From the NCBI GenBank assembly GCA_046563655.1, contig CM102283.1, forward strand, positions 4,588,001 through 4,652,000: 64,000 nt of DNA. Direction: 5' to 3'. Shown here piece by piece: positions 1 to 64,000 of this stretch. The DNA is from Yuukianura sp. NJ FZ-2021 (lineage: Eukaryota). The notes beneath the pieces were generated by a model that had not been told where the DNA came from, searched no databases, and was given only the letters and a program-made list of their open reading frames with translations. The position numbers were made by a program, and so were the translations under genes. Positions within the stretch are counted from its first letter, which is position 1. Each line of letters opens with the position of its first letter.

Positions 1-3000
1 AAGTCCATTCTAACGGTATTGTACAATGGTGTTTGATATGCCGCCTTCTATTTTAGGAATAGTTTCGCTTGTGTTTTAAGTTGAAATTAGATATGCTTTG
101 GAACAGCTATTTTATTAAAACCCGCTTGCATTTGGACAAAAAGTAAAGCGGATTTTTTTCCAAAATTTCTGAGTGCGACCACTAGATTCTAAGGCTATAC
201 AGACACAGCTAAGTCCATTCTAACGGTATTGTACAATGGTGTTTGATATGCCGCCTTCTATTTTAGGAATAGTTTCGCTTGTGTTTTAAGTTGAAATTAG
301 ATATGCTTTGGAACAGCTATTTTATTAAAACCCGCTTGCATTTGGACAAAGAGTAAAGCGGATTTTTTTTTCAAAATTTCTGAGTGCGACCACTAGATTC
401 TAAGGCTATACAGACACATCTAATTCCATTCTAACGGTATTGTACAATGGTGTTTGATATGCCGCCTTCTATTTTAGGAATAGTTTCGCTTGTGTTTTAA
501 GTTGAAATTAGATATGCTTTGGAACAGCTATTTTATTAAAACCCGCTTGCATTTGGACAAAGAGTAAAGCGGATTTTTTTTTCAAAATTTCTGAGTGCGA
601 CCACTAGATTCTAAGGCTATACAGACACATCTCATTCCATTCTAACGCTATTACACAATGGTGTTTGATATGCCGCCTTTTAGTTTAGGAATAGTTTCGC
701 TTGTGTTTTAAGTTGAAATTAGATATGCTTTGGAACAGCTATTTTATTAAAACCCGCTTGCATTTGGACAAAAAGTAAAGCGGATTTTTTTCCAAAATTT
801 CTGAGTGCGACCACTAGATTCTAAGGCTATACAGACACAGCTAAGTCCATTCTAACGGTATTGTACAATGGTGTTTGATATGCCGCCTTCTATTTTAGGA
901 ATAGTTTCGCTTGTGTTTTAAGTTGAAATTAGATATGCTTTGGAACAGCTATTTTATTAAAACCCGCTTGCATTTGGACAAAAAGTAAAGCGGATTTTTT
1001 TCCAAAATTTCTGAGTGCGACCACTAGATTCTAAGGCTATACAGACACAGCTAAGTCCATTCTAACGGTATTGTACAATGGTGTTTGATATGCCGCCTTC
1101 TATTTTAGGAATAGTTTCGCTTGTGTTTTAAGTTGAAATTAGATATGCTTTGGAACAGCTATTTTATTAAAACCCGCTTGCATTTGGACAAAGAGTAAAG
1201 CGGATTTTTTTTCCAAAATTTCTGAGTGCGACCACTAGATTCTAAGGCTATACAGACACATCTAAGTCCATTCTAACGGTATTGTACAATGGTGTTTGAT
1301 ATGCCGCCTTCTATTTTAGGAATAGTTTCGCCTGTGTTTTAAGTTGAAGTTAGATATGCTTTGGAACAGCTATTTTATTAAAACCCGCTTGCATTTGGAC
1401 AAAGAGTAAAGCGGATTTTTTTTTCAAAATTTCTGAGTGCGACCACTAGATTCTAAGGCTATACAGACACATCTAAGTCCATTCTAACGGTATTGTACAA
1501 TGGTGTTTGATATGCCGCCTTCTATTTTAGGAATAGTTTCGCTTGTGTTTTAAGTTGAAATTAGATATGCTTTGGAACAGCTATTTTATTAAAACCCGCT
1601 TGCATTTGGACAAAGAGTAACGCGGGTTTTTTTCCAAAATTTCTGAGTGCGACCACTAGATTCTAAGGCTATACAGACACATCTAATTCCATTCTAACGG
1701 TATTGTACAATGGTGTTTGATATGCCGCCTTCTATTTTAGGAATAGTTTCGCTTGTGTTTTAAGTTGAAATTAAATATGCTTTGGAACAGCTATTTTATT
1801 AAAACCCGCTTGCATTTGGACAAAGAGTAAAGCGGATTTTTTTTCAAAATTTCTGAGTGCGACCACTAAATTCTAAGGCTATACAGACACATCTAAGTCC
1901 ATTCTAACGGTATTGTACAATGGTGTTTGATATGCCGCCTTCTATTTTAGGAATAGTTTCGCTTGTGTTTTAAGTTGAAATTAGATATGCTTTGGAACAG
2001 CTATTTTATTAAAACCCGCTTGCATTTGGACAAAGAGTAAAGCGGATTTTTTTCAAAATTTCTGAGTGCGACCACTAAATTCTAAGGCTATACAGACACA
2101 TCTAAGTCCATTCTAACGGTATTGTACAATGGTGTTTGATATGCCGCCTTCTATTTTAGGAATAGTTTCGCTTGTGTTTTAAGTTGAAATTAGATATGCT
2201 TTGGAACAGCTATTTTATTAAAACCCGCTTGCATTTGGACAAAGAGTAAAGCGGATTTTTTTCCAAAATTTCTGAGTGCGACCACTAAATTCTAAGGCTA
2301 TACAGACACATCTCATTCCATTCTAACGGTATTGTACAATGGTGTTTGATATGCCGCCTTCTATTTTAGGAATAGTTTCGCTTGTGTTTTAAGTTGAAAT
2401 TAGATATGCTTTGGAACAGCTATTTTATTAAAACCCGCTTGCATTTGGACAATGAGTAAAGCGGATTTTTTTTTCAAAATTTCTGAGTGCGACCACTAAA
2501 TTCTAAGGCTATACAGACACATCTCATTCCATTCTAACGGTATTGTACAATGGTGTTTGATATGCCGCCTTCTATTTTAGGAATAGTTTCGCTTGTGTTT
2601 TAAGTTGAAATTAGATATGCTTTGGAACAGCTATTTTATTAAAACCCGCTTGCATTTGGACAAAAAGTAAAGCGGATTTTTTTCCAAAATTTCTGAGTGC
2701 GACCACTAGATTCTAAGGCTATACAGACACAGCTAAGTCCATTCTAACGGTATTGTACAATGGTGTTTGATATGCCGCCTTCTATTTTAGGAATAGTTTC
2801 GCTTGTGTTTTAAGTTGAAATTAGATATGCTTTGGAACAGCTATTTTATTAAAACCCGCTTGCATTTGGACAAAGAGTAAAGCGGATTTTTTTCCAAAAT
2901 TTCTGAGTGCGACCACTAGATTCTAAGGCTATACAGACACAGCTAAGTCCATTCTAACGGTATTGTACAATGGTGTTTGATATGCCGCCTTCTATTTTAG

Positions 3001-6000
3001 GAATAGTTTCGCTTGTGTTTTAAGTTGAAATTAGATATGCTTTGGAACAGCTATTTTATTAAAACCCGCTTGCATTTGGACAAAGAGTAAAGCGGATTTT
3101 TTTCCAAAATTTCTGAGTGCGACCACTAGATTCTAAGGCTATACAGACACAGCTAAGTCCATTCTAACGGTATTGTACAATGGTGTTTGATATGCCGCCT
3201 TCTATTTTAGGAATAGTTTCGCTTGTGTTTTAAGTTGAAATTAGATATGCTTTGGAACAGCTATTTTATTAAAACCCGCTTGCATTTGGACAAAAAGTAA
3301 AGCGGATTTTTTTCCAAAATTTCTGAGTGCGACCACTAGATTCTAAGGCTATACAGACACAGCTAAGTCCATTCTAACGGTATTGTACAATGGTGTTTGA
3401 TATGCCGCCTTCTATTTTAGGAATAGTTTCGCTTGTGTTTTAAGTTGAAATTAGATATGCTTTGGAACAGCTATTTTATTAAAACCCGCTTGCATTTGGA
3501 CAAAAAGTAAAGCGGATTTTTTTCCAAAATTTCTGAGTGCGACCACTAGATTCTAAGGCTATACAGACACAGCTAAGTCCATTCTAACGGTATTGTACAA
3601 TGGTGTTTGATATGCCGCCTTCTATTTTAGGAATAGTTTCGCTTGTGTTTTAAGTTGAAATTAGATATGCTTTGGAACAGCTATTTTATTAAAACCCGCT
3701 TGCATTTGGACAAAGAGTAAAGCGGATTTTTTTTCCAAAATTTCTGAGTGCGACCACTAGATTCTAAGGCTATACAGACACATCTAATTCCATTCTAACG
3801 GTATTGTACAATGGTGTTTGATATGCCGCCTTCTATTTTAGGAATAGTTTCGCTTGTGTTTTAAGTTGAAATTAGATATGCTTTGGAACAGCTATTTTAT
3901 TAAAACCCGCTTGCATTTGGACAAAGAGTAAAGCGGATTTTTTTCAAAATTTCTGAGTGCGACCACTAGATTCTAAGGCTATACAGACACATCTAATTCC
4001 ATTCTAACGGTATTGTACAATGGTGTTTGATATGCCGCCTTCTATTTTAGGAATAGTTTCGCCTGTGTTTTAAGTTGAAATTAGATATGCTTTGGAACAG
4101 CTATTTTATTAAAACCCGCTTGCATTTGGACAAAGAGTAAAGCGGATTTTTTTTTCAAAATTTCTGAGTGCGACCACTAAATTCTAAGGCTATACAGACA
4201 CATCTAAGTCCATTCTAACGGTATTGTACAATGGTGTTTGATATGCCGCCTTCTATTTTAGGAATAGTTTCGCTTGTGTTTTAAGTTGAAATTAGATATG
4301 CTTTGGAACAGCTATTTTATTAAAACCCGCTTGCATTTGGACAAAGAGTAAAGCGGATTTTTTTCCAAAATTTCTGAGTGCGACCACTAGATTCTAAGGC
4401 TATACAGACACAGCTAAGTCCATTCTAACGGTATTGTACAATGGTGTTTGATATGCCGCCTTCTATTTTAGGAATAGTTTCGCTTGTGTTTTAAGTTGAA
4501 ATTAGATATGCTTTGGAACAGCTATTTTATTAAAACCCGCTTGCATTTGGACAAAGAGTAAAGCGGATTTTTTTCCAAAATTTCTGAGTGCGACCACTAG
4601 ATTCTAAGGCTATACAGACACAGCTAAGTCCATTCTAACGGTATTGTACAATGGTGTTTGATATGCCGCCTTCTATTTTAGGAATAGTTTCGCTTGTGTT
4701 TTAAGTTGAAATTAGATATGCTTTGGAACAGCTATTTTATTAAAACCCGCTTGCATTTGGACAAATAGTAAAGCGGATTTTTTTCCAAAATTTCTGAGTG
4801 CGACCACTAGATTCTAAGGCTATACAGACACAGCTAAGTCCATTCTAACGGTATTGTACAATGGTGTTTGATATGCCGCCTTCTATTTTAGGAATAGTTT
4901 CGCTTGTGTTTTAAGTTGAAATTAGATATGCTTTGGAACAGCTATTTTATTAAAACCCGCTTGCATTTGGACAAAAAGTAAAGCGGATTTTTTTCCAAAA
5001 TTTCTGAGTGCGACCACTAGATTCTAAGGCTATACAGACACAGCTAAGTCCATTCTAACGGTATTGTACAATGGTGTTTGATATGCCGCCTTCTATTTTA
5101 GGAATAGTTTCGCTTGTGTTTTAAGTTGAAATTAGATATGCTTTGGAACAGCTATTTTATTAAAACCCGCTTGCATTTGGACAAAAAGTAAAGCGGATTT
5201 TTTTCCAAAATTTCTGAGTGCGACCACTAGATTCTAAGGCTATACAGACACAGCTAAGTCCATTCTAACGGTATTGTACAATGGTGTTTGATATGCCGCC
5301 TTCTATTTTAGGAATAGTTTCGCTTGTGTTTTAAGTTGAAATTAGATATGCTTTGGAACAGCTATTTTATTAAAACCCGCTTGCATTTGGACAAAGAGTA
5401 AAGCGGATTTTTTTCCAAAATTTCTGAGTGCGACCACTAGATTCTAAGGCTATACAGACACAGCTAAGTCCATTCTAACGGTATTGTACAATGGTGTTTG
5501 ATATGCCGCCTTCTATTTTAGGAATAGTTTCGCTTGTGTTTTAAGTTGAAATTAGATATGCTTTGGAACAGCTATTTTATTAAAACCCGCTTGCATTTGG
5601 ACAAATAGTAAAGCGGATTTTTTTCCAAAATTTCTGAGTGCGACCACTAGATTCTAAGGCTATACAGACACAGCTAAGTCCATTCTAACGGTATTGTACA
5701 ATGGTGTTTGATATGCCGCCTTCTATTTTAGGAATAGTTTCGCTTGTGTTTTAAGTTGAAATTAGATATGCTTTGGAACAGCTATTTTATTAAAACCCGC
5801 TTGCATTTGGACAAAAAGTAAAGCGGATTTTTTTCCAAAATTTCTGAGTGCGACCACTAGATTCTAAGGCTATACAGACACAGCTAAGTCCATTCTAACG
5901 GTATTGTACAATGGTGTTTGATATGCCGCCTTCTATTTTAGGAATAGTTTCGCTTGTGTTTTAAGTTGAAATTAGATATGCTTTGGAACAGCTATTTTAT

Positions 6001-9000
6001 TAAAACCCGCTTGCATTTGGACAAAAAGTAAAGCGGATTTTTTTCCAAAATTTCTGAGTGCGACCACTAGATTCTAAGGCTATACAGACACAGCTAAGTC
6101 CATTCTAACGGTATTGTACAATGGTGTTTGATATGCCGCCTTCTATTTTAGGAATAGTTTCGCTTGTGTTTTAAGTTGAAATTAGATATGCTTTGGAACA
6201 GCTATTTTATTAAAACCCGCTTGCATTTGGACAAAAAGTAAAGCGGATTTTTTTCCAAAATTTCTGAGTGCGACCACTAGATTCTAAGGCTATACAGACA
6301 CAGCTAAGTCCATTCTAACGGTATTGTACAATGGTGTTTGATATGCCGCCTTCTATTTTAGGAATAGTTTCGCTTGTGTTTTAAGTTGAAATTAGATATG
6401 CTTTGGAACAGCTATTTTATTAAAACCCGCTTGCATTTGGACAAAGAGTAAAGCGGATTTTTTTTCAAAATTTCTGAGTGCGACCACTAGATTCTAAGGC
6501 TATACAGACACATCTAATTCCATTCTAACGGTATTGTACAATGGTGTTTGATATGCCGCCTTCTATTTTAGGAATAGTTTCGCTTGTGTTTTAAGTTGAA
6601 ATTAGATATGCTTTGGAACAGCTATTTTATTAAAACCCGCTTGCATTTGGACAAAGAGTAAAGCGGATTTTTTTTTCAAAATTTCTGAGTGCGACCACTA
6701 AATTCTAAGGCTATACAGACACATCTAAGTCCATTCTAACGGTATTGTACAATGGTGTTTGATATGCCGCCTTCTATTTTAGGAATAGTTTCGCTTGTGT
6801 TTTAAGTTGAAATTAGATATGCTTTGGAACAGCTATTTTATTAAAACCCGCTTGCATTTGGACAAAGAGTAAAGCGGATTTTTTTCCAAAATTTCTGAGT
6901 GCGACCACTAGATTCTAAGGCTATACAGACACAGCTAAGTCCATTCTAACGGTATTGTACAATGGTGTTTGATATGCCGCCTTCTATTTTAGGAATAGTT
7001 TCGCTTGTGTTTTAAGTTGAAATTAGATATGCTTTGGAACAGCTATTTTATTAAAACCCGCTTGCATTTGGACAAAAAGCAAAGCGGATTTTTTTCCAAA
7101 ATTTCTGAGTGCGACCACTAGATTCTAAGGCTATACAGACACAGCTAAGTCCATTCTAACGGTATTGTACAATGGTGTTTGGTATGCCGCCTTCTATTTT
7201 AGGAATAGTTTCGCTTGTGTTTTAAGTTGAAATTAGATATGCTTTGGAACAGCTATTTTATTAAAACCCGCTTGCATTTGGACAAAGAGTAAAGCGGATT
7301 TTTTTTCAAAATTTCTGAGTGCGACCACTAGATTCTAAGGCTATACAGACAGATCTAATTCCATTCTAACGGTATTGTACAATGGTGTTTGATATGCCGC
7401 CTTCTATTTTAGGAATAGTTTCGCTTGTGTTTTAAGTTGAAATTAGATATGCTTTGGAACAGCTATTTTATTAAAACCCGCTTGCATTTGGACAAAAAGT
7501 AAAGCGGATTTTTTTCCAAAATTTCTGAGTGCGACCACTAGATTCTAAGGCTATACAGACACAGCTAAGTCCATTCTAACGGTATTGTACAATGGTGTTT
7601 GATATGCCGCCTTCTATTTTAGGAATAGTTTCGCTTGTGTTTTAAGTTGAAATTAGATATGCTTTGGAACAGCTATTTTATTAAAACCCGCTTGCATTTG
7701 GACAAAAAGTAAAGCGGATTTTTTTCCAAAATTTCTGAGTGCGACCACTAGATTCTAAGGCTATACAGACACAGCTAAGTCCATTCTAACGGTATTGTAC
7801 AATGGTGTTTGATATGCCGCCTTCTATTTTAGGAATAGTTTCGCTTGTGTTTTAAGTTGAAATTAGATATGCTTTGGAACAGCTATTTTATTAAAACCCG
7901 CTTGCATTTGGACAAAGAGTAAAGCGGATTTTTTTCCAAAATTTCTGAGTGCGACCACTAGATTCTAAGGCTATACAGACACAGCTAAGTCCATTCTAAC
8001 GGTATTGTACAATGGTGTTTGATATGCCGCCTTCTATTTTAGGAATAGTTTCGCTTGTGTTTTAAGTTGAAATTAGATATGCTTTGGAACAGCTATTTTA
8101 TTAAAACCCGCTTGCATTTGGACAAAGAGTAAAGCGGATTTTTTTTTCAAAATTTCTGAGTGCGACCACTAGATTCTAAGGCTATACAGACACATCTAAG
8201 TCCATTCTAACGGTATTGTACAATGGTGTTTGATATGCCGCCTTCTATTTTAGGAATAGTTTCGCTTGTGTTTTAAGTTGAAATTAGATATGCTTTGGAA
8301 CAGCTATTTTATTAAAACCCGCTTGCATTTGGACAAAAAGTAAAGCGGATTTTTTTCCAAAATTTCTGAGTGCGACCACTAGATTCTAAGGCTATACAGA
8401 CACAGCTAAGTCCATTCTAACGGTATTGTACAATGGTGTTTGATATGCCGCCTTCTATTTTAGGAATAGTTTCGCTTGTGTTTTAAGTTGAAATTAGATA
8501 TGCTTTGGAACAGCTATTTTATTAAAACCCGCTTGCATTTGGACAAAGAGTAAAGCGGATTTTTTTTTCAAAATTTCTGAGTGCGACCACTAGAATCTAA
8601 GGCTATACAGACACATCTAATTCCATTCTAACGGTATTGTACAATGGTGTTTGATATGCCGCCTTCTATTTTAGGAATAGTTTCGCTTGTGTTTTAAGTT
8701 GAAATTAAATATGCTTTGGAACAGCTATTTTATTAAAACCCGCTTGCATTTGGACAAAGAGTAAAGCGGATTTTTTTTCAAAATTTCTGAGTGCGACCAC
8801 TAGAATCTAAGGCTATACAGACACATCTAATTCCATTCTAACGGTATTGTACAATGGTGTTTGATATGCCGCCTTCTATTTTAGGAATAGTTTCGCTTGT
8901 GTTTTAAGTTGAAATTAAATATGCTTTGGAACAGCTATTTTATTAAAACCCGCTCGCATTTGGACAATGAGTAAAGCGGATTTTTTTTTTCAAAATTTCT

Positions 9001-12000
9001 GAGTGCGACCACTAAATTCTAAGGCTATACAGACACATCTCATTCCATTCTAACGGTATTGTACAATGGTGTTTGATATGCCGCTTTTTAGTTTAGGAAC
9101 AGTTTCGCTTGTGTTTTAAGTTGAAATTAGATATGCTTTGGAACAGCTATTTTATTAAAACCCGCTTGCATTTGGACAAAAAGTAAAGCGGATTTTTTTC
9201 CAAAATTTCTGAGTGCGACCACTAGATTCTAAGGCTATACAGACACATCTATGTCCATTCTAACGGTATTGTACAATGGTGTTTGATATGCCGCCTTCTA
9301 TTTTAGGAATAGTTTCGCTCGTGTTTTAAGTTAAAATTAGATATGCTTTGGAACAACTATTTTATTAAAACCCGCTTGCATTTGGACAAAGAGTAAAGCG
9401 GATTTTTTTTCAAAATTTCTGAGTGCGACCACTAAATTCTAAGGCTATACAGACACATCTCATTCCATTCTAAAGCTATTATACAATGGTGTTTGATATG
9501 CCGCTTTTTAGTTTAGGAACAGTTTCGCTTGTGTTTTAAGTTGAAATTAGATATGCTTTGGAACAGCTGTTTTATTAAAACCCGCTTGCATTTGGACAAA
9601 AAGTAAAGCGGATTTTTTTCCAAAATTTCTGAGTGCGACCACTAGATTCTAAGGCTATACAGACACAGCTAAGTCCATTCTAACGGTATTGTACAATGGT
9701 GTTTGATATGCCGCCTTCTATTTTAGGAATAGTTTCGCTTGTGTTTTAAGTTGAAATTAGATATGCTTTGGAACAGCTATTTTATTAAAACCCGCTTGCA
9801 TTTGGACAAAAAGTAAAGCGGATTTTTTTCCAAAATTTCTGAGTGCGACCACTAGATTCTAAGGCTATACAGACACAGCTAAGTCCATTCTAACGGTATT
9901 GTACAATGGTGTTTGATATGCCGCCTTCTATTTTAGGAATAGTTTCGCTTGTGTTTTAAGTTGAAATTAGATATGCTTTGGAACAGCTATTTTATTAAAA
10001 CCCGCTTGCATTTGGACAAAAAGTAAAGCGGATTTTTTTCCAAAATTTCTGAGTGCGACCACTAGATTCTAAGGCTATACAGACACAGCTAAGTCCATTC
10101 TAACGGTATTGTACAATGGTGTTTGATATGCCGCCTTCTATTTTAGGAATAGTTTCGCTTGTGTTTTAAGTTGAAATTAGATATGCTTTGGAACAGCTAT
10201 TTTATTAAAACCCGCTTGCATTTGGACAAAAAGTAAAGCGGATTTTTTTCCAAAATTTCTGAGTGCGACCACTAGATTCTAAGGCTATACAGACACAGCT
10301 AAGTCCATTCTAACGGTATTGTACAATGGTGTTTGATATGCCGCCTTCTATTTTAGGAATAGTTTCGCTTGTGTTTTAAGTTGAAATTAGATATGCTTTG
10401 GAACAGCTATTTTATTAAAACCCGCTTGCATTTGGACAAAGAGTAAAGCGGATTTTTTTTTCAAAATTTCTGAGTGCGACCACTAAATTCTAAGGCTATA
10501 CAGACACATCTAAGTCCATTCTAACGGTATTGTACAATGGTGTTTGATATGCCGCCTTCTATTTTAGGAATAGTTTCGCTTGTGTTTTAAGTTGAAATTA
10601 GATATGCTTTGGAACAGCTATTTTATTAAAACCCGCTTGCATTTGGACAAAAAGTAAAGCGGATTTTTTTCCAAAATTTCTGAGTGCGACCACTAGATTC
10701 TAAGGCTATACAGACACGGCTAAGTCCATTCTAACGGTATTGTACAATGGTGTTTGATATGCCGCCTTCTATTTTAGGAATAGTTTCGCTTGTGTTTTAA
10801 GTTGAAATTAGATATGCTTTGGAACAGCTATTTTATTAAAACCCGCTTGCATTTGGACAAAGAGTAAAGCGGATTTTTTTTCAAAATTTCTGAGTGCGAC
10901 CACTAGATTCTAAGGCTATACAGACACATCTAATTCCATTCTAACGGTATTGTACAATGGTGTTTGATATGCCGCCTTCTACTTTAGGAATAGTTTCGCT
11001 TGTGTTTTAAGTTGAAATTAAATATGCTTTGGAACAGCTATTTTATTAAAACCCGCTTGCATTTGGACAAAGAGTAAAGCGGATTGTTTTTCAAAATTTC
11101 TGAGTGCGACCACTAAATTCTAAGGCTATACAGACACATCTAAGTCCATTCTAACGGTATTGTACAATGGTGTTTGATATGCCGCCTTCTATTTTAGGAA
11201 TAGTTTCGCTTGTGTTTTAAGTTGAAATTAGATATGCTTTGGAACAGCTATTTTATTAAAACCCGCTTGCATTTGGACAAAGAGTAAAGCGGATTTTTTT
11301 CCAAAATTTCTGAGTGCGACCACTAAATTCTAAGGCTATACAGACACATCTCATTCCATTCTAACGGTATTGTACAATGGTGTTTGATATGCCGCCTTCT
11401 ATTTTAGGAATAGTTTCGCTTGTGTTTTAAGTTGAAATTAAATATGCTTTGGAACAGCTATTTTATTAAAACCCGCTTGCATTTGGACAATGAGTAAAGC
11501 GGATTTTTTTTTCAAAATTTCTGAGTGCGACCACTAAATTCTAAGGCTATACAGACACATCTAAGTCCATTCTAACGGTATTGTACAATGGTGTTTGATA
11601 TGCCGCCTTCTATTTTAGGAATAGTTTCGCTTGTGTTTTAAGTTGAAATTAGATATGCTTTGGAACAGCTATTTTATTAAAACCCGCTTGCATTTGGACA
11701 AAGAGTAAAGCGGATTTTTTTCCAAAATTTCTGAGTGCGACCACTAGATTCTAAGGCTATACAGACACAGCTAAGTCCATTCTAACGGTATTGTACAATG
11801 GTGTTTGATATGCCGCCTTCTATTTTAGGAATAGTTTCGCTTGTGTTTTAAGTTGAAATTAGATATGCTTTGGAACAGCTATTTTATTAAAACCCGCTTG
11901 CATTTGGACAAAGAGTAAAGCGGATTTTTTTCCAAAATTTCTGAGTGCGACCACTAAATTCTAAGGCTATACAGACACATCTCATTCCATTCTAACGGTA

Positions 12001-15000
12001 TTGTACAATGGTGTTTGATATGCCGCCTTCTATTTTAGGAATAGTTTCGCTTGTGTTTTAAGTTGAAATTAAATATGCTTTGGAACAGCTATTTTATTAA
12101 AACCCGCTTGCATTTGGACAATGAGTAAAGCGGATTTTTTTTTCAAAATTTCTGAGTGCGACCACTAAATTCTAAGGCTATACAGACACATCTAAGTCCA
12201 TTCTAACGGTATTGTACAATGGTGTTTGATATGCCGCCTTCTATTTTAGGAATAGTTTCGCTTGTGTTTTAAGTTGAAATTAGATATGCTTTGGAACAGC
12301 TATTTTATTAAAACCCGCTTGCATTTGGACAAAGAGTAAAGCGGATTTTTTTCCAAAATTTCTGAGTGCGACCACTAGATTCTAAGGCTATACAGACACA
12401 TCTAAGTCCATTCTAACGGTATTGTACAATGGTGTTTGATATGCCGCCTTCTATTTTAGGAATAGTTTCGCTTGTGTTTTAAGTTGAAATTAGATATGCT
12501 TTGGAACAGCTATTTTATTAAAACCCGCTTGCATTTGGACAAAGAGTAAAGCGGATTTTTTTTCAAAATTTCTGAGTGCGACCACTAAATTCTAAGGCTA
12601 TACAGAGACATCTAAGTCCATTCTAACGGTATTGTACAATGGTGTTTGATATGCCGCCTTCTATTTTAGGAATAGTTTCGCTTGTGTTTTAAGTTGAAAT
12701 TAGATATGCTTTGGAACAGCTATTTTATTAAAACCCGCTTGCATTTGGACAAAGAGTAAAGCGGATTTTTTTTCAAAATTTCTGAGTGCGACCACTAGAT
12801 TCTAAGGCTATACAGACACATCTAAGTCCATTCTAACGGTATTGTACAATGGTGTTTGATATGCCGCCTTCTATTTTAGGAATAGTTTCGCTTGTGTTTT
12901 AAGTTGAAATTAGATATGCGTTGGAACAGCTGTTTTATTAAAACCCGCTTGCATTTGGACAAAGAGTAAAGCGGATTTTTTTTCAAAATTTCTGAGTGCG
13001 ACCACTAGATTCTAAGGCTATACAGACACATCTAATTCCATTCTAACGGTATTGTACAATGGTGTTTGATATGCCGCCTTCTATTTTAGGAATAGTTTCG
13101 CTTGTGTTTTAAGTTGAAATTAAATATGCTTTGGAACAGCTATTTTATTAAAACCCGCTTGCATTTGGACAAAGAGTAAAGCGGATTTTTTTTCAAAATT
13201 TCTGAGTGCGACCACTAAATTCTAAGGCTATACAGACACATCTAAGTCCATTCTAACGGTATTGTACAATGGTGTTTGATATGCCGCCTTCTATTTTAGG
13301 AATAGTTTCGCTTGTGTTTTAAGTTGAAATTAGATATGCTGTGGAACAGCTATTTTATTAAAACCCGCTTGCATTTGGACAAAGAGTAAAGCGGATTTTT
13401 TTCCAAAATTTCTGAGTGCGACCACTAAATTCTAAGGCTATACAGAGACATCTAAGTCCATTCTAACGGTATTGTACAATGGTGTTTGATATGCCGCCTT
13501 CTATTTTAGGAATAGTTTCGCTTGTGTTTTAAGTTGAAATTAGATATGCTTTGGAACAGCTATTTTATTAAAACCCGCTTGCATTTGGACAAAGAGTAAA
13601 GCGGATTTTTTTTTCAAAATTTCTGAGTGCGACCACTAGATTCTAAGGCTATACAGACACATCTAAGTCCATTCTAACGGTATTGTACAATGGTGTTTGA
13701 TATGCCGCCTTCTATTTTAGGAATAGTTTCGCTTGTGTTTTAAGTTGAAATTAGATATGCTTTGGAACAGCTATTTTATTAAAACCCGCTTGCATTTGGA
13801 CAAAGAGTAAAGCGGATTTTTTTTCAAAATTTCTGAGTGCGACCACTAGATTCTAAGGCTATACAGACACATCTAAGTCCATTCTAACGGTATTGTACAA
13901 TGGTGTTTGATATGCCGCCTTCTATTTTAGGAATAGTTTCGCTTGTGTTTTAAGTTGAAATTAGATATGCTTTGGAACAGCTATTTTATTAAAACCCGCT
14001 TGCATTTGGACAAAAAGTAAAGCGGATTTTTTTCCAAAATTTCTGAGTGCGACCACTAGATTCTAAGGCTATACAGACACAGCTAAGTCCATTCTAACGG
14101 TATTGTACAATGGTGTTTGATATGCCGCCTTCAATTTTAGGAATAGTTTCGCTTGTGTTTTAAGTTGAAATTAGATATGCTTTGGAACAGCTATTTTATT
14201 AAAACCCGCTTGCATTTGGACAAAGAGTAAAGCGGATTTTTTTTCAAAATTTCTGAGTGCGACCACTAGATTCTAAGGCTATACAGACACATCTAATTCC
14301 ATTCTAACGGTATTGTACAATGGTGTTTGATATGCCGCCTTCTATTTTAGGAATAGTTTCGCTTGTGTTTTAAGTTGAAATTAAATATGCTTTGGAACAG
14401 CTATTTTATTAAAACCCGCTTGCATTTGGACAAAGAGTAAAGCGGATTTTTTTCAAAATTTCTGAGTGCGACCACTAAATTCTAAGGCTATACAGACACA
14501 TCTAAGTCCATTCTAACGGTATTGTACAATGGTGTTTGATATGCCGCCTTCTATTTTAGGAATAGTTTCGCTTGTGTTTTAAGTTGAAATTAGATATGCT
14601 GTGGAACAGCTATTTTATTAAAACCCGCTTGCATTTGGACAAAGAGTAAAGCGGATTTTTTTCAAAATTTCTGAGTGCGACCACTAAATTCTAAGGCTAT
14701 ACAGACACATCTAAGTCCATTCTAACGGTATTGTACAATGGTGTTTGATATGCCGCCTTCTATTTTAGGAATAGTTTCGCTTGTGTTTTAAGTTGAAATT
14801 AGATATGCTTTGGAACAGCTATTTTATTAAAACCCGCTTGCATTTGGACAAAGAGTAAAGCGGATTTTTTTCCAAAATTTCTGAGTGCGACCACTAGATT
14901 CTAAGGCTATACAGACACAGCTAAGTCCATTCTAACGGTATTGTACAATGGTGTTTGATATGCCGCCTTCTATTTTAGGAATAGTTTCGCTTGTGTTTTA

Positions 15001-18000
15001 AGTTGAAATTAGATATGCTTTGGAACAGCTATTTTATTAAAACCCGCTTGCATTTGGACAAAGAGTAAAGCGGATTTTTTTTTCAAAATTTCTGAGTGCG
15101 ACCACTAGATTCTAAGGCTATACAGACACATCTAAGTCCATTCTAACGGTATTGTACAATGGTGTTTGATATGCCGCCTTCTATTTTAGGAATAGTTTCG
15201 CTTGTGTTTTAAGTTGAAATTAGATATGCTTTGGAACAGCTATTTTATTAAAACCCGCTTGCATTTGGACAAAAAGTAAAGCGGATTTTTTTCCAAAATT
15301 TCTGAGTGCGACCACTAGATTCTAAGGCTATACAGACACAGCTAAGTCCATTCTAACGGTATTGTACAATGGTGTTTGATATGCCGCCTTCAATTTTAGG
15401 AATAGTTTCGCTTGTGTTTTAAGTTGAAATTAGATATGCTTTGGAACAGCTATTTTATTAAAACCCGCTTGCATTTGGACAAAGAGTAAAGCGGATTTTT
15501 TCAAAATTTCTGAGTGCGACCACTAGATTCTAAGGCTATACAGACACATCTAATTCCATTCTAACGGTATTGTACAATGGTGTTTGATATGCCGCCTTCT
15601 ATTTTAGGAATAGTTTCGCTTGTGTTTTAAGTTGAAATTAAATATGCTTTGGAACAGCTATTTTATTAAAACCCGCTTGCATTTGGACAAAGAGTAAAGC
15701 GGATTTTTTTCAAAATTTCTGAGTGCGACCACTAAATTCTAAGGCTATACAGACACATCTAAGTCCATTCTAACGGTATTGTACAATGGTGTTTGATATG
15801 CCGCCTTCTATTTTAGGAATAGTTTCGCTTGTGTTTTAAGTTGAAATTAGATATGCTGTGGAACAGCTATTTTATTAAAACCCGCTTGCATTTGGACAAA
15901 GAGTAAAGCGGATTTTTTTCAAAATTTCTGAGTGCGACCACTAAATTCTAAGGCTATACAGACACATCTAAGTCCATTCTAACGGTATTGTACAATGGTG
16001 TTTGATATGCCGCCTTCTATTTTAGGAATAGTTTCGCTTGTGTTTTAAGTTGAAATTAGATATGCTTTGGAACAGCTATTTTATTAAAACCCGCTTGCAT
16101 TTGGACAAAGAGTAAAGCGGATTTTTTTCCAAAATTTCTGAGTGCGACCACTAAATTCTAAGGCTATACAGACACATCTCATTCCATTCTAACGGTATTG
16201 TACAATGGTGTTTGATATGCCGCCTTCTATTTTAGGAATAGTTTCGCTTGTGTTTTAAGTTGAAATTAAATATGCTTTGGAACAGCTATTTTATTAAAAC
16301 CCGCTTGGATTTGGACAATGAGTAAAGCGGATTTTTTTTTCAAAATTTCTGAGTGCGACCACTAAATTCTAAGGCTATACAGACACATCTAAGTCCATTC
16401 TAACGGTATTGTACAATGGTGTTTGATATGCCGCCTTCTATTTTAGGAATAGTTTCGCTTGTGTTTTAAGTTGAAATTAGATATGCTTTGGAACAGCTAT
16501 TTTATTAAAACCCGCTTGCATTTGGACAAAGAGTAAAGCGGATTTTTTTCCAAAATTTCTGAGTGCGACCACTAGATTCTAAGGCTATACAGACACAGCT
16601 AAGTCCATTCTAACGGTATTGTACAATGGTGTTTGATATGCCGCCTTCTATTTTAGGAATAGTTTCGCTTGTGTTTTAAGTTGAAATTAGATATGCTTTG
16701 GAACAGCTATTTTATTAAAACCCGCTTGCATTTGGACAAAGAGTAAAGCGGATTTTTTTTTCAAAATTTCTGAGTGCGACCACTAGATTCTAAGGCTATA
16801 CAGACACATCTAAGTCCATTCTAACGGTATTGTACAATGGTGTTTGATATGCCGCCTTCTATTTTAGGAATAGTTTCGCTTGTGTTTTAAGTTGAAATTA
16901 GATATGCTTTGGAACAGCTATTTTATTAAAACCCGCTTGCATTTGGACAAAAAGTAAAGCGGATTTTTTTCCAAAATTTCTGAGTGCGACCACTAGATTC
17001 TAAGGCTATACAGACACAGCTAAGTCCATTCTAACGGTATTGTACAATGGTGTTTGATATGCCGCCTTCTATTTTAGGAATAGTTTCGCTTGTGTTTTAA
17101 GTTGAAATTAGATATGCTTTGGAACAGCTATTTTATTAAAACCCGCTTGCATTTGGACAAAGAGTAAAGCGGATTTTTTTTACAAAATTTCTGAGTGCGA
17201 CCACTAGATTCTAAGGCTATACAGACACATCTAATTCCATTCTAACGGTATTGTACAATGGTGTTTGATATGCCGCCTTCTATTTTAGGAATAGTTTCGC
17301 TTGTGTTTTAAGTTGAAATTAAATATGCTTTGGAACAGCTATTTTATTAAAACCCGCTTGCATTTGGACAAAGAGTAAAGCGGATTTTTTTCAAAATTTC
17401 TGAGTGCGACCACTAAATTCTAAGGCTATACAGACACATCTAAGTCCATTCTAACGGTATTGTACAATGGTGTTTGATATGCCGCCTTCTATTTTAGGAA
17501 TAGTTTCGCTTGTGTTTTAAGTTGAAATTAGATATGCTGTGGAACAGCTATTTTATTAAAACCCGCTTGCATTTGGACAAAGAGTAAAGCGGATTTTTTT
17601 CAAAATTTCTGAGTGCGACCACTAAATTCTAAGGCTATACAGACACATCTAAGTCCATTCTAACGGTATTGTACAATGGTGTTTGATATGCCGCCTTCTA
17701 TTTTAGGAATAGTTTCGCTTGTGTTTTAAGTTGAAATTAGATATGCTTTGGAACAGCTATTTTATTAAAACCCGCTTGCATTTGGACAAAGAGTAAAGCG
17801 GATTTTTTTTTCAAAATTTCTGAGTGCGACCACTAAATTCTAAGGCTATACAGACACATCTAAGTCCATTCTAACGGTATTGTACAATGGTGTTTGATAT
17901 GCCGCCTTCTATTTTAGGAATAGTTTCGCTTGTGTTTTAAGTTGAAATTAGATATGCTTTGGAACAGCTATTTTATTAAAACCCGCTTGCATTTGGACAA

Positions 18001-21000
18001 AGAGTAAAGCGGATTTTTTTTTCAAAATTTCTGAGTGCGACCACTAGATTCTAAGGCTATACAGACACATCTAAGTCCATTCTAACGGTATTGTACAATG
18101 GTGTTTGATATGCCGCCTTCTATTTTAGGAATAGTTTCGCTTGTGTTTTAAGTTGAAATTAGATATGCTTTGGAACAGCTATTTTATTAAAACCCGCTTG
18201 CATTTGGACAAAAAGTAAAGCGGATTTTTTTCCAAAATTTCTGAGTGCGACCACTAGATTCTAAGGCTATACAGACACAGCTAAGTCCATTCTAACGGTA
18301 TTGTACAATGGTGTTTGATATGCCGCCTTCTATTTTAGGAATAGTTTCGCTTGTGTTTTAAGTTGAAATTAGATATGCTTTGGAACAGCTATTTTATTAA
18401 AACCCGCTTGCATTTGGACAAAGAGTAAAGCGGATTTTTTTTTCAAAATTTCTGAGTGCGACCACTAGATTCTAAGGCTATACAGACACATCTAATTCCA
18501 TTCTAACGGTATTGTACAATGGTGTTTGATATGCCGCCTTCTATTTTAGGAATAGTTTCGCTTGTGTTTTAAGTTGAAATTAAATATGCTTTGGAACAGC
18601 TATTTTATTAAAACCCGCTTGCATTTGGACAAAGAGTAAAGCGGATTTTTTTTCAAAATTTCTGAGTGCGACCACTAAATTCTAAGGCTATACAGACACA
18701 TCTAAGTCCATTCTAACGGTATTGTACAATGGTGTTTGATATGCCGCCTTCTATTTTAGGAATAGTTTCGCTTGTGTTTTAAGTTGAAATTAGATATGCT
18801 GTGGAACAGCTATTTTATTAAAACCCGCTTGCATTTGGACAAAGAGTAAAGCGGATTTTTTTCAAAATTTCTGAGTGCGACCACTAAATTCTAAGGCTAT
18901 ACAGACACATCTAAGTCCATTCTAACGGTATTGTACAATGGTGTTTGATATGCCGCCTTCTATTTTAGGAATAGTTTCGCTTGTGTTTTAAGTTGAAATT
19001 AGATATGCTTTGGAACAGCTATTTTATTAAAACCCGCTTGCATTTGGACAAAGAGTAAAGCGGATTTTTTTCCAAAATTTCTGAGTGCGACAACTAAATT
19101 CTAAGGCTATACAGACACATCTCATTCCATTCTAACGGTATTGTACAATGGTGTTTGATATGCCGCCTTCTATTTTAGGAATAGTTTCGCTTGTGTTTTA
19201 AGTTGAAATTAAATATGCTTTGGAACAGCTATTTTATTAAAACCCGCTTGCATTTGGACAATGAGTAAAGCGGATTTTTTTTTCAAAATTTCTGAGTGCG
19301 ACCACTAAATTCTAAGGCTATACAGACACATCTAAGTCCATTCTAACGGTATTGTACAATGGTGTTTGATATGCCGCCTTCTATTTTAGGAATAGTTTCG
19401 CTTGTGTTTTAAGTTGAAATTAGATATGCTTTGGAACAGCTATTTTATTAAAACCCGCTTGCATTTGGACAAAGAGTAAAGCGGATTTTTTTCCAAAATT
19501 TCTGAGTGCGACCACTAGATTCTAAGGCTATACAGACACAGCTAAGTCCATTCTAACGGTATTGTACAATGGTGTTTGATATGCCGCCTTCTATTTTAGG
19601 AATAGTTTCGCTTGTGTTTTAAGTTGAAATTAGATATGCTTTGGAACAGCTATTTTATTAAAACCCGCTTGCATTTGGACAAAGAGTAAAGCGGATTTTT
19701 TTTTCAAAATTTCTGAGTGCGACCACTAGATTCTAAGGCTATACAGACACATCTAAGTCCATTCTAACGGTATTGTACAATGGTGTTTGATATGCCGCCT
19801 TCTATTTTAGGAATAGTTTCGCTTGTGTTTTAAGTTGAAATTAGATATGCTTTGGAACAGCTATTTTATTAAAACCCGCTTGCATTTGGACAAAAAGTAA
19901 AGCGGATTTTTTTCCAAAATTTCTGAGTGCGACCACTAGATTCTAAGGCTATACAGACACAGCTAAGTCCATTCTAACGGTATTGTACAATGGTGTTTGA
20001 TATGCCGCCTTCTATTTTAGGAATAGTTTCGCTTGTGTTTTAAGTTGAAATTAGATATGCTTTGGAACAGCTATTTTATTAAAACCCGCTTGCATTTGGA
20101 CAAAGAGTAAAGCGGATTTTTTTTTCAAAATTTCTGAGTGCGACCACTAGATTCTAAGGCTATACAGACACATCTAATTCCATTCTAACGGTATTGTACA
20201 ATGGTGTTTGATATGCCGCCTTCTATTTTAGGAATAGTTTCGCTTGTGTTTTAAGTTGAAATTAAATATGCTTTGGAACAGCTATTTTATTAAAACCCGC
20301 TTGCATTTGGACAAAGAGTAAAGCGGATTTTTTCAAAATTTCTGAGTGCGACCACTAAATTCTAAGGCTATACAGACACATCTAAGTCCATTCTAACGGT
20401 ATTGTACAATGGTGTTTGATATGCCGCCTTCTATTTTAGGAATAGTTTCGCTTGTGTTTTAAGTTGAAATTAGATATGCTGTGGAACAGCTATTTTATTA
20501 AAACCCGCTTGCATTTGGACAAAGAGTAAAGCGGATTTTTTTTCAAAATTTCTGAGTGCGACCACTAAATTCTAAGGCTATACAGACACATCTAAGTCCA
20601 TTCTAACGGTATTGTACAATGGTGTTTGATATGCCGCCTTCTATTTTAGGAATAGTTTCGCTTGTGTTTTAAGTTGAAATTAGATATGCTTTGGAACAGC
20701 TATTTTATTAAAACCCGCTTGCATTTGGACAAAGAGTAAAGCGGATTTTTTTCCAAAATTTCTGAGTGCGACCACTAAATTCTAAGGCTATACAGACACA
20801 TCTCATTCCATTCTAACGGTATTGTACAATGGTGTTTGATATGCCGCCTTCTATTTTAGGAATAGTTTCGCTTGTGTTTTAAGTTGAAATTAAATATGCT
20901 TTGGAACAGCTATTTTATTAAAACCCGCTTGCATTTGGACAATGAGTAAAGCGGATTTTTTTTTCAAAATTTCTGAGTGCGACCACTAAATTCTAAGGCT

Positions 21001-22060
21001 ATACAGACACATCTCATTCCATTCTAAAGCTATTATACAATGGTGTTTGATATGCCGCTTTTTAGTTTAGGAACAGTTTCGCTTGTGTTTTAAGTTGAAA
21101 TTAGATATGCTTTGGAACAGCTGTTTTATTAAAACCCGCTTGCATTTGGACAAAAAGTAAAGCGGATTTTTTTTTCAAAATTTCTGAGTGCGACCACTAA
21201 ATTCTAAGGCTATACAGACACATCTAAGTCCATTCTAACGGTATTGTACAATGGTGTTTGATATGCCGCCTTCTATTTTAAGAATAGTTTCGCTTGTGTT
21301 TTAAGTTGAAATTAGATATGCTTTGGAACAGCTATTTTATTAAAACCCGCTTGCATTTGGACAAAGAGTAAAGCGGATTTTTTTCCAAAATTTCTGAGTG
21401 CGACCACTAGATTCTAAGGCTATACAGACACAGCTAAGTCCATTCTAACGGTATTGTACAATGGTGTTTGATATGCCGCCTTCTATTTTAGGAATAGTTT
21501 CGCTTGTGTTTTAAGTTGAAATTAGATATGCTTTGGAACAGCTATTTTATTAAAACCCGCTTGCATTTGGACAAAGAGTAAAGCGGATTTTTTTTTCAAA
21601 ATTTCTGAGTGCGACCACTAGATTCTAAGGCTATACAGACACATCTAAGTCCATTCTAACGGTATTGTACAATGGTGTTTGATATGCCGCCTTCTATTTT
21701 AGGAATAGTTTCGCTTGTGTTTTAAGTTGAAATTAGATATGCTTTGGAACAGCTATTTTATTAAAACCCGCTTGCATTTGTACAAAAAGTAAAGCGGATT
21801 TTTTTTCCAAAATTTCTGAGTGCGACCACTAGATTCTAAGGCTATACAGACACAGCTAAGTCCATTCTAACGGTATTGTACAATGGTGTTTGATATGCCG
21901 CCTTCTATTTTAGGAATAGTTTCGCTTGTGTTTTAAGTTGAAATTAGATATGCTTTGCAACAGCTATTTTATTAAAACCCGCTTGCATTTGGACAACGAG
22001 TAAAGCGGATTTTTTTTTCAAAATTTCTGAGTGCGACCACTAAATACTAAGGCTATACAG
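1..22060. repeat. 210-bp tandem satellite array, left block (~105 monomers)
   Basis: The unit AAGTCCATTCTAACGGTATTGTACAATGG...GGCTATACAGACACAGCT recurs at 1, 211 and onward. Length varies by about 1-3 bp, mostly in the T-run after GCGGA. No ORFs. Confidence 0.99.
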
Positions 22061-22155
22061 AGTAGAGGGGTCGGTAGGAATTTTACCTCATTTAATTTTA
22101 GCTCAGCCGCGGGGGCTAGTCGGGCGCAATATTGGGGAGGGGAAAAACCTAAAAA
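22061..22155 (+). repeat. Left terminal inverted repeat (TIR) of the Polinton (~95 bp, imperfect)
   Basis: Reverse complement of ~41166-41260 with a few mismatches; contains GCTCAGCCGCGGGGGCTAGTCGGGCGCAATATTGGGGAGGGG. Confidence 0.93.
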
Positions 22156-22503
22156 TATTCTCAGCCCATAGAAATCCCCCCTCCCCAATAAATTATAAAA
22201 TACAAAATGTTAACAAGAAAATAGTCGACGAAAAATGTCGACAATGAAAAAGTCAATTACTTAATTTTAATTTCAATAAGATAATAAATTAAAAACAAAA
22301 TGTATGAAAAACATAGTTATTATTTAGATTAAGTTAATTGAGATGATTTTGTATAATAAAAAGACCAAACAAAAATAATAAGTTTTTCTTGAAAAATATG
22401 AACGTATGATCAGTTAACTTAATACGTTGCGCGCGATATTGGAGGAGGATGAAAAACCACATGGATTCTTATTGCTATGATGAACTGAATGTGACTGCGA
22501 TAC

Positions 22504-22735
22504 ATAGTTTTAGACGTGGACAGTCTCCCCCTCCTTTTTGAGAGTATTTTGAGATTGGAATTTCCAACACCCGAGGCTATTTGACAAAGCAGAACGAAAC
22601 TATGCAAAGTTTTCACACACAGTTTTAGACGTGCACCGTCTCCCCCTCTTTTTTGAGAGTATTTTGAGATTGGAATTTCCAACACCCGAGGCGATTTGAC
22701 AAAACAGAACGAAAATATGCAGAGTTTTTACACGC
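22504..22735 (+). repeat. Tandem duplication of a ~115-bp unit upstream of pPolB
   Basis: AGTTTTAGACGTG...GAGAGTATTTTGAGATTGGAATTTCCAACACCCGAGGC occurs at ~22506 and ~22621 with scattered substitutions. Confidence 0.9.
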
Positions 22736-22855
22736 GCAATCTTTAACATATACATATGAAATGTTCTTCAAACAAGGGACTCAGTTCAAACTTGCACTTC
22801 CTCCAACGCAGTCAAATTTTCAACTTAATACAAGTTTCAAATTTCCAAATTCAAA

Positions 22856-25800
22856 ATGTCAAAGCGTTCAGCATCTCCAGTGGCTGGTTCCTCAAAGCAA
22901 ATTTGTGTGAGGAACCATGAGTGCCCGATCTGTGGCGTAAAGTTCTACAAGAAAAAAGACTTGGCAGCACATGTTAGCTGTCATGACAAAGACTTTCGTC
23001 AGTTACCCTGTGGCAAAATGGCGGATATCGAGTGTCCAGTGTGCTTTGCTGTATTCTTCACTCAAGAGGAGTTAGATAATCACTTCATGGAGCGTCACGA
23101 TCAAGATTTCCAGGAACCTACATCTCTTCCACTGAATCATGAAATCCTTCAAGTGTATCGTGAACTTTTGTGTCCCCCTTGTGGACTATCGTTTAACTGT
23201 CGAGACAAGCTCCAAGAACATTTTCACAATGTGCATCCAGACTTTTACAGTGTACAAACTGGAGGAATACAGCCGTCGGTTATGGAACAAATTTTGGTGA
23301 AACCTGTTCTTACTTCGCTTAATATATGCACAAAGCACTTGGCGGAGTTTGACAAATTCCAGTGCGGTAGCGGATTCGATGAACGTGACTTTTTCAGCAG
23401 TGTCCAGGAATCATCGTTTGATAACATTGAAGGCGATCTAAAAAAGTGGAAGAATGTGAGAGTTTTCTTTTCCATGAAATGTCGTTTCACAAAGGCGCAT
23501 GCAGATGGCAGCGTTGAAACAAAGGACGCCGGGTTTACTTCTTACCGCCATCTTGTTTTCACCCCGGGGTGATTACCTCGTGTCTGGTCAATCATGTGTC
23601 ATGAAATGTCAGATCAGATTGAAGACTTTACTCATGAAGGCAGTGGATGGGATCTGGATTCCATATCAGAATTCAGGTTCGTAACGGCCAAGTATCAGTT
23701 TACTAAAGTGGGATCTTATATTGAGACACCATTTCCCCTCTCGGAGCATGCAAAATCGCTGCTGAATATCGACAATAGCGAAATCTCAATCACGAATTCA
23801 CATAACCTGTGCTTCCTCTGGTCTATCCTCGCTCATGAGTCGATCGCTGGAGTACCCTCAAGCAACAAAAACCGCCACAGAATTGATAAGCTAGTGAAAA
23901 CATACGCTCCGCATGCTCACAAGGTCAACACAACAGGACTTCACTTTCCAATGACTCTGGAACAATTGCCAAAATTTGAAGCGCTCAATCCTAACATTTC
24001 CGTGACTGTGCTTGGTTATGACATGGACGTACCGTCAGCTCCAGAGAGAAGAGAAGGAAAGAAATCAAGGAAGGAAAACTTGGAACTTTTTCACTACATT
24101 CAAAACAACATCTCCGTCCTGTACAATTCGAAGCTAACCAAGGATATCCATGTTGATTTAATGTGCCTAATGAAAGGTAACAATGCACATTTTATTTAAA
24201 TTTGTAACCTCGAGGCCTTAATGAGGACCCCCAACATCCACACCACAATGCACATTTGTCGAAACTGTCTCTCAAACTTTAAAACGTCAAGAACGCTGGA
24301 GGAACATATACCGTTTTGTGCCGCTCTCGGGCTCCAGAAGGTCACGTATCCCAAATCAGAAGAAAACGAACTGTACTTTAACAAGTGGGCTAGAACTCAG
24401 CCAGTACCTTTTCGATTCTACGCTGACTTTGAGGCTTTTCTACCAAAATTTCATGCCTCAGCCGAGCAAGAAGACGAGCGTCGAAAACTTAAAGAACGCG
24501 TTACCGGAATTAAAAGTAAGCCAACAGAAAATCATCGTTGTACGCATACTCACAACCCCTGCGGTTATGCATGGGTTTGTGTTGATTTCGATGGGAAGCG
24601 TCGTCATGGCGAATACTATCACGCCACAGAGGATGATGAAGACATTGCTGCACACTTCATGGAGAGTATTCTTCGTTTCTCCAAAACCCTTGGCGAGGAA
24701 GTGGACGAGTATGAGCGAATTGCTCCTGATATGCTGGAAAGAAACATGACTCCTAGACAGCGAGATGAGAAAAAGACTGCTCGTTTCTGCTGTTTCTGTG
24801 AGAAGCTGTTTGAGAAGAAGGACTGGAAAGTGCGTCATCATTCCCATCTCCCTCCATTCAACTATATCGGCATGGCTCATCAAGACTGCAATCTCCAAGC
24901 GCAAATCAAGAAGGAATTTCCCGTATTCCTCCACAACTTCTCATCCTACGACGTACACTTCTTGATTCAGGCCATGGGAAAGCTTACGGAAGATAAAATC
25001 ATCAGTCACGTTGAAGTGATCCCAAAGAGTAGCGAGAAGTATTTGTGTGTCACCGTATCACCGGAACGTTCGGGCGAAGAAGAAAGCGTAGAGGAGGAGA
25101 TCACACGAGAAAACGTGAGACGACGGGAGAAATACAAGCTCTGTTTTACCGACAGTCTGGGTTTAACATTGAAATCACTGGACAAGCTAGTTGAAGTCAT
25201 GCGCAAAGACCCAAATGCCAAATTTGAAATTACAAGACAGGAGTTTCGGAAAGAAGTTGAAAATGGTGCCAACATTGATCTTCTCTTCAAGAAGGGCGCC
25301 TACCCCTATTCACTGATGACGTCATGTCAAGACTTTGAGATGACAAGTCTACCTCCAAAAGAAGCTTTCTTCAACGATATGACTGAAACCCCAATTCAAG
25401 ACGCTGTTTACAATCATGCAAAGGAGGTTTGGGAAAGTTTCAAAATCAAAAACATGGGCGAGTGGCATGATCTATACGTTCGTCTGGACGTGTCCCTTCT
25501 AGCCGATGTGATGGAAGGTGTTCGGAAGCTGATGATGGACAGTTACGGGCTGGAACTGGGCCATTACTTTTCCCTGCCAATGATGGCGATGGACTGTGTT
25601 CTCAAGAAGTCTGGAGTTGTGTTGGAGCTTATTACGGACCCGACGATGCACTGCTGGATTGAGCATGGAATCAGAGGCGGTTATGTCAGCGTTGGCTCCA
25701 GGCAGGAAGCGGTCGCGAATAATCCATATATGGGAGATGAATACGATCCAGACAAACCGATCTATTACATTCTCTACATTGACGCGAATAATTTATATGG

Positions 25801-25966
25801 TAAAGCCATGAGTCTTGCGCTACCCCTTGGACAATTTAAATGGCTCTCAGAAGAAGAAATCCAGAAAATCTCCAGCAATATCGACGAGTTTGTTGCCGAA
25901 ACAGAAAGGAAGAAAGTCATTGGCTATATGCTGGAGGTCGACTTGTTAAAACGAGGTAAATTGTAA
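22856..25966 (+). pseudogene. polB: Protein-primed family B DNA polymerase (pPolB) with N-terminal C2H2 fingers; two in-frame stops and a 3' truncation
   Basis: ORFs 22856, 23594 and 24221 share one frame, separated by TGA (23570-72) and TAA (24197-99). Motifs: EGSGW, CFLWSILAH, YADFE (ExoI), FLHNFSSYDVHFL (ExoII), KGAYPY, DVSLLADV, YIDANNLYGKAM (PolA). Homology ends after YMLEVDL; the KxxxNSxYG and YxDTDS motifs are absent. Confidence 0.93.
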
Positions 25967-26484
25967 GTGGAATTGCAAATGTAACTTATTGTTACACGGA
26001 ATGGCAGAGTGGGCTCTTTGGAGAACTTAAAGCTAAAATTCCTGGCATTCAGTTTGTTCATGGACTACCCGAGAAATGGCACGATGGTACAGATCGATCT
26101 TCGATTATGGTTCTGGACGATTTGATGCATGAAGCTGGAAAGATGGGAGAAGTCGGAGCAGCATTTACGAGAACTTCTCATCACCGAAATGTGTCGCTGA
26201 TTATTCTTGTACAAAACTTTTTCCATAAAAATCTGAGGGAAATTACACTCAATTGCCAGTACTTGGTTCTGATGAAGAATCCACGAGACTCTGCATTTGC
26301 ATCTTGTCTTGGACGGCAAATGAATGGAGGAAAGCAGAACGCAACAATGGATCTGGCATATAAGGAAAGCATGGCGAAACCCTATGGATATCTTTTGATA
26401 GACTTAACTCAATCACAAAAAGACGAATTTCGAATTCGAAGTAGTATTTTCCCCGAAAATTGTTATGTTTATGTCAACGACTAA
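25939..26484 (+). pseudogene. 5'-truncated A32/FtsK-like packaging ATPase of the outer Polinton
   Basis: The frame of ORF 26107 extends upstream as VTYCYTEWQSGLFGELKAKIPGIQFVHGLPEKWHDGTD, then Walker B VLDDLM and SHHRNVS..QN. Walker A is missing. Highly similar to 34147-34962. Confidence 0.88.
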
Positions 26485-26551
26485 ATAAAATTTAAAACAA
26501 AAATTTTGTGCATTTTGAATTGATTTATTCAGAAATTTTTTTAAATGTATT

Positions 26552-26722
26552 TTACAATTCAGTAACTAAAACAGTACGTTGTTTCTTGGTTGAGTCTCGT
26601 CTTGCAGTAGTTGAACAGCACATGCAGCTAATCTTGTTCTCGTCGCAAACGGAAATGGTGGGATCTTCCTTGCTTCCAAACATCTTGGTCAAAAAGTACT
26701 CACAAACTTTGAAAAAACACAT
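26552..26722 (-). CDS. Possible 56-aa Cys-rich small protein
   Basis: Hand translation MCFFKVCEYFLTKMFGSKEDPTISVCDENKISCMCCSTTARRDSTKKQRTVLVTEL*. It fills the gap after the integrase and is followed by a minus-strand AATAAA (~26524-26529). Confidence 0.4.
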   Translation of the reverse strand: MCFFKVCEYFLTKMFGSKEDPTISVCDENKISCMCCSTTARRDSTKKQRTVLVTEL

Positions 26723-26746
26723 GTTTTCTGGCCGAGTTCTGTGGAG

Positions 26747-27667
26747 TTACTGATCCAATTTCAGTAGTTGCTTGTCATAAAAACTACCCAGAATAGGGGT
26801 ACCCTCGAGATCTTCTAACTTGTAAACGTATGGTTTAGTCGCTTTAATCCTTACGATGCGATAAACTTCTTCAATATAGTTTTTCGAGTAGCCCTTTTCA
26901 AAAGTTTTTTTAATTCTGGCAACAAGCACGAGATCGTTTGGTTTGAGTTTTGGCTTTTTATAGTCTTCTGCTACTTCTGGGTACAAGTTTTGGCGTACTT
27001 CATCCTCATTTCTCTCAGTTACTTCACATGGCGCCATCTTGATGCTTCGATGATAAGCATGATTGTACAGATTCTCAAAATCGGACAATTTATCAACAAA
27101 CTTTTTTGTTTTGTAGTGTGTCAAGTAGCGCTGAATTTTCATAAATAGTGTTCGAATGAAACGTTCCACAATGACACATTTTAGTGGAGAATGTGTCCAG
27201 AAGAGTTTGATGTCTTCACGCTTCAAATAAGCTTTCATGTGTCTATTTAAAAATTCTGAACCTTCATCTACTTGTAAACAACTAGGTTTTCCACCACTTC
27301 GCTGTAAAATTTTTTCGAATGCTGCAAGAGTTACTGGCCCCGTCTTGTTTGGGATTGCTTCTATCCAGGCTTGTTTTGAAAAAGCATCAATAACCACCAA
27401 CAAGTACCTCTTTTTATTATTAGCTCCTGACATGCTTTGGATGTCTTTCAAGTCTGCACAGTACTGTTCATGCATCCCTCCAACGTAAACCCGCCGTCGT
27501 GGGAATCTATATCGAACTGGGTGGTGGAGTTGATAGCTTGGAATTTGTTTTAAAATTTTCTTGACACGGTGTAGAGATGCCCTAGTTTTTGAATCTTTTT
27601 GAAACCCAGCAGCTCCAGAGAAGCCTCCAGGCTGTGAGGTGTCCTGCCATCGATGTTTCAGATCCAT
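26747..27667 (-). CDS. int: Retroviral-like (rve) integrase, apparently intact, 306 aa
   Basis: PGGFSG, YCADL (D), LLVVIDAFSK, QVDEGSEF (D), IVERFIRTL (E), YNHAYHRSIKMAP, FEKGY, GSFY. Probable ATG at 27667. Confidence 0.95.
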   Translation of the reverse strand: MDLKHRWQDTSQPGGFSGAAGFQKDSKTRASLHRVKKILKQIPSYQLHHPVRYRFPRRRVYVGGMHEQYCADLKDIQSMSGANNKKRYLLVVIDAFSKQAWIEAIPNKTGPVTLAAFEKILQRSGGKPSCLQVDEGSEFLNRHMKAYLKREDIKLFWTHSPLKCVIVERFIRTLFMKIQRYLTHYKTKKFVDKLSDFENLYNHAYHRSIKMAPCEVTERNEDEVRQNLYPEVAEDYKKPKLKPNDLVLVARIKKTFEKGYSKNYIEEVYRIVRIKATKPYVYKLEDLEGTPILGSFYDKQLLKLDQ

Positions 27668-27673
27668 GATGAA

Positions 27674-27719
27674 AATGATATAAAAGGGCTCTGCACACTT
27701 CAATTTATATCATTCAGTT
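27674..27719. promoter_or_regulatory. Compact divergent Pol II core promoter
   Basis: Plus strand: TATAAAA 27679-85 and TCAGTT 27714-19 before the ATG at 27733. Minus strand: TATAAAT 27709-27703 and TCATT ~27678 before the integrase ATG. Confidence 0.6.
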
Positions 27720-27732
27720 TCTAACAATCAAA

Positions 27733-28068
27733 ATGGTTGGAACTAAAATCAACAAGCATCTCCTTTTTCTAAAAAACTTGAATTCTCATTCTAAAAAGAA
27801 ACGAGCTTTGCATTTACATAACGCAAGCTCAGAACAAATTGGTGCAATTTGCGAGTGTGTTAAGAATGTATACAATGGCCGCTTGGAGATCCCACCGAAA
27901 GCTATAAAACGCCTCGTTCCTCACCAGGACCACATCAGACGTCTGGTATCACGCAGAGGAAAAGCAGATCACAAGCGTCGTCTTCTTGTTCAACAAGGCG
28001 GATTCCTTCCTTTGCTACTTGGCGCTGCGATTCCAGTTCTAGGGGAACTTCTAGGCAAACTGTTTTAA
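27733..28068 (+). CDS. Basic Polinton virion core protein with adenovirus pX-like C-terminus (111 aa)
   Basis: K/R-rich; ends in QQGG|FLPLLLGAAIPVLGELL, resembling the GG-F protease site and hydrophobic tail of adenovirus pX. Confidence 0.7.
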   Translation: MVGTKINKHLLFLKNLNSHSKKKRALHLHNASSEQIGAICECVKNVYNGRLEIPPKAIKRLVPHQDHIRRLVSRRGKADHKRRLLVQQGGFLPLLLGAAIPVLGELLGKLF

Positions 28069-28070
28069 AC

Positions 28071-28728
28071 ATGCCCACAAAATTGAGGGTGATTAGTGAT
28101 GCAGACTTTGAGCGTCTAATGTCTCAATCTTCTAAACCAACTGAAGTTGGACGACTTGAAAATGAAAAAAAACCATTTGCTTAATCTTAACGATTCGGAA
28201 GAAATTCAAAACATGTTACTTCAAGACGTTTTACGACGATTGGCAGACAAGAAAAAACGTGAAAAGCCAGATGTCAAAAACATGCTAGAACCATCACTAG
28301 ATATTCCATCAGTGGATACTTCAGAAGATGTTCCAGCAAAACCACCTCCAGTAGAGAAATTTGACTTTGGTGGACGAACAAGAGTTGGAGTTCATCTTTT
28401 ACAGTTTTTTATTGACAATGGAGCGACACTAGCTTCAGGCATTGTGTCGTTTGACGGTGGATCGCTACCACTTTCAACATTTGATTCAATTCTAAAGAAA
28501 CTGTCAAATGGAAGATGCAAAATTTCAAAGGATGAACTCGAACCAATCAGAAACTTTTTAACCTCAAAAGGATTTCCATTGGCTCTTCTACCAAGAACAC
28601 ATCTTCGCCACTTTAATGAAGACGACTCTGACACTCCTAGAAAAACTCGAAAAAGCTCCCGAAGGAAACGGCCTCGATTGGATTATACCTTTCTGGAAGA
28701 ATGGATTCCTCCAGCCAATTGGGAATAA
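28071..28728 (+). pseudogene. Conserved Polinton hypothetical protein with a +1 frameshift in an A8 run
   Basis: ATG 28071 (MPTKLRVISDADFERL) joins the 193-aa frame if one A is removed at 28165-28172. Homologous to the N-terminal and middle parts of 35060-36457. Could be a homopolymer sequencing error. Confidence 0.65.
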
Positions 28729-28748
28729 ATTTGAAGACAACAAAAAAT

Positions 28749-29273
28749 TTACAATTTTATACAACACTGATTTATTATTTTGTGTTTACATTTACAATTT
28801 GAATTCAATAAATGATTTTTCAATGTAACAAATTTGCGTACTTTTTTATCATTTAAATTTCTATTGGGAGAAAAGTAGCAGTAAGTAGATAGAATACAAC
28901 AGCCATGCATCATTTTATACAAAAAGTAAATTGCATATTGTCCGCAAACATCAGAATCAATAGCTTGCAATGGTCTAGTGTTTTCCAAAATTTTACATGA
29001 AAACTTATTTACAAAATTTCTAAAGTCGTCAGGATAAAAGTCCAGTCCAAGTCCATAAGAGCAAAAGAAGATGATTGGTCCAGTCCTGCCTCCAATGTAG
29101 ATTGCCACCCAATGTTCTCCAGGATGATTTGATGGCTTGTTGTTTACAACCAAGTAGGCTGGGAAGCGAGAAATTGTTAGCTTTGCCAGCAGGTTGCATG
29201 GAATTACATTGAAATATGCTCTTGTTCCGCGAGTCATATTTGATAGAAATTGGTAAATTTGAGTAGTGTCCAT
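28749..29273 (-). CDS. Adenain-like cysteine (maturation) protease, 174 aa
   Basis: VVNN, PGEHWVAIY (His), FCSYG, LQ...VCGQYAIYFL (Gln/Cys). Its ATG overlaps the MCP stop codon (TAATG). Confidence 0.92.
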   Translation of the reverse strand: MDTTQIYQFLSNMTRGTRAYFNVIPCNLLAKLTISRFPAYLVVNNKPSNHPGEHWVAIYIGGRTGPIIFFCSYGLGLDFYPDDFRNFVNKFSCKILENTRPLQAIDSDVCGQYAIYFLYKMMHGCCILSTYCYFSPNRNLNDKKVRKFVTLKNHLLNSNCKCKHKIINQCCIKL

Positions 29274-30375
29274 TAGTGAGAATAATCCTTGAAGAACACG
29301 TTGTTTCCTTCGTCTATGTAGAGCGTCGATTGAAAGTCAGCGTGACAAATGACGTTCCAGGCTTCAGTGATCCCCTTTGCAAACTGAACAACGATTTTTA
29401 TACTCCCATGTCTTGGAGGACAGTAGCCTTGATTCATCTCTCGAAGGTTAAAAATGAAAAAAGCCTTTCCATTTGTAAACTCCTTGAGGCTAATAGCAGG
29501 TCCTTCGTTGCTAGCACTTAGACCAAGTCCGCTAAACATGCCATAGTATGCTTCGGAAACTCGAACATCTCCATCGCTGTCATATTGGTAGGCTTGATGA
29601 TAAAGCTGCTCTCCATTTGCTGTCACAGAAATTTGTCTCAACTCTGGTGGCTTAAAGTCAAATGGATTCGTAGTTAGAGTTCCGTTCATTTTATCACTTT
29701 GTACTAGACAAAGTATAATTCTGTCGGGGAGTAATCCACTAATCAAGTTTTCATTGACATTTGACACGGTCCCAAGCGGCAAACTGTATGTCTTCATCTC
29801 AATCCGTCGCATTGGATAGCATGCTGGTTGTCCATTAGCCCACATCTTCAAATGACAATTCAAAATATTCGGCAGTAGTGTGTGTTTTTTGACTAAAAGT
29901 CTGGCTTCAGTAATGTTGATTTTGTAGCGTGTATTTTGAGCGTCAGCTTGAGAGTGGAGTGCAAACTCTTCAGTTGAGCGATTGAAAGTTACTCTAATGT
30001 CAATTCCAGGAATCAAGTAGCGAGTTTGAGCAAAGATGTCTGCAAACGGTCGTCCAATCATATCCAACCCCTTGGCAGCTAATTCTTGTCTCTTTTTGTG
30101 TGAAGCGTCCGTGTCACTCAAATTCTCTTCATCTCTCAAGTAAAGAGCTGTCACAGCTTGAGTATCCTTGTAATCTCCTCCATAAGCAAGCACAGTCTCA
30201 ATGCTCGATAAGGCTCGATAAGGATAGAGCGACATTGTGGGGGTAATTTGTGTTTCATTTAGAAACACAGAACACTGCTGGAATAGGGAATGTAAAAAGT
30301 TGTTGACTGGAGCAATTCGCATGGTAGCTCTATCATCGAGTGGATCTTGATTGGCTTTTAAAATTTTACAGCGGA
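29273..30375 (-). pseudogene. Major capsid protein (double jelly-roll), 3' part of the split gene
   Basis: PVNNFLHSLF, YPYRA..IETVL.Y, DIFAQTRYLIPGIDIRV, G.LPDRIIL, NPFDF are typical Polinton MCP motifs. Joins 38592-38799 in frame once the nested insertion is removed. Confidence 0.9.
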
Positions 30376-30598
30376 CATATAGTAGATAGCAAGTGAGGAC
30401 AACCGCATACTCCGGTTAGTCGGCCGCAATATTGGGGAGGGAAAAAACTCACAATGACAAAAAATGTCGTCAACAAAAAAGTCGACAACAAAAATGTCGA
30501 CAAAAAAAGATCGAAAACAAAAATGTCGACAAAAAATGTCGATAACAAAAAAGTCGACAACAAAAAACAAGTAGTGAAATTTTTGTATAGAAAATTCG

Positions 30599-30740
30599 AA
30601 CATTGACTCTAGCCTAGTGTCTAAGTGCTTGTAACTACTTCTCTACGGCCGCTGGTTCGAATACCACACGGGTCAACCCTTGTGGTTAAGAAGTTACAAG
30701 TACTTAGATACAAGACTGGGGTCAATGTTATTATTTTTTT
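30599..30740 (+). ncRNA. Candidate Pol III-transcribed long-hairpin RNA (VA-RNA-like), copy 1
   Basis: A-box-like TAGCCTAGTGT at 30610 and B-box-like GGTTCGAATACC at 30654. The 30599-30640 arm pairs with the 30688-30729 arm (42 bp, 4 G-U pairs, 3 mismatches). T7 at 30734-30740. Confidence 0.65.
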
Positions 30741-30953
30741 ATTTATTTTTAGTTAAGGGTTGAGTTCTTGGAAAAATATCTTTTCTCAAGAAAAACGTTT
30801 TTTCTTGGAAAGTTCTCAAAATAACATTTCTTTAGAAAAAAACGTTTTTGAAAAATTTCAAAATAGCATTTCAAACGTTGTCCAAGTAGTACTTAAACAG
30901 CGAGTTTTGAGACTAGCAATCATCAGTTCGGAAACCAGTCTCAAACTATAAGC

Positions 30954-31805
30954 ATGCGAGGATTCAGGTCATACATGGAGGTTTCGGAACCGTTTATTGA
31001 CATGGAAGATGTTATCGCAGTCAAGATTTCTGGACATTCGATTCTTCTGACAGCAGAGGAACTGCCAACCGTGGTGGAAAAGCTAGTAAAAGCATACATA
31101 GCCGCAGGGGAAATGATGAAGGATTTACCACACTTTGAAACAATCATGGCAACTAACCGCAAGAATGGATTCCTAAAGTTATTTCGTCAGCAGTCACCCG
31201 CAGAGTTTCAAACACTCAAAGAAAAGCTGGAGCGACCGCTTCTTCCTATCCAATGCATCACAGGCAATGTGAATCGAGTGTTTCTCATACGTAGCGGTCG
31301 TCCACTTCCCATCGAAATCATGGACATTCCTCTTCTGGTGGAATCACTTCTAAAGTGTGGCTGCTTTCCGACCTCATATACAGAAAAGTATCTGGATGAG
31401 CTCATTCATGAGTCAAAACGTGAATACATGAGAAAGCTACGCGATAAAATTCTCAACACACGTGCCAACAGAATTAAAGAAACAATTGGCAAGGCTGCCG
31501 GTTTAAAGACGAACAAGAAAGTTCATCCATACAAAAAACCAAACGTGTTTCACCGATTTGCCTGCTATTTATCGCCAGAGTCCTTCATTTTAAATCCAGC
31601 CTACTCGAAGCATGTTCTAGACGTTACCAAACATCAACAAATTCAAATTAACAACCAAAGACGCACTCCAAACCATGACTTTAACGAGCACTTTAGACTG
31701 GTCCATCTTAACATGTATCGTCAATCGTCGTACTCTGATGATACAGTTCTCAACATTATTTTTTATGGTGTTAAGCAAATTTCAGCTTTTGACATTTTTT
31801 GTTAA
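30954..31805 (+). CDS. Hypothetical protein, 283 aa
   Basis: Intact ORF preceded by TACTTAAA (30890) and TCAGTT (30923), followed by AATAAA (~31842). An internal motif occurs twice (LLTAEELPTVVEKL / IEIMDIPLLVESL) and resembles IEMKEIPFLVSKL in 40162-40584. Confidence 0.75.
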   Translation: MRGFRSYMEVSEPFIDMEDVIAVKISGHSILLTAEELPTVVEKLVKAYIAAGEMMKDLPHFETIMATNRKNGFLKLFRQQSPAEFQTLKEKLERPLLPIQCITGNVNRVFLIRSGRPLPIEIMDIPLLVESLLKCGCFPTSYTEKYLDELIHESKREYMRKLRDKILNTRANRIKETIGKAAGLKTNKKVHPYKKPNVFHRFACYLSPESFILNPAYSKHVLDVTKHQQIQINNQRRTPNHDFNEHFRLVHLNMYRQSSYSDDTVLNIIFYGVKQISAFDIFC

Positions 31806-32464
31806 ATTGTATAATCTACTTTAGTAGCAGTTTTTGTATTTGAATAAATTCAAACTTGTACATTCTCAAATTTTTTGTTGTTTGGGTTATTTTATTTTGA
31901 GAATGTCGTTTGAGAGTCGTTGAACTTTTAGTCCTTTCTATTTTTAGACAAAGTCGAAAAAACGTTTATTTTTCCTAGAATTAGGAAAAGACTCGTTTCT
32001 GTTGAAAAACGTTTCGAGTTGTTCGTTTAATCCTTTTTCCAAGAAATTTAAGGTAGTAGAGTGTTCGAACGTTGTTTTACCTCATTTATTTTTAGCTCAG
32101 CCGCGGGGGCTAGTCGGGCGCAATATTGGGGAGGGGAAAACCCCTCAAAAAATACATAATGACAAAATCTCAACATCTAAAATGGCAAAATGTCAAAAAC
32201 GTCAACAACAAAAATGTCAACAACAAAAAGGCCGACAACAAAAAAGTCAAAACACAAGTATTGGAATTTTTCATAAAAAAATTCGAAAAGTTCTTTTCAA
32301 AACAACTTGTCACAAGAAAAAACGTTTTTTGAAAATATTTTAAAATAGCATTCAACCATTGCTTCGATGGCTACTTAAACAGTGAACTCTGAATCTAGAA
32401 ATCGTCAGTTCTAAACTTAGTAGTGGAAATTACAACATTCCTACTCCATAGCCATTCTCAAAAG

Positions 32465-33169
32465 ATGGAAGATGTAAAACATGAAATTGCTCTCCGAGTA
32501 AGAGGCATTCCATGGGAAAGACGTCCAGAAAAGTGTCCTGGATTTTATATAACTCCAATTTGTTTGCAAAACTCGTCAGCGTTTAAAACTCACGAAGAGT
32601 ACAAAGCGCTTCCAGTTACTCGGGTTTGCGATCACAGTCGCTGCAACTATAGTGGTGAATACGACTACATGATTGAAAAACTGTTTGGAGATGGAGTATT
32701 TAAATCAGCTGATTTGCAAGAAATTATGGACGAAATTTCGCGACTCCGAAAATTTAAAAAGTATTATTGCAAATACATGCAATGTTCTGGATTCATTTTA
32801 CGAAAGGGGAAGAAAGCAACAGCCGACCCACATTCCCTAGTTCCTGGTTATGACTTTTCCAGAAGCAAAGAAGCTCCTTATACCTTACCATGCAACGGCT
32901 GGAACTGTGATACAACGACGTTCGCAAAGTACATTATCAATGCGGCTTTAGCCCGTGGATATTTGGCTCCAACGTATTCTCTTCGAAATAATCCACTCAT
33001 CATCCTGGAAAAAGTGGGGTGGACGGCAATGCTGAATGCAACTCCTCATGAAACACATAAAGAATTTATTCAAAATTCAGAAAACTGGCTTGCAAAACAA
33101 TGGAAGTTTCTGTGGAGCCCTGACGTTCTCTACACTGCGCGTCAACAACGAATATCTCATTTTGCTTGA
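32465..33169 (+). CDS. Hypothetical Cys/aromatic-rich protein, 234 aa (arm copy 1)
   Basis: Intact ORF from ATG 32465, preceded by TACTTAAA (32372) and TCAGTT (32405). Confidence 0.75.
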   Translation: MEDVKHEIALRVRGIPWERRPEKCPGFYITPICLQNSSAFKTHEEYKALPVTRVCDHSRCNYSGEYDYMIEKLFGDGVFKSADLQEIMDEISRLRKFKKYYCKYMQCSGFILRKGKKATADPHSLVPGYDFSRSKEAPYTLPCNGWNCDTTTFAKYIINAALARGYLAPTYSLRNNPLIILEKVGWTAMLNATPHETHKEFIQNSENWLAKQWKFLWSPDVLYTARQQRISHFA

Positions 33170-33460
33170 AGTTTATTTCGAGTATGTCGTTTCCGAGTCG
33201 ACGACCGTTTAACCTTTTTTATTTTTAAGATTCCGAGAATGTCGTTTTGACTCGTTTAACCTTGTATTTTTTCAAAATAGTTTTAAAAGATAGGAATGTA
33301 AGCCGTTTCTTGGAAGAAGGGTCGTTTCTGTTGAAAAACGTATCCCCAAATATTTTAAAAGATGGCTACAGAGTACAAAGTATTCAAGCTGAAACGCTTG
33401 AACACCTCATGGCTGGATTTATCCAACCCAGCCCCGGGGAAGCCTTTGGGTCGTGTGAGC

Positions 33461-33522
33461 CAGCCCTTGGACGCCAGCCCTTGGACGCCAGCCCTTGGAC
33501 GCCAGCCCTTGGACGCCAGCCC
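33461..33522 (+). repeat. 14-bp minisatellite TTGGACGCCAGCCC x4
   Basis: Read directly; the mirror arm has 6 copies at ~37095-37185. Confidence 0.95.
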
Positions 33523-33544
33523 TCAATTCGCATGAATTTTTAAC

Positions 33545-34030
33545 GTAATATAACAACTTCACTGCATAATACAATGGTCTCTCTACATAATACAATGGCC
33601 TATCTGTATAATACAATGGCCTCTCTGCATAATACAATGGCCTCTCTGCATACTACCATGGCCCAGTTGTATAATACCACAACGTCATTACATAATGCCG
33701 AGTTTATTCTGTACAACAGAGCGAGTTTGCGAGAGTAAAGTCTAGACTTTGTCAATGTCACGGGAACTTACTCCGTGAGTACACCTTGCAGAGTTCTTCC
33801 TCGGGATTATTTCCCGCAGGTAACCTTCCTTCGAGAGTCAGATCATCGTCAATACCATGGTCACGTTGTATAATACCATGGCCACATTGTATAATACCAT
33901 GGTCACGTTGTATAATACCATGGTCACGTTGTATAATGCCATGGTCACGTTGTATAATACAATAACCTCACTGCATAATACAACATTTTTTGTCAATTTT
34001 ACATCCAATCACCACCACCACCACCACCAC
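33545..34030 (+). repeat. Two blocks of a 21-bp minisatellite (TATAATACCATGGTCACGTTG-like) followed by (CAC)n
   Basis: Blocks at ~33545-33700 and ~33850-33985, (CAC)n at ~34010-34030; mirrored at ~36590-37075. Confidence 0.9.
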
Positions 34031-34058
34031 AACCCCAACGTGCCCACCCATGCAAAAG

Positions 34059-34094
34059 TATAAATAGCGACGTTGACTTGCTCATCTCTCAGTT
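34059..34094 (+). promoter_or_regulatory. TATA box plus initiator at the inner end of the left arm
   Basis: TATAAATA 34059-66 and TCAGTT 34089-94 (30-bp spacing) upstream of the ATPase. Confidence 0.7.
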
Positions 34095-34146
34095 TCGTTT
34101 CAGACGTTGAGCTGTTAAGACGTGAAGATTCTGTGGACTATACATC

Positions 34147-34962
34147 ATGGATACCAGTACAGCGTGTGATATTTGCTGCAGACAATTCTCACGAAGGGAC
34201 GCATTGAAACGGCACAAGTTAACTTGTCATAGTAGCGTCGCAGTATCGAAAATGCTTCAGGTATGCATGAATCAGCGGGAAAAATCTACTATGTTTCGAC
34301 ATGTATACTCTGGGAAAAAGTTTGACCCGCATTTGGTTGCACCGTTTACTATGTGTATCAGTGGAATGACTCAGAGCGGCAAAAGCACCCTTGTGAAGCA
34401 AATACTTCTACGACGAATCGAAATTATCGAGACTAATATTGACAAGCCCTTGGAACGTATCATGTATTGCTACACTGAGTACCAGCCTACGCTGTTTGGA
34501 GAATTGAAGACCAAGATTCCAACTATACAATTTCATCGTGGACTTCCTGAAAAATGGCATGACGGAACCGACAAGCCGTCAGTCGTCGTCCTTGACGATT
34601 TGATGCATGAAGCAGGCAAAAACAGAGAAGTTGGAGCTGCGTTCACAAGGACTTCGCATCACCGCAACGTATCACTCATCATTCTTGTGCAAAACTTTTT
34701 TCACAGGAATATGAAAGAACTCACGTCAAACTGTCATTACATTGCTCTAATGAAGAATCCGCGAGACTCTCAATTTGTAGCTTGTCTTGGACGTCAAATG
34801 AATGGAGGAAAGAAGAATACAACCATGGAAGAAGCCTACAAGGAATGCATGTTAAAGCAATATGGATATCTATTCATCGATTTAACTCAACGACAAAATG
34901 ATTTGTTTCGCATTAGAGATAATATATTTCCTGAAAATTGTCGAATCTATGTTAATGAATGA
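34147..34962 (+). CDS. A32/FtsK-like packaging ATPase with N-terminal C2H2 zinc finger, 271 aa, intact
   Basis: CDICCRQFSRRDALKRHKLTCH; Walker A GMTQSGKST; Walker B VVVLDD; SHHRNVSLIILVQN; YGYLFIDL; AATAAA at ~34965. Confidence 0.93.
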   Translation: MDTSTACDICCRQFSRRDALKRHKLTCHSSVAVSKMLQVCMNQREKSTMFRHVYSGKKFDPHLVAPFTMCISGMTQSGKSTLVKQILLRRIEIIETNIDKPLERIMYCYTEYQPTLFGELKTKIPTIQFHRGLPEKWHDGTDKPSVVVLDDLMHEAGKNREVGAAFTRTSHHRNVSLIILVQNFFHRNMKELTSNCHYIALMKNPRDSQFVACLGRQMNGGKKNTTMEEAYKECMLKQYGYLFIDLTQRQNDLFRIRDNIFPENCRIYVNE

Positions 34963-35059
34963 ATGAATAAACACATTACACGATAAAAGTTCTATTTTCA
35001 AGTTTTTTATTCTGAAAATTCGGAATCTAACGAATTTACAGTCATAAAGGTGTATAATT

Positions 35060-36457
35060 CTACGAAATTACGCTAGTGAAAAACTCTCCAAGTATTGGTA
35101 ATGCGGCAGCGAGAAGAGCTGGCAGGAACCCGCCGTGCTGTATAAGTAGTTTTTTCTTGTCTTCAATCGATCCTTTAGCTTCTGCAACACGTTTAATCTT
35201 ATATCGATGCGGTCTCAAGATATTTTTGACGGTGGCCTCAATAGGAATGTTGCCCTGGATTACGTCCTGAACACATTTGTGTAACCCAAGAATTTGACCA
35301 CGAGACGCTGTGGAGAGCAGTGTCTCGCGTATAATAGGGGAGTGTTGGTTCATCTGGTGGAGAAATTGATAATGTCGTATGGGACCTGGTGATGGTTTAG
35401 CTCCTCCAGTTTGTCTATACTCTTCTTCCCCTTCTTCATCCCTTTCGTCTTCCTCGTTTTCCTCCTCTTCTTCTACTTCTTCTTCTACTTCTTCTTCCCA
35501 TTCTTCATCCCCCTCGTCTTCCTCATCATCTTCTTCTTCTTCATTTTCTACATCACTTTCCACGTGCGGGCGATTTCTAGAAAGCTTTTTAGGTTCATCT
35601 CGACCGAGCAAGCCTCGGTGGCTGATCGGAAGCAGATATTTTGGAATGCCTGTCTGAATCATAAAGTCTACGATGACAGGAATCATTTGTCTTGTCAACT
35701 TATATCTTCCATCCGCAAGTTTTCGTATTCCCTCCTCGAACTCGCTCCTGGATATGTTGGCATCACCCAGACTAACGCTATTGTTCGCAAAGGTTGCACC
35801 ATTTGCTACAAAAAATTGTGCTAGCTGTTTTCCTACAGCTGAAAACTGGTCCATAGTAAACGGTGGAGTTGTCGGTGCTGCTGTCGGCGTTTCATCTTTC
35901 GCTATTTGCGATTCTTTTTTAAATCTCTTGGAAAATGGCATCTCGAGCGCGTCATTCGGCTTTACCACAGTATTTGACCAACCATTCGTTGGATTTTCTG
36001 ACCAGGTCGTAATTCGGTCATATCTGTCTTCGGTTTTTCTGGCTGACTTTTCCGGTACACCATCCCATCCGCTAAAGTGGCTTGTAGCCATATCATTCAA
36101 CCGCCTATCGTTTACAACGTTCACATTGACGTAGCCTTCCCTTTGCTTCCGTTGATTTTCCAAGTTCTGGCGTAATTCCGTTTGCATCATATGATTCTGA
36201 AGTTCGATTGGAATGTTGTTCCCAGAATCTCGCGAATTACGCTCATGAAGCTCCATTGGTCCACGGCTCTGAGACATGTTCATTGTATGTTGCTGTAAGT
36301 ATTGTACGGGTGTAGTATCAAGCAAAAAACCATCATGGATTTGCTTTTCTCCAAAATAACTTTTGCAAGGGCTGTTTTGCTGAGACTCATATGTCTCAAG
36401 CCGATCCAGTAGACTGTTGTAGTCGTCTTGGTGAACAAGAATGTATTTTTGCGCCAT
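35060..36457 (-). CDS. 465-aa fusion of two Polinton core-gene homologs joined by an acidic linker
   Basis: The middle (QFFVANGAT..KLADGRYK..LLP) matches 28071-28728; the C-terminus (QHGGFLPALL) matches 27733-28068. An E/D-rich tract and QTGG lie between them. Confidence 0.85.
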   Translation of the reverse strand: MAQKYILVHQDDYNSLLDRLETYESQQNSPCKSYFGEKQIHDGFLLDTTPVQYLQQHTMNMSQSRGPMELHERNSRDSGNNIPIELQNHMMQTELRQNLENQRKQREGYVNVNVVNDRRLNDMATSHFSGWDGVPEKSARKTEDRYDRITTWSENPTNGWSNTVVKPNDALEMPFSKRFKKESQIAKDETPTAAPTTPPFTMDQFSAVGKQLAQFFVANGATFANNSVSLGDANISRSEFEEGIRKLADGRYKLTRQMIPVIVDFMIQTGIPKYLLPISHRGLLGRDEPKKLSRNRPHVESDVENEEEEDDEEDEGDEEWEEEVEEEVEEEEENEEDERDEEGEEEYRQTGGAKPSPGPIRHYQFLHQMNQHSPIIRETLLSTASRGQILGLHKCVQDVIQGNIPIEATVKNILRPHRYKIKRVAEAKGSIEDKKKLLIQHGGFLPALLAAALPILGEFFTSVIS

Positions 36458-36523
36458 GACTGTTAGCCTAACCGCTCCAGATGGTAAAATCTTCACGTCT
36501 TAACAGCTCAACGTCTGAAACGA

Positions 36524-36559
36524 AACTGAGAGATGAGCAAGTCAACGTCGCTATTTATA
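36524..36559 (-). promoter_or_regulatory. Mirror TATA plus initiator facing the 465-aa gene
   Basis: Reverse complement of 34059-34094. Confidence 0.7.
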
Positions 36560-37476
36560 CTTTTGCATGGGTGGGCACGTTGGGGTTGTAGTGGTGGTGG
36601 TGGTGGTGATTGGATGTAAAATTGACAAAAAATGTTGTATTATGCAGTGAGGTTATTGTATTATACAACGTGACCATGGCATTATACAACGTGACCATGG
36701 TATTATACAACGTGGCCATGGTATTATACAATGTGACCATGGTATTATACAACGTGACCATGGTATTGACGATGATCTGACTCTCGAAGGAAGGTTACCT
36801 GCGGGAAATAATCCCGAGGAAGAACTCTGCAAGGTGTACTCACGGAGTAAGTTCCCGTGACATTGACAAAGTCTAGACTTTACTCTCGCAAACTCGCTAT
36901 GTTGTACAGAATAAACTCGGCATTATGTAATGACGTTGTGGTATTATACAACTGGGCCATGGTAGTATGCAGAGAGGCCATTGTATTATGCAGAGAGGCC
37001 ATTGTATTATACAGAGAGGCCATTGTATTATGTAGAGAGACCATTGTATTATGCAGTGAAGTTGTTATATTACGTTAAAAATTCATGCGAATTGAGGGCT
37101 GGCGTCCAAGGGCTGGCGTCCAAGGGCTGGCGTCCAAGGGCTGGCGTCCAAGGGCTGGCGTCCAAGGGCTGGCGTCCAAGGGCTGGCTCACACGACCCAA
37201 AGGCTTCCCCGGGGCTGGGCTGGATAAATCCAGCCATGAGGTGTTCAAGCGTTTCAGCTTGAATACTTTGTACTCTGTAGCCATCTTTTAAAATATTTGG
37301 GGATACGTTTTTCAACAGAAACGACCCTTCTTCCAAGAAACGGCTTACATTCCTATCTTTTAAAACTATTTTGAAAAAATACAAGGTTACACGAGTCAAA
37401 ACGACATTCTCGGAATCTTAAAAATAAAAAAGGTTAAACGGTCGTCGACTCGGAAACGACATACTCGAAATAAACT

Positions 37477-38181
37477 TCAAGCAAAATGAGATATTCGTTG
37501 TTGACGCGCAGTGTAGAGAACGTCAGGGCTCCACAGAAACTTCCATTGTTTTGCAAGCCAGTTTTCTGAATTTTGAATAAATTCTTTATGTGTTTCATGA
37601 GGAGTTGCATTCAGCATTGCCGTCCACCCCACTTTTTCCAGGATGATGAGTGGATTATTTCGAAGAGAATACGTTGGAGCCAAATATCCACGGGCTAAAG
37701 CCGCAATGATAATGTACTTTGCGAACGTCGTTGTATCACAGTTCCAGCCGTTGCATGGTAAGGTATAAGGAGCTTCTTTGCTTCTGGAAAAGTCATAACC
37801 AGGAACTAGGGAATGTGGGTCGGCTGTTGCTTTCTTCCCCTTTCGTAAAATGAATCCAGAACATTGCATGTATTTGCAATAATACTTTTTAAATTTTCGG
37901 AGTCGCGAAATTTCGTCCATAATTTCTTGCAAATCAGCTGATTTAAATACTCCATCTCCAAACAGTTTTTCAATCATGTAGTCGTATTCACCACTATAGT
38001 TGCAGCGACTGTGATCGCAAACCCGAGTAACTGGAAGCGCTTTGTACTCTTCGTGAGTTTTAAACGCTGACGAGTTTTGCAAACAAATTGGAGTTATATA
38101 AAATCCAGGACACTTTTCTGGACGTCTTTCCCATGGAATGCCTCTTACTCGGAGAGCAATTTCATGTTTTACATCTTCCAT
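37477..38181 (-). CDS. Hypothetical protein, 234 aa (arm copy 2)
   Basis: Identical to 32465-33169 except one residue (YIINAA vs YIIIAA). Confidence 0.75.
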   Translation of the reverse strand: MEDVKHEIALRVRGIPWERRPEKCPGFYITPICLQNSSAFKTHEEYKALPVTRVCDHSRCNYSGEYDYMIEKLFGDGVFKSADLQEIMDEISRLRKFKKYYCKYMQCSGFILRKGKKATADPHSLVPGYDFSRSKEAPYTLPCNGWNCDTTTFAKYIIIAALARGYLAPTYSLRNNPLIILEKVGWTAMLNATPHETHKEFIQNSENWLAKQWKFLWSPDVLYTARQQRISHFA

Positions 38182-38591
38182 CTTTTGAGAATGGCTATGG
38201 AGTAGGAATGTTGTAATTTCCACTACTAAGTTTAGAACTGACGATTTCTAGATTCAGAGTTCACTGTTTAAGTAGCCATCGAAGCAATGGTTGAATGCTA
38301 TTTTAAAATATTTTCAAAAAACGTTTTTTCTTGTGACAAGTTGTTTTGAAAAGAACTTTTCGAATTTTTTTATGAAAAATTCCAATACTTGTGTTTTGAC
38401 TTTTTTGTTGTCGGCCTTTTTGTTGTTGACATTTTTGTTGTTGACGTTTTTGACATTTTGCCATTTTAGATGTTGAGATTTTGTCATTATGTATTTTTTG
38501 AGGGGTTTTCCCCTCCCCAATATTGCGCCCGACTAGCCCCCGCGGCTGAGCTAAAAATAAATGAGGTAAAACAACGTTCGAACACTCTACT

Positions 38592-38799
38592 CATATAACA
38601 AAGTTTCACTAAGGTCCACATAGTGAACATCGTTTCCTTTGACTTGGAAAGAAATTGGACCTCCATTTTCACTTAACGTTGACAAGGGGTGATATTCAAA
38701 CATTCCACTACTTTGCAGGCTAACGTCCATTTCTGGTTCACTGAAAATATCAGTTTCACTTCTAACTACTTGTGGGTGGGTAGCGTGTTTGGAACTCAT
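38592..38799 (-). pseudogene. Major capsid protein, 5' part of the split gene
   Basis: SETDIFSEP...EYHPLS...PISFQV.G...YVDLSETLLY is a typical Polinton MCP N-terminus; it is cut at the CATAT TSD. Confidence 0.9.
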
Positions 38800-39218
38800 T
38801 GTTTGTCAAATATATTTCTTGGTTTCTTTTTCTTAGTGACAATAGTTCGATTGAGCTTCCTCTTCATTGAATGTCCATATCCAGACTGAGTGGAAAGAAT
38901 ACCGTCCGTGACGCCTTTAAGTACTCCCTTCAAGGCGGTCGAGCCGTGTTCAGAAATAGCTTCCTTGACAGATTTTTTTCCACCAATCACATCCGAGGCT
39001 ATACCAGCGACGGCAGTTTTAGCATGAGGCATCAAAAATTTGGCCACGTATGGTAAAACTTTTCGAAAAATTGAGCCAAAAATTCCGCCAATTCCGTGAC
39101 CACGCTGACGAAACTGATTGGCTTTGAAGAAAACGGCTCCGTCTGATCCCACAGCCCCTCCTCTCTGGGGATTGTAAATTCTGAAAAAATCTTCCTCGCT
39201 CAAGTTGCATTTGTACAT
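38796..39218 (-). CDS. Small basic/amphipathic virion core protein with QxGG/QxGxG sites, 140 aa
   Basis: QRGG, QRGHGIGGIFGSIFRKVLP, QSGYG and a K-rich tail; lies between the penton and MCP genes as is usual in Polintons. Confidence 0.75.
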   Translation of the reverse strand: MYKCNLSEEDFFRIYNPQRGGAVGSDGAVFFKANQFRQRGHGIGGIFGSIFRKVLPYVAKFLMPHAKTAVAGIASDVIGGKKSVKEAISEHGSTALKGVLKGVTDGILSTQSGYGHSMKRKLNRTIVTKKKKPRNIFDKQ

Positions 39219-39284
39219 GTTGCCAGTTTGACGTCTGAAGAGTTAATGATTGCAAATTTTTTGAGTAAGCTGGTTTTATACACG

Positions 39285-39989
39285 TCAGTATCGCTTCCGT
39301 CGAAAGTGGAGAGTTGCCAAAAAAGTTCCGACTGTAAATGCTGGTGGATCACCAGATTCCGTCATGATGTACATCCATATATGATCAATATCGTCAAATA
39401 CAACATCTATGTATTGGAGATGTTGAAACGATCGGGTCACAACCTTTTTGTGGTCACCAGTATTTGAAATTTTTCTCAACAGTGGGGCAAGGTCACCTCC
39501 AACACGCTGATTTTCAATTATACTGCAGTAGATGAAAAGTTGTGTATGTCCACTCGGTTCAAAAACTTCATAGTTGAAACTCTGTTTTCCTTCATCGTAT
39601 CAAAGAATTTTAGTAGCCTCTTCGTTAAACCTTACAAAGGATTTAGCAGGTTTCTTGACAAATCTGGCTCTCGAATTTCTAATTTCAATTTGTACGATAT
39701 TATCTGATACACGTTTTGCAAGATCGTCTGCAGTCCGAATCAATGCAGCGTCTTCTGAGGAAATGCTGAGCAAATCAAACATTGACCCGCTACCAACTTG
39801 TCGAAGCCACCCTTCCTTGTGCAGCATATACTCGTGATGGACATATGTACACTCTACTAACGCCACCTCGTATTTTACACCCTCTAATCGAATTGTCTCA
39901 GCAAAATGATTTCTAAAATTTGTAATTGTGTTTTCTGGATAATGATTTGACGAAGAATCACTCTGGAGAGTCACGTAAAAGTCTCCCAT
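39285..39989 (-). pseudogene. Minor capsid protein (penton) with one in-frame stop
   Basis: FYVTLQSDSS..YPENT..F, YEVALVE; TGA at 39600-02 (KIL*Y), after which the same frame continues LFIYCSIIENQRVGGDLAPLLR...LHFRR. Confidence 0.9.
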
Positions 39990-40161
39990 GGCTGCTAGTT
40001 TTAGACTAAACACTTAGAATGAAGAACGATCGCTTAAATACCATTTTGGTACGAGTCAAAAAATTTATTTGTTACAATTCTTAAAACTAACAAAATTTGT
40101 AAAATTTTTTAAATATTTCTAAAGTATAAATAGCTTTCAAAATGTCTTTCTAAAAGGGTTT

Positions 40162-40584
40162 TTAAAATTTTGTGTCTTCGATCCAGTATTTTTGTGTATC
40201 AACTTCGTCGTAGTCTTCTTCGGGGATACTATTCAGACGAGGTTTCAGTGATGGAGATTTTCGGTTCCAGACAGCATTGCTCATCGCTTCAGCTACAATG
40301 TCCATTTTCGGCTTCTTTGCTTGTTGACCCTTATCCTCGTAACGCTCCTTGCAATCCAGCAGCAATAGTTCAAAGTTTGGCAGCTCACTCATTGGATGGC
40401 CCGTAGACAGAAAGAAGAGAATCAGCTTCGAAACCAGAAAAGGAATTTCCTTCATCTCAATTGTAGTGTAGTAGCGATCCTTCTTGATAAAGACTTTGTA
40501 TTCTCCATCTTCCAGCTTCCACCAACATTTGACACGATCTTCAAGAGTCTTGCGCACGAATCCTGCAGCGTATGCTTCAACCAT
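40162..40584 (-). CDS. Hypothetical protein, ~140 aa
   Basis: Intact ORF; probable ATG 40584 downstream of ATAAAAA...TCAGTC; acidic DYDEVD tail. Confidence 0.6.
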   Translation of the reverse strand: MVEAYAAGFVRKTLEDRVKCWWKLEDGEYKVFIKKDRYYTTIEMKEIPFLVSKLILFFLSTGHPMSELPNFELLLLDCKERYEDKGQQAKKPKMDIVAEAMSNAVWNRKSPSLKPRLNSIPEEDYDEVDTQKYWIEDTKF

Positions 40585-40902
40585 TGTGGTAATTGAGAAG
40601 TAGTTTTTGAGGAGAAGTTCCGACTGAAGCTGTGATGAGACTGATGGTTTGACGAGCATTTGAGTAGCCTTTTTATTTCAAGTTTTCAGGTAGAAAACTT
40701 AACCTTTTTTCCAATTATAGAAAAAGGAAACGTTCTAACGACTAAAATTTCTTGGGAAAAAAGGATTAAACGAACAACTCAAAAACGATTTTCAACAGAA
40801 ACGAGCCTTTTCCAAGAAAAGGGTTAAATTACTATTTTAGGATTTTTCAAAAAACGTTTTTCTAGAGAATTTGTTTTGAACTTTTTTAATCCAAAAAATT
40901 TG

Positions 40903-41044
40903 AAAATAGCAATAACATTGACCCCAGTCTTGTATCTATGTACTTGTAACTTCTTACCCACAAACGTTGACCCATGTGGTATTCGAACCAGCGACCGCAG
41001 AGAAGTAGTTACAAGCACTTAGACACTAGGCTAGAGTCAATGTT
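40903..41044 (-). ncRNA. Candidate Pol III-transcribed long-hairpin RNA (VA-RNA-like), copy 2
   Basis: The 131-nt hairpin (41044 to 40914) differs from copy 1 at about 7 positions; the A- and B-box-like motifs are identical. T4 (40906-03) and T6 (40898-93) lie downstream. Confidence 0.65.
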
Positions 41045-41165
41045 CGAGATTTCTATGAAAAAATTAAAATACTTGTTTTGTGGGGTTGACCTATTTGCCG
41101 TTGACATTTTTGATGTTGATATTTTTGATGTTGATATTATTGTCAATGTTTTGTCGTTTTTTAGA

Positions 41166-41260
41166 TTTTGAGGGTTTTCCCCTCCCCAATATTGTGCCCG
41201 ACTAGCCCCCGCGGCTGAGCTAAAAATAAATGAGGTACAATTCCTACCGACCCCTCTACT
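41166..41260 (-). repeat. Right terminal inverted repeat of the Polinton
   Basis: Reverse complement of 22061-22155. Confidence 0.93.
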
Positions 41261-41312
41261 TACAGACACATCTCATTCCATTCTAACGCTATTATACAAT
41301 GGTGTTTGATAT
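41261..41312. repeat. 52-bp satellite fragment between the Polinton and the LINE
   Basis: TACAGACACATCTCATTCCATTCTAACGCTATTATACAATGGTGTTTGATAT continues the monomer in register. Confidence 0.97.
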
Positions 41313-41510
41313 TGTTTGTTTGTTTGTTTGTTTATTACACTGCAAGTACCCTGCATGCAGGCAATTACACTTGAGTTTGAGTTAAGTTAAGAAAGGATGT
41401 GTACTTTAGTTACTTGGTAGGTCAATGAAAACAATTATTGAAAAATGTGAGACAATTTAGAAAGAATTACATTAGTAAAATTAAGATTAAAAGTTGAAAT
41501 TAAAATTATT

Positions 41511-44346
41511 TCAGACAAAAGAATTACTTAGGGTGGAGTCAAGACAGGACATATTTGCTAGGTTTGAACTTTTTGTCGTCGTCAAGATTTGTAAATTCAG
41601 AAAATGCTTGTGAAGGGCATTCCGGAAGTGTTCAAATGATTTGTCAATTCCAAGATCCTGAAGTTCAGTCGGTAAGGCGCAGATTATTTTGGCAATTGTA
41701 GGAATGAAGGCCTTTGGATGGAAACGCTTGTCATTCATGGAGACATAGGATCCGCTTCGTGTTGATTTTCTTTGTTTTAGACAGTTTTCAATTTGTAAGA
41801 TGGTCTCTTGGAAGTATGGGATTTGATGAGATTTCATTTTTGCAAATACTTGAACCAATTCGAAAAGGTTGTGATGAGTAGGTAGTAGCCATTGGAGTTC
41901 AAAGTTTAGCTTCTCCATGATACTGTCACGTTTTCTGAGTTGATAGATGAATCTTATACTTTTCCGAAAAATCTTGTTGATGCACTTAAATTGGGAGATT
42001 TTGCAGTTTGCCCAAATGATCAGCATGTATCGCAAAATTGGAGAGATGTACGAAGTAACCATTAGCTTCCTGTGTTTTTCGGAGAGAAGATTCTGAATTG
42101 GATAGAGTGACCACAGAATTGAATTGCATTTCTTGATTATGGAGATGTGATGTTCACACCATGTTAACGTATTGTCAATTGTAAGACCGAGTGATTTGAA
42201 TGATGTTACACTTGTCACACTAGTGTTTCCCACTTGAAGTTGGATTAAGCCAATTTTGTCAATTATTTTCTTCTTCCCAATCAAAAGCACTTTGGTTTTT
42301 TCTATGTTCAATGACATATGATTGCTTTTCATCCAGTTATTAATTTTTCCAATTAATATTTCTGCTGTTTGAATTAAGGAATTCAAATGGTCTGGATCAT
42401 CTGCAAGCACAATGTTGTTGTAGTCTGCAAATAGAATTGCAGACGCTTCAGTGATGATTTCCAAAAGGTCATTGATCATAATGGCAAACAGTAGAGGACC
42501 AAGTACTGAGCCTTGTGGAACTGACAAAATAGTTTGACGGGAACTTGAACTTGAATTGTTAATTTCTACATGCTGTGACCTACTGCTCAGATAGGATTCA
42601 AACCATTTAGTTGAAATGTTGTACCACTGCATTTTATCAATAAGGAAACCTTTGTTGACCGTTTCAAAAGCCTCTTTGAGATCCAAGGAAATCACCAGAC
42701 AGATTTTGCCATGATTAAGGTGGGAGTATATTGTGTCCATTAGTGCCAGTTGAGCCAATGTAGTTGAGTGGTGCTGTCGAAATCCAAATTGGGCCTTATT
42801 CAGTAGAGAGTGGCTGTTCAAAAACTCAGTTAATTGATAGTGAGCAACTTTTTCTAAGAGTTTACCAAGCACTGGTTGGAGGGAGATTGGTCTAGTGTCG
42901 GATGGGTGTTTTGGAACTTTCACTTTTGGCAATGGAACAACTTTTGAATGTTGAAACAATGATGGAAACACTTTTGTTTCAAAGCTTTTGTTTACAAGAT
43001 TTAGCAGTTGCGTTTTTATGTTAGGCGCACTTTCACTGTGGGAAATAATCCAGTTTGAAATGCCGAATTGATCGCTACTTCTGGATTGTTTGTTTTTCAC
43101 ATTCTTCCAAATCTTGTTAAATTGATGAACTGTCACTGGCTTGAGATCAAAAGTTTCAGGGGGAGTGGCAATAGAAGTTGGTTTGATTGGGCAAAGTGTC
43201 GATACTGTTTGAGGTGTGGTGATTGAAGTAAAATATTCATTGATTTCATCTGCACTGAAAGGGAGATCATTGAATTTTGATTTTGTTTTTGACCAGACTT
43301 TTGAAATTGCCTTAAAAGGGCCAAGTTTTTCAATGTCAAGGTTTAAGGTGTCTTTTCTATCACGTAATACAGCTGACTTCACTTTTTTTTGATTTGTTGT
43401 AATTCGAGCTTGAGTGCTTGATCTCTATTTTTGACACTTCCAAGCTGGTCCCTTAATAAAATCAGATTTTTGGTTTCTAGTGAAAGTGTAACTGGCACAA
43501 CTTTCGGTACAAATGAAACAGTTTTGGTTTTTGCTGTGTCATCAAAGTTGGTTTTGATTTTCTGCATAAATTCGTGGAACTGAGAATTTAAATCCATATC
43601 ACTGGTTTGGAATGTTGTGAACACATTCTTGAGGCCAAATTCCTTAAAGTCAAAATTTTTGTAGTCTCGATATGTAAACTGCACTCGTGGAATCTTTGGC
43701 TTCGTCAAGTTGAGTGTTAGAAGGGTCATCGCATGGTCGGAGAGATGGGGATCGATGACACTATGATCCACTACTGTTGTTTTTGAGTTAGTGAATATTA
43801 GGTCGAGTATTGACTCTCCCCTGGTTGGTTGCTCCACTAGTTGATGAAATATGGATGTTGTTTTTTTAACAAGATGACGACATTTAGGAGGAATGTACTT
43901 CTGGTTTAAGTTGAAGTCTCCAAAGACGAAGCTGTTTTTCCTGCTGAGACTCAATTCATTAAAGAGTTTGTTTAATGAATCTAAATCACTGTTGATTATT
44001 TCAGAAGAGAATTTGGAATACGGTAAACACTGGAGGCGAGAAAGCATTTGTTGTGGTTGAGTTGAATTGATAGGGTAATCACTTCAAAGTTACAGTTAAG
44101 AGGCAAGTTGACAACTTTCACTTTTGACTTCAGGGTAGATCTAACAAGGATGCCTACACCTCCTTTTGCTTGCCATTCTCTGTCTAGGTGAAAGAATTCG
44201 AATCCTTCAATTGATCTTGGTGGGTTAGTGATCTTCAGATGCGTTTCAGAGATACACAAGACGTCGAGATTGTAAGAGTCGATCAGTATTTTTATTAATT
44301 CACATTTAGAGTTGAATCCACAAACATTAAGGCCAGCAATTTTCAA
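41511..44346 (-). pseudogene. LINE ORF2: AP endonuclease plus reverse transcriptase, frameshifted
   Basis: GLNV, ISETHL, GDFN, ILDLIF and SDH (APE); RPISL, QFGFR and PQGSVLGPLLF (RT). The catalytic FADD reads FADY. Frameshifts near 44010-44040 and 43385 (T9 run). Confidence 0.92.
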
Positions 44347-44388
44347 TTTTTTACAGGAAGTTGATGGAGCCGCGTCAAGATGATCTAG

Positions 44389-45138
44389 TCATTTCTGGTT
44401 TGGGTGAGAATTACTAACTCGAGGTTGAGGCAAAATTGTAGGATTTGACGTGCGTTTGAGTGCTCTGTTGATTCTTGTAGCTTTGGGTACGTCATCTCTA
44501 AGTACAAGTCTATCACCAGGTGGTGAGGTCGGCAAATCAAATCGTTTTCCCCAAACAGCGTTTCTTTCGTTTCTGGATCTGAAAACGATTTTTACGGGAG
44601 GAATTCGAGTGCCATTGAAGTTACCAAGACGGGAGGAGGCAGAGACGAAGTTAGTGTTAGTGAGTCCAGTCAATTCAGAGCAGAGATTTTCAATGTAATC
44701 GTTAAGTAGAGATTCGGTTTCATTCGTAAGTTTGTTCAGTCCATGCAGGATGAGGTTCGATTTACCAAGTTCAATCTGGATTTGTTCAATTTCCTTGTCA
44801 TGTGTGGATAGTTTGGCAGTGTCCGCATCTTGTCTTGATTCAACAATAGAAACTCGGCTTTGAAGTGATGTGATTTGAGATGAGAGGTCGGTAATTTGCT
44901 GGGACAGTTTGTGATTGTCTTTTTGTAGATCAATTCGAAGCTGATTAATGGCTGCCAGTACAGTTTCGTTGGTCATTTTCGGTTTCTTTGGGCCAAGGGA
45001 AGCAGAATTGTCGTCGACTGAAATATTGGCTTTTCGTTTTGAACTTCTTGTGTTTGGTTGATTTGTGTTTGGCAACTGAACAACGTTCGCAGTGTCTGGT
45101 GGAGTATTAATCGTGGAGTCACTGGTTAGGGAACTCAT
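44389..45138 (-). CDS. LINE ORF1 (coiled coil plus RRM-like domain), ~249 aa
   Basis: Heptad segment (LSQQITDLSSQITSLQSRV) followed by NLILHGL...RLG...PVKIVF, typical of LINE ORF1; lies immediately 5' of ORF2. Confidence 0.8.
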   Translation of the reverse strand: MSSLTSDSTINTPPDTANVVQLPNTNQPNTRSSKRKANISVDDNSASLGPKKPKMTNETVLAAINQLRIDLQKDNHKLSQQITDLSSQITSLQSRVSIVESRQDADTAKLSTHDKEIEQIQIELGKSNLILHGLNKLTNETESLLNDYIENLCSELTGLTNTNFVSASSRLGNFNGTRIPPVKIVFRSRNERNAVWGKRFDLPTSPPGDRLVLRDDVPKATRINRALKRTSNPTILPQPRVSNSHPNQK

Positions 45139-45479
45139 TGGAAGGATGTACAATGTCCGTCAGGCACCAAAAGATTACTTCCATGTCCGTTTGCTTGTTT
45201 GATGAGTTTTTTCTGGATGTCCGCAAGAGCCTTTAGTCCAATGTTCGTTGATGTTGATCCGTGGAGGTCACGTATGTCAATGGAAGCACCAGTTATGTCC
45301 AGGTGTTTCGTCCAGATGATTGTAACTGATGATTGCACGAAGTGGGATTAACTCACACTTGAAGATTCAATTAGCAATTGATTTGAACTGTGAATTTGGG
45401 ATGCACGGTGTTAAAATGGCGCCTGGTGGGATACTCCGTTGAAATTGTGTAGTTGAGTGGACTATTGCTGCGAGAGGAG

Positions 45480-48400
45480 TGATATGTCGCCTTTTAGTTT
45501 AGGAACAGTTTCGCCTGTGTTTTAAGTTGAAATTAGATATGCTTTGGAACAGCTATTTTATTAAAACCCGCTTGCATTTCGACAAAGAGTAAAGCGCATT
45601 TTTTTCCAAAATTTTTGAGTGCGACCACCAGATTCTAAGGCTATACAGACACATCTCATTCCATTCTAACGCTATTATACAATGGTGTTTGATATGCCAC
45701 CTTTTAGTTTAGGAATAGTTTCACTTGTGTTTTAAGTTGAAATTAGATATGCTTTGGAACAGCTATTTTATTAAAACCCGCTTGCATTTGGACAAAGAGT
45801 AAAGCGGATTTTTTTCAAAATTTCTGAGTGCGACCACTAAATTCTAAGGCTATACAGACACATCTCATTCCATTCTAACGCTATTATACAATGGTGTTTG
45901 ATATGCCGCCTGTTAGTTTAGGAACAGTTTCGCCTGCGTTTTAAGTTGAAATTAGATATGCTTTGGAACAGCTATTTTATTAAAACCCGCTTGCATTTGG
46001 ACAAAGAGTAAAGCGCATTTTTTTCCAAAATTTTTGAGTGCGACCACCAGATTCTAAGGCTATACAGACACATCTCATTCCATTCTAACGCTATTATACA
46101 ATGGTGTTTGATATGCCACCTTTTAGTTTAGGAATAGTTTCACTTGTGTTTTAAGTTGAAATTAGATATGCTTTGGAACAGCTATTTTATTAAAACCCGC
46201 TTGCATTTGGACAAAGAGTAAAGCGGATTTTTTTCAAAATTTCTGAGTGCGACCACTAAATTCTAAGGCTATACAGACACATCTCATTCCATTCTAACGC
46301 TATTATACAATGGTGTTTGATATGCCGCCTGTTAGTTTAGGAACAGTTTCGCCTGCGTTTTAAGTTGAAATTAGATATGCTTTGGAACAGCTATTTTATT
46401 AAAACCCGCTTGCATTTGGACAAAGAGTAAAGCGGATTTTTTTCAAAATTTCTGAGTGCGACCACTAAATTCTAAGGCTATACAGGCACATCTCATTCCA
46501 TTCTAACGCTATTATACAATGGTGTTTGATATGCCGCCTGTTAGTTTAGGAACAGTTTCGCCTGTGTTTTAAGTTGAAATTAGAAATGCTTTGAATCAGC
46601 TATTTTATTAAAACCCGCTTGCATTTGGACAACGAGCAAAGCGGATTTTTTTTTCAAAATTTCTGAGTGCGACCACTAGGTTCTAAGGCTATACAGACAC
46701 ATCTAATTCCATTCTAACGGTATTGTACAATGGTGTTTGATATGCCGCCTTTTAGTTTAGGAACAGTTTCGCCTGCGTTTTAAGTTGAAATTAGATATGC
46801 TTTGGAACAGCTATTTTATTAAAACCCGCTTGCATTTGGGCAAAGAGTAAAGCGGATTTTTTTTTAAAAATTTCTGAGTGCGACCACTAAATTCTAAGGC
46901 TATACAGACACATCTCATTCCATTCTAACGCTATTATACAATGGTGTTTGATATGCCGCCTGTTAGTTTAGGAACAGTTTCGCCTGCGTTTTAAGTTGAA
47001 ATTAGATATGCTTTGGAACAGCTATTTTATTAAAACCCGCTTGCATTTGGACAAAGAGTAAAGCGGATTTTTTTTCAAAATTTTTGAGTGCGACCACTAG
47101 ATTCTAAGGCTATACAGACACAGCTAAGTCCATTCTAACGGTATTGTACAATGGTGTTTGATATGCCGCCTTTTAGTTTAGGAACAGTTTCGCCTGTGTT
47201 TTAAGTTGAAATTAGATATGCTTTGGAACAGCTATTTTATTAAAACCCGCTTGTATTTGGACAACGAGTAAAGCGGATTTTTTTTCAAAATTTCTGAGTG
47301 CGACCACTAAATACTAAGGCTATACAGACACATCTCATTCCATTCTAACGCTATTATACAATGGTGTTTGATATGCCACCTTTTAGTTTAGGAATAGTTT
47401 CACTTGTCTTTTAAGTTGAAATTAGATATGCTTTGGAACAGCTATTTTATTAAAACCCGCTTGCATTTGGACAACGAGTAAAGCGGATTTTTTTTTTCAA
47501 AATTTCTGAGTGCGACCACTAAATTCTAAGGCTATACAGACACATCTCATTCCATTCTAACGCTATTATACAATGGTGTTTGATATGCCGCCTGTTAGTT
47601 TAGGAACAGTTTCGCCTGTGTTTTAAGTTGAAATTTGATATGCTTTGGAACAGCTACTTTATTAAAACCCGCTTGCATTTGGACAAAGAGTAAAGCGGAT
47701 TTTTTCAAAATTTTTGAGTGCGACCACCAGATTCTAAGGCTATACAGACACATCTAAGTCCATTCTAACGGTATTGTACAATGGTGTTTGATATGCCGCC
47801 TTCTATTTTAGGAATAGTCTCGCTTGTGTTTTAAGTTGAAATTAGATATGCTTTGGAATGGCTATTTTATTAAAACCCGCTTGCATTTGGACAAAGAGCA
47901 AAGCGGATTTTTTCAAAATTTCTGAGTGCGACCACTAGGTTCTAAGGCTATACAGACACATCTAATTCCATTCTAACGGTATTGTACAATGGTGTTTGAT
48001 ATGCCGCCTGTTAGTTTAGGAACAGTTTCGCCTGTGCTTTAAGTTGACATTAGATATGCTTTGGAACAGCTCTTTTATTAAAGCCCGCTTGCATTTGGAC
48101 AAAGAGTAAAGCAGATTTTTTTCAAAATTTCTGAGTGCGACCACTAGGTTCTAAGGCTATACAGACACATCTAATTCCATTCCAACGGTATTGTACAATG
48201 GTGTTTGATATGCCGCCTTTTAGTTTAGGAACAGTTTCGCCTGCGTTTTAAGTTGAAATTAGATATGCTTTGGAACAGCTATTTTATTAAAACCCGCTTG
48301 CATTTGGACAACGAGTAAAGCGGATTTTTTTTTCAAAATTTCTGAGTGCGACCACTAAATTCTAAGGCTATACAGACACATACATCTAAGTCCATTCTAA

Positions 48401-51400
48401 CGGTATTGTACAATGGTGTTTGATATGCCGCCTTCTATTTTAGGAATAGTCTCGCTTGTGTTTTAAGTTGAAATTAGATATGCTTTGGAATGGCTATTTT
48501 ATTAAAACCCGCTTGCATTTGGACAAAGAGTAAAGCGGATATTTTTTTCAAAATCTCTGAGTGCGACCACTAAATTCTAAGGCTATAAAGACACATCTCA
48601 TTCCATTCTAACGCTATTATACAATGGTGTTTGATATGCCGCCTGTTAGTTTAGGAACAGTTTCGCCTGTGCTTTAAGTTGAAATTAGATATGCTTTGGA
48701 ACAGCTATTTTATTAAAACCCGCTTGCATTTGGACAAAGAGTAAAGCGCATTTTTTCCAAAATTTTTGAGTGCGACCACCAGATTCTAAGGCTATACAGA
48801 CACATCTCATTCCATTCTAACGCTATTATACAATGGTGTTTGATATGCCACCTTTTAGTTTAGGAATAGTTTCACTTGTGTTTTAAGTTGAAATTAGATA
48901 TGCTTTGGAACAGCTATTTTATTAAAACCCGCTTGCATTTGGACAAAGAGTAAAGCGGATTTTTTTCAAAATTTCTGAGTGCGACCACTAAATTCTAAGG
49001 CTATACAGACACATCTCATTCCATTCTAACGCTATTATACAATGGTGTTTGATATGCCGCCTGTTAGTTTAGGAACAGTTTCGCCTGCGTTTTAAGTTGA
49101 AATTAGATATGCTTTGGAACAGCTATTTTATTAAAACCCGCTTGCATTTGGACAAAGAGTAAAGCGGATTTTTTTCAAAATTTCTGAGTGCGACCACTAA
49201 ATTCTAAGGCTATACAGACACATCTCATTCCATTCTAACGCTATTATACAATGGTGTTTGATATGCCGCCTGTTAGTTTAGGAACAGTTTCGCCTGTGTT
49301 TTAAGTTGAAATTAGAAATGCTTTGGAATCAGCTATTTTATTAAAACCCGCTTGCATTTGGACAACGAGCAAAGCGGATTTTTTTCAAAATTTCTGAGTG
49401 CGACCACTAGGTTCTAAGGCTATACAGACACATCTCATTCCATTCTAACGCTATTATACAATGGTGTTTGATATGCCGCCTGTTAGTTTAGGAACAGTTT
49501 CGCCTGCGTTTTAAGTTGAAATTAGATATGCTTTGGAACAGCTATTTTATTAAAACCCGCTTGCATTTGGACAAAGAGTAAAGCGCATTTTTTTCCAAAA
49601 TTTTTGAGTGCGACCACTAAATTCTAAGGCTATACAGACACATCTCATTCCATTCTAACGCTATTATACAATGGTGTTTGATATGCCACCTTTTAGTTTA
49701 GGAATAGTTTCACTTGTCTTTTAAGTTGAAATTAGATATGCTTTGGAACAGCTATTTTATTAAAACCCGCTTGCATTTGGACAAAGAGTAAAGCGGATTT
49801 TTTTTCAAAATTTTTGAGTGCGACCACTAGATTCTAAGGCTATACAGACACAGCTAAGTCCATTCTAACGGTATTGTACAATGGTGTTTGATATGCCGCC
49901 TTTTAGTTTAGGAACAGTTTCGCCTGTGTTTTAAGTTGAAATTAGATATGCTTTGGAACAGCTATTTTATTAAAACCCGCTTGCATTTGGACAACGAGTA
50001 AAGCGGATTTTTTTCAAAATTTCTGAGTGCGACCACTAAATTCTAAGGCTATACAGACACATCTCATTCCATTCTAACGCTATTATACAATGGTGTTTGA
50101 TATGCCACCTTTTAGTTTAGGAATAGTTTCACTTGTCTTTTAAGTTGAAATTAGATATGCTTTGGAACAGCTATTTTATTAAAACCCGCTTGCATTTGGA
50201 CAACGAGTAAAGCGGATTTTTTTTTTCAAAATTTCTGAGTGCGACCACTAAATTCTAAGGCTATACAGACACATCTCATTCCATTCTAACGCTATTATAC
50301 AATGGTGTTTGATATGCCGCCTGTTAGTTTAGGAACAGTTTCGCCTGTGTTTTAAGTTGAAATTTGATATGCTTTGGAACAGCTACTTTATTAAAACCCG
50401 CTTGCATTTGGACAAAGAGTAAAGCGGATTTTTTTTCAAAATTTTTGAGTGCGACCACCAGATTCTAAGGCTATACAGACACATCTAAGTCCATTCTAAC
50501 GGTATTGTACAATGGTGTTTGATATGCCGCCTTCTATTTTAGGAATAGTCTCGCTTGTGTTTTAAGTTGAAATTAGATATGCTTTGGAATGGCTATTTTA
50601 TTAAAACCCGCTTGCATTTGGACAAAGAGCAAAGCGGATTTTTTTTCAAAATTTCTGAGTGCGACCACTAGGTTCTAAGGCTATACAGACACATCTAATT
50701 CCATTCTAACGGTATTGTACAATGGTGTTTGATATGCCGCCTGTTAGTTTAGGAACAGTTTCGCCTGTGCTTTAAGTTGACATTAGATATGCTTTGGAAC
50801 AGCTCTTTTATTAAAGCCCGCTTGCATTTGGACAAAGAGTAAAGCAGATTTTTTTTCAAAATTTCTGAGTGCGACCACTAGGTTCTAAGGCTATACAGAC
50901 ACATCTAATTCCATTCCAACGGTATTGTACAATGGTGTTTGATATGCCGCCTTTTAGTTTAGGAACAGTTTCGCCTGCGTTTTAAGTTGAAATTAGATAT
51001 GCTTTGGAACAGCTATTTTATTAAAACCCGCTTGCATTTGGACAACGAGTAAAGCGGATTTTTTTTTCAAAATTTCTGAGTGCGACCACTAAATTCTAAG
51101 GCTATACAGACACATACATCTAAGTCCATTCTAACGGTATTGTACAATGGTGTTTGATATGCCGCCTTCTATTTTAGGAATAGTCTCGCTTGTGTTTTAA
51201 GTTGAAATTAGATATGCTTTGGAATGGCTATTTTATTAAAACCCGCTTGCATTTGGACAAAGAGTAAAGCGGATATTTTTTTCAAAATCTCTGAGTGCGA
51301 CCACTAAATTCTAAGGCTATAAAGACACATCTCATTCCATTCTAACGCTATTATACAATGGTGTTTGATATGCCGCCTGTTAGTTTAGGAACAGTTTCGC

Positions 51401-54400
51401 CTGTGCTTTAAGTTGAAATTAGATATGCTTTGGAACAGCTATTTTATTAAAACCCGCTTGCATTTGGACAAAGAGTAAAGCGCATTTTTTTCCAAAATTT
51501 TTGAGTGCGACCACCAGATTCTAAGGCTATACAGACACATCTCATTCCATTCTAACGCTATTATACAATGGTGTTTGATATGCCACCTTTTAGTTTAGGA
51601 ATAGTTTCACTTGTGTTTTAAGTTGAAATTAGATATGCTTTGGAACAGCTATTTTATTAAAACCCGCTTGCATTTGGACAAAGAGTAAAGCGGATTTTTT
51701 TCAAAATTTCTGAGTGCGACCACTAAATTCTAAGGCTATACAGACACATACATCTAAGTCCATTCTAACGGTATTGTACAATGGTGTTTGATATGCCGCC
51801 TTCTATTTTAGGAATAGTCTCGCTTGTGTTTTAAGTTGAAATTAGATATGCTTTGGAATGGCTATTTTATTAAAACCCGCTTGCATTTGGACAAAGAGCA
51901 AAGCGGATTTTTTTTCAAAATTTCTGAGTGCGACCACTAGGTTCTAAGGCTATACAGACACATCTAATTCCATTCTAACGGTATTGTACAATGGTGTTTG
52001 ATATGCCGCCTGTTAGTTTAGGAACAGTTTCGCCTGTGCTTTAAGTTGACATTAGATATGCTTTGGAACAGCTCTTTTATTAAAGCCCGCTTGCATTTGG
52101 ACAAAGAGTAAAGCAGATTTTTTTTTCAAAATTTCTGAGTGCGACCACTAGGTTCTAAGGCTATACAGACACATCTAATTCCATTCCAACGGTATTGTAC
52201 AATGGTGTTTGATATGCCGCCTTTTAGTTTAGGAACAGTTTCGCCTGCGTTTTAAGTTGAAATTAGATATGCTTTGGAACAGCTATTTTATTAAAACCCG
52301 CTTGCATTTGGACAACGAGTAAAGCGGATTTTTTTTTCAAAATTTCTGAGTGCGACCACTAAATTCTAAGGCTATACAGACACATACATCTAAGTCCATT
52401 CTAACGGTATTGTACAATGGTGTTTGATATGCCGCCTTCTATTTTAGGAATAGTCTCGCTTGTGTTTTAAGTTGAAATTAGATATGCTTTGGAACAGCTA
52501 TTTTATTAAAACCCGCTTGCATTTGGACAACGAGTAAAGCGGATTTTTTTTTTCAAAATTTCTGAGTGCGACCACTAAATTCTAAGGCTATACAGACACA
52601 TCTCATTCCATTCTAACGCTATTATACAATGGTGTTTGATATGCCACCTTTTAGTTTAGGAATAGTTTCACTTGTCTTTTAAGTTGAAATTAGATATGCT
52701 TTGGAACAGCTATTTTATTAAAACCCGCTTGCATTTGGACAACGAGTAAAGCGGATTTTTTCAAAATTTCTGAGTGCGACCACTAAATTCTAAGGCTATA
52801 CAGACACATCTCATTCCATTCTAACGCTATTATACAATGGTGTTTGATATGCCGCCTGTTAGTTTAGGAACAGTTTCGCCTGTGTTTTAAGTTGAAATTT
52901 GATATGCTTTGGAACAGCTACTTTATTAAAACCCGCTTGCATTTGGACAAAGAGTAAAGCGGATTTTTTTCAAAATTTTTGAGTGCGACCACCAGATTCT
53001 AAGGCTATACAGACACATCTAAGTCCATTCTAACGGTATTGTACAATGGTGTTTGATATGCCGCCTTCTATTTTAGGAATAGTCTCGCTTGTGTTTTAAG
53101 TTGAAATTAGATATGCTTTGGAATGGCTATTTTATTAAAACCCGCTTGCATTTGGACAAAGAGCAAAGCGGATTTTTTCAAAATTTCTGAGTGCGACCAC
53201 TAGGTTCTAAGGCTATACAGACACATCTAATTCCATTCTAACGGTATTGTACAATGGTGTTTGATATGCCGCCTGTTAGTTTAGGAACAGTTTCGCCTGT
53301 GCTTTAAGTTGACATTAGATATGCTTTGGAACAGCTCTTTTATTAAAGCCCGCTTGCATTTGGACAAAGAGTAAAGCAGATTTTTTTTCAAAATTTCTGA
53401 GTGCGACCACTAGGTTCTAAGGCTATACAGACACATCTAATTCCATTCCAACGGTATTGTACAATGGTGTTTGATATGCCGCCTTTTAGTTTAGGAACAG
53501 TTTCGCCTGCGTTTTAAGTTGAAATTAGATATGCTTTGGAACAGCTATTTTATTAAAACCCGCTTGCATTTGGACAACGAGTAAAGCGGATTTTTTTTTC
53601 AAAATTTCTGAGTGCGACCACTAAATTCTAAGGCTATACAGACACATACATCTAAGTCCATTCTAACGGTATTGTACAATGGTGTTTGATATGCCGCCTT
53701 CTATTTTAGGAATAGTCTCGCTTGTGTTTTAAGTTGAAATTAGATATGCTTTGGAATGGCTATTTTATTAAAACCCGCTTGCATTTGGACAAAGAGTAAA
53801 GCGGATATTTTTTTCAAAATCTCTGAGTGCGACCACTAAATTCTAAGGCTATAAAGACACATCTCATTCCATTCTAACGCTATTATACAATGGTGTTTGA
53901 TATGCCGCCTGTTAGTTTAGGAACAGTTTCGCCTGTGCTTTAAGTTGAAATTAGATATGCTTTGGAACAGCTATTTTATTAAAACCCGCTTGCATTTGGA
54001 CAAAGAGTAAAGCGCATTTTTTTCCAAAATTTTTGAGTGCGACCACCAGATTCTAAGGCTATACAGACACATCTCATTCCATTCTAACGCTATTATACAA
54101 TGGTGTTTGATATGCCACCTTTTAGTTTAGGAATAGTTTCACTTGTGTTTTAAGTTGAAATTAGATATGCTTTGGAACAGCTATTTTATTAAAACCCGCT
54201 TGCATTTGGACAAAGAGTAAAGCGGATTTTTTTTCAAAATTTCTGAGTGCGACCACTAAATTCTAAGGCTATACAGACACATACATCTAAGTCCATTCTA
54301 ACGGTATTGTACAATGGTGTTTGATATGCCGCCTTCTATTTTAGGAATAGTCTCGCTTGTGTTTTAAGTTGAAATTAGATATGCTTTGGAATGGCTATTT

Positions 54401-57400
54401 TATTAAAACCCGCTTGCATTTGGACAAAGAGCAAAGCGGATTTTTTTCAAAATTTCTGAGTGCGACCACTAGGTTCTAAGGCTATACAGACACATCTAAT
54501 TCCATTCTAACGGTATTGTACAATGGTGTTTGATATGCCGCCTGTTAGTTTAGGAACAGTTTCGCCTGTGCTTTAAGTTGACATTAGATATGCTTTGGAA
54601 CAGCTCTTTTATTAAAGCCCGCTTGCATTTGGACAAAGAGTAAAGCAGATTTTTTTTCAAAATTTCTGAGTGCGACCACTAGGTTCTAAGGCTATACAGA
54701 CACATCTAATTCCATTCCAACGGTATTGTACAATGGTGTTTGATATGCCGCCTTTTAGTTTAGGAACAGTTTCGCCTGCGTTTTAAGTTGAAATTAGATA
54801 TGCTTTGGAACAGCTATTTTATTAAAACCCGCTTGCATTTGGACAACGAGTAAAGCGGATTTTTTTCTTCAAAATTTCTGAGTGCGACCACTAAATTCTA
54901 AGGCTATACAGACACATACATCTAAGTCCATTCTAACGGTATTGTACAATGGTGTTTGATATGCCGCCTTCTATTTTAGGAATAGTCTCGCTTGTGTTTT
55001 AAGTTGAAATTAGATATGCTTTGGAATGGCTATTTTATTAAAACCCGCTTGCATTTGGACAAAGAGTAAAGCGGATATTTTTTTCAAAATCTCTGAGTGC
55101 GACCACTAAATTCTAAGGCTATAAAGACACATCTCATTCCATTCTAACGCTATTATACAATGGTGTTTGATATGCCGCCTGTTAGTTTAGGAACAGTTTC
55201 GCCTGTGCTTTAAGTTGAAATTAGATATGCTTTGGAACAGCTATTTTATTAAAACCCGCTTGCATTTGGACAAAGAGTAAAGCGGATTTTTTTCAAAATT
55301 TTTGAGTGCGACCACTAGATTCTAAGGCTATACAGACACAGCTAAGTCCATTCTAACGGTATTGTACAATGGTGTTTGATATGCCGCCTTTTAGTTTAGG
55401 AACAGTTTCGCCTGTGTTTTAAGTTGAAATTAGATATGCTTTGGAACAGCTATTTTATTAAAACCCGCTTGCATTTGGACAACGAGTAAAGCGGTTTTTT
55501 TTCAAAATTTCTGAGTGCGACCACTAAATTCTAAGGCTATACAGACACATCTCATTCCATTCTAACGCTATTATACAATGGTGTTTGATATGCCACCTTT
55601 TAGTTTAGGAATAGTTTCACTTGTCTTTTAAGTTGAAATTAGATATGCTTTGGAACAGCTATTTTATTAAAACCCGCTTGCATTTGGACAACGAGTAAAG
55701 CGGATTTTTTTTTTCAAAATTTCTGAGTGCGACCACTAAATTCTAAGGCTATACAGACACATCTCATTCCATTCTAACGCTATTATACAATGGTGTTTGA
55801 TATGCCGCCTGTTAGTTTAGGAACAGTTTCGCCTGTGTTTTAAGTTGAAATTTGATATGCTTTGGAACAGCTACTTTATTAAAACCCGCTTGCATTTGGA
55901 CAAAGAGTAAAGCGGATTTTTTTTCAAAATTTTTGAGTGCGACCACCAGATTCTAAGGCTATACAGACACATCTAAGTCCATTCTAACGGTATTGTACAA
56001 TGGTGTTTGATATGCCGCCTTCTATTTTAGGAATAGTCTCGCTTGTGTTTTAAGTTGAAATTAGATATGCTTTGGAATGGCTATTTTATTAAAACCCGCT
56101 TGCATTTGGACAAAGAGCAAAGCGGATTTTTTTCAAAATTTCTGAGTGCGACCACTAGGTTCTAAGGCTATACAGACACATCTAATTCCATTCTAACGGT
56201 ATTGTACAATGGTGTTTGATATGCCGCCTGTTAGTTTAGGAACAGTTTCGCCTGTGCTTTAAGTTGACATTAGATATGCTTTGGAACAGCTCTTTTATTA
56301 AAGCCCGCTTGCATTTGGACAAAGAGTAAAGCAGATTTTTTTTCAAAATTTCTGAGTGCGACCACTAGGTTCTAAGGCTATACAGACACATCTAATTCCA
56401 TTCCAACGGTATTGTACAATGGTGTTTGATATGCCGCCTTTTAGTTTAGGAACAGTTTCGCCTGCGTTTTAAGTTGAAATTAGATATGCTTTGGAACAGC
56501 TATTTTATTAAAACCCGCTTGCATTTGGACAACGAGTAAAGCGGATTTTTTTCAAAATTTCTGAGTGCGACCACTAAATTCTAAGGCTATACAGACACAT
56601 ACATCTAAGTCCATTCTAACGGTATTGTACAATGGTGTTTGATATGCCGCCTTCTATTTTAGGAATAGTCTCGCTTGTGTTTTAAGTTGAAATTAGATAT
56701 GCTTTGGAATGGCTATTTTATTAAAACCCGCTTGCATTTGGACAAAGAGCAAAGCGGATTTTTTTCAAAATTTCTGAGTGCGACCACTAGGTTCTAAGGC
56801 TATACAGACACATCTAATTCCATTCTAACGGTATTGTACAATGGTGTTTGATATGCCGCCTGTTAGTTTAGGAACAGTTTCGCCTGTGCTTTAAGTTGAC
56901 ATTAGATATGCTTTGGAACAGCTCTTTTATTAAAGCCCGCTTGCATTTGGACAAAGAGTAAAGCAGATTTTTTTTTCAAAATTTCTGAGTGCGACCACTA
57001 GGTTCTAAGGCTATACAGACACATCTAATTCCATTCCAACGGTATTGTACAATGGTGTTTGATATGCCGCCTTTTAGTTTAGGAACAGTTTCGCCTGCGT
57101 TTTAAGTTGAAATTAGATATGCTTTGGAACAGCTATTTTATTAAAACCCGCTTGCATTTGGACAACGAGTAAAGCGGATTTTTTCTTCAAAATTTCTGAG
57201 TGCGACCACTAAATTCTAAGGCTATACAGACACATACATCTAAGTCCATTCTAACGGTATTGTACAATGGTGTTTGATATGCCGCCTTCTATTTTAGGAA
57301 TAGTCTCGCTTGTGTTTTAAGTTGAAATTAGATATGCTTTGGAATGGCTATTTTATTAAAACCCGCTTGCATTTGGACAAAGAGTAAAGCGGATATTTTT

Positions 57401-60400
57401 TTCAAAATCTCTGAGTGCGACCACTAAATTCTAAGGCTATAAAGACACATCTCATTCCATTCTAACGCTATTATACAATGGTGTTTGATATGCCGCCTGT
57501 TAGTTTAGGAACAGTTTCGCCTGTGCTTTAAGTTGAAATTAGATATGCTTTGGAACAGCTATTTTATTAAAACCCGCTTGCATTTGGACAAAGAGTAAAG
57601 CGCATTTTTTTCCAAAATTTTTGAGTGCGACCACCAGATTCTAAGGCTATACAGACACATCTCATTCCATTCTAACGCTATTATACAATGGTGTTTGATA
57701 TGCCACCTTTTAGTTTAGGAATAGTTTCACTTGTGTTTTAAGTTGAAATTAGATATGCTTTGGAACAGCTATTTTATTAAAACCCGCTTGCATTTGGACA
57801 AAGAGTAAAGCGGATTTTTTTTCAAAATTTCTGAGTGCGACCACTAAATTCTAAGGCTATACAGACACATACATCTAAGTCCATTCTAACGGTATTGTAC
57901 AATGGTGTTTGATATGCCGCCTTCTATTTTAGGAATAGTCTCGCTTGTGTTTTAAGTTGAAATTAGATATGCTTTGGAATGGCTATTTTATTAAAACCCG
58001 CTTGCATTTGGACAAAGAGCAAAGCGGATTTTTTTCAAAATTTCTGAGTGCGACCACTAGGTTCTAAGGCTATACAGACACATCTAATTCCATTCTAACG
58101 GTATTGTACAATGGTGTTTGATATGCCGCCTGTTAGTTTAGGAACAGTTTCGCCTGTGCTTTAAGTTGACATTAGATATGCTTTGGAACAGCTCTTTTAT
58201 TAAAGCCCGCTTGCATTTGGACAAAGAGTAAAGCAGATTTTTTTCAAAATTTCTGAGTGCGACCACTAGGTTCTAAGGCTATACAGACACATCTAATTCC
58301 ATTCCAACGGTATTGTACAATGGTGTTTGATATGCCGCCTTTTAGTTTAGGAACAGTTTCGCCTGCGTTTTAAGTTGAAATTAGATATGCTTTGGAACAG
58401 CTATTTTATTAAAACCCGCTTGCATTTGGACAACGAGTAAAGCGGATTTTTTCTTCAAAATTTCTGAGTGCGACCACTAAATTCTAAGGCTATACAGACA
58501 CATACATCTAAGTCCATTCTAACGGTATTGTACAATGGTGTTTGATATGCCGCCTTCTATTTTAGGAATAGTCTCGCTTGTGTTTTAAGTTGAAATTAGA
58601 TATGCTTTGGAATGGCTATTTTATTAAAACCCGCTTGCATTTGGACAAAGAGTAAAGCGGATATTTTTTTCAAAATCTCTGAGTGCGACCACTAAATTCT
58701 AAGGCTATAAAGACACATCTCATTCCATTCTAACGCTATTATACAATGGTGTTTGATATGCCGCCTGTTAGTTTAGGAACAGTTTCGCCTGTGCTTTAAG
58801 TTGAAATTAGATATGCTTTGGAACAGCTATTTTATTAAAACCCGCTTGCATTTGGACAAAGAGTAAAGCGGATTTTTTTTCAAAATTTTTGAGTGCGACC
58901 ACTAGATTCTAAGGCTATACAGACACAGCTAAGTCCATTCTAACGGTATTGTACAATGGTGTTTGATATGCCGCCTTTTAGTTTAGGAACAGTTTCGCCT
59001 GTGTTTTAAGTTGAAATTAGATATGCTTTGGAACAGCTATTTTATTAAAACCCGCTTGCATTTGGACAACGAGTAAAGCGGTTTTTTTTCAAAATTTCTG
59101 AGTGCGACCACTAAATTCTAAGGCTATACAGACACATCTCATTCCATTCTAACGCTATTATACAATGGTGTTTGATATGCCACCTTTTAGTTTAGGAATA
59201 GTTTCACTTGTCTTTTAAGTTGAAATTAGATATGCTTTGGAACAGCTATTTTATTAAAACCCGCTTGCATTTGGACAACGAGTAAAGCGGATTTTTTTCA
59301 AAATTTCTGAGTGCGACCACTAAATTCTAAGGCTATACAGACACATCTCATTCCATTCTAACGCTATTATACAATGGTGTTTGATATGCCGCCTGTTAGT
59401 TTAGGAACAGTTTCGCCTGTGTTTTAAGTTGAAATTTGATATGCTTTGGAACAGCTACTTTATTAAAACCCGCTTGCATTTGGACAAAGAGTAAAGCGGA
59501 TTTTTTTCAAAATTTTTGAGTGCGACCACCAGATTCTAAGGCTATACAGACACATCTAAGTCCATTCTAACGGTATTGTACAATGGTGTTTGATATGCCG
59601 CCTTCTATTTTAGGAATAGTCTCGCTTGTGTTTTAAGTTGAAATTAGATATGCTTTGGAATGGCTATTTTATTAAAACCCGCTTGCATTTGGACAAAGAG
59701 CAAAGCGGATTTTTTCAAAATTTCTGAGTGCGACCACTAGGTTCTAAGGCTATACAGACACATCTAATTCCATTCTAACGGTATTGTACAATGGTGTTTG
59801 ATATGCCGCCTGTTAGTTTAGGAACAGTTTCGCCTGTGCTTTAAGTTGACATTAGATATGCTTTGGAACAGCTCTTTTATTAAAGCCCGCTTGCATTTGG
59901 ACAAAGAGTAAAGCAGATTTTTTTTCAAAATTTCTGAGTGCGACCACTAGGTTCTAAGGCTATACAGACACATCTAATTCCATTCCAACGGTATTGTACA
60001 ATGGTGTTTGATATGCCGCCTTTTAGTTTAGGAACAGTTTCGCCTGCGTTTTAAGTTGAAATTAGATATGCTTTGGAACAGCTATTTTATTAAAACCCGC
60101 TTGCATTTGGACAACGAGTAAAGCGGATTTTTTTCTTCAAAATTTCTGAGTGCGACCACTAAATTCTAAGGCTATACAGACACATACATCTAAGTCCATT
60201 CTAACGGTATTGTACAATGGTGTTTGATATGCCGCCTTCTATTTTAGGAATAGTCTCGCTTGTGTTTTAAGTTGAAATTAGATATGCTTTGGAATGGCTA
60301 TTTTATTAAAACCCGCTTGCATTTGGACAAAGAGTAAAGCGGATATTTTTTTCAAAATCTCTGAGTGCGACCACTAAATTCTAAGGCTATAAAGACACAT

Positions 60401-63400
60401 CTCATTCCATTCTAACGCTATTATACAATGGTGTTTGATATGCCGCCTGTTAGTTTAGGAACAGTTTCGCCTGTGCTTTAAGTTGAAATTAGATATGCTT
60501 TGGAACAGCTATTTTATTAAAACCCGCTTGCATTTGGACAAAGAGTAAAGCGCATTTTTTTCCAAAATTTTTGAGTGCGACCACCAGATTCTAAGGCTAT
60601 ACAGACACATCTCATTCCATTCTAACGCTATTATACAATGGTGTTTGATATGCCACCTTTTAGTTTAGGAATAGTTTCACTTGTGTTTTAAGTTGAAATT
60701 AGATATGCTTTGGAACAGCTATTTTATTAAAACCCGCTTGCATTTGGACAAAGAGTAAAGCGGATTTTTTTTTCAAAATTTCTGAGTGCGACCACTAAAT
60801 TCTAAGGCTATACAGACACATACATCTAAGTCCATTCTAACGGTATTGTACAATGGTGTTTGATATGCCGCCTTCTATTTTAGGAATAGTCTCGCTTGTG
60901 TTTTAAGTTGAAATTAGATATGCTTTGGAATGGCTATTTTATTAAAACCCGCTTGCATTTGGACAAAGAGCAAAGCGGATTTTTTTTTCAAAATTTCTGA
61001 GTGCGACCACTAGGTTCTAAGGCTATACAGACACATCTAATTCCATTCTAACGGTATTGTACAATGGTGTTTGATATGCCGCCTGTTAGTTTAGGAACAG
61101 TTTCGCCTGTGCTTTAAGTTGACATTAGATATGCTTTGGAACAGCTCTTTTATTAAAGCCCGCTTGCATTTGGACAAAGAGTAAAGCAGATTTTTTTTCA
61201 AAATTTCTGAGTGCGACCACTAGGTTCTAAGGCTATACAGACACATCTAATTCCATTCCAACGGTATTGTACAATGGTGTTTGATATGCCGCCTTTTAGT
61301 TTAGGAACAGTTTCGCCTGCGTTTTAAGTTGAAATTAGATATGCTTTGGAACAGCTATTTTATTAAAACCCGCTTGCATTTGGACAACGAGTAAAGCGGA
61401 TTTTTTTCTTCAAAATTTCTGAGTGCGACCACTAAATTCTAAGGCTATACAGACACATACATCTAAGTCCATTCTAACGGTATTGTACAATGGTGTTTGA
61501 TATGCCGCCTTCTATTTTAGGAATAGTCTCGCTTGTGTTTTAAGTTGAAATTAGATATGCTTTGGAATGGCTATTTTATTAAAACCCGCTTGCATTTGGA
61601 CAAAGAGTAAAGCGGATATTTTTTTCAAAATCTCTGAGTGCGACCACTAAATTCTAAGGCTATAAAGACACATCTCATTCCATTCTAACGCTATTATACA
61701 ATGGTGTTTGATATGCCGCCTGTTAGTTTAGGAACAGTTTCGCCTGTGCTTTAAGTTGAAATTAGATATGCTTTGGAACAGCTATTTTATTAAAACCCGC
61801 TTGCATTTGGACAAAGAGTAAAGCGCATTTTTTTCCAAAATTTTTGAGTGCGACCACCAGATTCTAAGGCTATACAGACACATCTCATTCCATTCTAACG
61901 CTATTATACAATGGTGTTTGATATGCCACCTTTTAGTTTAGGAATAGTTTCACTTGTGTTTTAAGTTGAAATTAGATATGCTTTGGAACAGCTATTTTAT
62001 TAAAACCCGCTTGCATTTGGACAAAGAGTAAAGCGGATTTTTTTCAAAATTTCTGAGTGCGACCACTAAATTCTAAGGCTATACAGACACATCTCATTCC
62101 ATTCTAACGCTATTATACAATGGTGTTTGATATGCCGCCTGTTAGTTTAGGAACAGTTTCGCCTGCGTTTTAAGTTGAAATTAGATATGCTTTGGAACAG
62201 CTATTTTATTAAAACCCGCTTGCATTTGGACAAAGAGTAAAGCGGATTTTTTTTCAAAATTTCTGAGTGCGACCACTAAATTCTAAGGCTATACAGACAC
62301 ATCTCATTCCATTCTAACGCTATTATACAATGGTGTTTGATATGCCGCCTGTTAGTTTAGGAACAGTTTCGCCTGTGTTTTAAGTTGAAATTAGAAATGC
62401 TTTGAATCAGCTATTTTATTAAAACCCGCTTGCATTTGGACAACGAGCAAAGCGGATTTTTTTTTCAAAATTTCTGAGTGCGACCACTAGGTTCTAAGGC
62501 TATACAGACACATCTCATTCCATTCTAACGCTATTATACAATGGTGTTTGATATGCCGCCTGTTAGTTTAGGAACAGTTTCGCCTGCGTTTTAAGTTGAA
62601 ATTAGATATGCTTTGGAACAGCTATTTTATTAAAACCCGCTTGCATTTGGACAAAGAGTAAAGCGCATTTTTTTCCAAAATTTTTGAGTGCGACCACCAG
62701 ATTCTAAGGCTATACAGACACATCTCATTCCATTCTAACGCTATTATACAATGGTGTTTGATATGCCACCTTTTAGTTTAGGAATAGTTTCACTTGTGTT
62801 TTAAGTTGAAATTAGATATGCTTTGGAACAGCTATTTTATTAAAACCCGCTTGCATTTGGACAAAGAGTAAAGCGGATTTTTTTCAAAATTTCTGAGTGC
62901 GACCACTAAATTCTAAGGCTATACAGACACATCTCATTCCATTCTAACGCTATTATACAATGGTGTTTGATATGCCGCCTGTTAGTTTAGGAACAGTTTC
63001 GCCTGCGTTTTAAGTTGAAATTAGATATGCTTTGGAACAGCTATTTTATTAAAACCCGCTTGCATTTGGACAAAGAGTAAAGCGGATTTTTTTTTCAAAA
63101 TTTCTGAGTGCGACCACTAAATTCTAAGGCTATACAGGCACATCTCATTCCATTCTAACGCTATTATACAATGGTGTTTGATATGCCGCCTGTTAGTTTA
63201 GGAACAGTTTCGCCTGTGTTTTAAGTTGAAATTAGAAATGCTTTGAATCAGCTATTTTATTAAAACCCGCTTGCATTTGGACAACGAGCAAAGCGGATTT
63301 TTTTTTCAAAATTTCGGAGTGCGACCACTAGGTTCTAAGGCTATACAGACACATCTAATTCCATTCTAACGGTATTGTACAATGGTGTTTGATATGCCGC

Positions 63401-64000
63401 CTTTTAGTTTAGGAACAGTTTCGCCTGCGTTTTAAGTTGAAATTAGATATGCTTTGGAACAGCTATTTTATTAAAACCCGCTTGCATTTGGACAAAGAGT
63501 AAAGCGGATTTTTTTCAAAATTTCTGAGTGCGACCACTAAATTCTAAGGCTATACAGACACATCTCATTCCATTCTAACGCTATTATACAATGGTGTTTG
63601 ATATGCCGCCTGTTAGTTTAGGAACAGTTTCGCCTGCGTTTTAAGTTGAAATTAGATATGCTTTGGAACAGCTATTTTATTAAAACCCGCTTGCATTTGG
63701 ACAAAGAGTAAAGCGGATTTTTTTTCAAAATTTTTGAGTGCGACCACTAGATTCTAAGGCTATACAGACACAGCTAAGTCCATTCTAACGGTATTGTACA
63801 ATGGTGTTTGATATGCCGCCTTTTAGTTTAGGAACAGTTTCGCCTGTGCTTTAAGTTGAAATTAGATATGCTTTGGAACAGCTATTTTATTAAAACCCGC
63901 TTGCATTTGGACAAAGAGTAAAGCGCATTTTTTTCCAAAATTTTTGAGTGCGACCACCAGATTCTAAGGCTATACAGACACATCTCATTCCATTCTAACG
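45480..64000. repeat. 210-bp satellite array, right block (~88 monomers, more heterogeneous, with higher-order structure)
   Basis: Same monomer and orientation; resumes in register after the LINE TSD and carries diagnostic variants (GCCTGTTAG, GACATTAG, ACATACATCT, AAATCTCTG). Confidence 0.99.

What the first reader, a model, noticed from the sequence alone, without database searches (positions are those of the whole stretch)
30599..30740. Candidate Pol III-transcribed, VA-RNA-like long hairpin RNA encoded by a Polinton
Seen: a 131-nt inverted repeat whose arms form a ~42-bp stem. Four of the seven non-Watson-Crick positions are G-U on the + strand and would be A-C on the other strand, which favours an RNA structure with + polarity. 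On the same strand lie TAGCCTAGTGT (A-box consensus TRGCNNAGYGG, one mismatch) at +12 and GGTTCGAATACC (B-box consensus GGTTCGANTCC, one mismatch) 44 nt further on, which is tRNA-like spacing. A T7 tract follows 5 nt after the stem. Known: adenoviruses, relatives of Polintons, make ~160-nt type-2 Pol III VA RNAs that antagonise PKR and Dicer and yield small RNAs. Inference: this Polinton family makes an analogous dsRNA-like RNA, perhaps a decoy for host RNAi or a small-RNA precursor. I am not aware of such an RNA being described for Polintons, but could not search.
Basis: partly seen in the sequence, partly recalled or inferred. Interest (0 to 1): 0.9.

Follow-up and report, generated by a model that had tools for sequence, protein, structure and literature searches.

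The report
tRNA-derived hairpin cassette in Polinton end
A virus-like jumping gene (Polinton) carries, just inside its end, a well-preserved 131-base hairpin built from a degenerate leucine-tRNA gene that still has the signals for RNA polymerase III, so it may make a small structured RNA, but no such RNA has yet been seen.

Summary
Window 30599-30729 is a 41-position imperfect stem (34 Watson-Crick, 4 G-U, 1 A-C, 2 A-A) with a 49-nt top. It has an A box at 30610, a B box at 30654 (44 nt apart) and a T7 run at 30734-30740.

- **Chance:** such a box pair is expected 0.003 times per element.
- **Second copy:** 41044-40914 (minus strand) lies in the order terminus, 15-bp repeats, hairpin, first gene. 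This is inside a 19.2-kb Polinton bounded by inverted repeats and a TACAG(A) duplication.
- **Conservation:** the stems are 81 of 82 identical and the top 43 of 49. The adjoining non-coding DNA is only 62-78% identical.
- **Absence:** a third terminus has the same flanks but lacks the ~165-bp cassette.
- **Origin:** the T-arm matches 15 of 16 bases of a tRNA-Leu gene carried by a related metagenomic Polinton. No cloverleaf, Rfam tRNA hit or Rfam VA hit remains.
- **Expression:** the only RNA evidence is one 260-nt metatranscriptome contig. It starts 150 nt upstream and carries 12 T>C changes, so it is not the predicted ~140-nt transcript.

Best reading (0.4): a selected Pol III hairpin-RNA gene, which works like VA/TMER RNAs but is not a member of those families. 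Rivals are a passenger SINE/MITE and a cis-acting DNA or leader element.

The parts
30599..30729 (+). Hairpin copy B. The 5' arm is 30599-30639, the apical region 30640-30688 and the 3' arm 30689-30729. It lies in an internal, truncated terminal module.
   Evidence: loose end at 30414 in other genomic copies
30610..30620 (+). A-box-like TAGCCTAGTGT (1 mismatch), inside the 5' arm
30654..30664 (+). B-box-like GGTTCGAATAC (1 mismatch, A at the tRNA C61 position), in the apical region. GGTTCGAATACCACAC matches 15 of 16 bases of the T-arm of the L053 tRNA-Leu.
30734..30740 (+). T7 run 4 nt after the stem, a candidate Pol III terminator. It is part of the poorly conserved T-rich tail 30730-30764.
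40914..41044 (-). Hairpin copy D, in the native position near the right terminus. A box 41033-41023, B box 40989-40979, T4 at 40906-40903 and T6 at 40898-40893.
30460..30566 (+). Array of 15-bp repeats (AAAAATGTCGACAAC, about 7 units) just upstream of hairpin B. Equivalent arrays lie at 41085-41142, 32194-32254 and 38392-38452.
41165..41260 (-). Right terminal inverted repeat of the 19.2-kb Polinton (94.8% identical to 22061-22156)
22061..22156 (+). Left terminal inverted repeat. The element is flanked by a TACAG(A) target duplication in the 210-bp satellite. This end has no hairpin and no 15-bp array.
32279..32296 (+). Empty site in terminus C (AAATTCGAA|AAGTTC, junction at 32287/32288). The flanks are the same but the ~165-bp cassette is absent. 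The mirror copy lies in the right repeat of element C (32055-38591).
30954..31805 (+). First ORF downstream of hairpin B (283 aa), on the same strand as the hairpin's + sense. It is weakly related (28% over 50 aa, E 1e-5) to the ORF downstream of hairpin D.
40162..40659 (-). First ORF downstream of hairpin D (165 aa)

Best explanation
The hairpin is a tRNA-Leu-derived cassette fixed in the non-coding sub-terminal module of one Polinton family. The order there is terminus, 15-bp repeats, hairpin, first gene.

The cloverleaf has decayed. The two internal Pol III promoter boxes survive at tRNA spacing, and an inverted copy of the first ~41 nt has been added. A transcript that starts about 10 nt before the A box and ends in the T run would therefore snap back into a 41-bp imperfect stem with a short U-rich 3' overhang.

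**Shown**
- The structure.
- The non-chance box pair.
- The tRNA-Leu likeness.
- The fixed position at two diverged termini.
- Much stronger conservation of the stem than of the top and the flanks.

**Inferred**
- Pol III transcribes it into a ~135-140-nt RNA.
- That RNA acts through the host double-stranded-RNA machinery, as a small-RNA precursor or as a decoy for Dicer- or ADAR-type proteins.

It works like adenovirus VA RNA, herpesvirus TMERs or retroviral Pol III pre-miRNAs. It is not a sequence relative of any of them.
For: - **Box pair.** It is expected 0.0033 times per element, and only the two hairpin copies in 64 kb have one.
- **tRNA-Leu likeness.** The T-arm stretch is identical at 15 of 16 bases to a bona fide tRNA-Leu(UAA) in the related Polinton L053. 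The global alignment beats 2000 shuffles at p = 0.0025.
- **Related Polintons carry Pol III genes.** L052, L053 and L070 carry a tRNA-Leu-type unit about 1.3 kb downstream of the ATPase gene; ARAGORN calls the first two. In L053 it lies between an ORF and the integrase gene.
- **Conservation, B versus D.** 5' arm 41/41, 3' arm 40/41, top 43/49. Spacer 25/32, tail 20/32, downstream 60/79. Fisher p = 1.2e-6 for hairpin versus flanks and p = 0.011 for stem versus top. Both boxes are unchanged.
- **Flanks no closer.** The flanks of the two hairpin-bearing termini are no closer to each other (75-79%) than each is to the hairpin-less terminus C (71-84%).
- **Polarity.** The + strand folds 15 kcal/mol better than the - strand, with 4 G-U against 1 A-C.
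- **Terminator.** Both copies have a T run of 4 or more within 8 nt of the stem and no TTTT inside it.
- **Copy number.** In DNA run X1 the word depth over the hairpin (10.1-10.8 thousand) tracks that of the adjoining terminal module (11.5-13.2 thousand, except one repeat bin at 6.4).
Against: - **No discrete transcript.** The only RNA-library contig (X7, depth 3.13, 260 nt) covers 30448-30703. It belongs to a longer RNA or to contaminating DNA. Its 12 T>C changes would be A-to-I edits of a minus-strand RNA.
- **Box mismatches.** Each box departs from consensus at a position that real tRNAs keep: the last G of the A box, and the C61 equivalent of the B box (recalled numbering).
- **Cassette dispensable.** Terminus C lacks it cleanly.
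- **Possible other context.** One X1 contig (794 nt, depth 112) matches only 30597-30725, at 84%, with unlike flanks.
- **No homologue elsewhere.** None was found in 80 related metagenomic Polinton loci (355,919 nt) by blastn, box scan, inverted-repeat scan or covariance model. Most of those contigs are short and may lack termini.
- **No covariation.** The two copies are too alike, and the single stem difference breaks a pair.
- **Weak polarity statistic.** The G-U bias is not significant on its own.
Confidence: 0.4

Rival explanations
1. Passenger mobile element. A tRNA-derived SINE- or MITE-like unit entered the sub-terminal spacer of an ancestral Polinton, or enters that site repeatedly. 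It rides along and does nothing for the Polinton.
For: - There is a clean presence/absence difference of a ~165-bp unit against terminus C, with homologous flanks on both sides.
- Body conserved, tail variable and flanks diverged is the usual pattern for SINE copies.
- The hairpin (94.7% identical) looks younger than its flanks (75-79%).
- One X1 contig holds the hairpin alone at 84% identity in unlike flanks.
- The makeup fits: tRNA-type boxes with a decayed cloverleaf.
Against: - No target duplication is visible at the borders.
- The tail is T-rich on the box-bearing strand, not A-rich.
- Both copies sit at exactly the same site in termini that differ by over 20%. This needs inheritance or strict site specificity.
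- Differences cluster in the top (6 of 49) and spare the stem (1 of 82), p = 0.011. This is not expected from neutral decay after insertion.
- In X1, depth over the hairpin is not above that of the neighbouring terminal module.
- No copy lies elsewhere in the 64-kb window.
Confidence: 0.2
2. Cis-acting element that needs no Pol III RNA. Three forms are possible:
- a DNA signal of the terminal module, for packaging, replication or integrase binding;
- a TFIIIC-bound boundary that shields the first gene from the surrounding satellite chromatin;
- a hairpin in the leader of a Pol II transcript that starts in or before the 15-bp repeats.
For: - The position between terminus and first gene is fixed, next to a ~7-unit array of 15-bp repeats that is present at only one end of the 19.2-kb element.
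- Both arms are kept letter for letter, mismatches included. This suggests the sequence itself is read, not only the pairing.
- The RNA-library contig runs from the repeats into the hairpin (30448-30703), as a read-through transcript would.
- GTCAA(C/T) recurs in the repeats, in both stem ends and in the top (by eye).
- The element sits inside a satellite array. tRNA-type B boxes are known TFIIIC boundary sites (established knowledge, recalled).
Against: - Terminus C keeps the repeats and the downstream palindromes but lacks the hairpin, although its two 2.1-kb repeats are 98.3% identical, so it looks recent.
- A DNA palindrome gives no reason for G-U rather than A-C mismatches.
- A boundary or binding site would not need a 41-bp snap-back arm.
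- Nothing explains why both boxes are retained at exact tRNA spacing unless TFIIIC/Pol III is involved.
Confidence: 0.25
3. Dead relic. A tRNA-Leu gene once carried by the Polinton decayed and was partly duplicated in inverted form. It has no present function.
For: - Related Polintons carry real tRNA-Leu genes.
- The cloverleaf is gone.
- L070 carries a tRNA-Leu-like copy that ARAGORN does not call.
Against: The hairpin is conserved far above its flanks (p = 1.2e-6), and the boxes are intact while the tRNA stems are not.
Confidence: 0.1

Closest known systems
Adenovirus VA RNA I/II (Pol III, type-2 promoter)
   Same: Internal A and B boxes, a length of about 140-160 nt, a terminal stem formed by paired 5' and 3' ends, an oligo-U end, and a host element from the adenovirus/Polinton lineage. 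This is what it may work like.
   Different: - There is no covariance-model match, at gathering score or at E <= 10.
- The shape is a single long imperfect stem. No central domain is conserved, and the top folds differently in the two copies.
- It is sub-terminal, not mid-genome.
- Transcription and PKR/Dicer binding are untested.
Murine gammaherpesvirus 68 TMERs (tRNA-miRNA-encoded RNAs; PMC4337559, search listing only)
   Same: A tRNA-derived Pol III promoter on a DNA virus drives stem-loops that enter small-RNA pathways.
   Different: In TMERs a folded tRNA-like domain precedes separate pre-miRNA hairpins (recalled). Here the A box lies in the stem and the B box in the loop. No cloverleaf remains.
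Pol III-transcribed retroviral pre-miRNAs of bovine leukaemia virus and foamy viruses (PMC3993851, PMC7693620; listings and abstract starts only)
   Same: Hairpins that carry their own Pol III signals and a T-run end. In foamy viruses they sit in the terminal repeat of an integrating element.
   Different: Those precursors are shorter hairpins or ~120-nt dumbbells (recalled). No small RNAs are shown here.
tRNA genes carried by Polinton-like viruses and related mid-size DNA viruses (PMC12220804, section 16 read; PMC8502044, one figure-legend passage); also the tRNA-Leu in L052/L053 here
   Same: A Pol III gene inside a Polinton-type element. The T-arm is 15 of 16 bases identical to the L053 tRNA-Leu.
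   Different: This is not a tRNA: ARAGORN calls none, Rfam gives no tRNA hit, and the tRNA-like segment alone folds no better than shuffles (z -0.08).
tRNA-derived SINEs and MITEs
   Same: A/B boxes at tRNA spacing with a decayed cloverleaf, a variable tail, a presence/absence difference between paralogous sites, and long inverted arms.
   Different: No target duplication is seen, the tail is T-rich, and dispersal is not demonstrated. The position inside the Polinton terminal module is fixed, and conservation is uneven in favour of the stem.
Plasmodium RUF6 ncRNA (Rfam RF01581)
   Same: Full-length but sub-threshold model match (32.9 bits against a gathering score of 70). Both are ~150-nt hairpin-like RNAs with a B-box-like motif and a T-run end.
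   Different: The match is below threshold and reflects general shape, not homology.

Membership tests
Adenovirus VA RNA | Match to the Rfam VA covariance model | tested here: not met
   No match at gathering score and none at E <= 10 in 30560-30780
Adenovirus VA RNA | Intragenic A and B boxes with a T-run terminator | tested here: met
   Boxes at 30610 and 30654, each with 1 mismatch; T7 at 30734
Adenovirus VA RNA | Terminal stem, conserved central domain and apical stem | tested here: not met
   The terminal stem is present. The region above it folds differently in copies B and D.
Adenovirus VA RNA | Abundant ~160-nt Pol III transcript that binds PKR | not testable with these tools
   Only assembled contigs were available. 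The one RNA contig is longer and starts upstream.
tRNA gene | Cloverleaf with anticodon arm | tested here: not met
   ARAGORN finds 0 genes. Rfam gives no tRNA hit at E <= 10. Segment 30603-30680 folds at z -0.08.
tRNA-derived SINE | tRNA-type A and B boxes in the head | tested here: met
tRNA-derived SINE | Target-site duplication and an A-rich or LINE-like tail | tested here: not met
   No direct repeat lies at the borders against the empty site in C, and the tail is T-rich
tRNA-derived SINE | Many dispersed copies outside the carrier element | tested here: inconclusive
   Hairpin depth is about equal to that of the terminal module in X1. One contig holds the hairpin alone in unlike flanks. 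No genome was held.
MITE | Terminal inverted repeats flanked by a target-site duplication | tested here: inconclusive
   The arms are present. No duplication is seen. Only two copies were readable.
TMER-type tRNA-hairpin RNA | Folded tRNA-like domain upstream of separate pre-miRNA hairpins | tested here: not met
   The boxes lie inside the single hairpin, and there is no cloverleaf
Pol III-transcribed viral pre-miRNA hairpin | Hairpin that carries its own A/B boxes and a T-run end | tested here: met
Pol III-transcribed viral pre-miRNA hairpin | 21-23-nt RNAs derived from the arms | not testable with these tools
   No raw small-RNA reads were served
Polinton/Maverick (the carrier) | pPolB, rve integrase, packaging ATPase, terminal inverted repeats and a 5-6-bp target duplication | tested here: met
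   Pfam hits; repeats 22061-22156 / 41260-41165; TACAG(A) duplication

The most novel reading that the evidence does not exclude
A family of animal Polintons has turned a captured tRNA-Leu gene into a Pol III-driven snap-back RNA gene of about 135-140 nt, placed next to its terminus. Selection keeps both arms letter for letter because they give rise to guide small RNAs or bind host dsRNA sensors. This would be the first VA/TMER-type counter-defence or regulatory RNA in the Polinton-adenovirus lineage outside adenoviruses. It would also hint that VA-type RNAs arose from tRNA genes carried by the virus.
Probability: 0.3. Interest if true: 0.8.

Novelty: new variant of a known kind. Interest (0 to 1): 0.55.

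Why it matters
Polintons are the integrated relatives of adenoviruses. Their non-coding repertoire is known only from Rfam/ARAGORN-type scans, which report tRNAs, a 5S gene, introns and snRNA hits (PMC12220804, section 16).

A selected Pol III hairpin RNA would matter in three ways:
- It would add a virus-style small-RNA or dsRNA-decoy layer to Polinton biology.
- It would give a testable link between virus-borne tRNA genes and VA-type RNAs.
- It would offer a handle on how these elements deal with host RNAi and ADAR.

If it proves to be a passenger SINE/MITE or a DNA signal, it is an ordinary feature of a mosaic element.

Tried and rejected
- **Own genome:** none is held, so no genome-wide census of copies was possible.
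- **Earlier notes of this scan:** nothing relevant.
- **Exact patterns from the 3' arm:** 0 matches in viral contigs and 0 in metagenome contigs.
- **Neighbouring ORF (283 aa):** no relative in viral contigs and none among 479 candidates in the protein collection.
- **349-aa ORF 29273-30322:** no relative in viral contigs.
- **ATPase alignment A2:** no relative in viral contigs.
- **80 metagenomic Polinton loci:** no blastn likeness to the terminal module beyond two 40-44-nt AT-rich matches in L056. The covariance model found nothing beyond three junk hits at E 2-5.4. The only other long inverted repeats (L022 440-658, L044 8447-8620) have no boxes and look like ordinary MITEs.
- **Targets of arm-derived small RNAs:** no 20-mer of the hairpin matches 17 or more of 20 bases anywhere else in the window.
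- **tRNA-like alternative fold of 30603-30680:** not better than shuffles.
- **Runs X6 (soil metagenome) and X7 (metatranscriptome):** they hold only small shares. X6 does not cover the hairpin, so nothing is claimed about habitat.
- **Parts of the stretch without RNA cover in X7:** these prove nothing.
- **Element C as a simple nested insertion:** rejected, because it has no target duplication. The 19.2-kb element is a recombinant mosaic.

Full report
**1. The observation**

- The repeat finder reports arms 30591-30640 and 30688-30737 (50 nt, 80% complementary).
- Read without gaps, 30599-30639 pairs with 30729-30689 over 41 positions: 34 Watson-Crick, 4 G-U, 1 A-C and 2 A-A on the + strand.
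- As RNA the + strand folds at -68.3 kcal/mol (z -9.5; 0 of 200 shuffles as good). The - strand folds at -53.0 (z -7.0).
- TAGCCTAGTGT (30610) and GGTTCGAATAC (30654) each miss the A- and B-box consensus by one letter and lie 44 nt apart, as positions 8 and 52 of a tRNA do.
- A T7 run occupies 30734-30740.

A scan of the whole window on both strands found such a box pair only in the two hairpin copies. 300 Markov simulations of the element gave 0.0033 pairs per simulation. The ratio of 4 G-U to 1 A-C points to + polarity only weakly (sign test about 0.19, my arithmetic).

**2. The surroundings**

The hairpin sits in a 19.2-kb Polinton.
- The element carries pPolB, an rve integrase and an A32-type ATPase.
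- It is bounded by 96-nt terminal inverted repeats (22061-22156 and 41260-41165, 94.8% identical) and a TACAG(A) target duplication.
- It is inserted in a 210-bp satellite.
- Inside, it is a mosaic. Element C (32055-38591) has 2.1-kb inverted repeats that are 98.3% identical and no target duplication.
- The stretch that starts at 30414 is a truncated terminus. In other genomic copies the terminal repeat continues to the left of that point (loose end).

There is a second hairpin copy at 41044-40914 on the minus strand. It lies in what must be the native position: terminus, inverted repeat, an array of 15-bp repeats, hairpin, first ORF. Copy B has the same order and orientation. The two first ORFs are only 28% identical over 50 residues. 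The left end of the element has neither the array nor the hairpin.

**3. Conservation**

Between copies B and D:
- 5' arm: 41 of 41 identical.
- 3' arm: 40 of 41. The one change breaks a pair.
- Apical region: 43 of 49.
- Spacer before the stem: 25 of 32.
- T-rich tail: 20 of 32.
- Next 96 nt: 60 of 79, plus gaps.

Fisher tests give p = 1.2e-6 for hairpin against flanks and p = 0.011 for stem against top. Both boxes are unchanged.

The flanks of B and D (75-79% identical) are no closer to each other than each is to terminus C (71-84%). Terminus C lacks the cassette cleanly: AAATTCGAA|AAGTTC at 32287/32288 corresponds to the two borders of a ~165-bp unit made of the hairpin and its T-rich tail. 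I saw no target duplication at those borders.

There are two ways to read this. Either the hairpin is old and under purifying selection, with a loss in C, or it reached B and D more recently than their flanks diverged. The clustering of differences in the top favours selection on the stem. With two copies it is not proof.

**4. Origin**

ARAGORN calls no tRNA. Rfam gives no tRNA or VA hit even at E <= 10. Its best rows are generic hairpin models and a full-length sub-threshold match to Plasmodium RUF6 (32.9 bits against a gathering score of 70). The tRNA-like segment alone folds no better than shuffles.

Even so, GGTTCGAATACCACAC matches GGTTCGAATCCCACAC of a tRNA-Leu(UAA) gene at 15 of 16 bases. 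The D-loop TCTAAG is shared, and the global alignment beats shuffles at p = 0.0025.

That tRNA-Leu gene came from related Polintons found in metagenomes.
- The ATPase of this element has 74 relatives in the protein collection.
- An alignment of 28 of them retrieved 80 loci, 355,919 nt in all.
- In L052 and L053 a tRNA-Leu lies about 1.3 kb downstream of the ATPase gene. L070 carries a tRNA-Leu-like copy there that ARAGORN does not call.
- In L053 it sits between an ORF and the integrase gene of a compact element with a 1044-aa pPolB.

Carriage of tRNA genes by Polinton-like viruses is in print (PMC12220804, section 16 read; PMC8502044, one figure-legend passage). So the cassette is best seen as a degenerate class-II tRNA gene. 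It has kept its two promoter boxes, lost its stems and gained an inverted copy of its first ~41 nt.

**5. Expression and distribution**

Seven public runs hold part of 30300-31100. I laid four of them, all as contigs, on 30200-31200 at 80% likeness.
- **DNA runs X1 (organism A) and X3 (organism B).** Both hold near-identical copies. In X1 the summed word depth over the hairpin (10.1-10.8 thousand) is close to that over the terminal module upstream (11.5-13.2 thousand, except one repeat bin at 6.4). It is 2-10 times that of the neighbouring ORFs. This is a poor measure, but it gives no sign of a large separate family.
- **A hairpin-only contig.** One X1 contig (794 nt, depth 112) fits only 30597-30725, at 84%, with unlike flanks. 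This is either a diverged Polinton terminus or a copy elsewhere.
- **RNA run X7.** It has one 260-nt contig (depth 3.13) over 30448-30703. It begins about 150 nt upstream of any Pol III start. It differs from the window mainly by 12 T>C changes, plus C>G at 30678, which is also the majority letter in X1.
- **The T>C changes.** Five of the twelve places were listed (30583, 30586, 30595, 30610, 30615). None is followed by C, which fits ADAR's dislike of a 5' G (recalled) if the RNA is from the minus strand. Two of them also occur as minor DNA variants.
- **Status of this evidence.** It is a hint of dsRNA editing of a longer or antisense transcript. It is not evidence for the proposed RNA, and DNA carry-over is not excluded.

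No homologue of the hairpin turned up in the 80 related loci by blastn, box scan, inverted-repeat scan or covariance model. None turned up in two collection scans with 3'-arm patterns. Most of those contigs are short, so this is not evidence of absence.

**6. Verdict**

- **Best reading (0.4):** a selected, tRNA-Leu-derived Pol III gene for a ~135-140-nt snap-back RNA.
- **What it works like:** VA RNA, TMERs and retroviral Pol III pre-miRNAs (PMC4337559, PMC3993851, PMC7693620; listings only). It fails membership of the VA and tRNA families.
- **Rivals:** a cis-acting DNA, boundary or leader element of the terminal module (0.25); a passenger SINE/MITE-like unit (0.2); a dead relic (0.1).
- **Literature:** full-text searches found no paper that links Polintons with VA RNA (0 papers). 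None of the titles and abstract starts listed for Polinton with 'Pol III' or 'hairpin' concerns a Pol III hairpin RNA (listings only).

Noticed in passing
L053:6260-6346 (-), L052:5011-5097 (-), L070 near 2285-2370: Related metagenomic Polintons carry a tRNA-Leu(UAA) gene about 1.3 kb downstream of the ATPase gene. In L053 it lies between a 284-aa ORF and the rve-chromodomain integrase gene. The L070 copy differs at many positions and ARAGORN does not call it.
   Followed up: partly
window 30460-30566, 41085-41142, 32194-32254, 38392-38452: Arrays of 15-bp repeats (AAAAATGTCGACAAC, 4-7 units) lie just inside some termini but not at the left end of the 19.2-kb element. A one-sided array of short repeats next to a terminal repeat recalls the adenovirus packaging domain (recalled resemblance, untested).
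   Followed up: no
window 30448-30703 (run X7): A metatranscriptome contig differs from the window by 12 T>C changes and almost nothing else. The pattern looks like A-to-I hyper-editing of a minus-strand RNA. Two of the five listed sites are also minor DNA variants.
   Followed up: partly
window 30200-31200 (runs X1, X3): Among the places where genomic copies differ from the window, G>A is the commonest kind (11 of 33 in X1, 14 of 54 in X3). C>T is rarer (2 and 7). This strand-asymmetric spectrum is unexplained.
   Followed up: no
window 32055-38591: The inner element has 2.1-kb inverted repeats (98.3% identical), each holding an identical-length 234-aa ORF. An ATPase gene and a 465-aa acidic ORF lie between them. 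It has no target duplication, so the Polinton is a recombinant mosaic. A second, diverged ATPase fragment lies at 26013-26463 (74.7% identical to 34491-34941).
   Followed up: partly
window 41313-45480 (-): A non-LTR retrotransposon (endonuclease 43379-44047, reverse transcriptase 41511-42740, coiled-coil ORF 44389-45138) is inserted in the satellite 52 nt from the Polinton's right end.
   Followed up: no
window 1-22061 and 45480-64000: About 40 kb of a 210-bp satellite (92-97% matches between units) surrounds the mobile elements.
   Followed up: no
window 30954-31805: The 283-aa ORF next to the hairpin has no detectable relative among 479 candidates drawn from 5.8 billion clustered proteins, and no Pfam domain.
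   Followed up: partly
L044:7736-7830 and 8447-8620; L022:440-658: L044 holds a tRNA-like unit with perfect A and B boxes and a T7 run that ARAGORN does not call. It is flanked by ~27-nt direct repeats. L044 and L022 each hold a 74-76-nt-arm inverted repeat that looks like a MITE.
   Followed up: no
window 30791-30803, 30837-30849, 32321-32340, 40853-40866: The palindrome AAAAACGTTTTT(T) recurs between the hairpin or empty site and the first ORF in all three terminus types. It may be a promoter or operator motif.
   Followed up: no

Follow-up and report, generated by a model that had tools for sequence, protein, structure and literature searches.

A 6.5-kb unit situated in the window (the whole 64-kb stretch of DNA that was analysed) is probably a non-autonomous, defective, copy-back-like derivative of a Polinton/adintovirus-like element, with polymerase, integrase and capsid supplied by helpers. 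Sequence comparisons confirmed that it is a real unit of the Polinton family, bounded by terminal inverted repeats (TIRs) and devoid of polymerase, integrase, protease and recognisable capsid genes. What is new is this minimal Polinton derivative, in which two 2.1-kb inverted arms surround a packaging ATPase gene and a gene joining two domains, Y and X, and which moved within an 8.2-kb composite.

Structure and gene content of the 6.5-kb unit

The unit carries one type of terminus twice, inverted, around a unique segment, with the following features:

32055..38591 (.): 6.5-kb unit (arm, core, inverted arm), 6537 nt
32055..34130 (+): left arm, 2076 nt
32164-32254: 15-nt repeats of the left arm
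32465..33169 (+): arm gene in the left arm, 234 aa, cysteine-rich
33459-33523: 14-nt repeat array of the left arm
33546-33696 and 33851-33981: two 21-nt repeat arrays of the left arm
34058..34130 (+): putative ATPase promoter and leader, with a TATAAATA box, a TCAGT initiator-like motif 32 nt downstream and about 40 nt of leader to the arm boundary
34131-36487: core between the arms, 2357 nt
34147..34962 (+): packaging ATPase, 271 aa, with an N-terminal C2H2 finger and an A32/FtsK-HerA-type ATPase
35060..36457 (-): Y-X gene, 465 aa, with an N-terminal region, Y domain (residues 190-290, approximately), acidic linker (about 300-350) and X domain (about 355-465)
36488..38591 (-): right arm (2104 nt), which repeats the left arm in inverted orientation and has two additional 14-nt units
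36488-36560 (-): identical copy of the promoter and leader, ahead of the 465-aa gene
37095-37187: 14-nt repeat array of the right arm
37477-38181 (-): second copy of the arm gene, in the right arm, differing in one residue

The arms represent 64% of the unit and align over 2104 columns with 8 mismatches and one 28-column gap, which corresponds to two units of the 14-nt tandem repeat. From the end of the unit inwards, the left arm contains the terminus, a GC block, the 15-nt repeats, the 234-aa ORF, the 14-nt array, the two 21-nt arrays and the promoter/leader. Both arms begin with AGTAGA, the ends of the unit being AGTAGA...TCTACT, and their terminal 140 nt are identical (140/140). Aligned over these 140 nt, the termini show 82-88% identity to each end of the Polinton in which the unit is found (the outer element), and share with them a GC-rich subterminal block.

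The core contains two intact convergent ORFs, coding for the ATPase (+) and for the 465-aa protein (-); together with the two copies of the 234-aa gene, all four ORFs of the unit are intact. An AATAAA motif lies close to the stop codon of both core genes, directly after it in the case of the ATPase, and the 97-nt spacer between them (34963-35059) holds one for each gene. A tblastx comparison with the rest of the outer element found in the unit nothing credibly similar to the polymerase, integrase, protease or the 129-, 140- and 349-aa genes of the morphogenesis block, and a Pfam scan of the three distinct ORFs found no match to rve. The 129/140/349-aa genes and the protease of the outer element do have homologues in related loci. 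An autonomous Polinton/Maverick was rejected for the unit because it lacks polB, an rve integrase, recognisable capsid genes and an adenain-like protease; the autonomous-Polinton features present in it are the A32-like packaging ATPase and TIRs of the family type.

A 350-aa ORF of metagenome locus L011, situated upstream of the ATPase gene on the same strand, is the sole relative found for the 234-aa protein; the two share 25% identity over 192 aa, with an E-value of about 1e-10 in a search of the 80 loci. The AF2 model of the 234-aa protein has a mean pLDDT of 33, and this protein could conceivably be a very divergent capsid protein. The TATAAATA box and the TCAGT motif both occur in only these two places in the 64-kb window, and two matches were obtained in 0 of 100 shuffles. 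From this arrangement, we infer that the TATA/Inr promoter and leader of each arm would drive one core gene. Within the shared leader, 16 nt separate one arm boundary, and 30 nt the other, from the start codon that follows it.

The packaging ATPase and the Y-X gene

The ATPase matches the Pfam family Pox_A32 (E 2.4e-6; 27.7 bits, for a curated cut-off of 22.8) and has 74 homologues at E ≤ 1e-5, the best with 73% identity. In an alignment of 25 sequences it keeps 16 of the 16 invariant columns, including Walker A and B. The ATPases of the unit and of the outer element are identical in 126 of 170 residues, with a low dN/dS of 0.06; dS is saturated, and the value records the entire past of the two lineages rather than that of the unit. 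With respect to the majority contigs from public sequencing runs, the eight ATPase changes that were classified, a small sample, are 4 synonymous and 4 non-synonymous (ratio about 0.26, with about 1 to 4 predicted by neutrality), a pattern that hints at constraint. The likewise few changes classified in the Y-X gene (15) are 4 synonymous and 11 non-synonymous, with a ratio of about 0.73, near neutral. As to selection on both genes, a check proposed in a previous reading of this DNA from its sequence alone, the signal is thus weak and comes from a small sample.

As in adenovirus pX, the C-terminal tail of the X domain is of the GGFLP-hydrophobic type, and the GGFLP motif is invariant in the X-family alignment. 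Eight of 20 members of the X family match Pfam Adeno_PX (PF05829) at E ≤ 1, the best at 0.004, which is below Pfam significance, and the window's own X part does not match this profile. Identity to the homologues in the outer element is 41% over 98 aa for the X part and 32% over 101 aa for the Y part. The outer element and locus L012 encode Y and X in separate genes, and there was no Y-X fusion among the 150 listed of 463 matches. A general Pfam scan, not directed specifically at PLA2 or gasdermin, assigned neither the 465-aa protein nor the separate Y protein of the outer element to any family (E ≤ 0.1), and the Y domain gave no clear fold match.

These results bear out much of what the sequence-only reading had described, namely near-identical 2.1-kb arms with Polinton-type AGTAGA ends and a subterminal GC box, and a core with an intact ATPase and an intact fused gene, both diverged from their outer homologues, with no replication or capsid genes.

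Integration as part of an 8.2-kb composite

The unit and its surroundings are organised as follows:

22061..41260 (.): outer (host) Polinton with the 5-bp target-site duplication (TSD) TACAG; its 19,200 nt include the composite insert
30376..30380 (.): TSD CATAT, left copy
30381..38591 (.): composite insert, 8211 nt, formed by M-left and the 6.5-kb unit
30381..32054 (+): M-left, 1674-nt left end from another Polinton subfamily, cut off where the unit starts
38592..38596 (.): TSD CATAT, right copy

The 5-nt flanks of the 6.5-kb unit differ (AAGGT at the left and CATAT at the right) and it therefore has no TSD of its own; the integrated unit here is the 8211-nt composite, not the 6.5-kb unit alone. 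In the outer element, the composite separates the 349-aa gene from the 140-aa gene. Two contigs from run X4 that match from 38592 onward extend leftward by 30 letters, 29 of which match window positions 30346-30375; position 30375 therefore meets 38592, forming an empty site, in a paralogue that is about 10% diverged. M-left has its own AGTAGA terminus, GC block, A-rich 15-nt repeats (30460-30566) and a 283-aa ORF (30954-31805). Contigs from runs X1, X2 and X4 match up to 32050-32052 and then run into other sequence, indicating that there are other M-type copies without the unit at this point. The outer Polinton was inserted in a 210-bp satellite monomer, and the neighbouring monomer is continuous through a single TACAG. 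It is itself defective: alongside rve it has a truncated DNA_pol_B_2 (profile positions 7-276 of 468), the polymerase frame entering the middle of the ATPase at about 25966-25985. The sequence-only reading had missed the lack of a TSD at the unit's own ends, the 8211-nt composite as the inserted unit and, in each arm, the intact 234-aa gene and the identical promoter/leader.

Occurrence beyond the locus

The core is present, with 98-99% identity, in contigs from four runs belonging to two studies and two organism labels; X4 represents the second study and the second label, and contig depth is not usable as copy number. At 22 of the 25 listed core positions, all four runs show only the non-window letter, and at the other positions (34449, 35012 and 36430) at least one run also, or solely, has the window letter, with a second variant in X1 at 34449. 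These common non-window letters indicate that the family exists beyond this locus. The ATPase/Y-X junction is bridged by contigs in the four runs. Contigs reach at least 31 nt into the right arm (200 nt in X4 and 64 nt in X5), and one X4 contig begins at 34130, the arm boundary. The public-run contigs contained no flanks of other copies of the unit and no independent 6.5-kb copy with its own TSD. The earlier reading had proposed to look for independent copies with their own TSDs; the core recurs in contigs from two studies, and the TSD here, CATAT, belongs to the composite and not to the unit.

Origin of the unit

In the copy-back-like origin that we favour, the doubled genome end would carry the terminus, the subterminal repeats, the 234-aa gene and the promoter, with the ATPase and Y-X genes between its two copies. 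The arm termini would serve as origin for protein-primed replication and as the end recognised by the integrase, and replication, integration and packaging would proceed only with functions provided in trans by autonomous relatives. The composite could have originated by insertion of the unit into, or end-joining to, an M-type element or, alternatively, by joint use of the M-left terminus and the right terminus of the unit as ends; with its 5-bp duplication, it integrated into an older, already defective Polinton. Because both termini are complete to the last base, the unit is best explained as having once been a discrete entity with free or integrase-processed ends.

We think that the ATPase and Y-X genes were kept mainly as neighbours of the duplicated end in the parent, rather than selected as a packaging device. 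Three observations favour such a terminal fragment: locus P0002, whose ATPase is 72% identical, goes straight on into a Y protein; X immediately follows the ATPase in 54 of 80 related loci; and the arm-gene homologue of L011 precedes the ATPase on the same strand. The parent element was not found, and collinearity with one parental end amounts to partial synteny, in L011 and P0002. Against this origin, X and Y were not detected in the 12 loci with the closest ATPases (54-65% identity), six of which hold 1.2-4.4 kb downstream of the ATPase and the other six 2-771 nt. Moreover, Y-X is convergent with the ATPase here and in tandem in P0002, and at least one inversion or rearrangement is therefore needed. 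The intact core and arm genes, with the 4:4 changes in the ATPase, hint at constraint, something not predicted if the genes were kept purely by accident. Finally, the arms differ from each other by 0.39%, less than the core differs from the majority contigs (about 1%), and this requires either that the arms have undergone gene conversion or that the subfamily split is older.

We slightly favour a copy-back event over an internal deletion, a less probable but reasonable alternative in which an autonomous parent had 2.1-kb gene-bearing TIRs, with the ATPase first inside one and Y-X first inside the other, and a single deletion removed what lay between. The position of the arm boundaries shortly before the start codons, in the shared leader, is expected of long TIRs that carry promoters, gene order is variable in related loci, and gene-bearing TIRs of about 2 kb appear in the available part of a preprint on butterfly polintons (10.1101/2025.02.07.637071). 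Nevertheless, such a deletion would place the ATPase and X/Y at opposite ends of a genome, yet they adjoin in most related loci and in P0002, and an AATAAA for each gene within the 97-nt spacer is unexpected at a random junction. To a lesser degree, no contig ended inside 34963-35059 among the longest contigs listed from the four runs, although contigs drop rare variants. The earlier statement that the unit is not a simple recent deletion product holds in that it is not a deletion of its host element, but its divergence is compatible with descent from another Polinton subfamily, by copy-back or by internal deletion.

The sequence-only reading had taken the unit for a true satellite, that is, a maintained parasite of autonomous Polintons whose own ATPase and pX-like protein were selected to steer helper capsids to a 6.5-kb genome, which appears unlikely. 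All four ORFs are intact, every invariant ATPase residue is kept, the ATPase changes stand at 4 synonymous to 4 non-synonymous (ratio about 0.26), and putative promoters are duplicated ahead of both core genes. Single contigs bridge the ATPase/Y-X junction in every run, showing for this gene subfamily the mini arrangement and not a full-length one, and the A-rich 15-nt repeats just inside the termini occupy the position of adenovirus packaging repeats, as these are given in the accessible portion of a published description (PMC5033970). Conversely, only 8 and 15 changes were classified and those of the 465-aa gene (4 to 11) are near neutral, the dN/dS of 0.06 between inner and outer ATPases is not specific to the unit, and the adjacency of the ATPase and X or Y in relatives means that their joint retention needs no selection. 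That the unit's own ATPase and core protein would bias encapsidation, a proposal drawn from the presence and integrity of the genes, is correspondingly improbable. If it were a satellite, the unit would be the first recognised one of animal Polintons, a minimal replicon that uses one promoter twice and has, besides two origins/packaging ends, a packaging ATPase and a DNA-core protein, and would provide indirect genetic evidence of Polintons still completing a virion cycle in the host.

We consider even more doubtful a one-off rearrangement, with an inverted duplication at the locus or in one ancestral composite and a unit that never moved by itself. The unit has no TSD of its own and its sole documented integration is that of the 8.2-kb composite, but the left terminus at 32055 lacks no base and matches the right one exactly, which a duplication in place is not expected to recreate. 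Besides, 32055 abuts M-left exactly where other M-type copies take a different sequence, and core contigs occur in two studies under two organism labels. Long-read assembly is known to fail at long, nearly identical inverted repeats, and the best-matching DNA sources may share the sample with the assembly. However, a fold-back artefact is very improbable: between the arms, which differ by 8 substitutions and a change in repeat number, lie 2357 nt of unique sequence with two intact genes; in the independent run X4, one contig leaves the core and covers 200 nt of the right arm and another starts at 34130, the arm boundary; and a TSD together with an empty site validates the outer ends.

Comparison with known systems

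Non-autonomous Polintons already have entries in Repbase. The unit resembles Polintons/Mavericks, including the animal adintoviruses, as characterised in the consulted sections of Starrett et al. (2021; PMC8502044) and Krupovic et al. (2014; PMC4028283), in its AG...CT termini, long TIRs, A32/FtsK-HerA packaging ATPase and protein with a putative C-terminal adenovirus-pX-like tail; 5-bp target duplications, typical of Polintons, are found here at the outer element and at the composite. The gene order of the related loci is polB, ATPase, X, integrase, morphogenesis block and protease. In contrast, the unit lacks genes for a protein-primed polymerase, integrase, protease and capsid, and has 6.5 kb instead of about 15-20 kb.

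According to the available text of the Pannagram preprint (10.1101/2025.02.07.637071), Lepidoptera contain mobile polB-less polinton variants with gene-bearing TIRs of ca. 2 kb. The unit is likewise a polB-less derivative that behaves as an insertion and has gene-containing TIRs of about 2 kb. However, in that text the lepidopteran variants keep most of the virion module plus cargo (LINE, gypsy) and have hexon and adenain genes in their TIRs, whereas the unit is almost stripped and its TIRs code for a 234-aa cysteine-rich protein.

Defective DNAs are also known from adenovirus incomplete particles, and an Ad12 "symmetric recombinant" is reported to carry the left end at each of its two termini. 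Like copy-back genomes, as defined in the accessible part of PMC13506859, the unit has two inverted copies of one end, of 2076 and 2104 nt, on either side of a unique 2357-nt core. By analogy with these and with adenovirus incomplete DNAs, it would have origins and packaging repeats at both ends and depend on a helper. Copy-back genomes are nevertheless transient products of lytic infection, while the unit is chromosomal, bounded by a TSD as part of the composite, and its genes are intact.

Satellites that depend on helper capsids include phage P4 and the PICIs, and virophages relative to giant viruses. The unit shares with them a small capsid-less genome that would need a helper and that carries genes for the packaging step. 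Those satellites are, however, independent lineages with demonstrated redirection of capsids, whereas the genes of the unit are ordinary Polinton genes with 73% identity to those of the neighbouring element.

Last, the Y-X gene, with an N-terminal domain followed by a putative pX-like tail, resembles the adintovirus proteins PLA2X and GasderminX, which have this organisation in the sections of PMC8502044 that were available. In the sources as available, polB-less polinton variants, gene-bearing TIRs and proteins with a domain and a pX-like tail are thus known already, and only the particular combination of Y and X looks unusual.

Architecture of the 6.5-kb unit

The mobile elements of the window all lie in one 23.4-kb island inside a 210-bp satellite array. 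The main features, in window coordinates, are as follows.

1–22060 and 45480–64000: 210-bp satellite array
22061–41260: outer (host) Polinton
30381–32054: M-left, the left part of the 8211-nt composite
32055–34130: left arm of the 6.5-kb unit
34147–34962, plus strand: ATPase gene
35060–36457, minus strand: gene for the 465-aa Y-X protein
36488–38591: right arm of the unit
41313–45479, minus strand: LINE-like retrotransposon (RVT_1, E 9e-20; endonuclease domain, E 6e-5)

Alignment of the two inverted arms (32055–34130 and 36488–38591) showed 8 mismatches and one 28-column gap over 2104 columns, the gap corresponding to two units of a 14-nt tandem repeat. The outermost 140 nt, starting with AGTAGA, are identical between arms, and the GC-rich block of these termini recurs at a third terminus, at 30381, as well as at the two ends of the outer element. 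This bears out the near-identical inverted arms, AGTAGA ends and GC block described in the sequence-only reading of this DNA. In the 13 nt following AGTAGAG, the terminus of the unit is distinct from those of the outer element. The eight mismatches between the arms were not evenly placed: the outer 885 nt are free of them, the gene for a 234-aa protein has one (Asn/Ile), and the other seven fall in repeats and promoter within the inner 900 nt, a pattern that could be due to end-directed homogenization or to faster change of the repeats.

The core of 2357 nt contains two intact convergent ORFs, coding for a 271-aa ATPase and for the 465-aa protein, as that reading had proposed. Comparison with the outer element revealed no credible similarity anywhere in the unit to its polymerase, integrase, protease or 129/140/349-aa block, in agreement with the claim that replication and capsid genes are missing.

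Each arm carries an intact, cysteine-rich ORF of 234 aa, whose sole relative found was a 350-aa ORF situated upstream of an ATPase gene, on the same strand, in metagenome locus L011. The same contig also contains an ORF (227–808) with BIR-like and RING-like motifs, identified by eye as IAP-like. A word-indexed search with the 234-aa protein produced 57 candidates, none of them significant, and its AF2 model was unusable (mean pLDDT 33). Its match to archaeal Nre in the ESM Atlas (0.91) was taken as chance, recognition being low. None of 10 window proteins had an exact counterpart in a collection of 15 billion.

The core ATPase and its neighbors

The ATPase matched Pfam Pox_A32 (E 2.4e-6, above the curated cut-off) and contains an N-terminal C2H2 finger. 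We found 74 homologs at E ≤ 1e-5, the best being 73% identical, and in an alignment of 25 sequences the protein retains all 16 invariant columns, including Walker A and B. Inner and outer ATPases share 126 of 170 residues, with a dN of 0.18 and saturated synonymous sites, evidence of long-term constraint at the level of the gene family rather than of the unit. Relative to the majority contigs from public sequencing runs there were four synonymous and four non-synonymous changes in the ATPase (ratio about 0.26), and four and eleven, respectively, in the 465-aa gene (ratio about 0.73); these counts are small and derive from the best-supported variants listed, with 195 others outside the count. 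None of the changes creates a stop codon.

A metagenome scan yielded 80 ATPase loci, in 54 of which the gene for X, the C-terminal domain of Y-X, is located directly downstream on the same strand; X was elsewhere in three and undetected in 23, 11 of these having less than 400 nt available downstream. Neither X nor Y was detected in the 12 closest ATPase loci (54–65% identity), with downstream sequence of 1.2–4.4 kb in six and of 2–771 nt in the other six. Additionally, P0002, a predicted metagenome protein of 471 aa, consists of an ATPase 72% identical to that of the unit with a complete Y protein following in frame. Whether this reflects another kind of fusion or an overlooked stop codon, ATPase and Y are direct neighbors. 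Together with the 54 loci, this indicates that the ATPase and X/Y are habitual neighbors. The outer element and metagenome locus L012 have X and Y in separate genes, with X first, and the fused Y-X gene convergent with the ATPase sets the unit apart from the relatives examined.

The 465-aa Y-X protein

The X and Y parts are 41% and 32% identical, respectively, to their outer homologs, so that both core genes are diverged from those of the outer element, as previously noted from the sequence. An exhaustive HMMER search with the 465-aa protein gave 463 matches at E ≤ 1e-3. Among the 150 of these that were listed, most are stand-alone proteins of ~110 aa covering residues about 355–465 (the X domain), whereas P0079, P0089 and P0174 match only the Y domain. 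None of the 13 examined of these 150, including all eight listed of at least 250 aa, contains Y and X in one protein. A word-indexed search found nothing at E ≤ 1e-3, the ESM Atlas provided no usable match to residues 1–300, and PDB profile searches with Y and X alignments gave none below E 0.06.

The tail of the X domain has an invariant GGFLP followed by a hydrophobic stretch. Pfam Adeno_PX matched eight of 20 X-family members weakly (best E 0.004) and did not match the copy in the window. The 465-aa gene had been described as a fused core protein; the fusion, of Y and X, stands, and "core protein" is a plausible but weakly supported label, because the family matches are weak and the window's own X has none. 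According to the available text of Starrett et al. (PMC8502044), the adintovirus proteins PLA2X and GasderminX bear a C-terminal pX-like domain, so fusions to a pX-like tail are, as such, already known. A modular X tail was also seen in P0080, P0084, P0098, P0122, P0140 and P0152, where C2H2 fingers or a FLYWCH-like N-terminus (by eye) are followed by a long acidic linker and then by X; one of these proteins has two tandem X domains.

The Y domain (35561–36040, minus strand) was modeled by AF2 with confidence over residues 61–146 of the segment, as a compact domain of ~85 residues (pLDDT about 90) with a predicted fold of helix, three strands and three helices. Foldseek gave no matches to this model in PDB (E ≤ 0.001) or in BFVD, and the best Z in VIA wide was 4.5, within noise, with two adenovirus capsid-entry chains at Z 4.0. 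As modeled, therefore, the Y domain resembles no known fold in PDB, BFVD or VIA wide.

Predicted promoter, leader and terminal repeats

Within its innermost 73 nt, each arm has a TATAAATA box, an initiator-like TCAGT motif 32 nt downstream and a common leader of about 40 nt, and the arm boundaries lie 16 nt before the start codon of the ATPase and 30 nt before that of Y-X. The TATAAATA box and TCAGT motifs had no other occurrence within the 64-kb window. The presence of the same motifs at the inner end of both arms suggests one predicted promoter used twice, once per core gene. Together with the LINE, the promoter features point to an animal host. The stop codons of these genes are separated by a 97-nt spacer with one AATAAA per gene.

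At 110–200 nt from each terminus there are A-rich tandem 15-nt repeats, in a position similar to that of the adenovirus packaging repeats in the available text of PMC5033970, a likeness by analogy alone. The unit marks out candidate cis requirements, namely a conserved terminus of about 140 nt, 15-nt repeats in subterminal position and a single promoter plus leader.

The integrated element

The five bases flanking the 6.5-kb unit are unlike, AAGGT on one side and CATAT on the other. The third terminus of the family type, starting at 30381 with AGTAGA, the GC block and 15-nt repeats, directly follows a CATAT, and this pentamer is also found directly after 38591. We aligned contigs of public runs to 31400–39200. 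Two contigs from run X4, whose study and organism label are other than those of the best-matching runs, match from 38592 onward and extend leftward by 30 letters, 29 of which are those of window 30346–30375, indicating that a roughly 10% diverged paralog of the outer element has an uninterrupted site. This empty site and the shared CATAT indicate that the integrated unit is 30381–38591 (8211 nt), with CATAT as target site duplication, located between the 349-aa and 140-aa genes of the outer element.

M-left (1674 nt, with its own 283-aa ORF) represents the end of another Polinton subfamily, with 77% identity to the terminus of the unit in the part that aligns. Contigs from runs X1, X2 and X4 match M-left up to 32050–32052 and continue with other sequence, so other copies of the M subfamily exist without the unit there. 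Since the left terminus of the unit is complete to its first base at 32055, the unit most probably once existed in discrete form, before its insertion into an M-type element or its joining to one. Two successive insertions of M-left and the unit at one site were rejected, because this needs an exact junction insertion without a duplication, and so was a right arm recombinant with an M-type end, given the lack of mismatches across the outer 885 nt of the arms. The terminus of M-left and the right terminus of the unit would have served as the two ends of the composite, and an 8.2-kb insert with ends of two subfamilies suggests a tolerance of the integrase for mismatched ends, of relevance to cargo capture and movement by Polintons. 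A helix motif apparently common, by eye, to the 283-aa, 165-aa and small L011 ORFs had no BLASTP support at E ≤ 0.01.

Related sequences in public sequencing runs

Between 20 and 59% of sampled words of the stretch were present in five runs from two studies. The junction between the ATPase and Y-X genes was bridged by single contigs in all four runs examined, and the passage from core to right arm was crossed by at least 31 nt in X4 (200 nt) and X5 (64 nt), contigs of X1 and X2 ending 30 nt in; one X4 contig begins at 34130, the arm boundary. At 22 of 25 listed core positions, all four runs had only a letter other than that of the window. At 34449, 35012 and 36430 the window letter was found also, or alone, in at least one run, X1 having both letters at 34449. 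The bridged junctions and shared non-window letters indicate that the structure is not an artifact of one assembly and that the window copy is a variant of a sequence existing elsewhere. The unit is likely multi-copy; no other flanks were seen in contigs of the four runs. Arm cover was partly absent in X5 and low in X1, but contig cover and depth cannot rank parts or yield copy number, which also applies to arm-to-core depth ratios. There were no RNA runs among the public runs listed as matching the stretch.

Origin and possible propagation of the unit

Adenovirus defective DNAs occur with the left end at both ends, and the unit is similar in having one end at both sides. Its layout is the same as in copy-back defective genomes, according to the definition in the available text of PMC13506859. 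The parent in a copy-back event would have carried terminus, 234-aa gene, ATPase and Y-X, in that order, at one end. We slightly favor this origin over internal deletion, because ATPase and X/Y are neighbors in relatives and both poly(A) signals are kept in the spacer. Internal deletion of a parent with 2.1-kb, promoter-bearing terminal inverted repeats fits with arms that end a short way before each start codon, and long, gene-bearing repeats of 2 kb are described in the available text of 10.1101/2025.02.07.637071; we regard it as the somewhat less probable origin. Polinton variants without polB are described in the same text. The protein-primed polymerase of a helper would replicate the unit from both ends, and the helper's integrase would recognize these ends; packaging by helper capsids is possible.

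Non-autonomous Polintons are present in Repbase, and animal Polintons/adintoviruses are thought to be viruses, although to our knowledge their particles and life cycle are hardly documented. We also know of no use that a packaging ATPase or a core protein could have for a pure cut-or-copy transposon. The unit is devoid of replication, integration and capsid genes, yet its ATPase and putative core protein are intact, which, if selected, argues for an ongoing particle-based cycle. If it is a defective by-product, it would represent a chromosomally fixed defective genome of the copy-back type, of which the available texts on Polintons/Mavericks gave no earlier description; nor did the available literature describe such a mini-element or a Polinton satellite.

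The outer Polinton and its surroundings

The outer element has the pentamer TACAG at both ends, and a single TACAG occurs in the neighboring uninterrupted satellite monomer, indicating insertion with a 5-bp duplication. Besides an rve integrase it encodes a truncated polymerase, the frame of which enters the middle of the ATPase at 25966–25985, a join that is an internal deletion; the outer element is thus itself non-autonomous. The polymerase ORF ends at profile position 276 of 468, and the Walker A part of the ATPase is missing.

Related metagenome elements (L020, L022, L031 and others) have these genes on a single strand, arranged as polB, ATPase, X, integrase, 129-like, 140-like, 349-like and protease. 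Within 26747–30322 and 38796–40659 of the outer element, integrase and the entire morphogenesis block have the opposite orientation, with an extra Y gene after X. A single capsid gene interrupted by the insert was considered as the source of the 129-aa and 349-aa ORFs and rejected, since the 129, 140, 349 and protease genes are consecutive and separate in relatives. The left and right ends of the outer element match for only about 96 nt, and its left subterminal region contains a 115-bp unit repeated twice (22502–22733).

Outside 22061–45479 the window consists of the satellite array, in which 105 copies (97% matches) lie to the left of the interruption and 88 copies (92%) to its right. The LINE-like element is situated 52 nt to the right of the Polinton, within the same satellite monomer, with a (TTTG)n tract at 41313 and TGATAT at both junctions.
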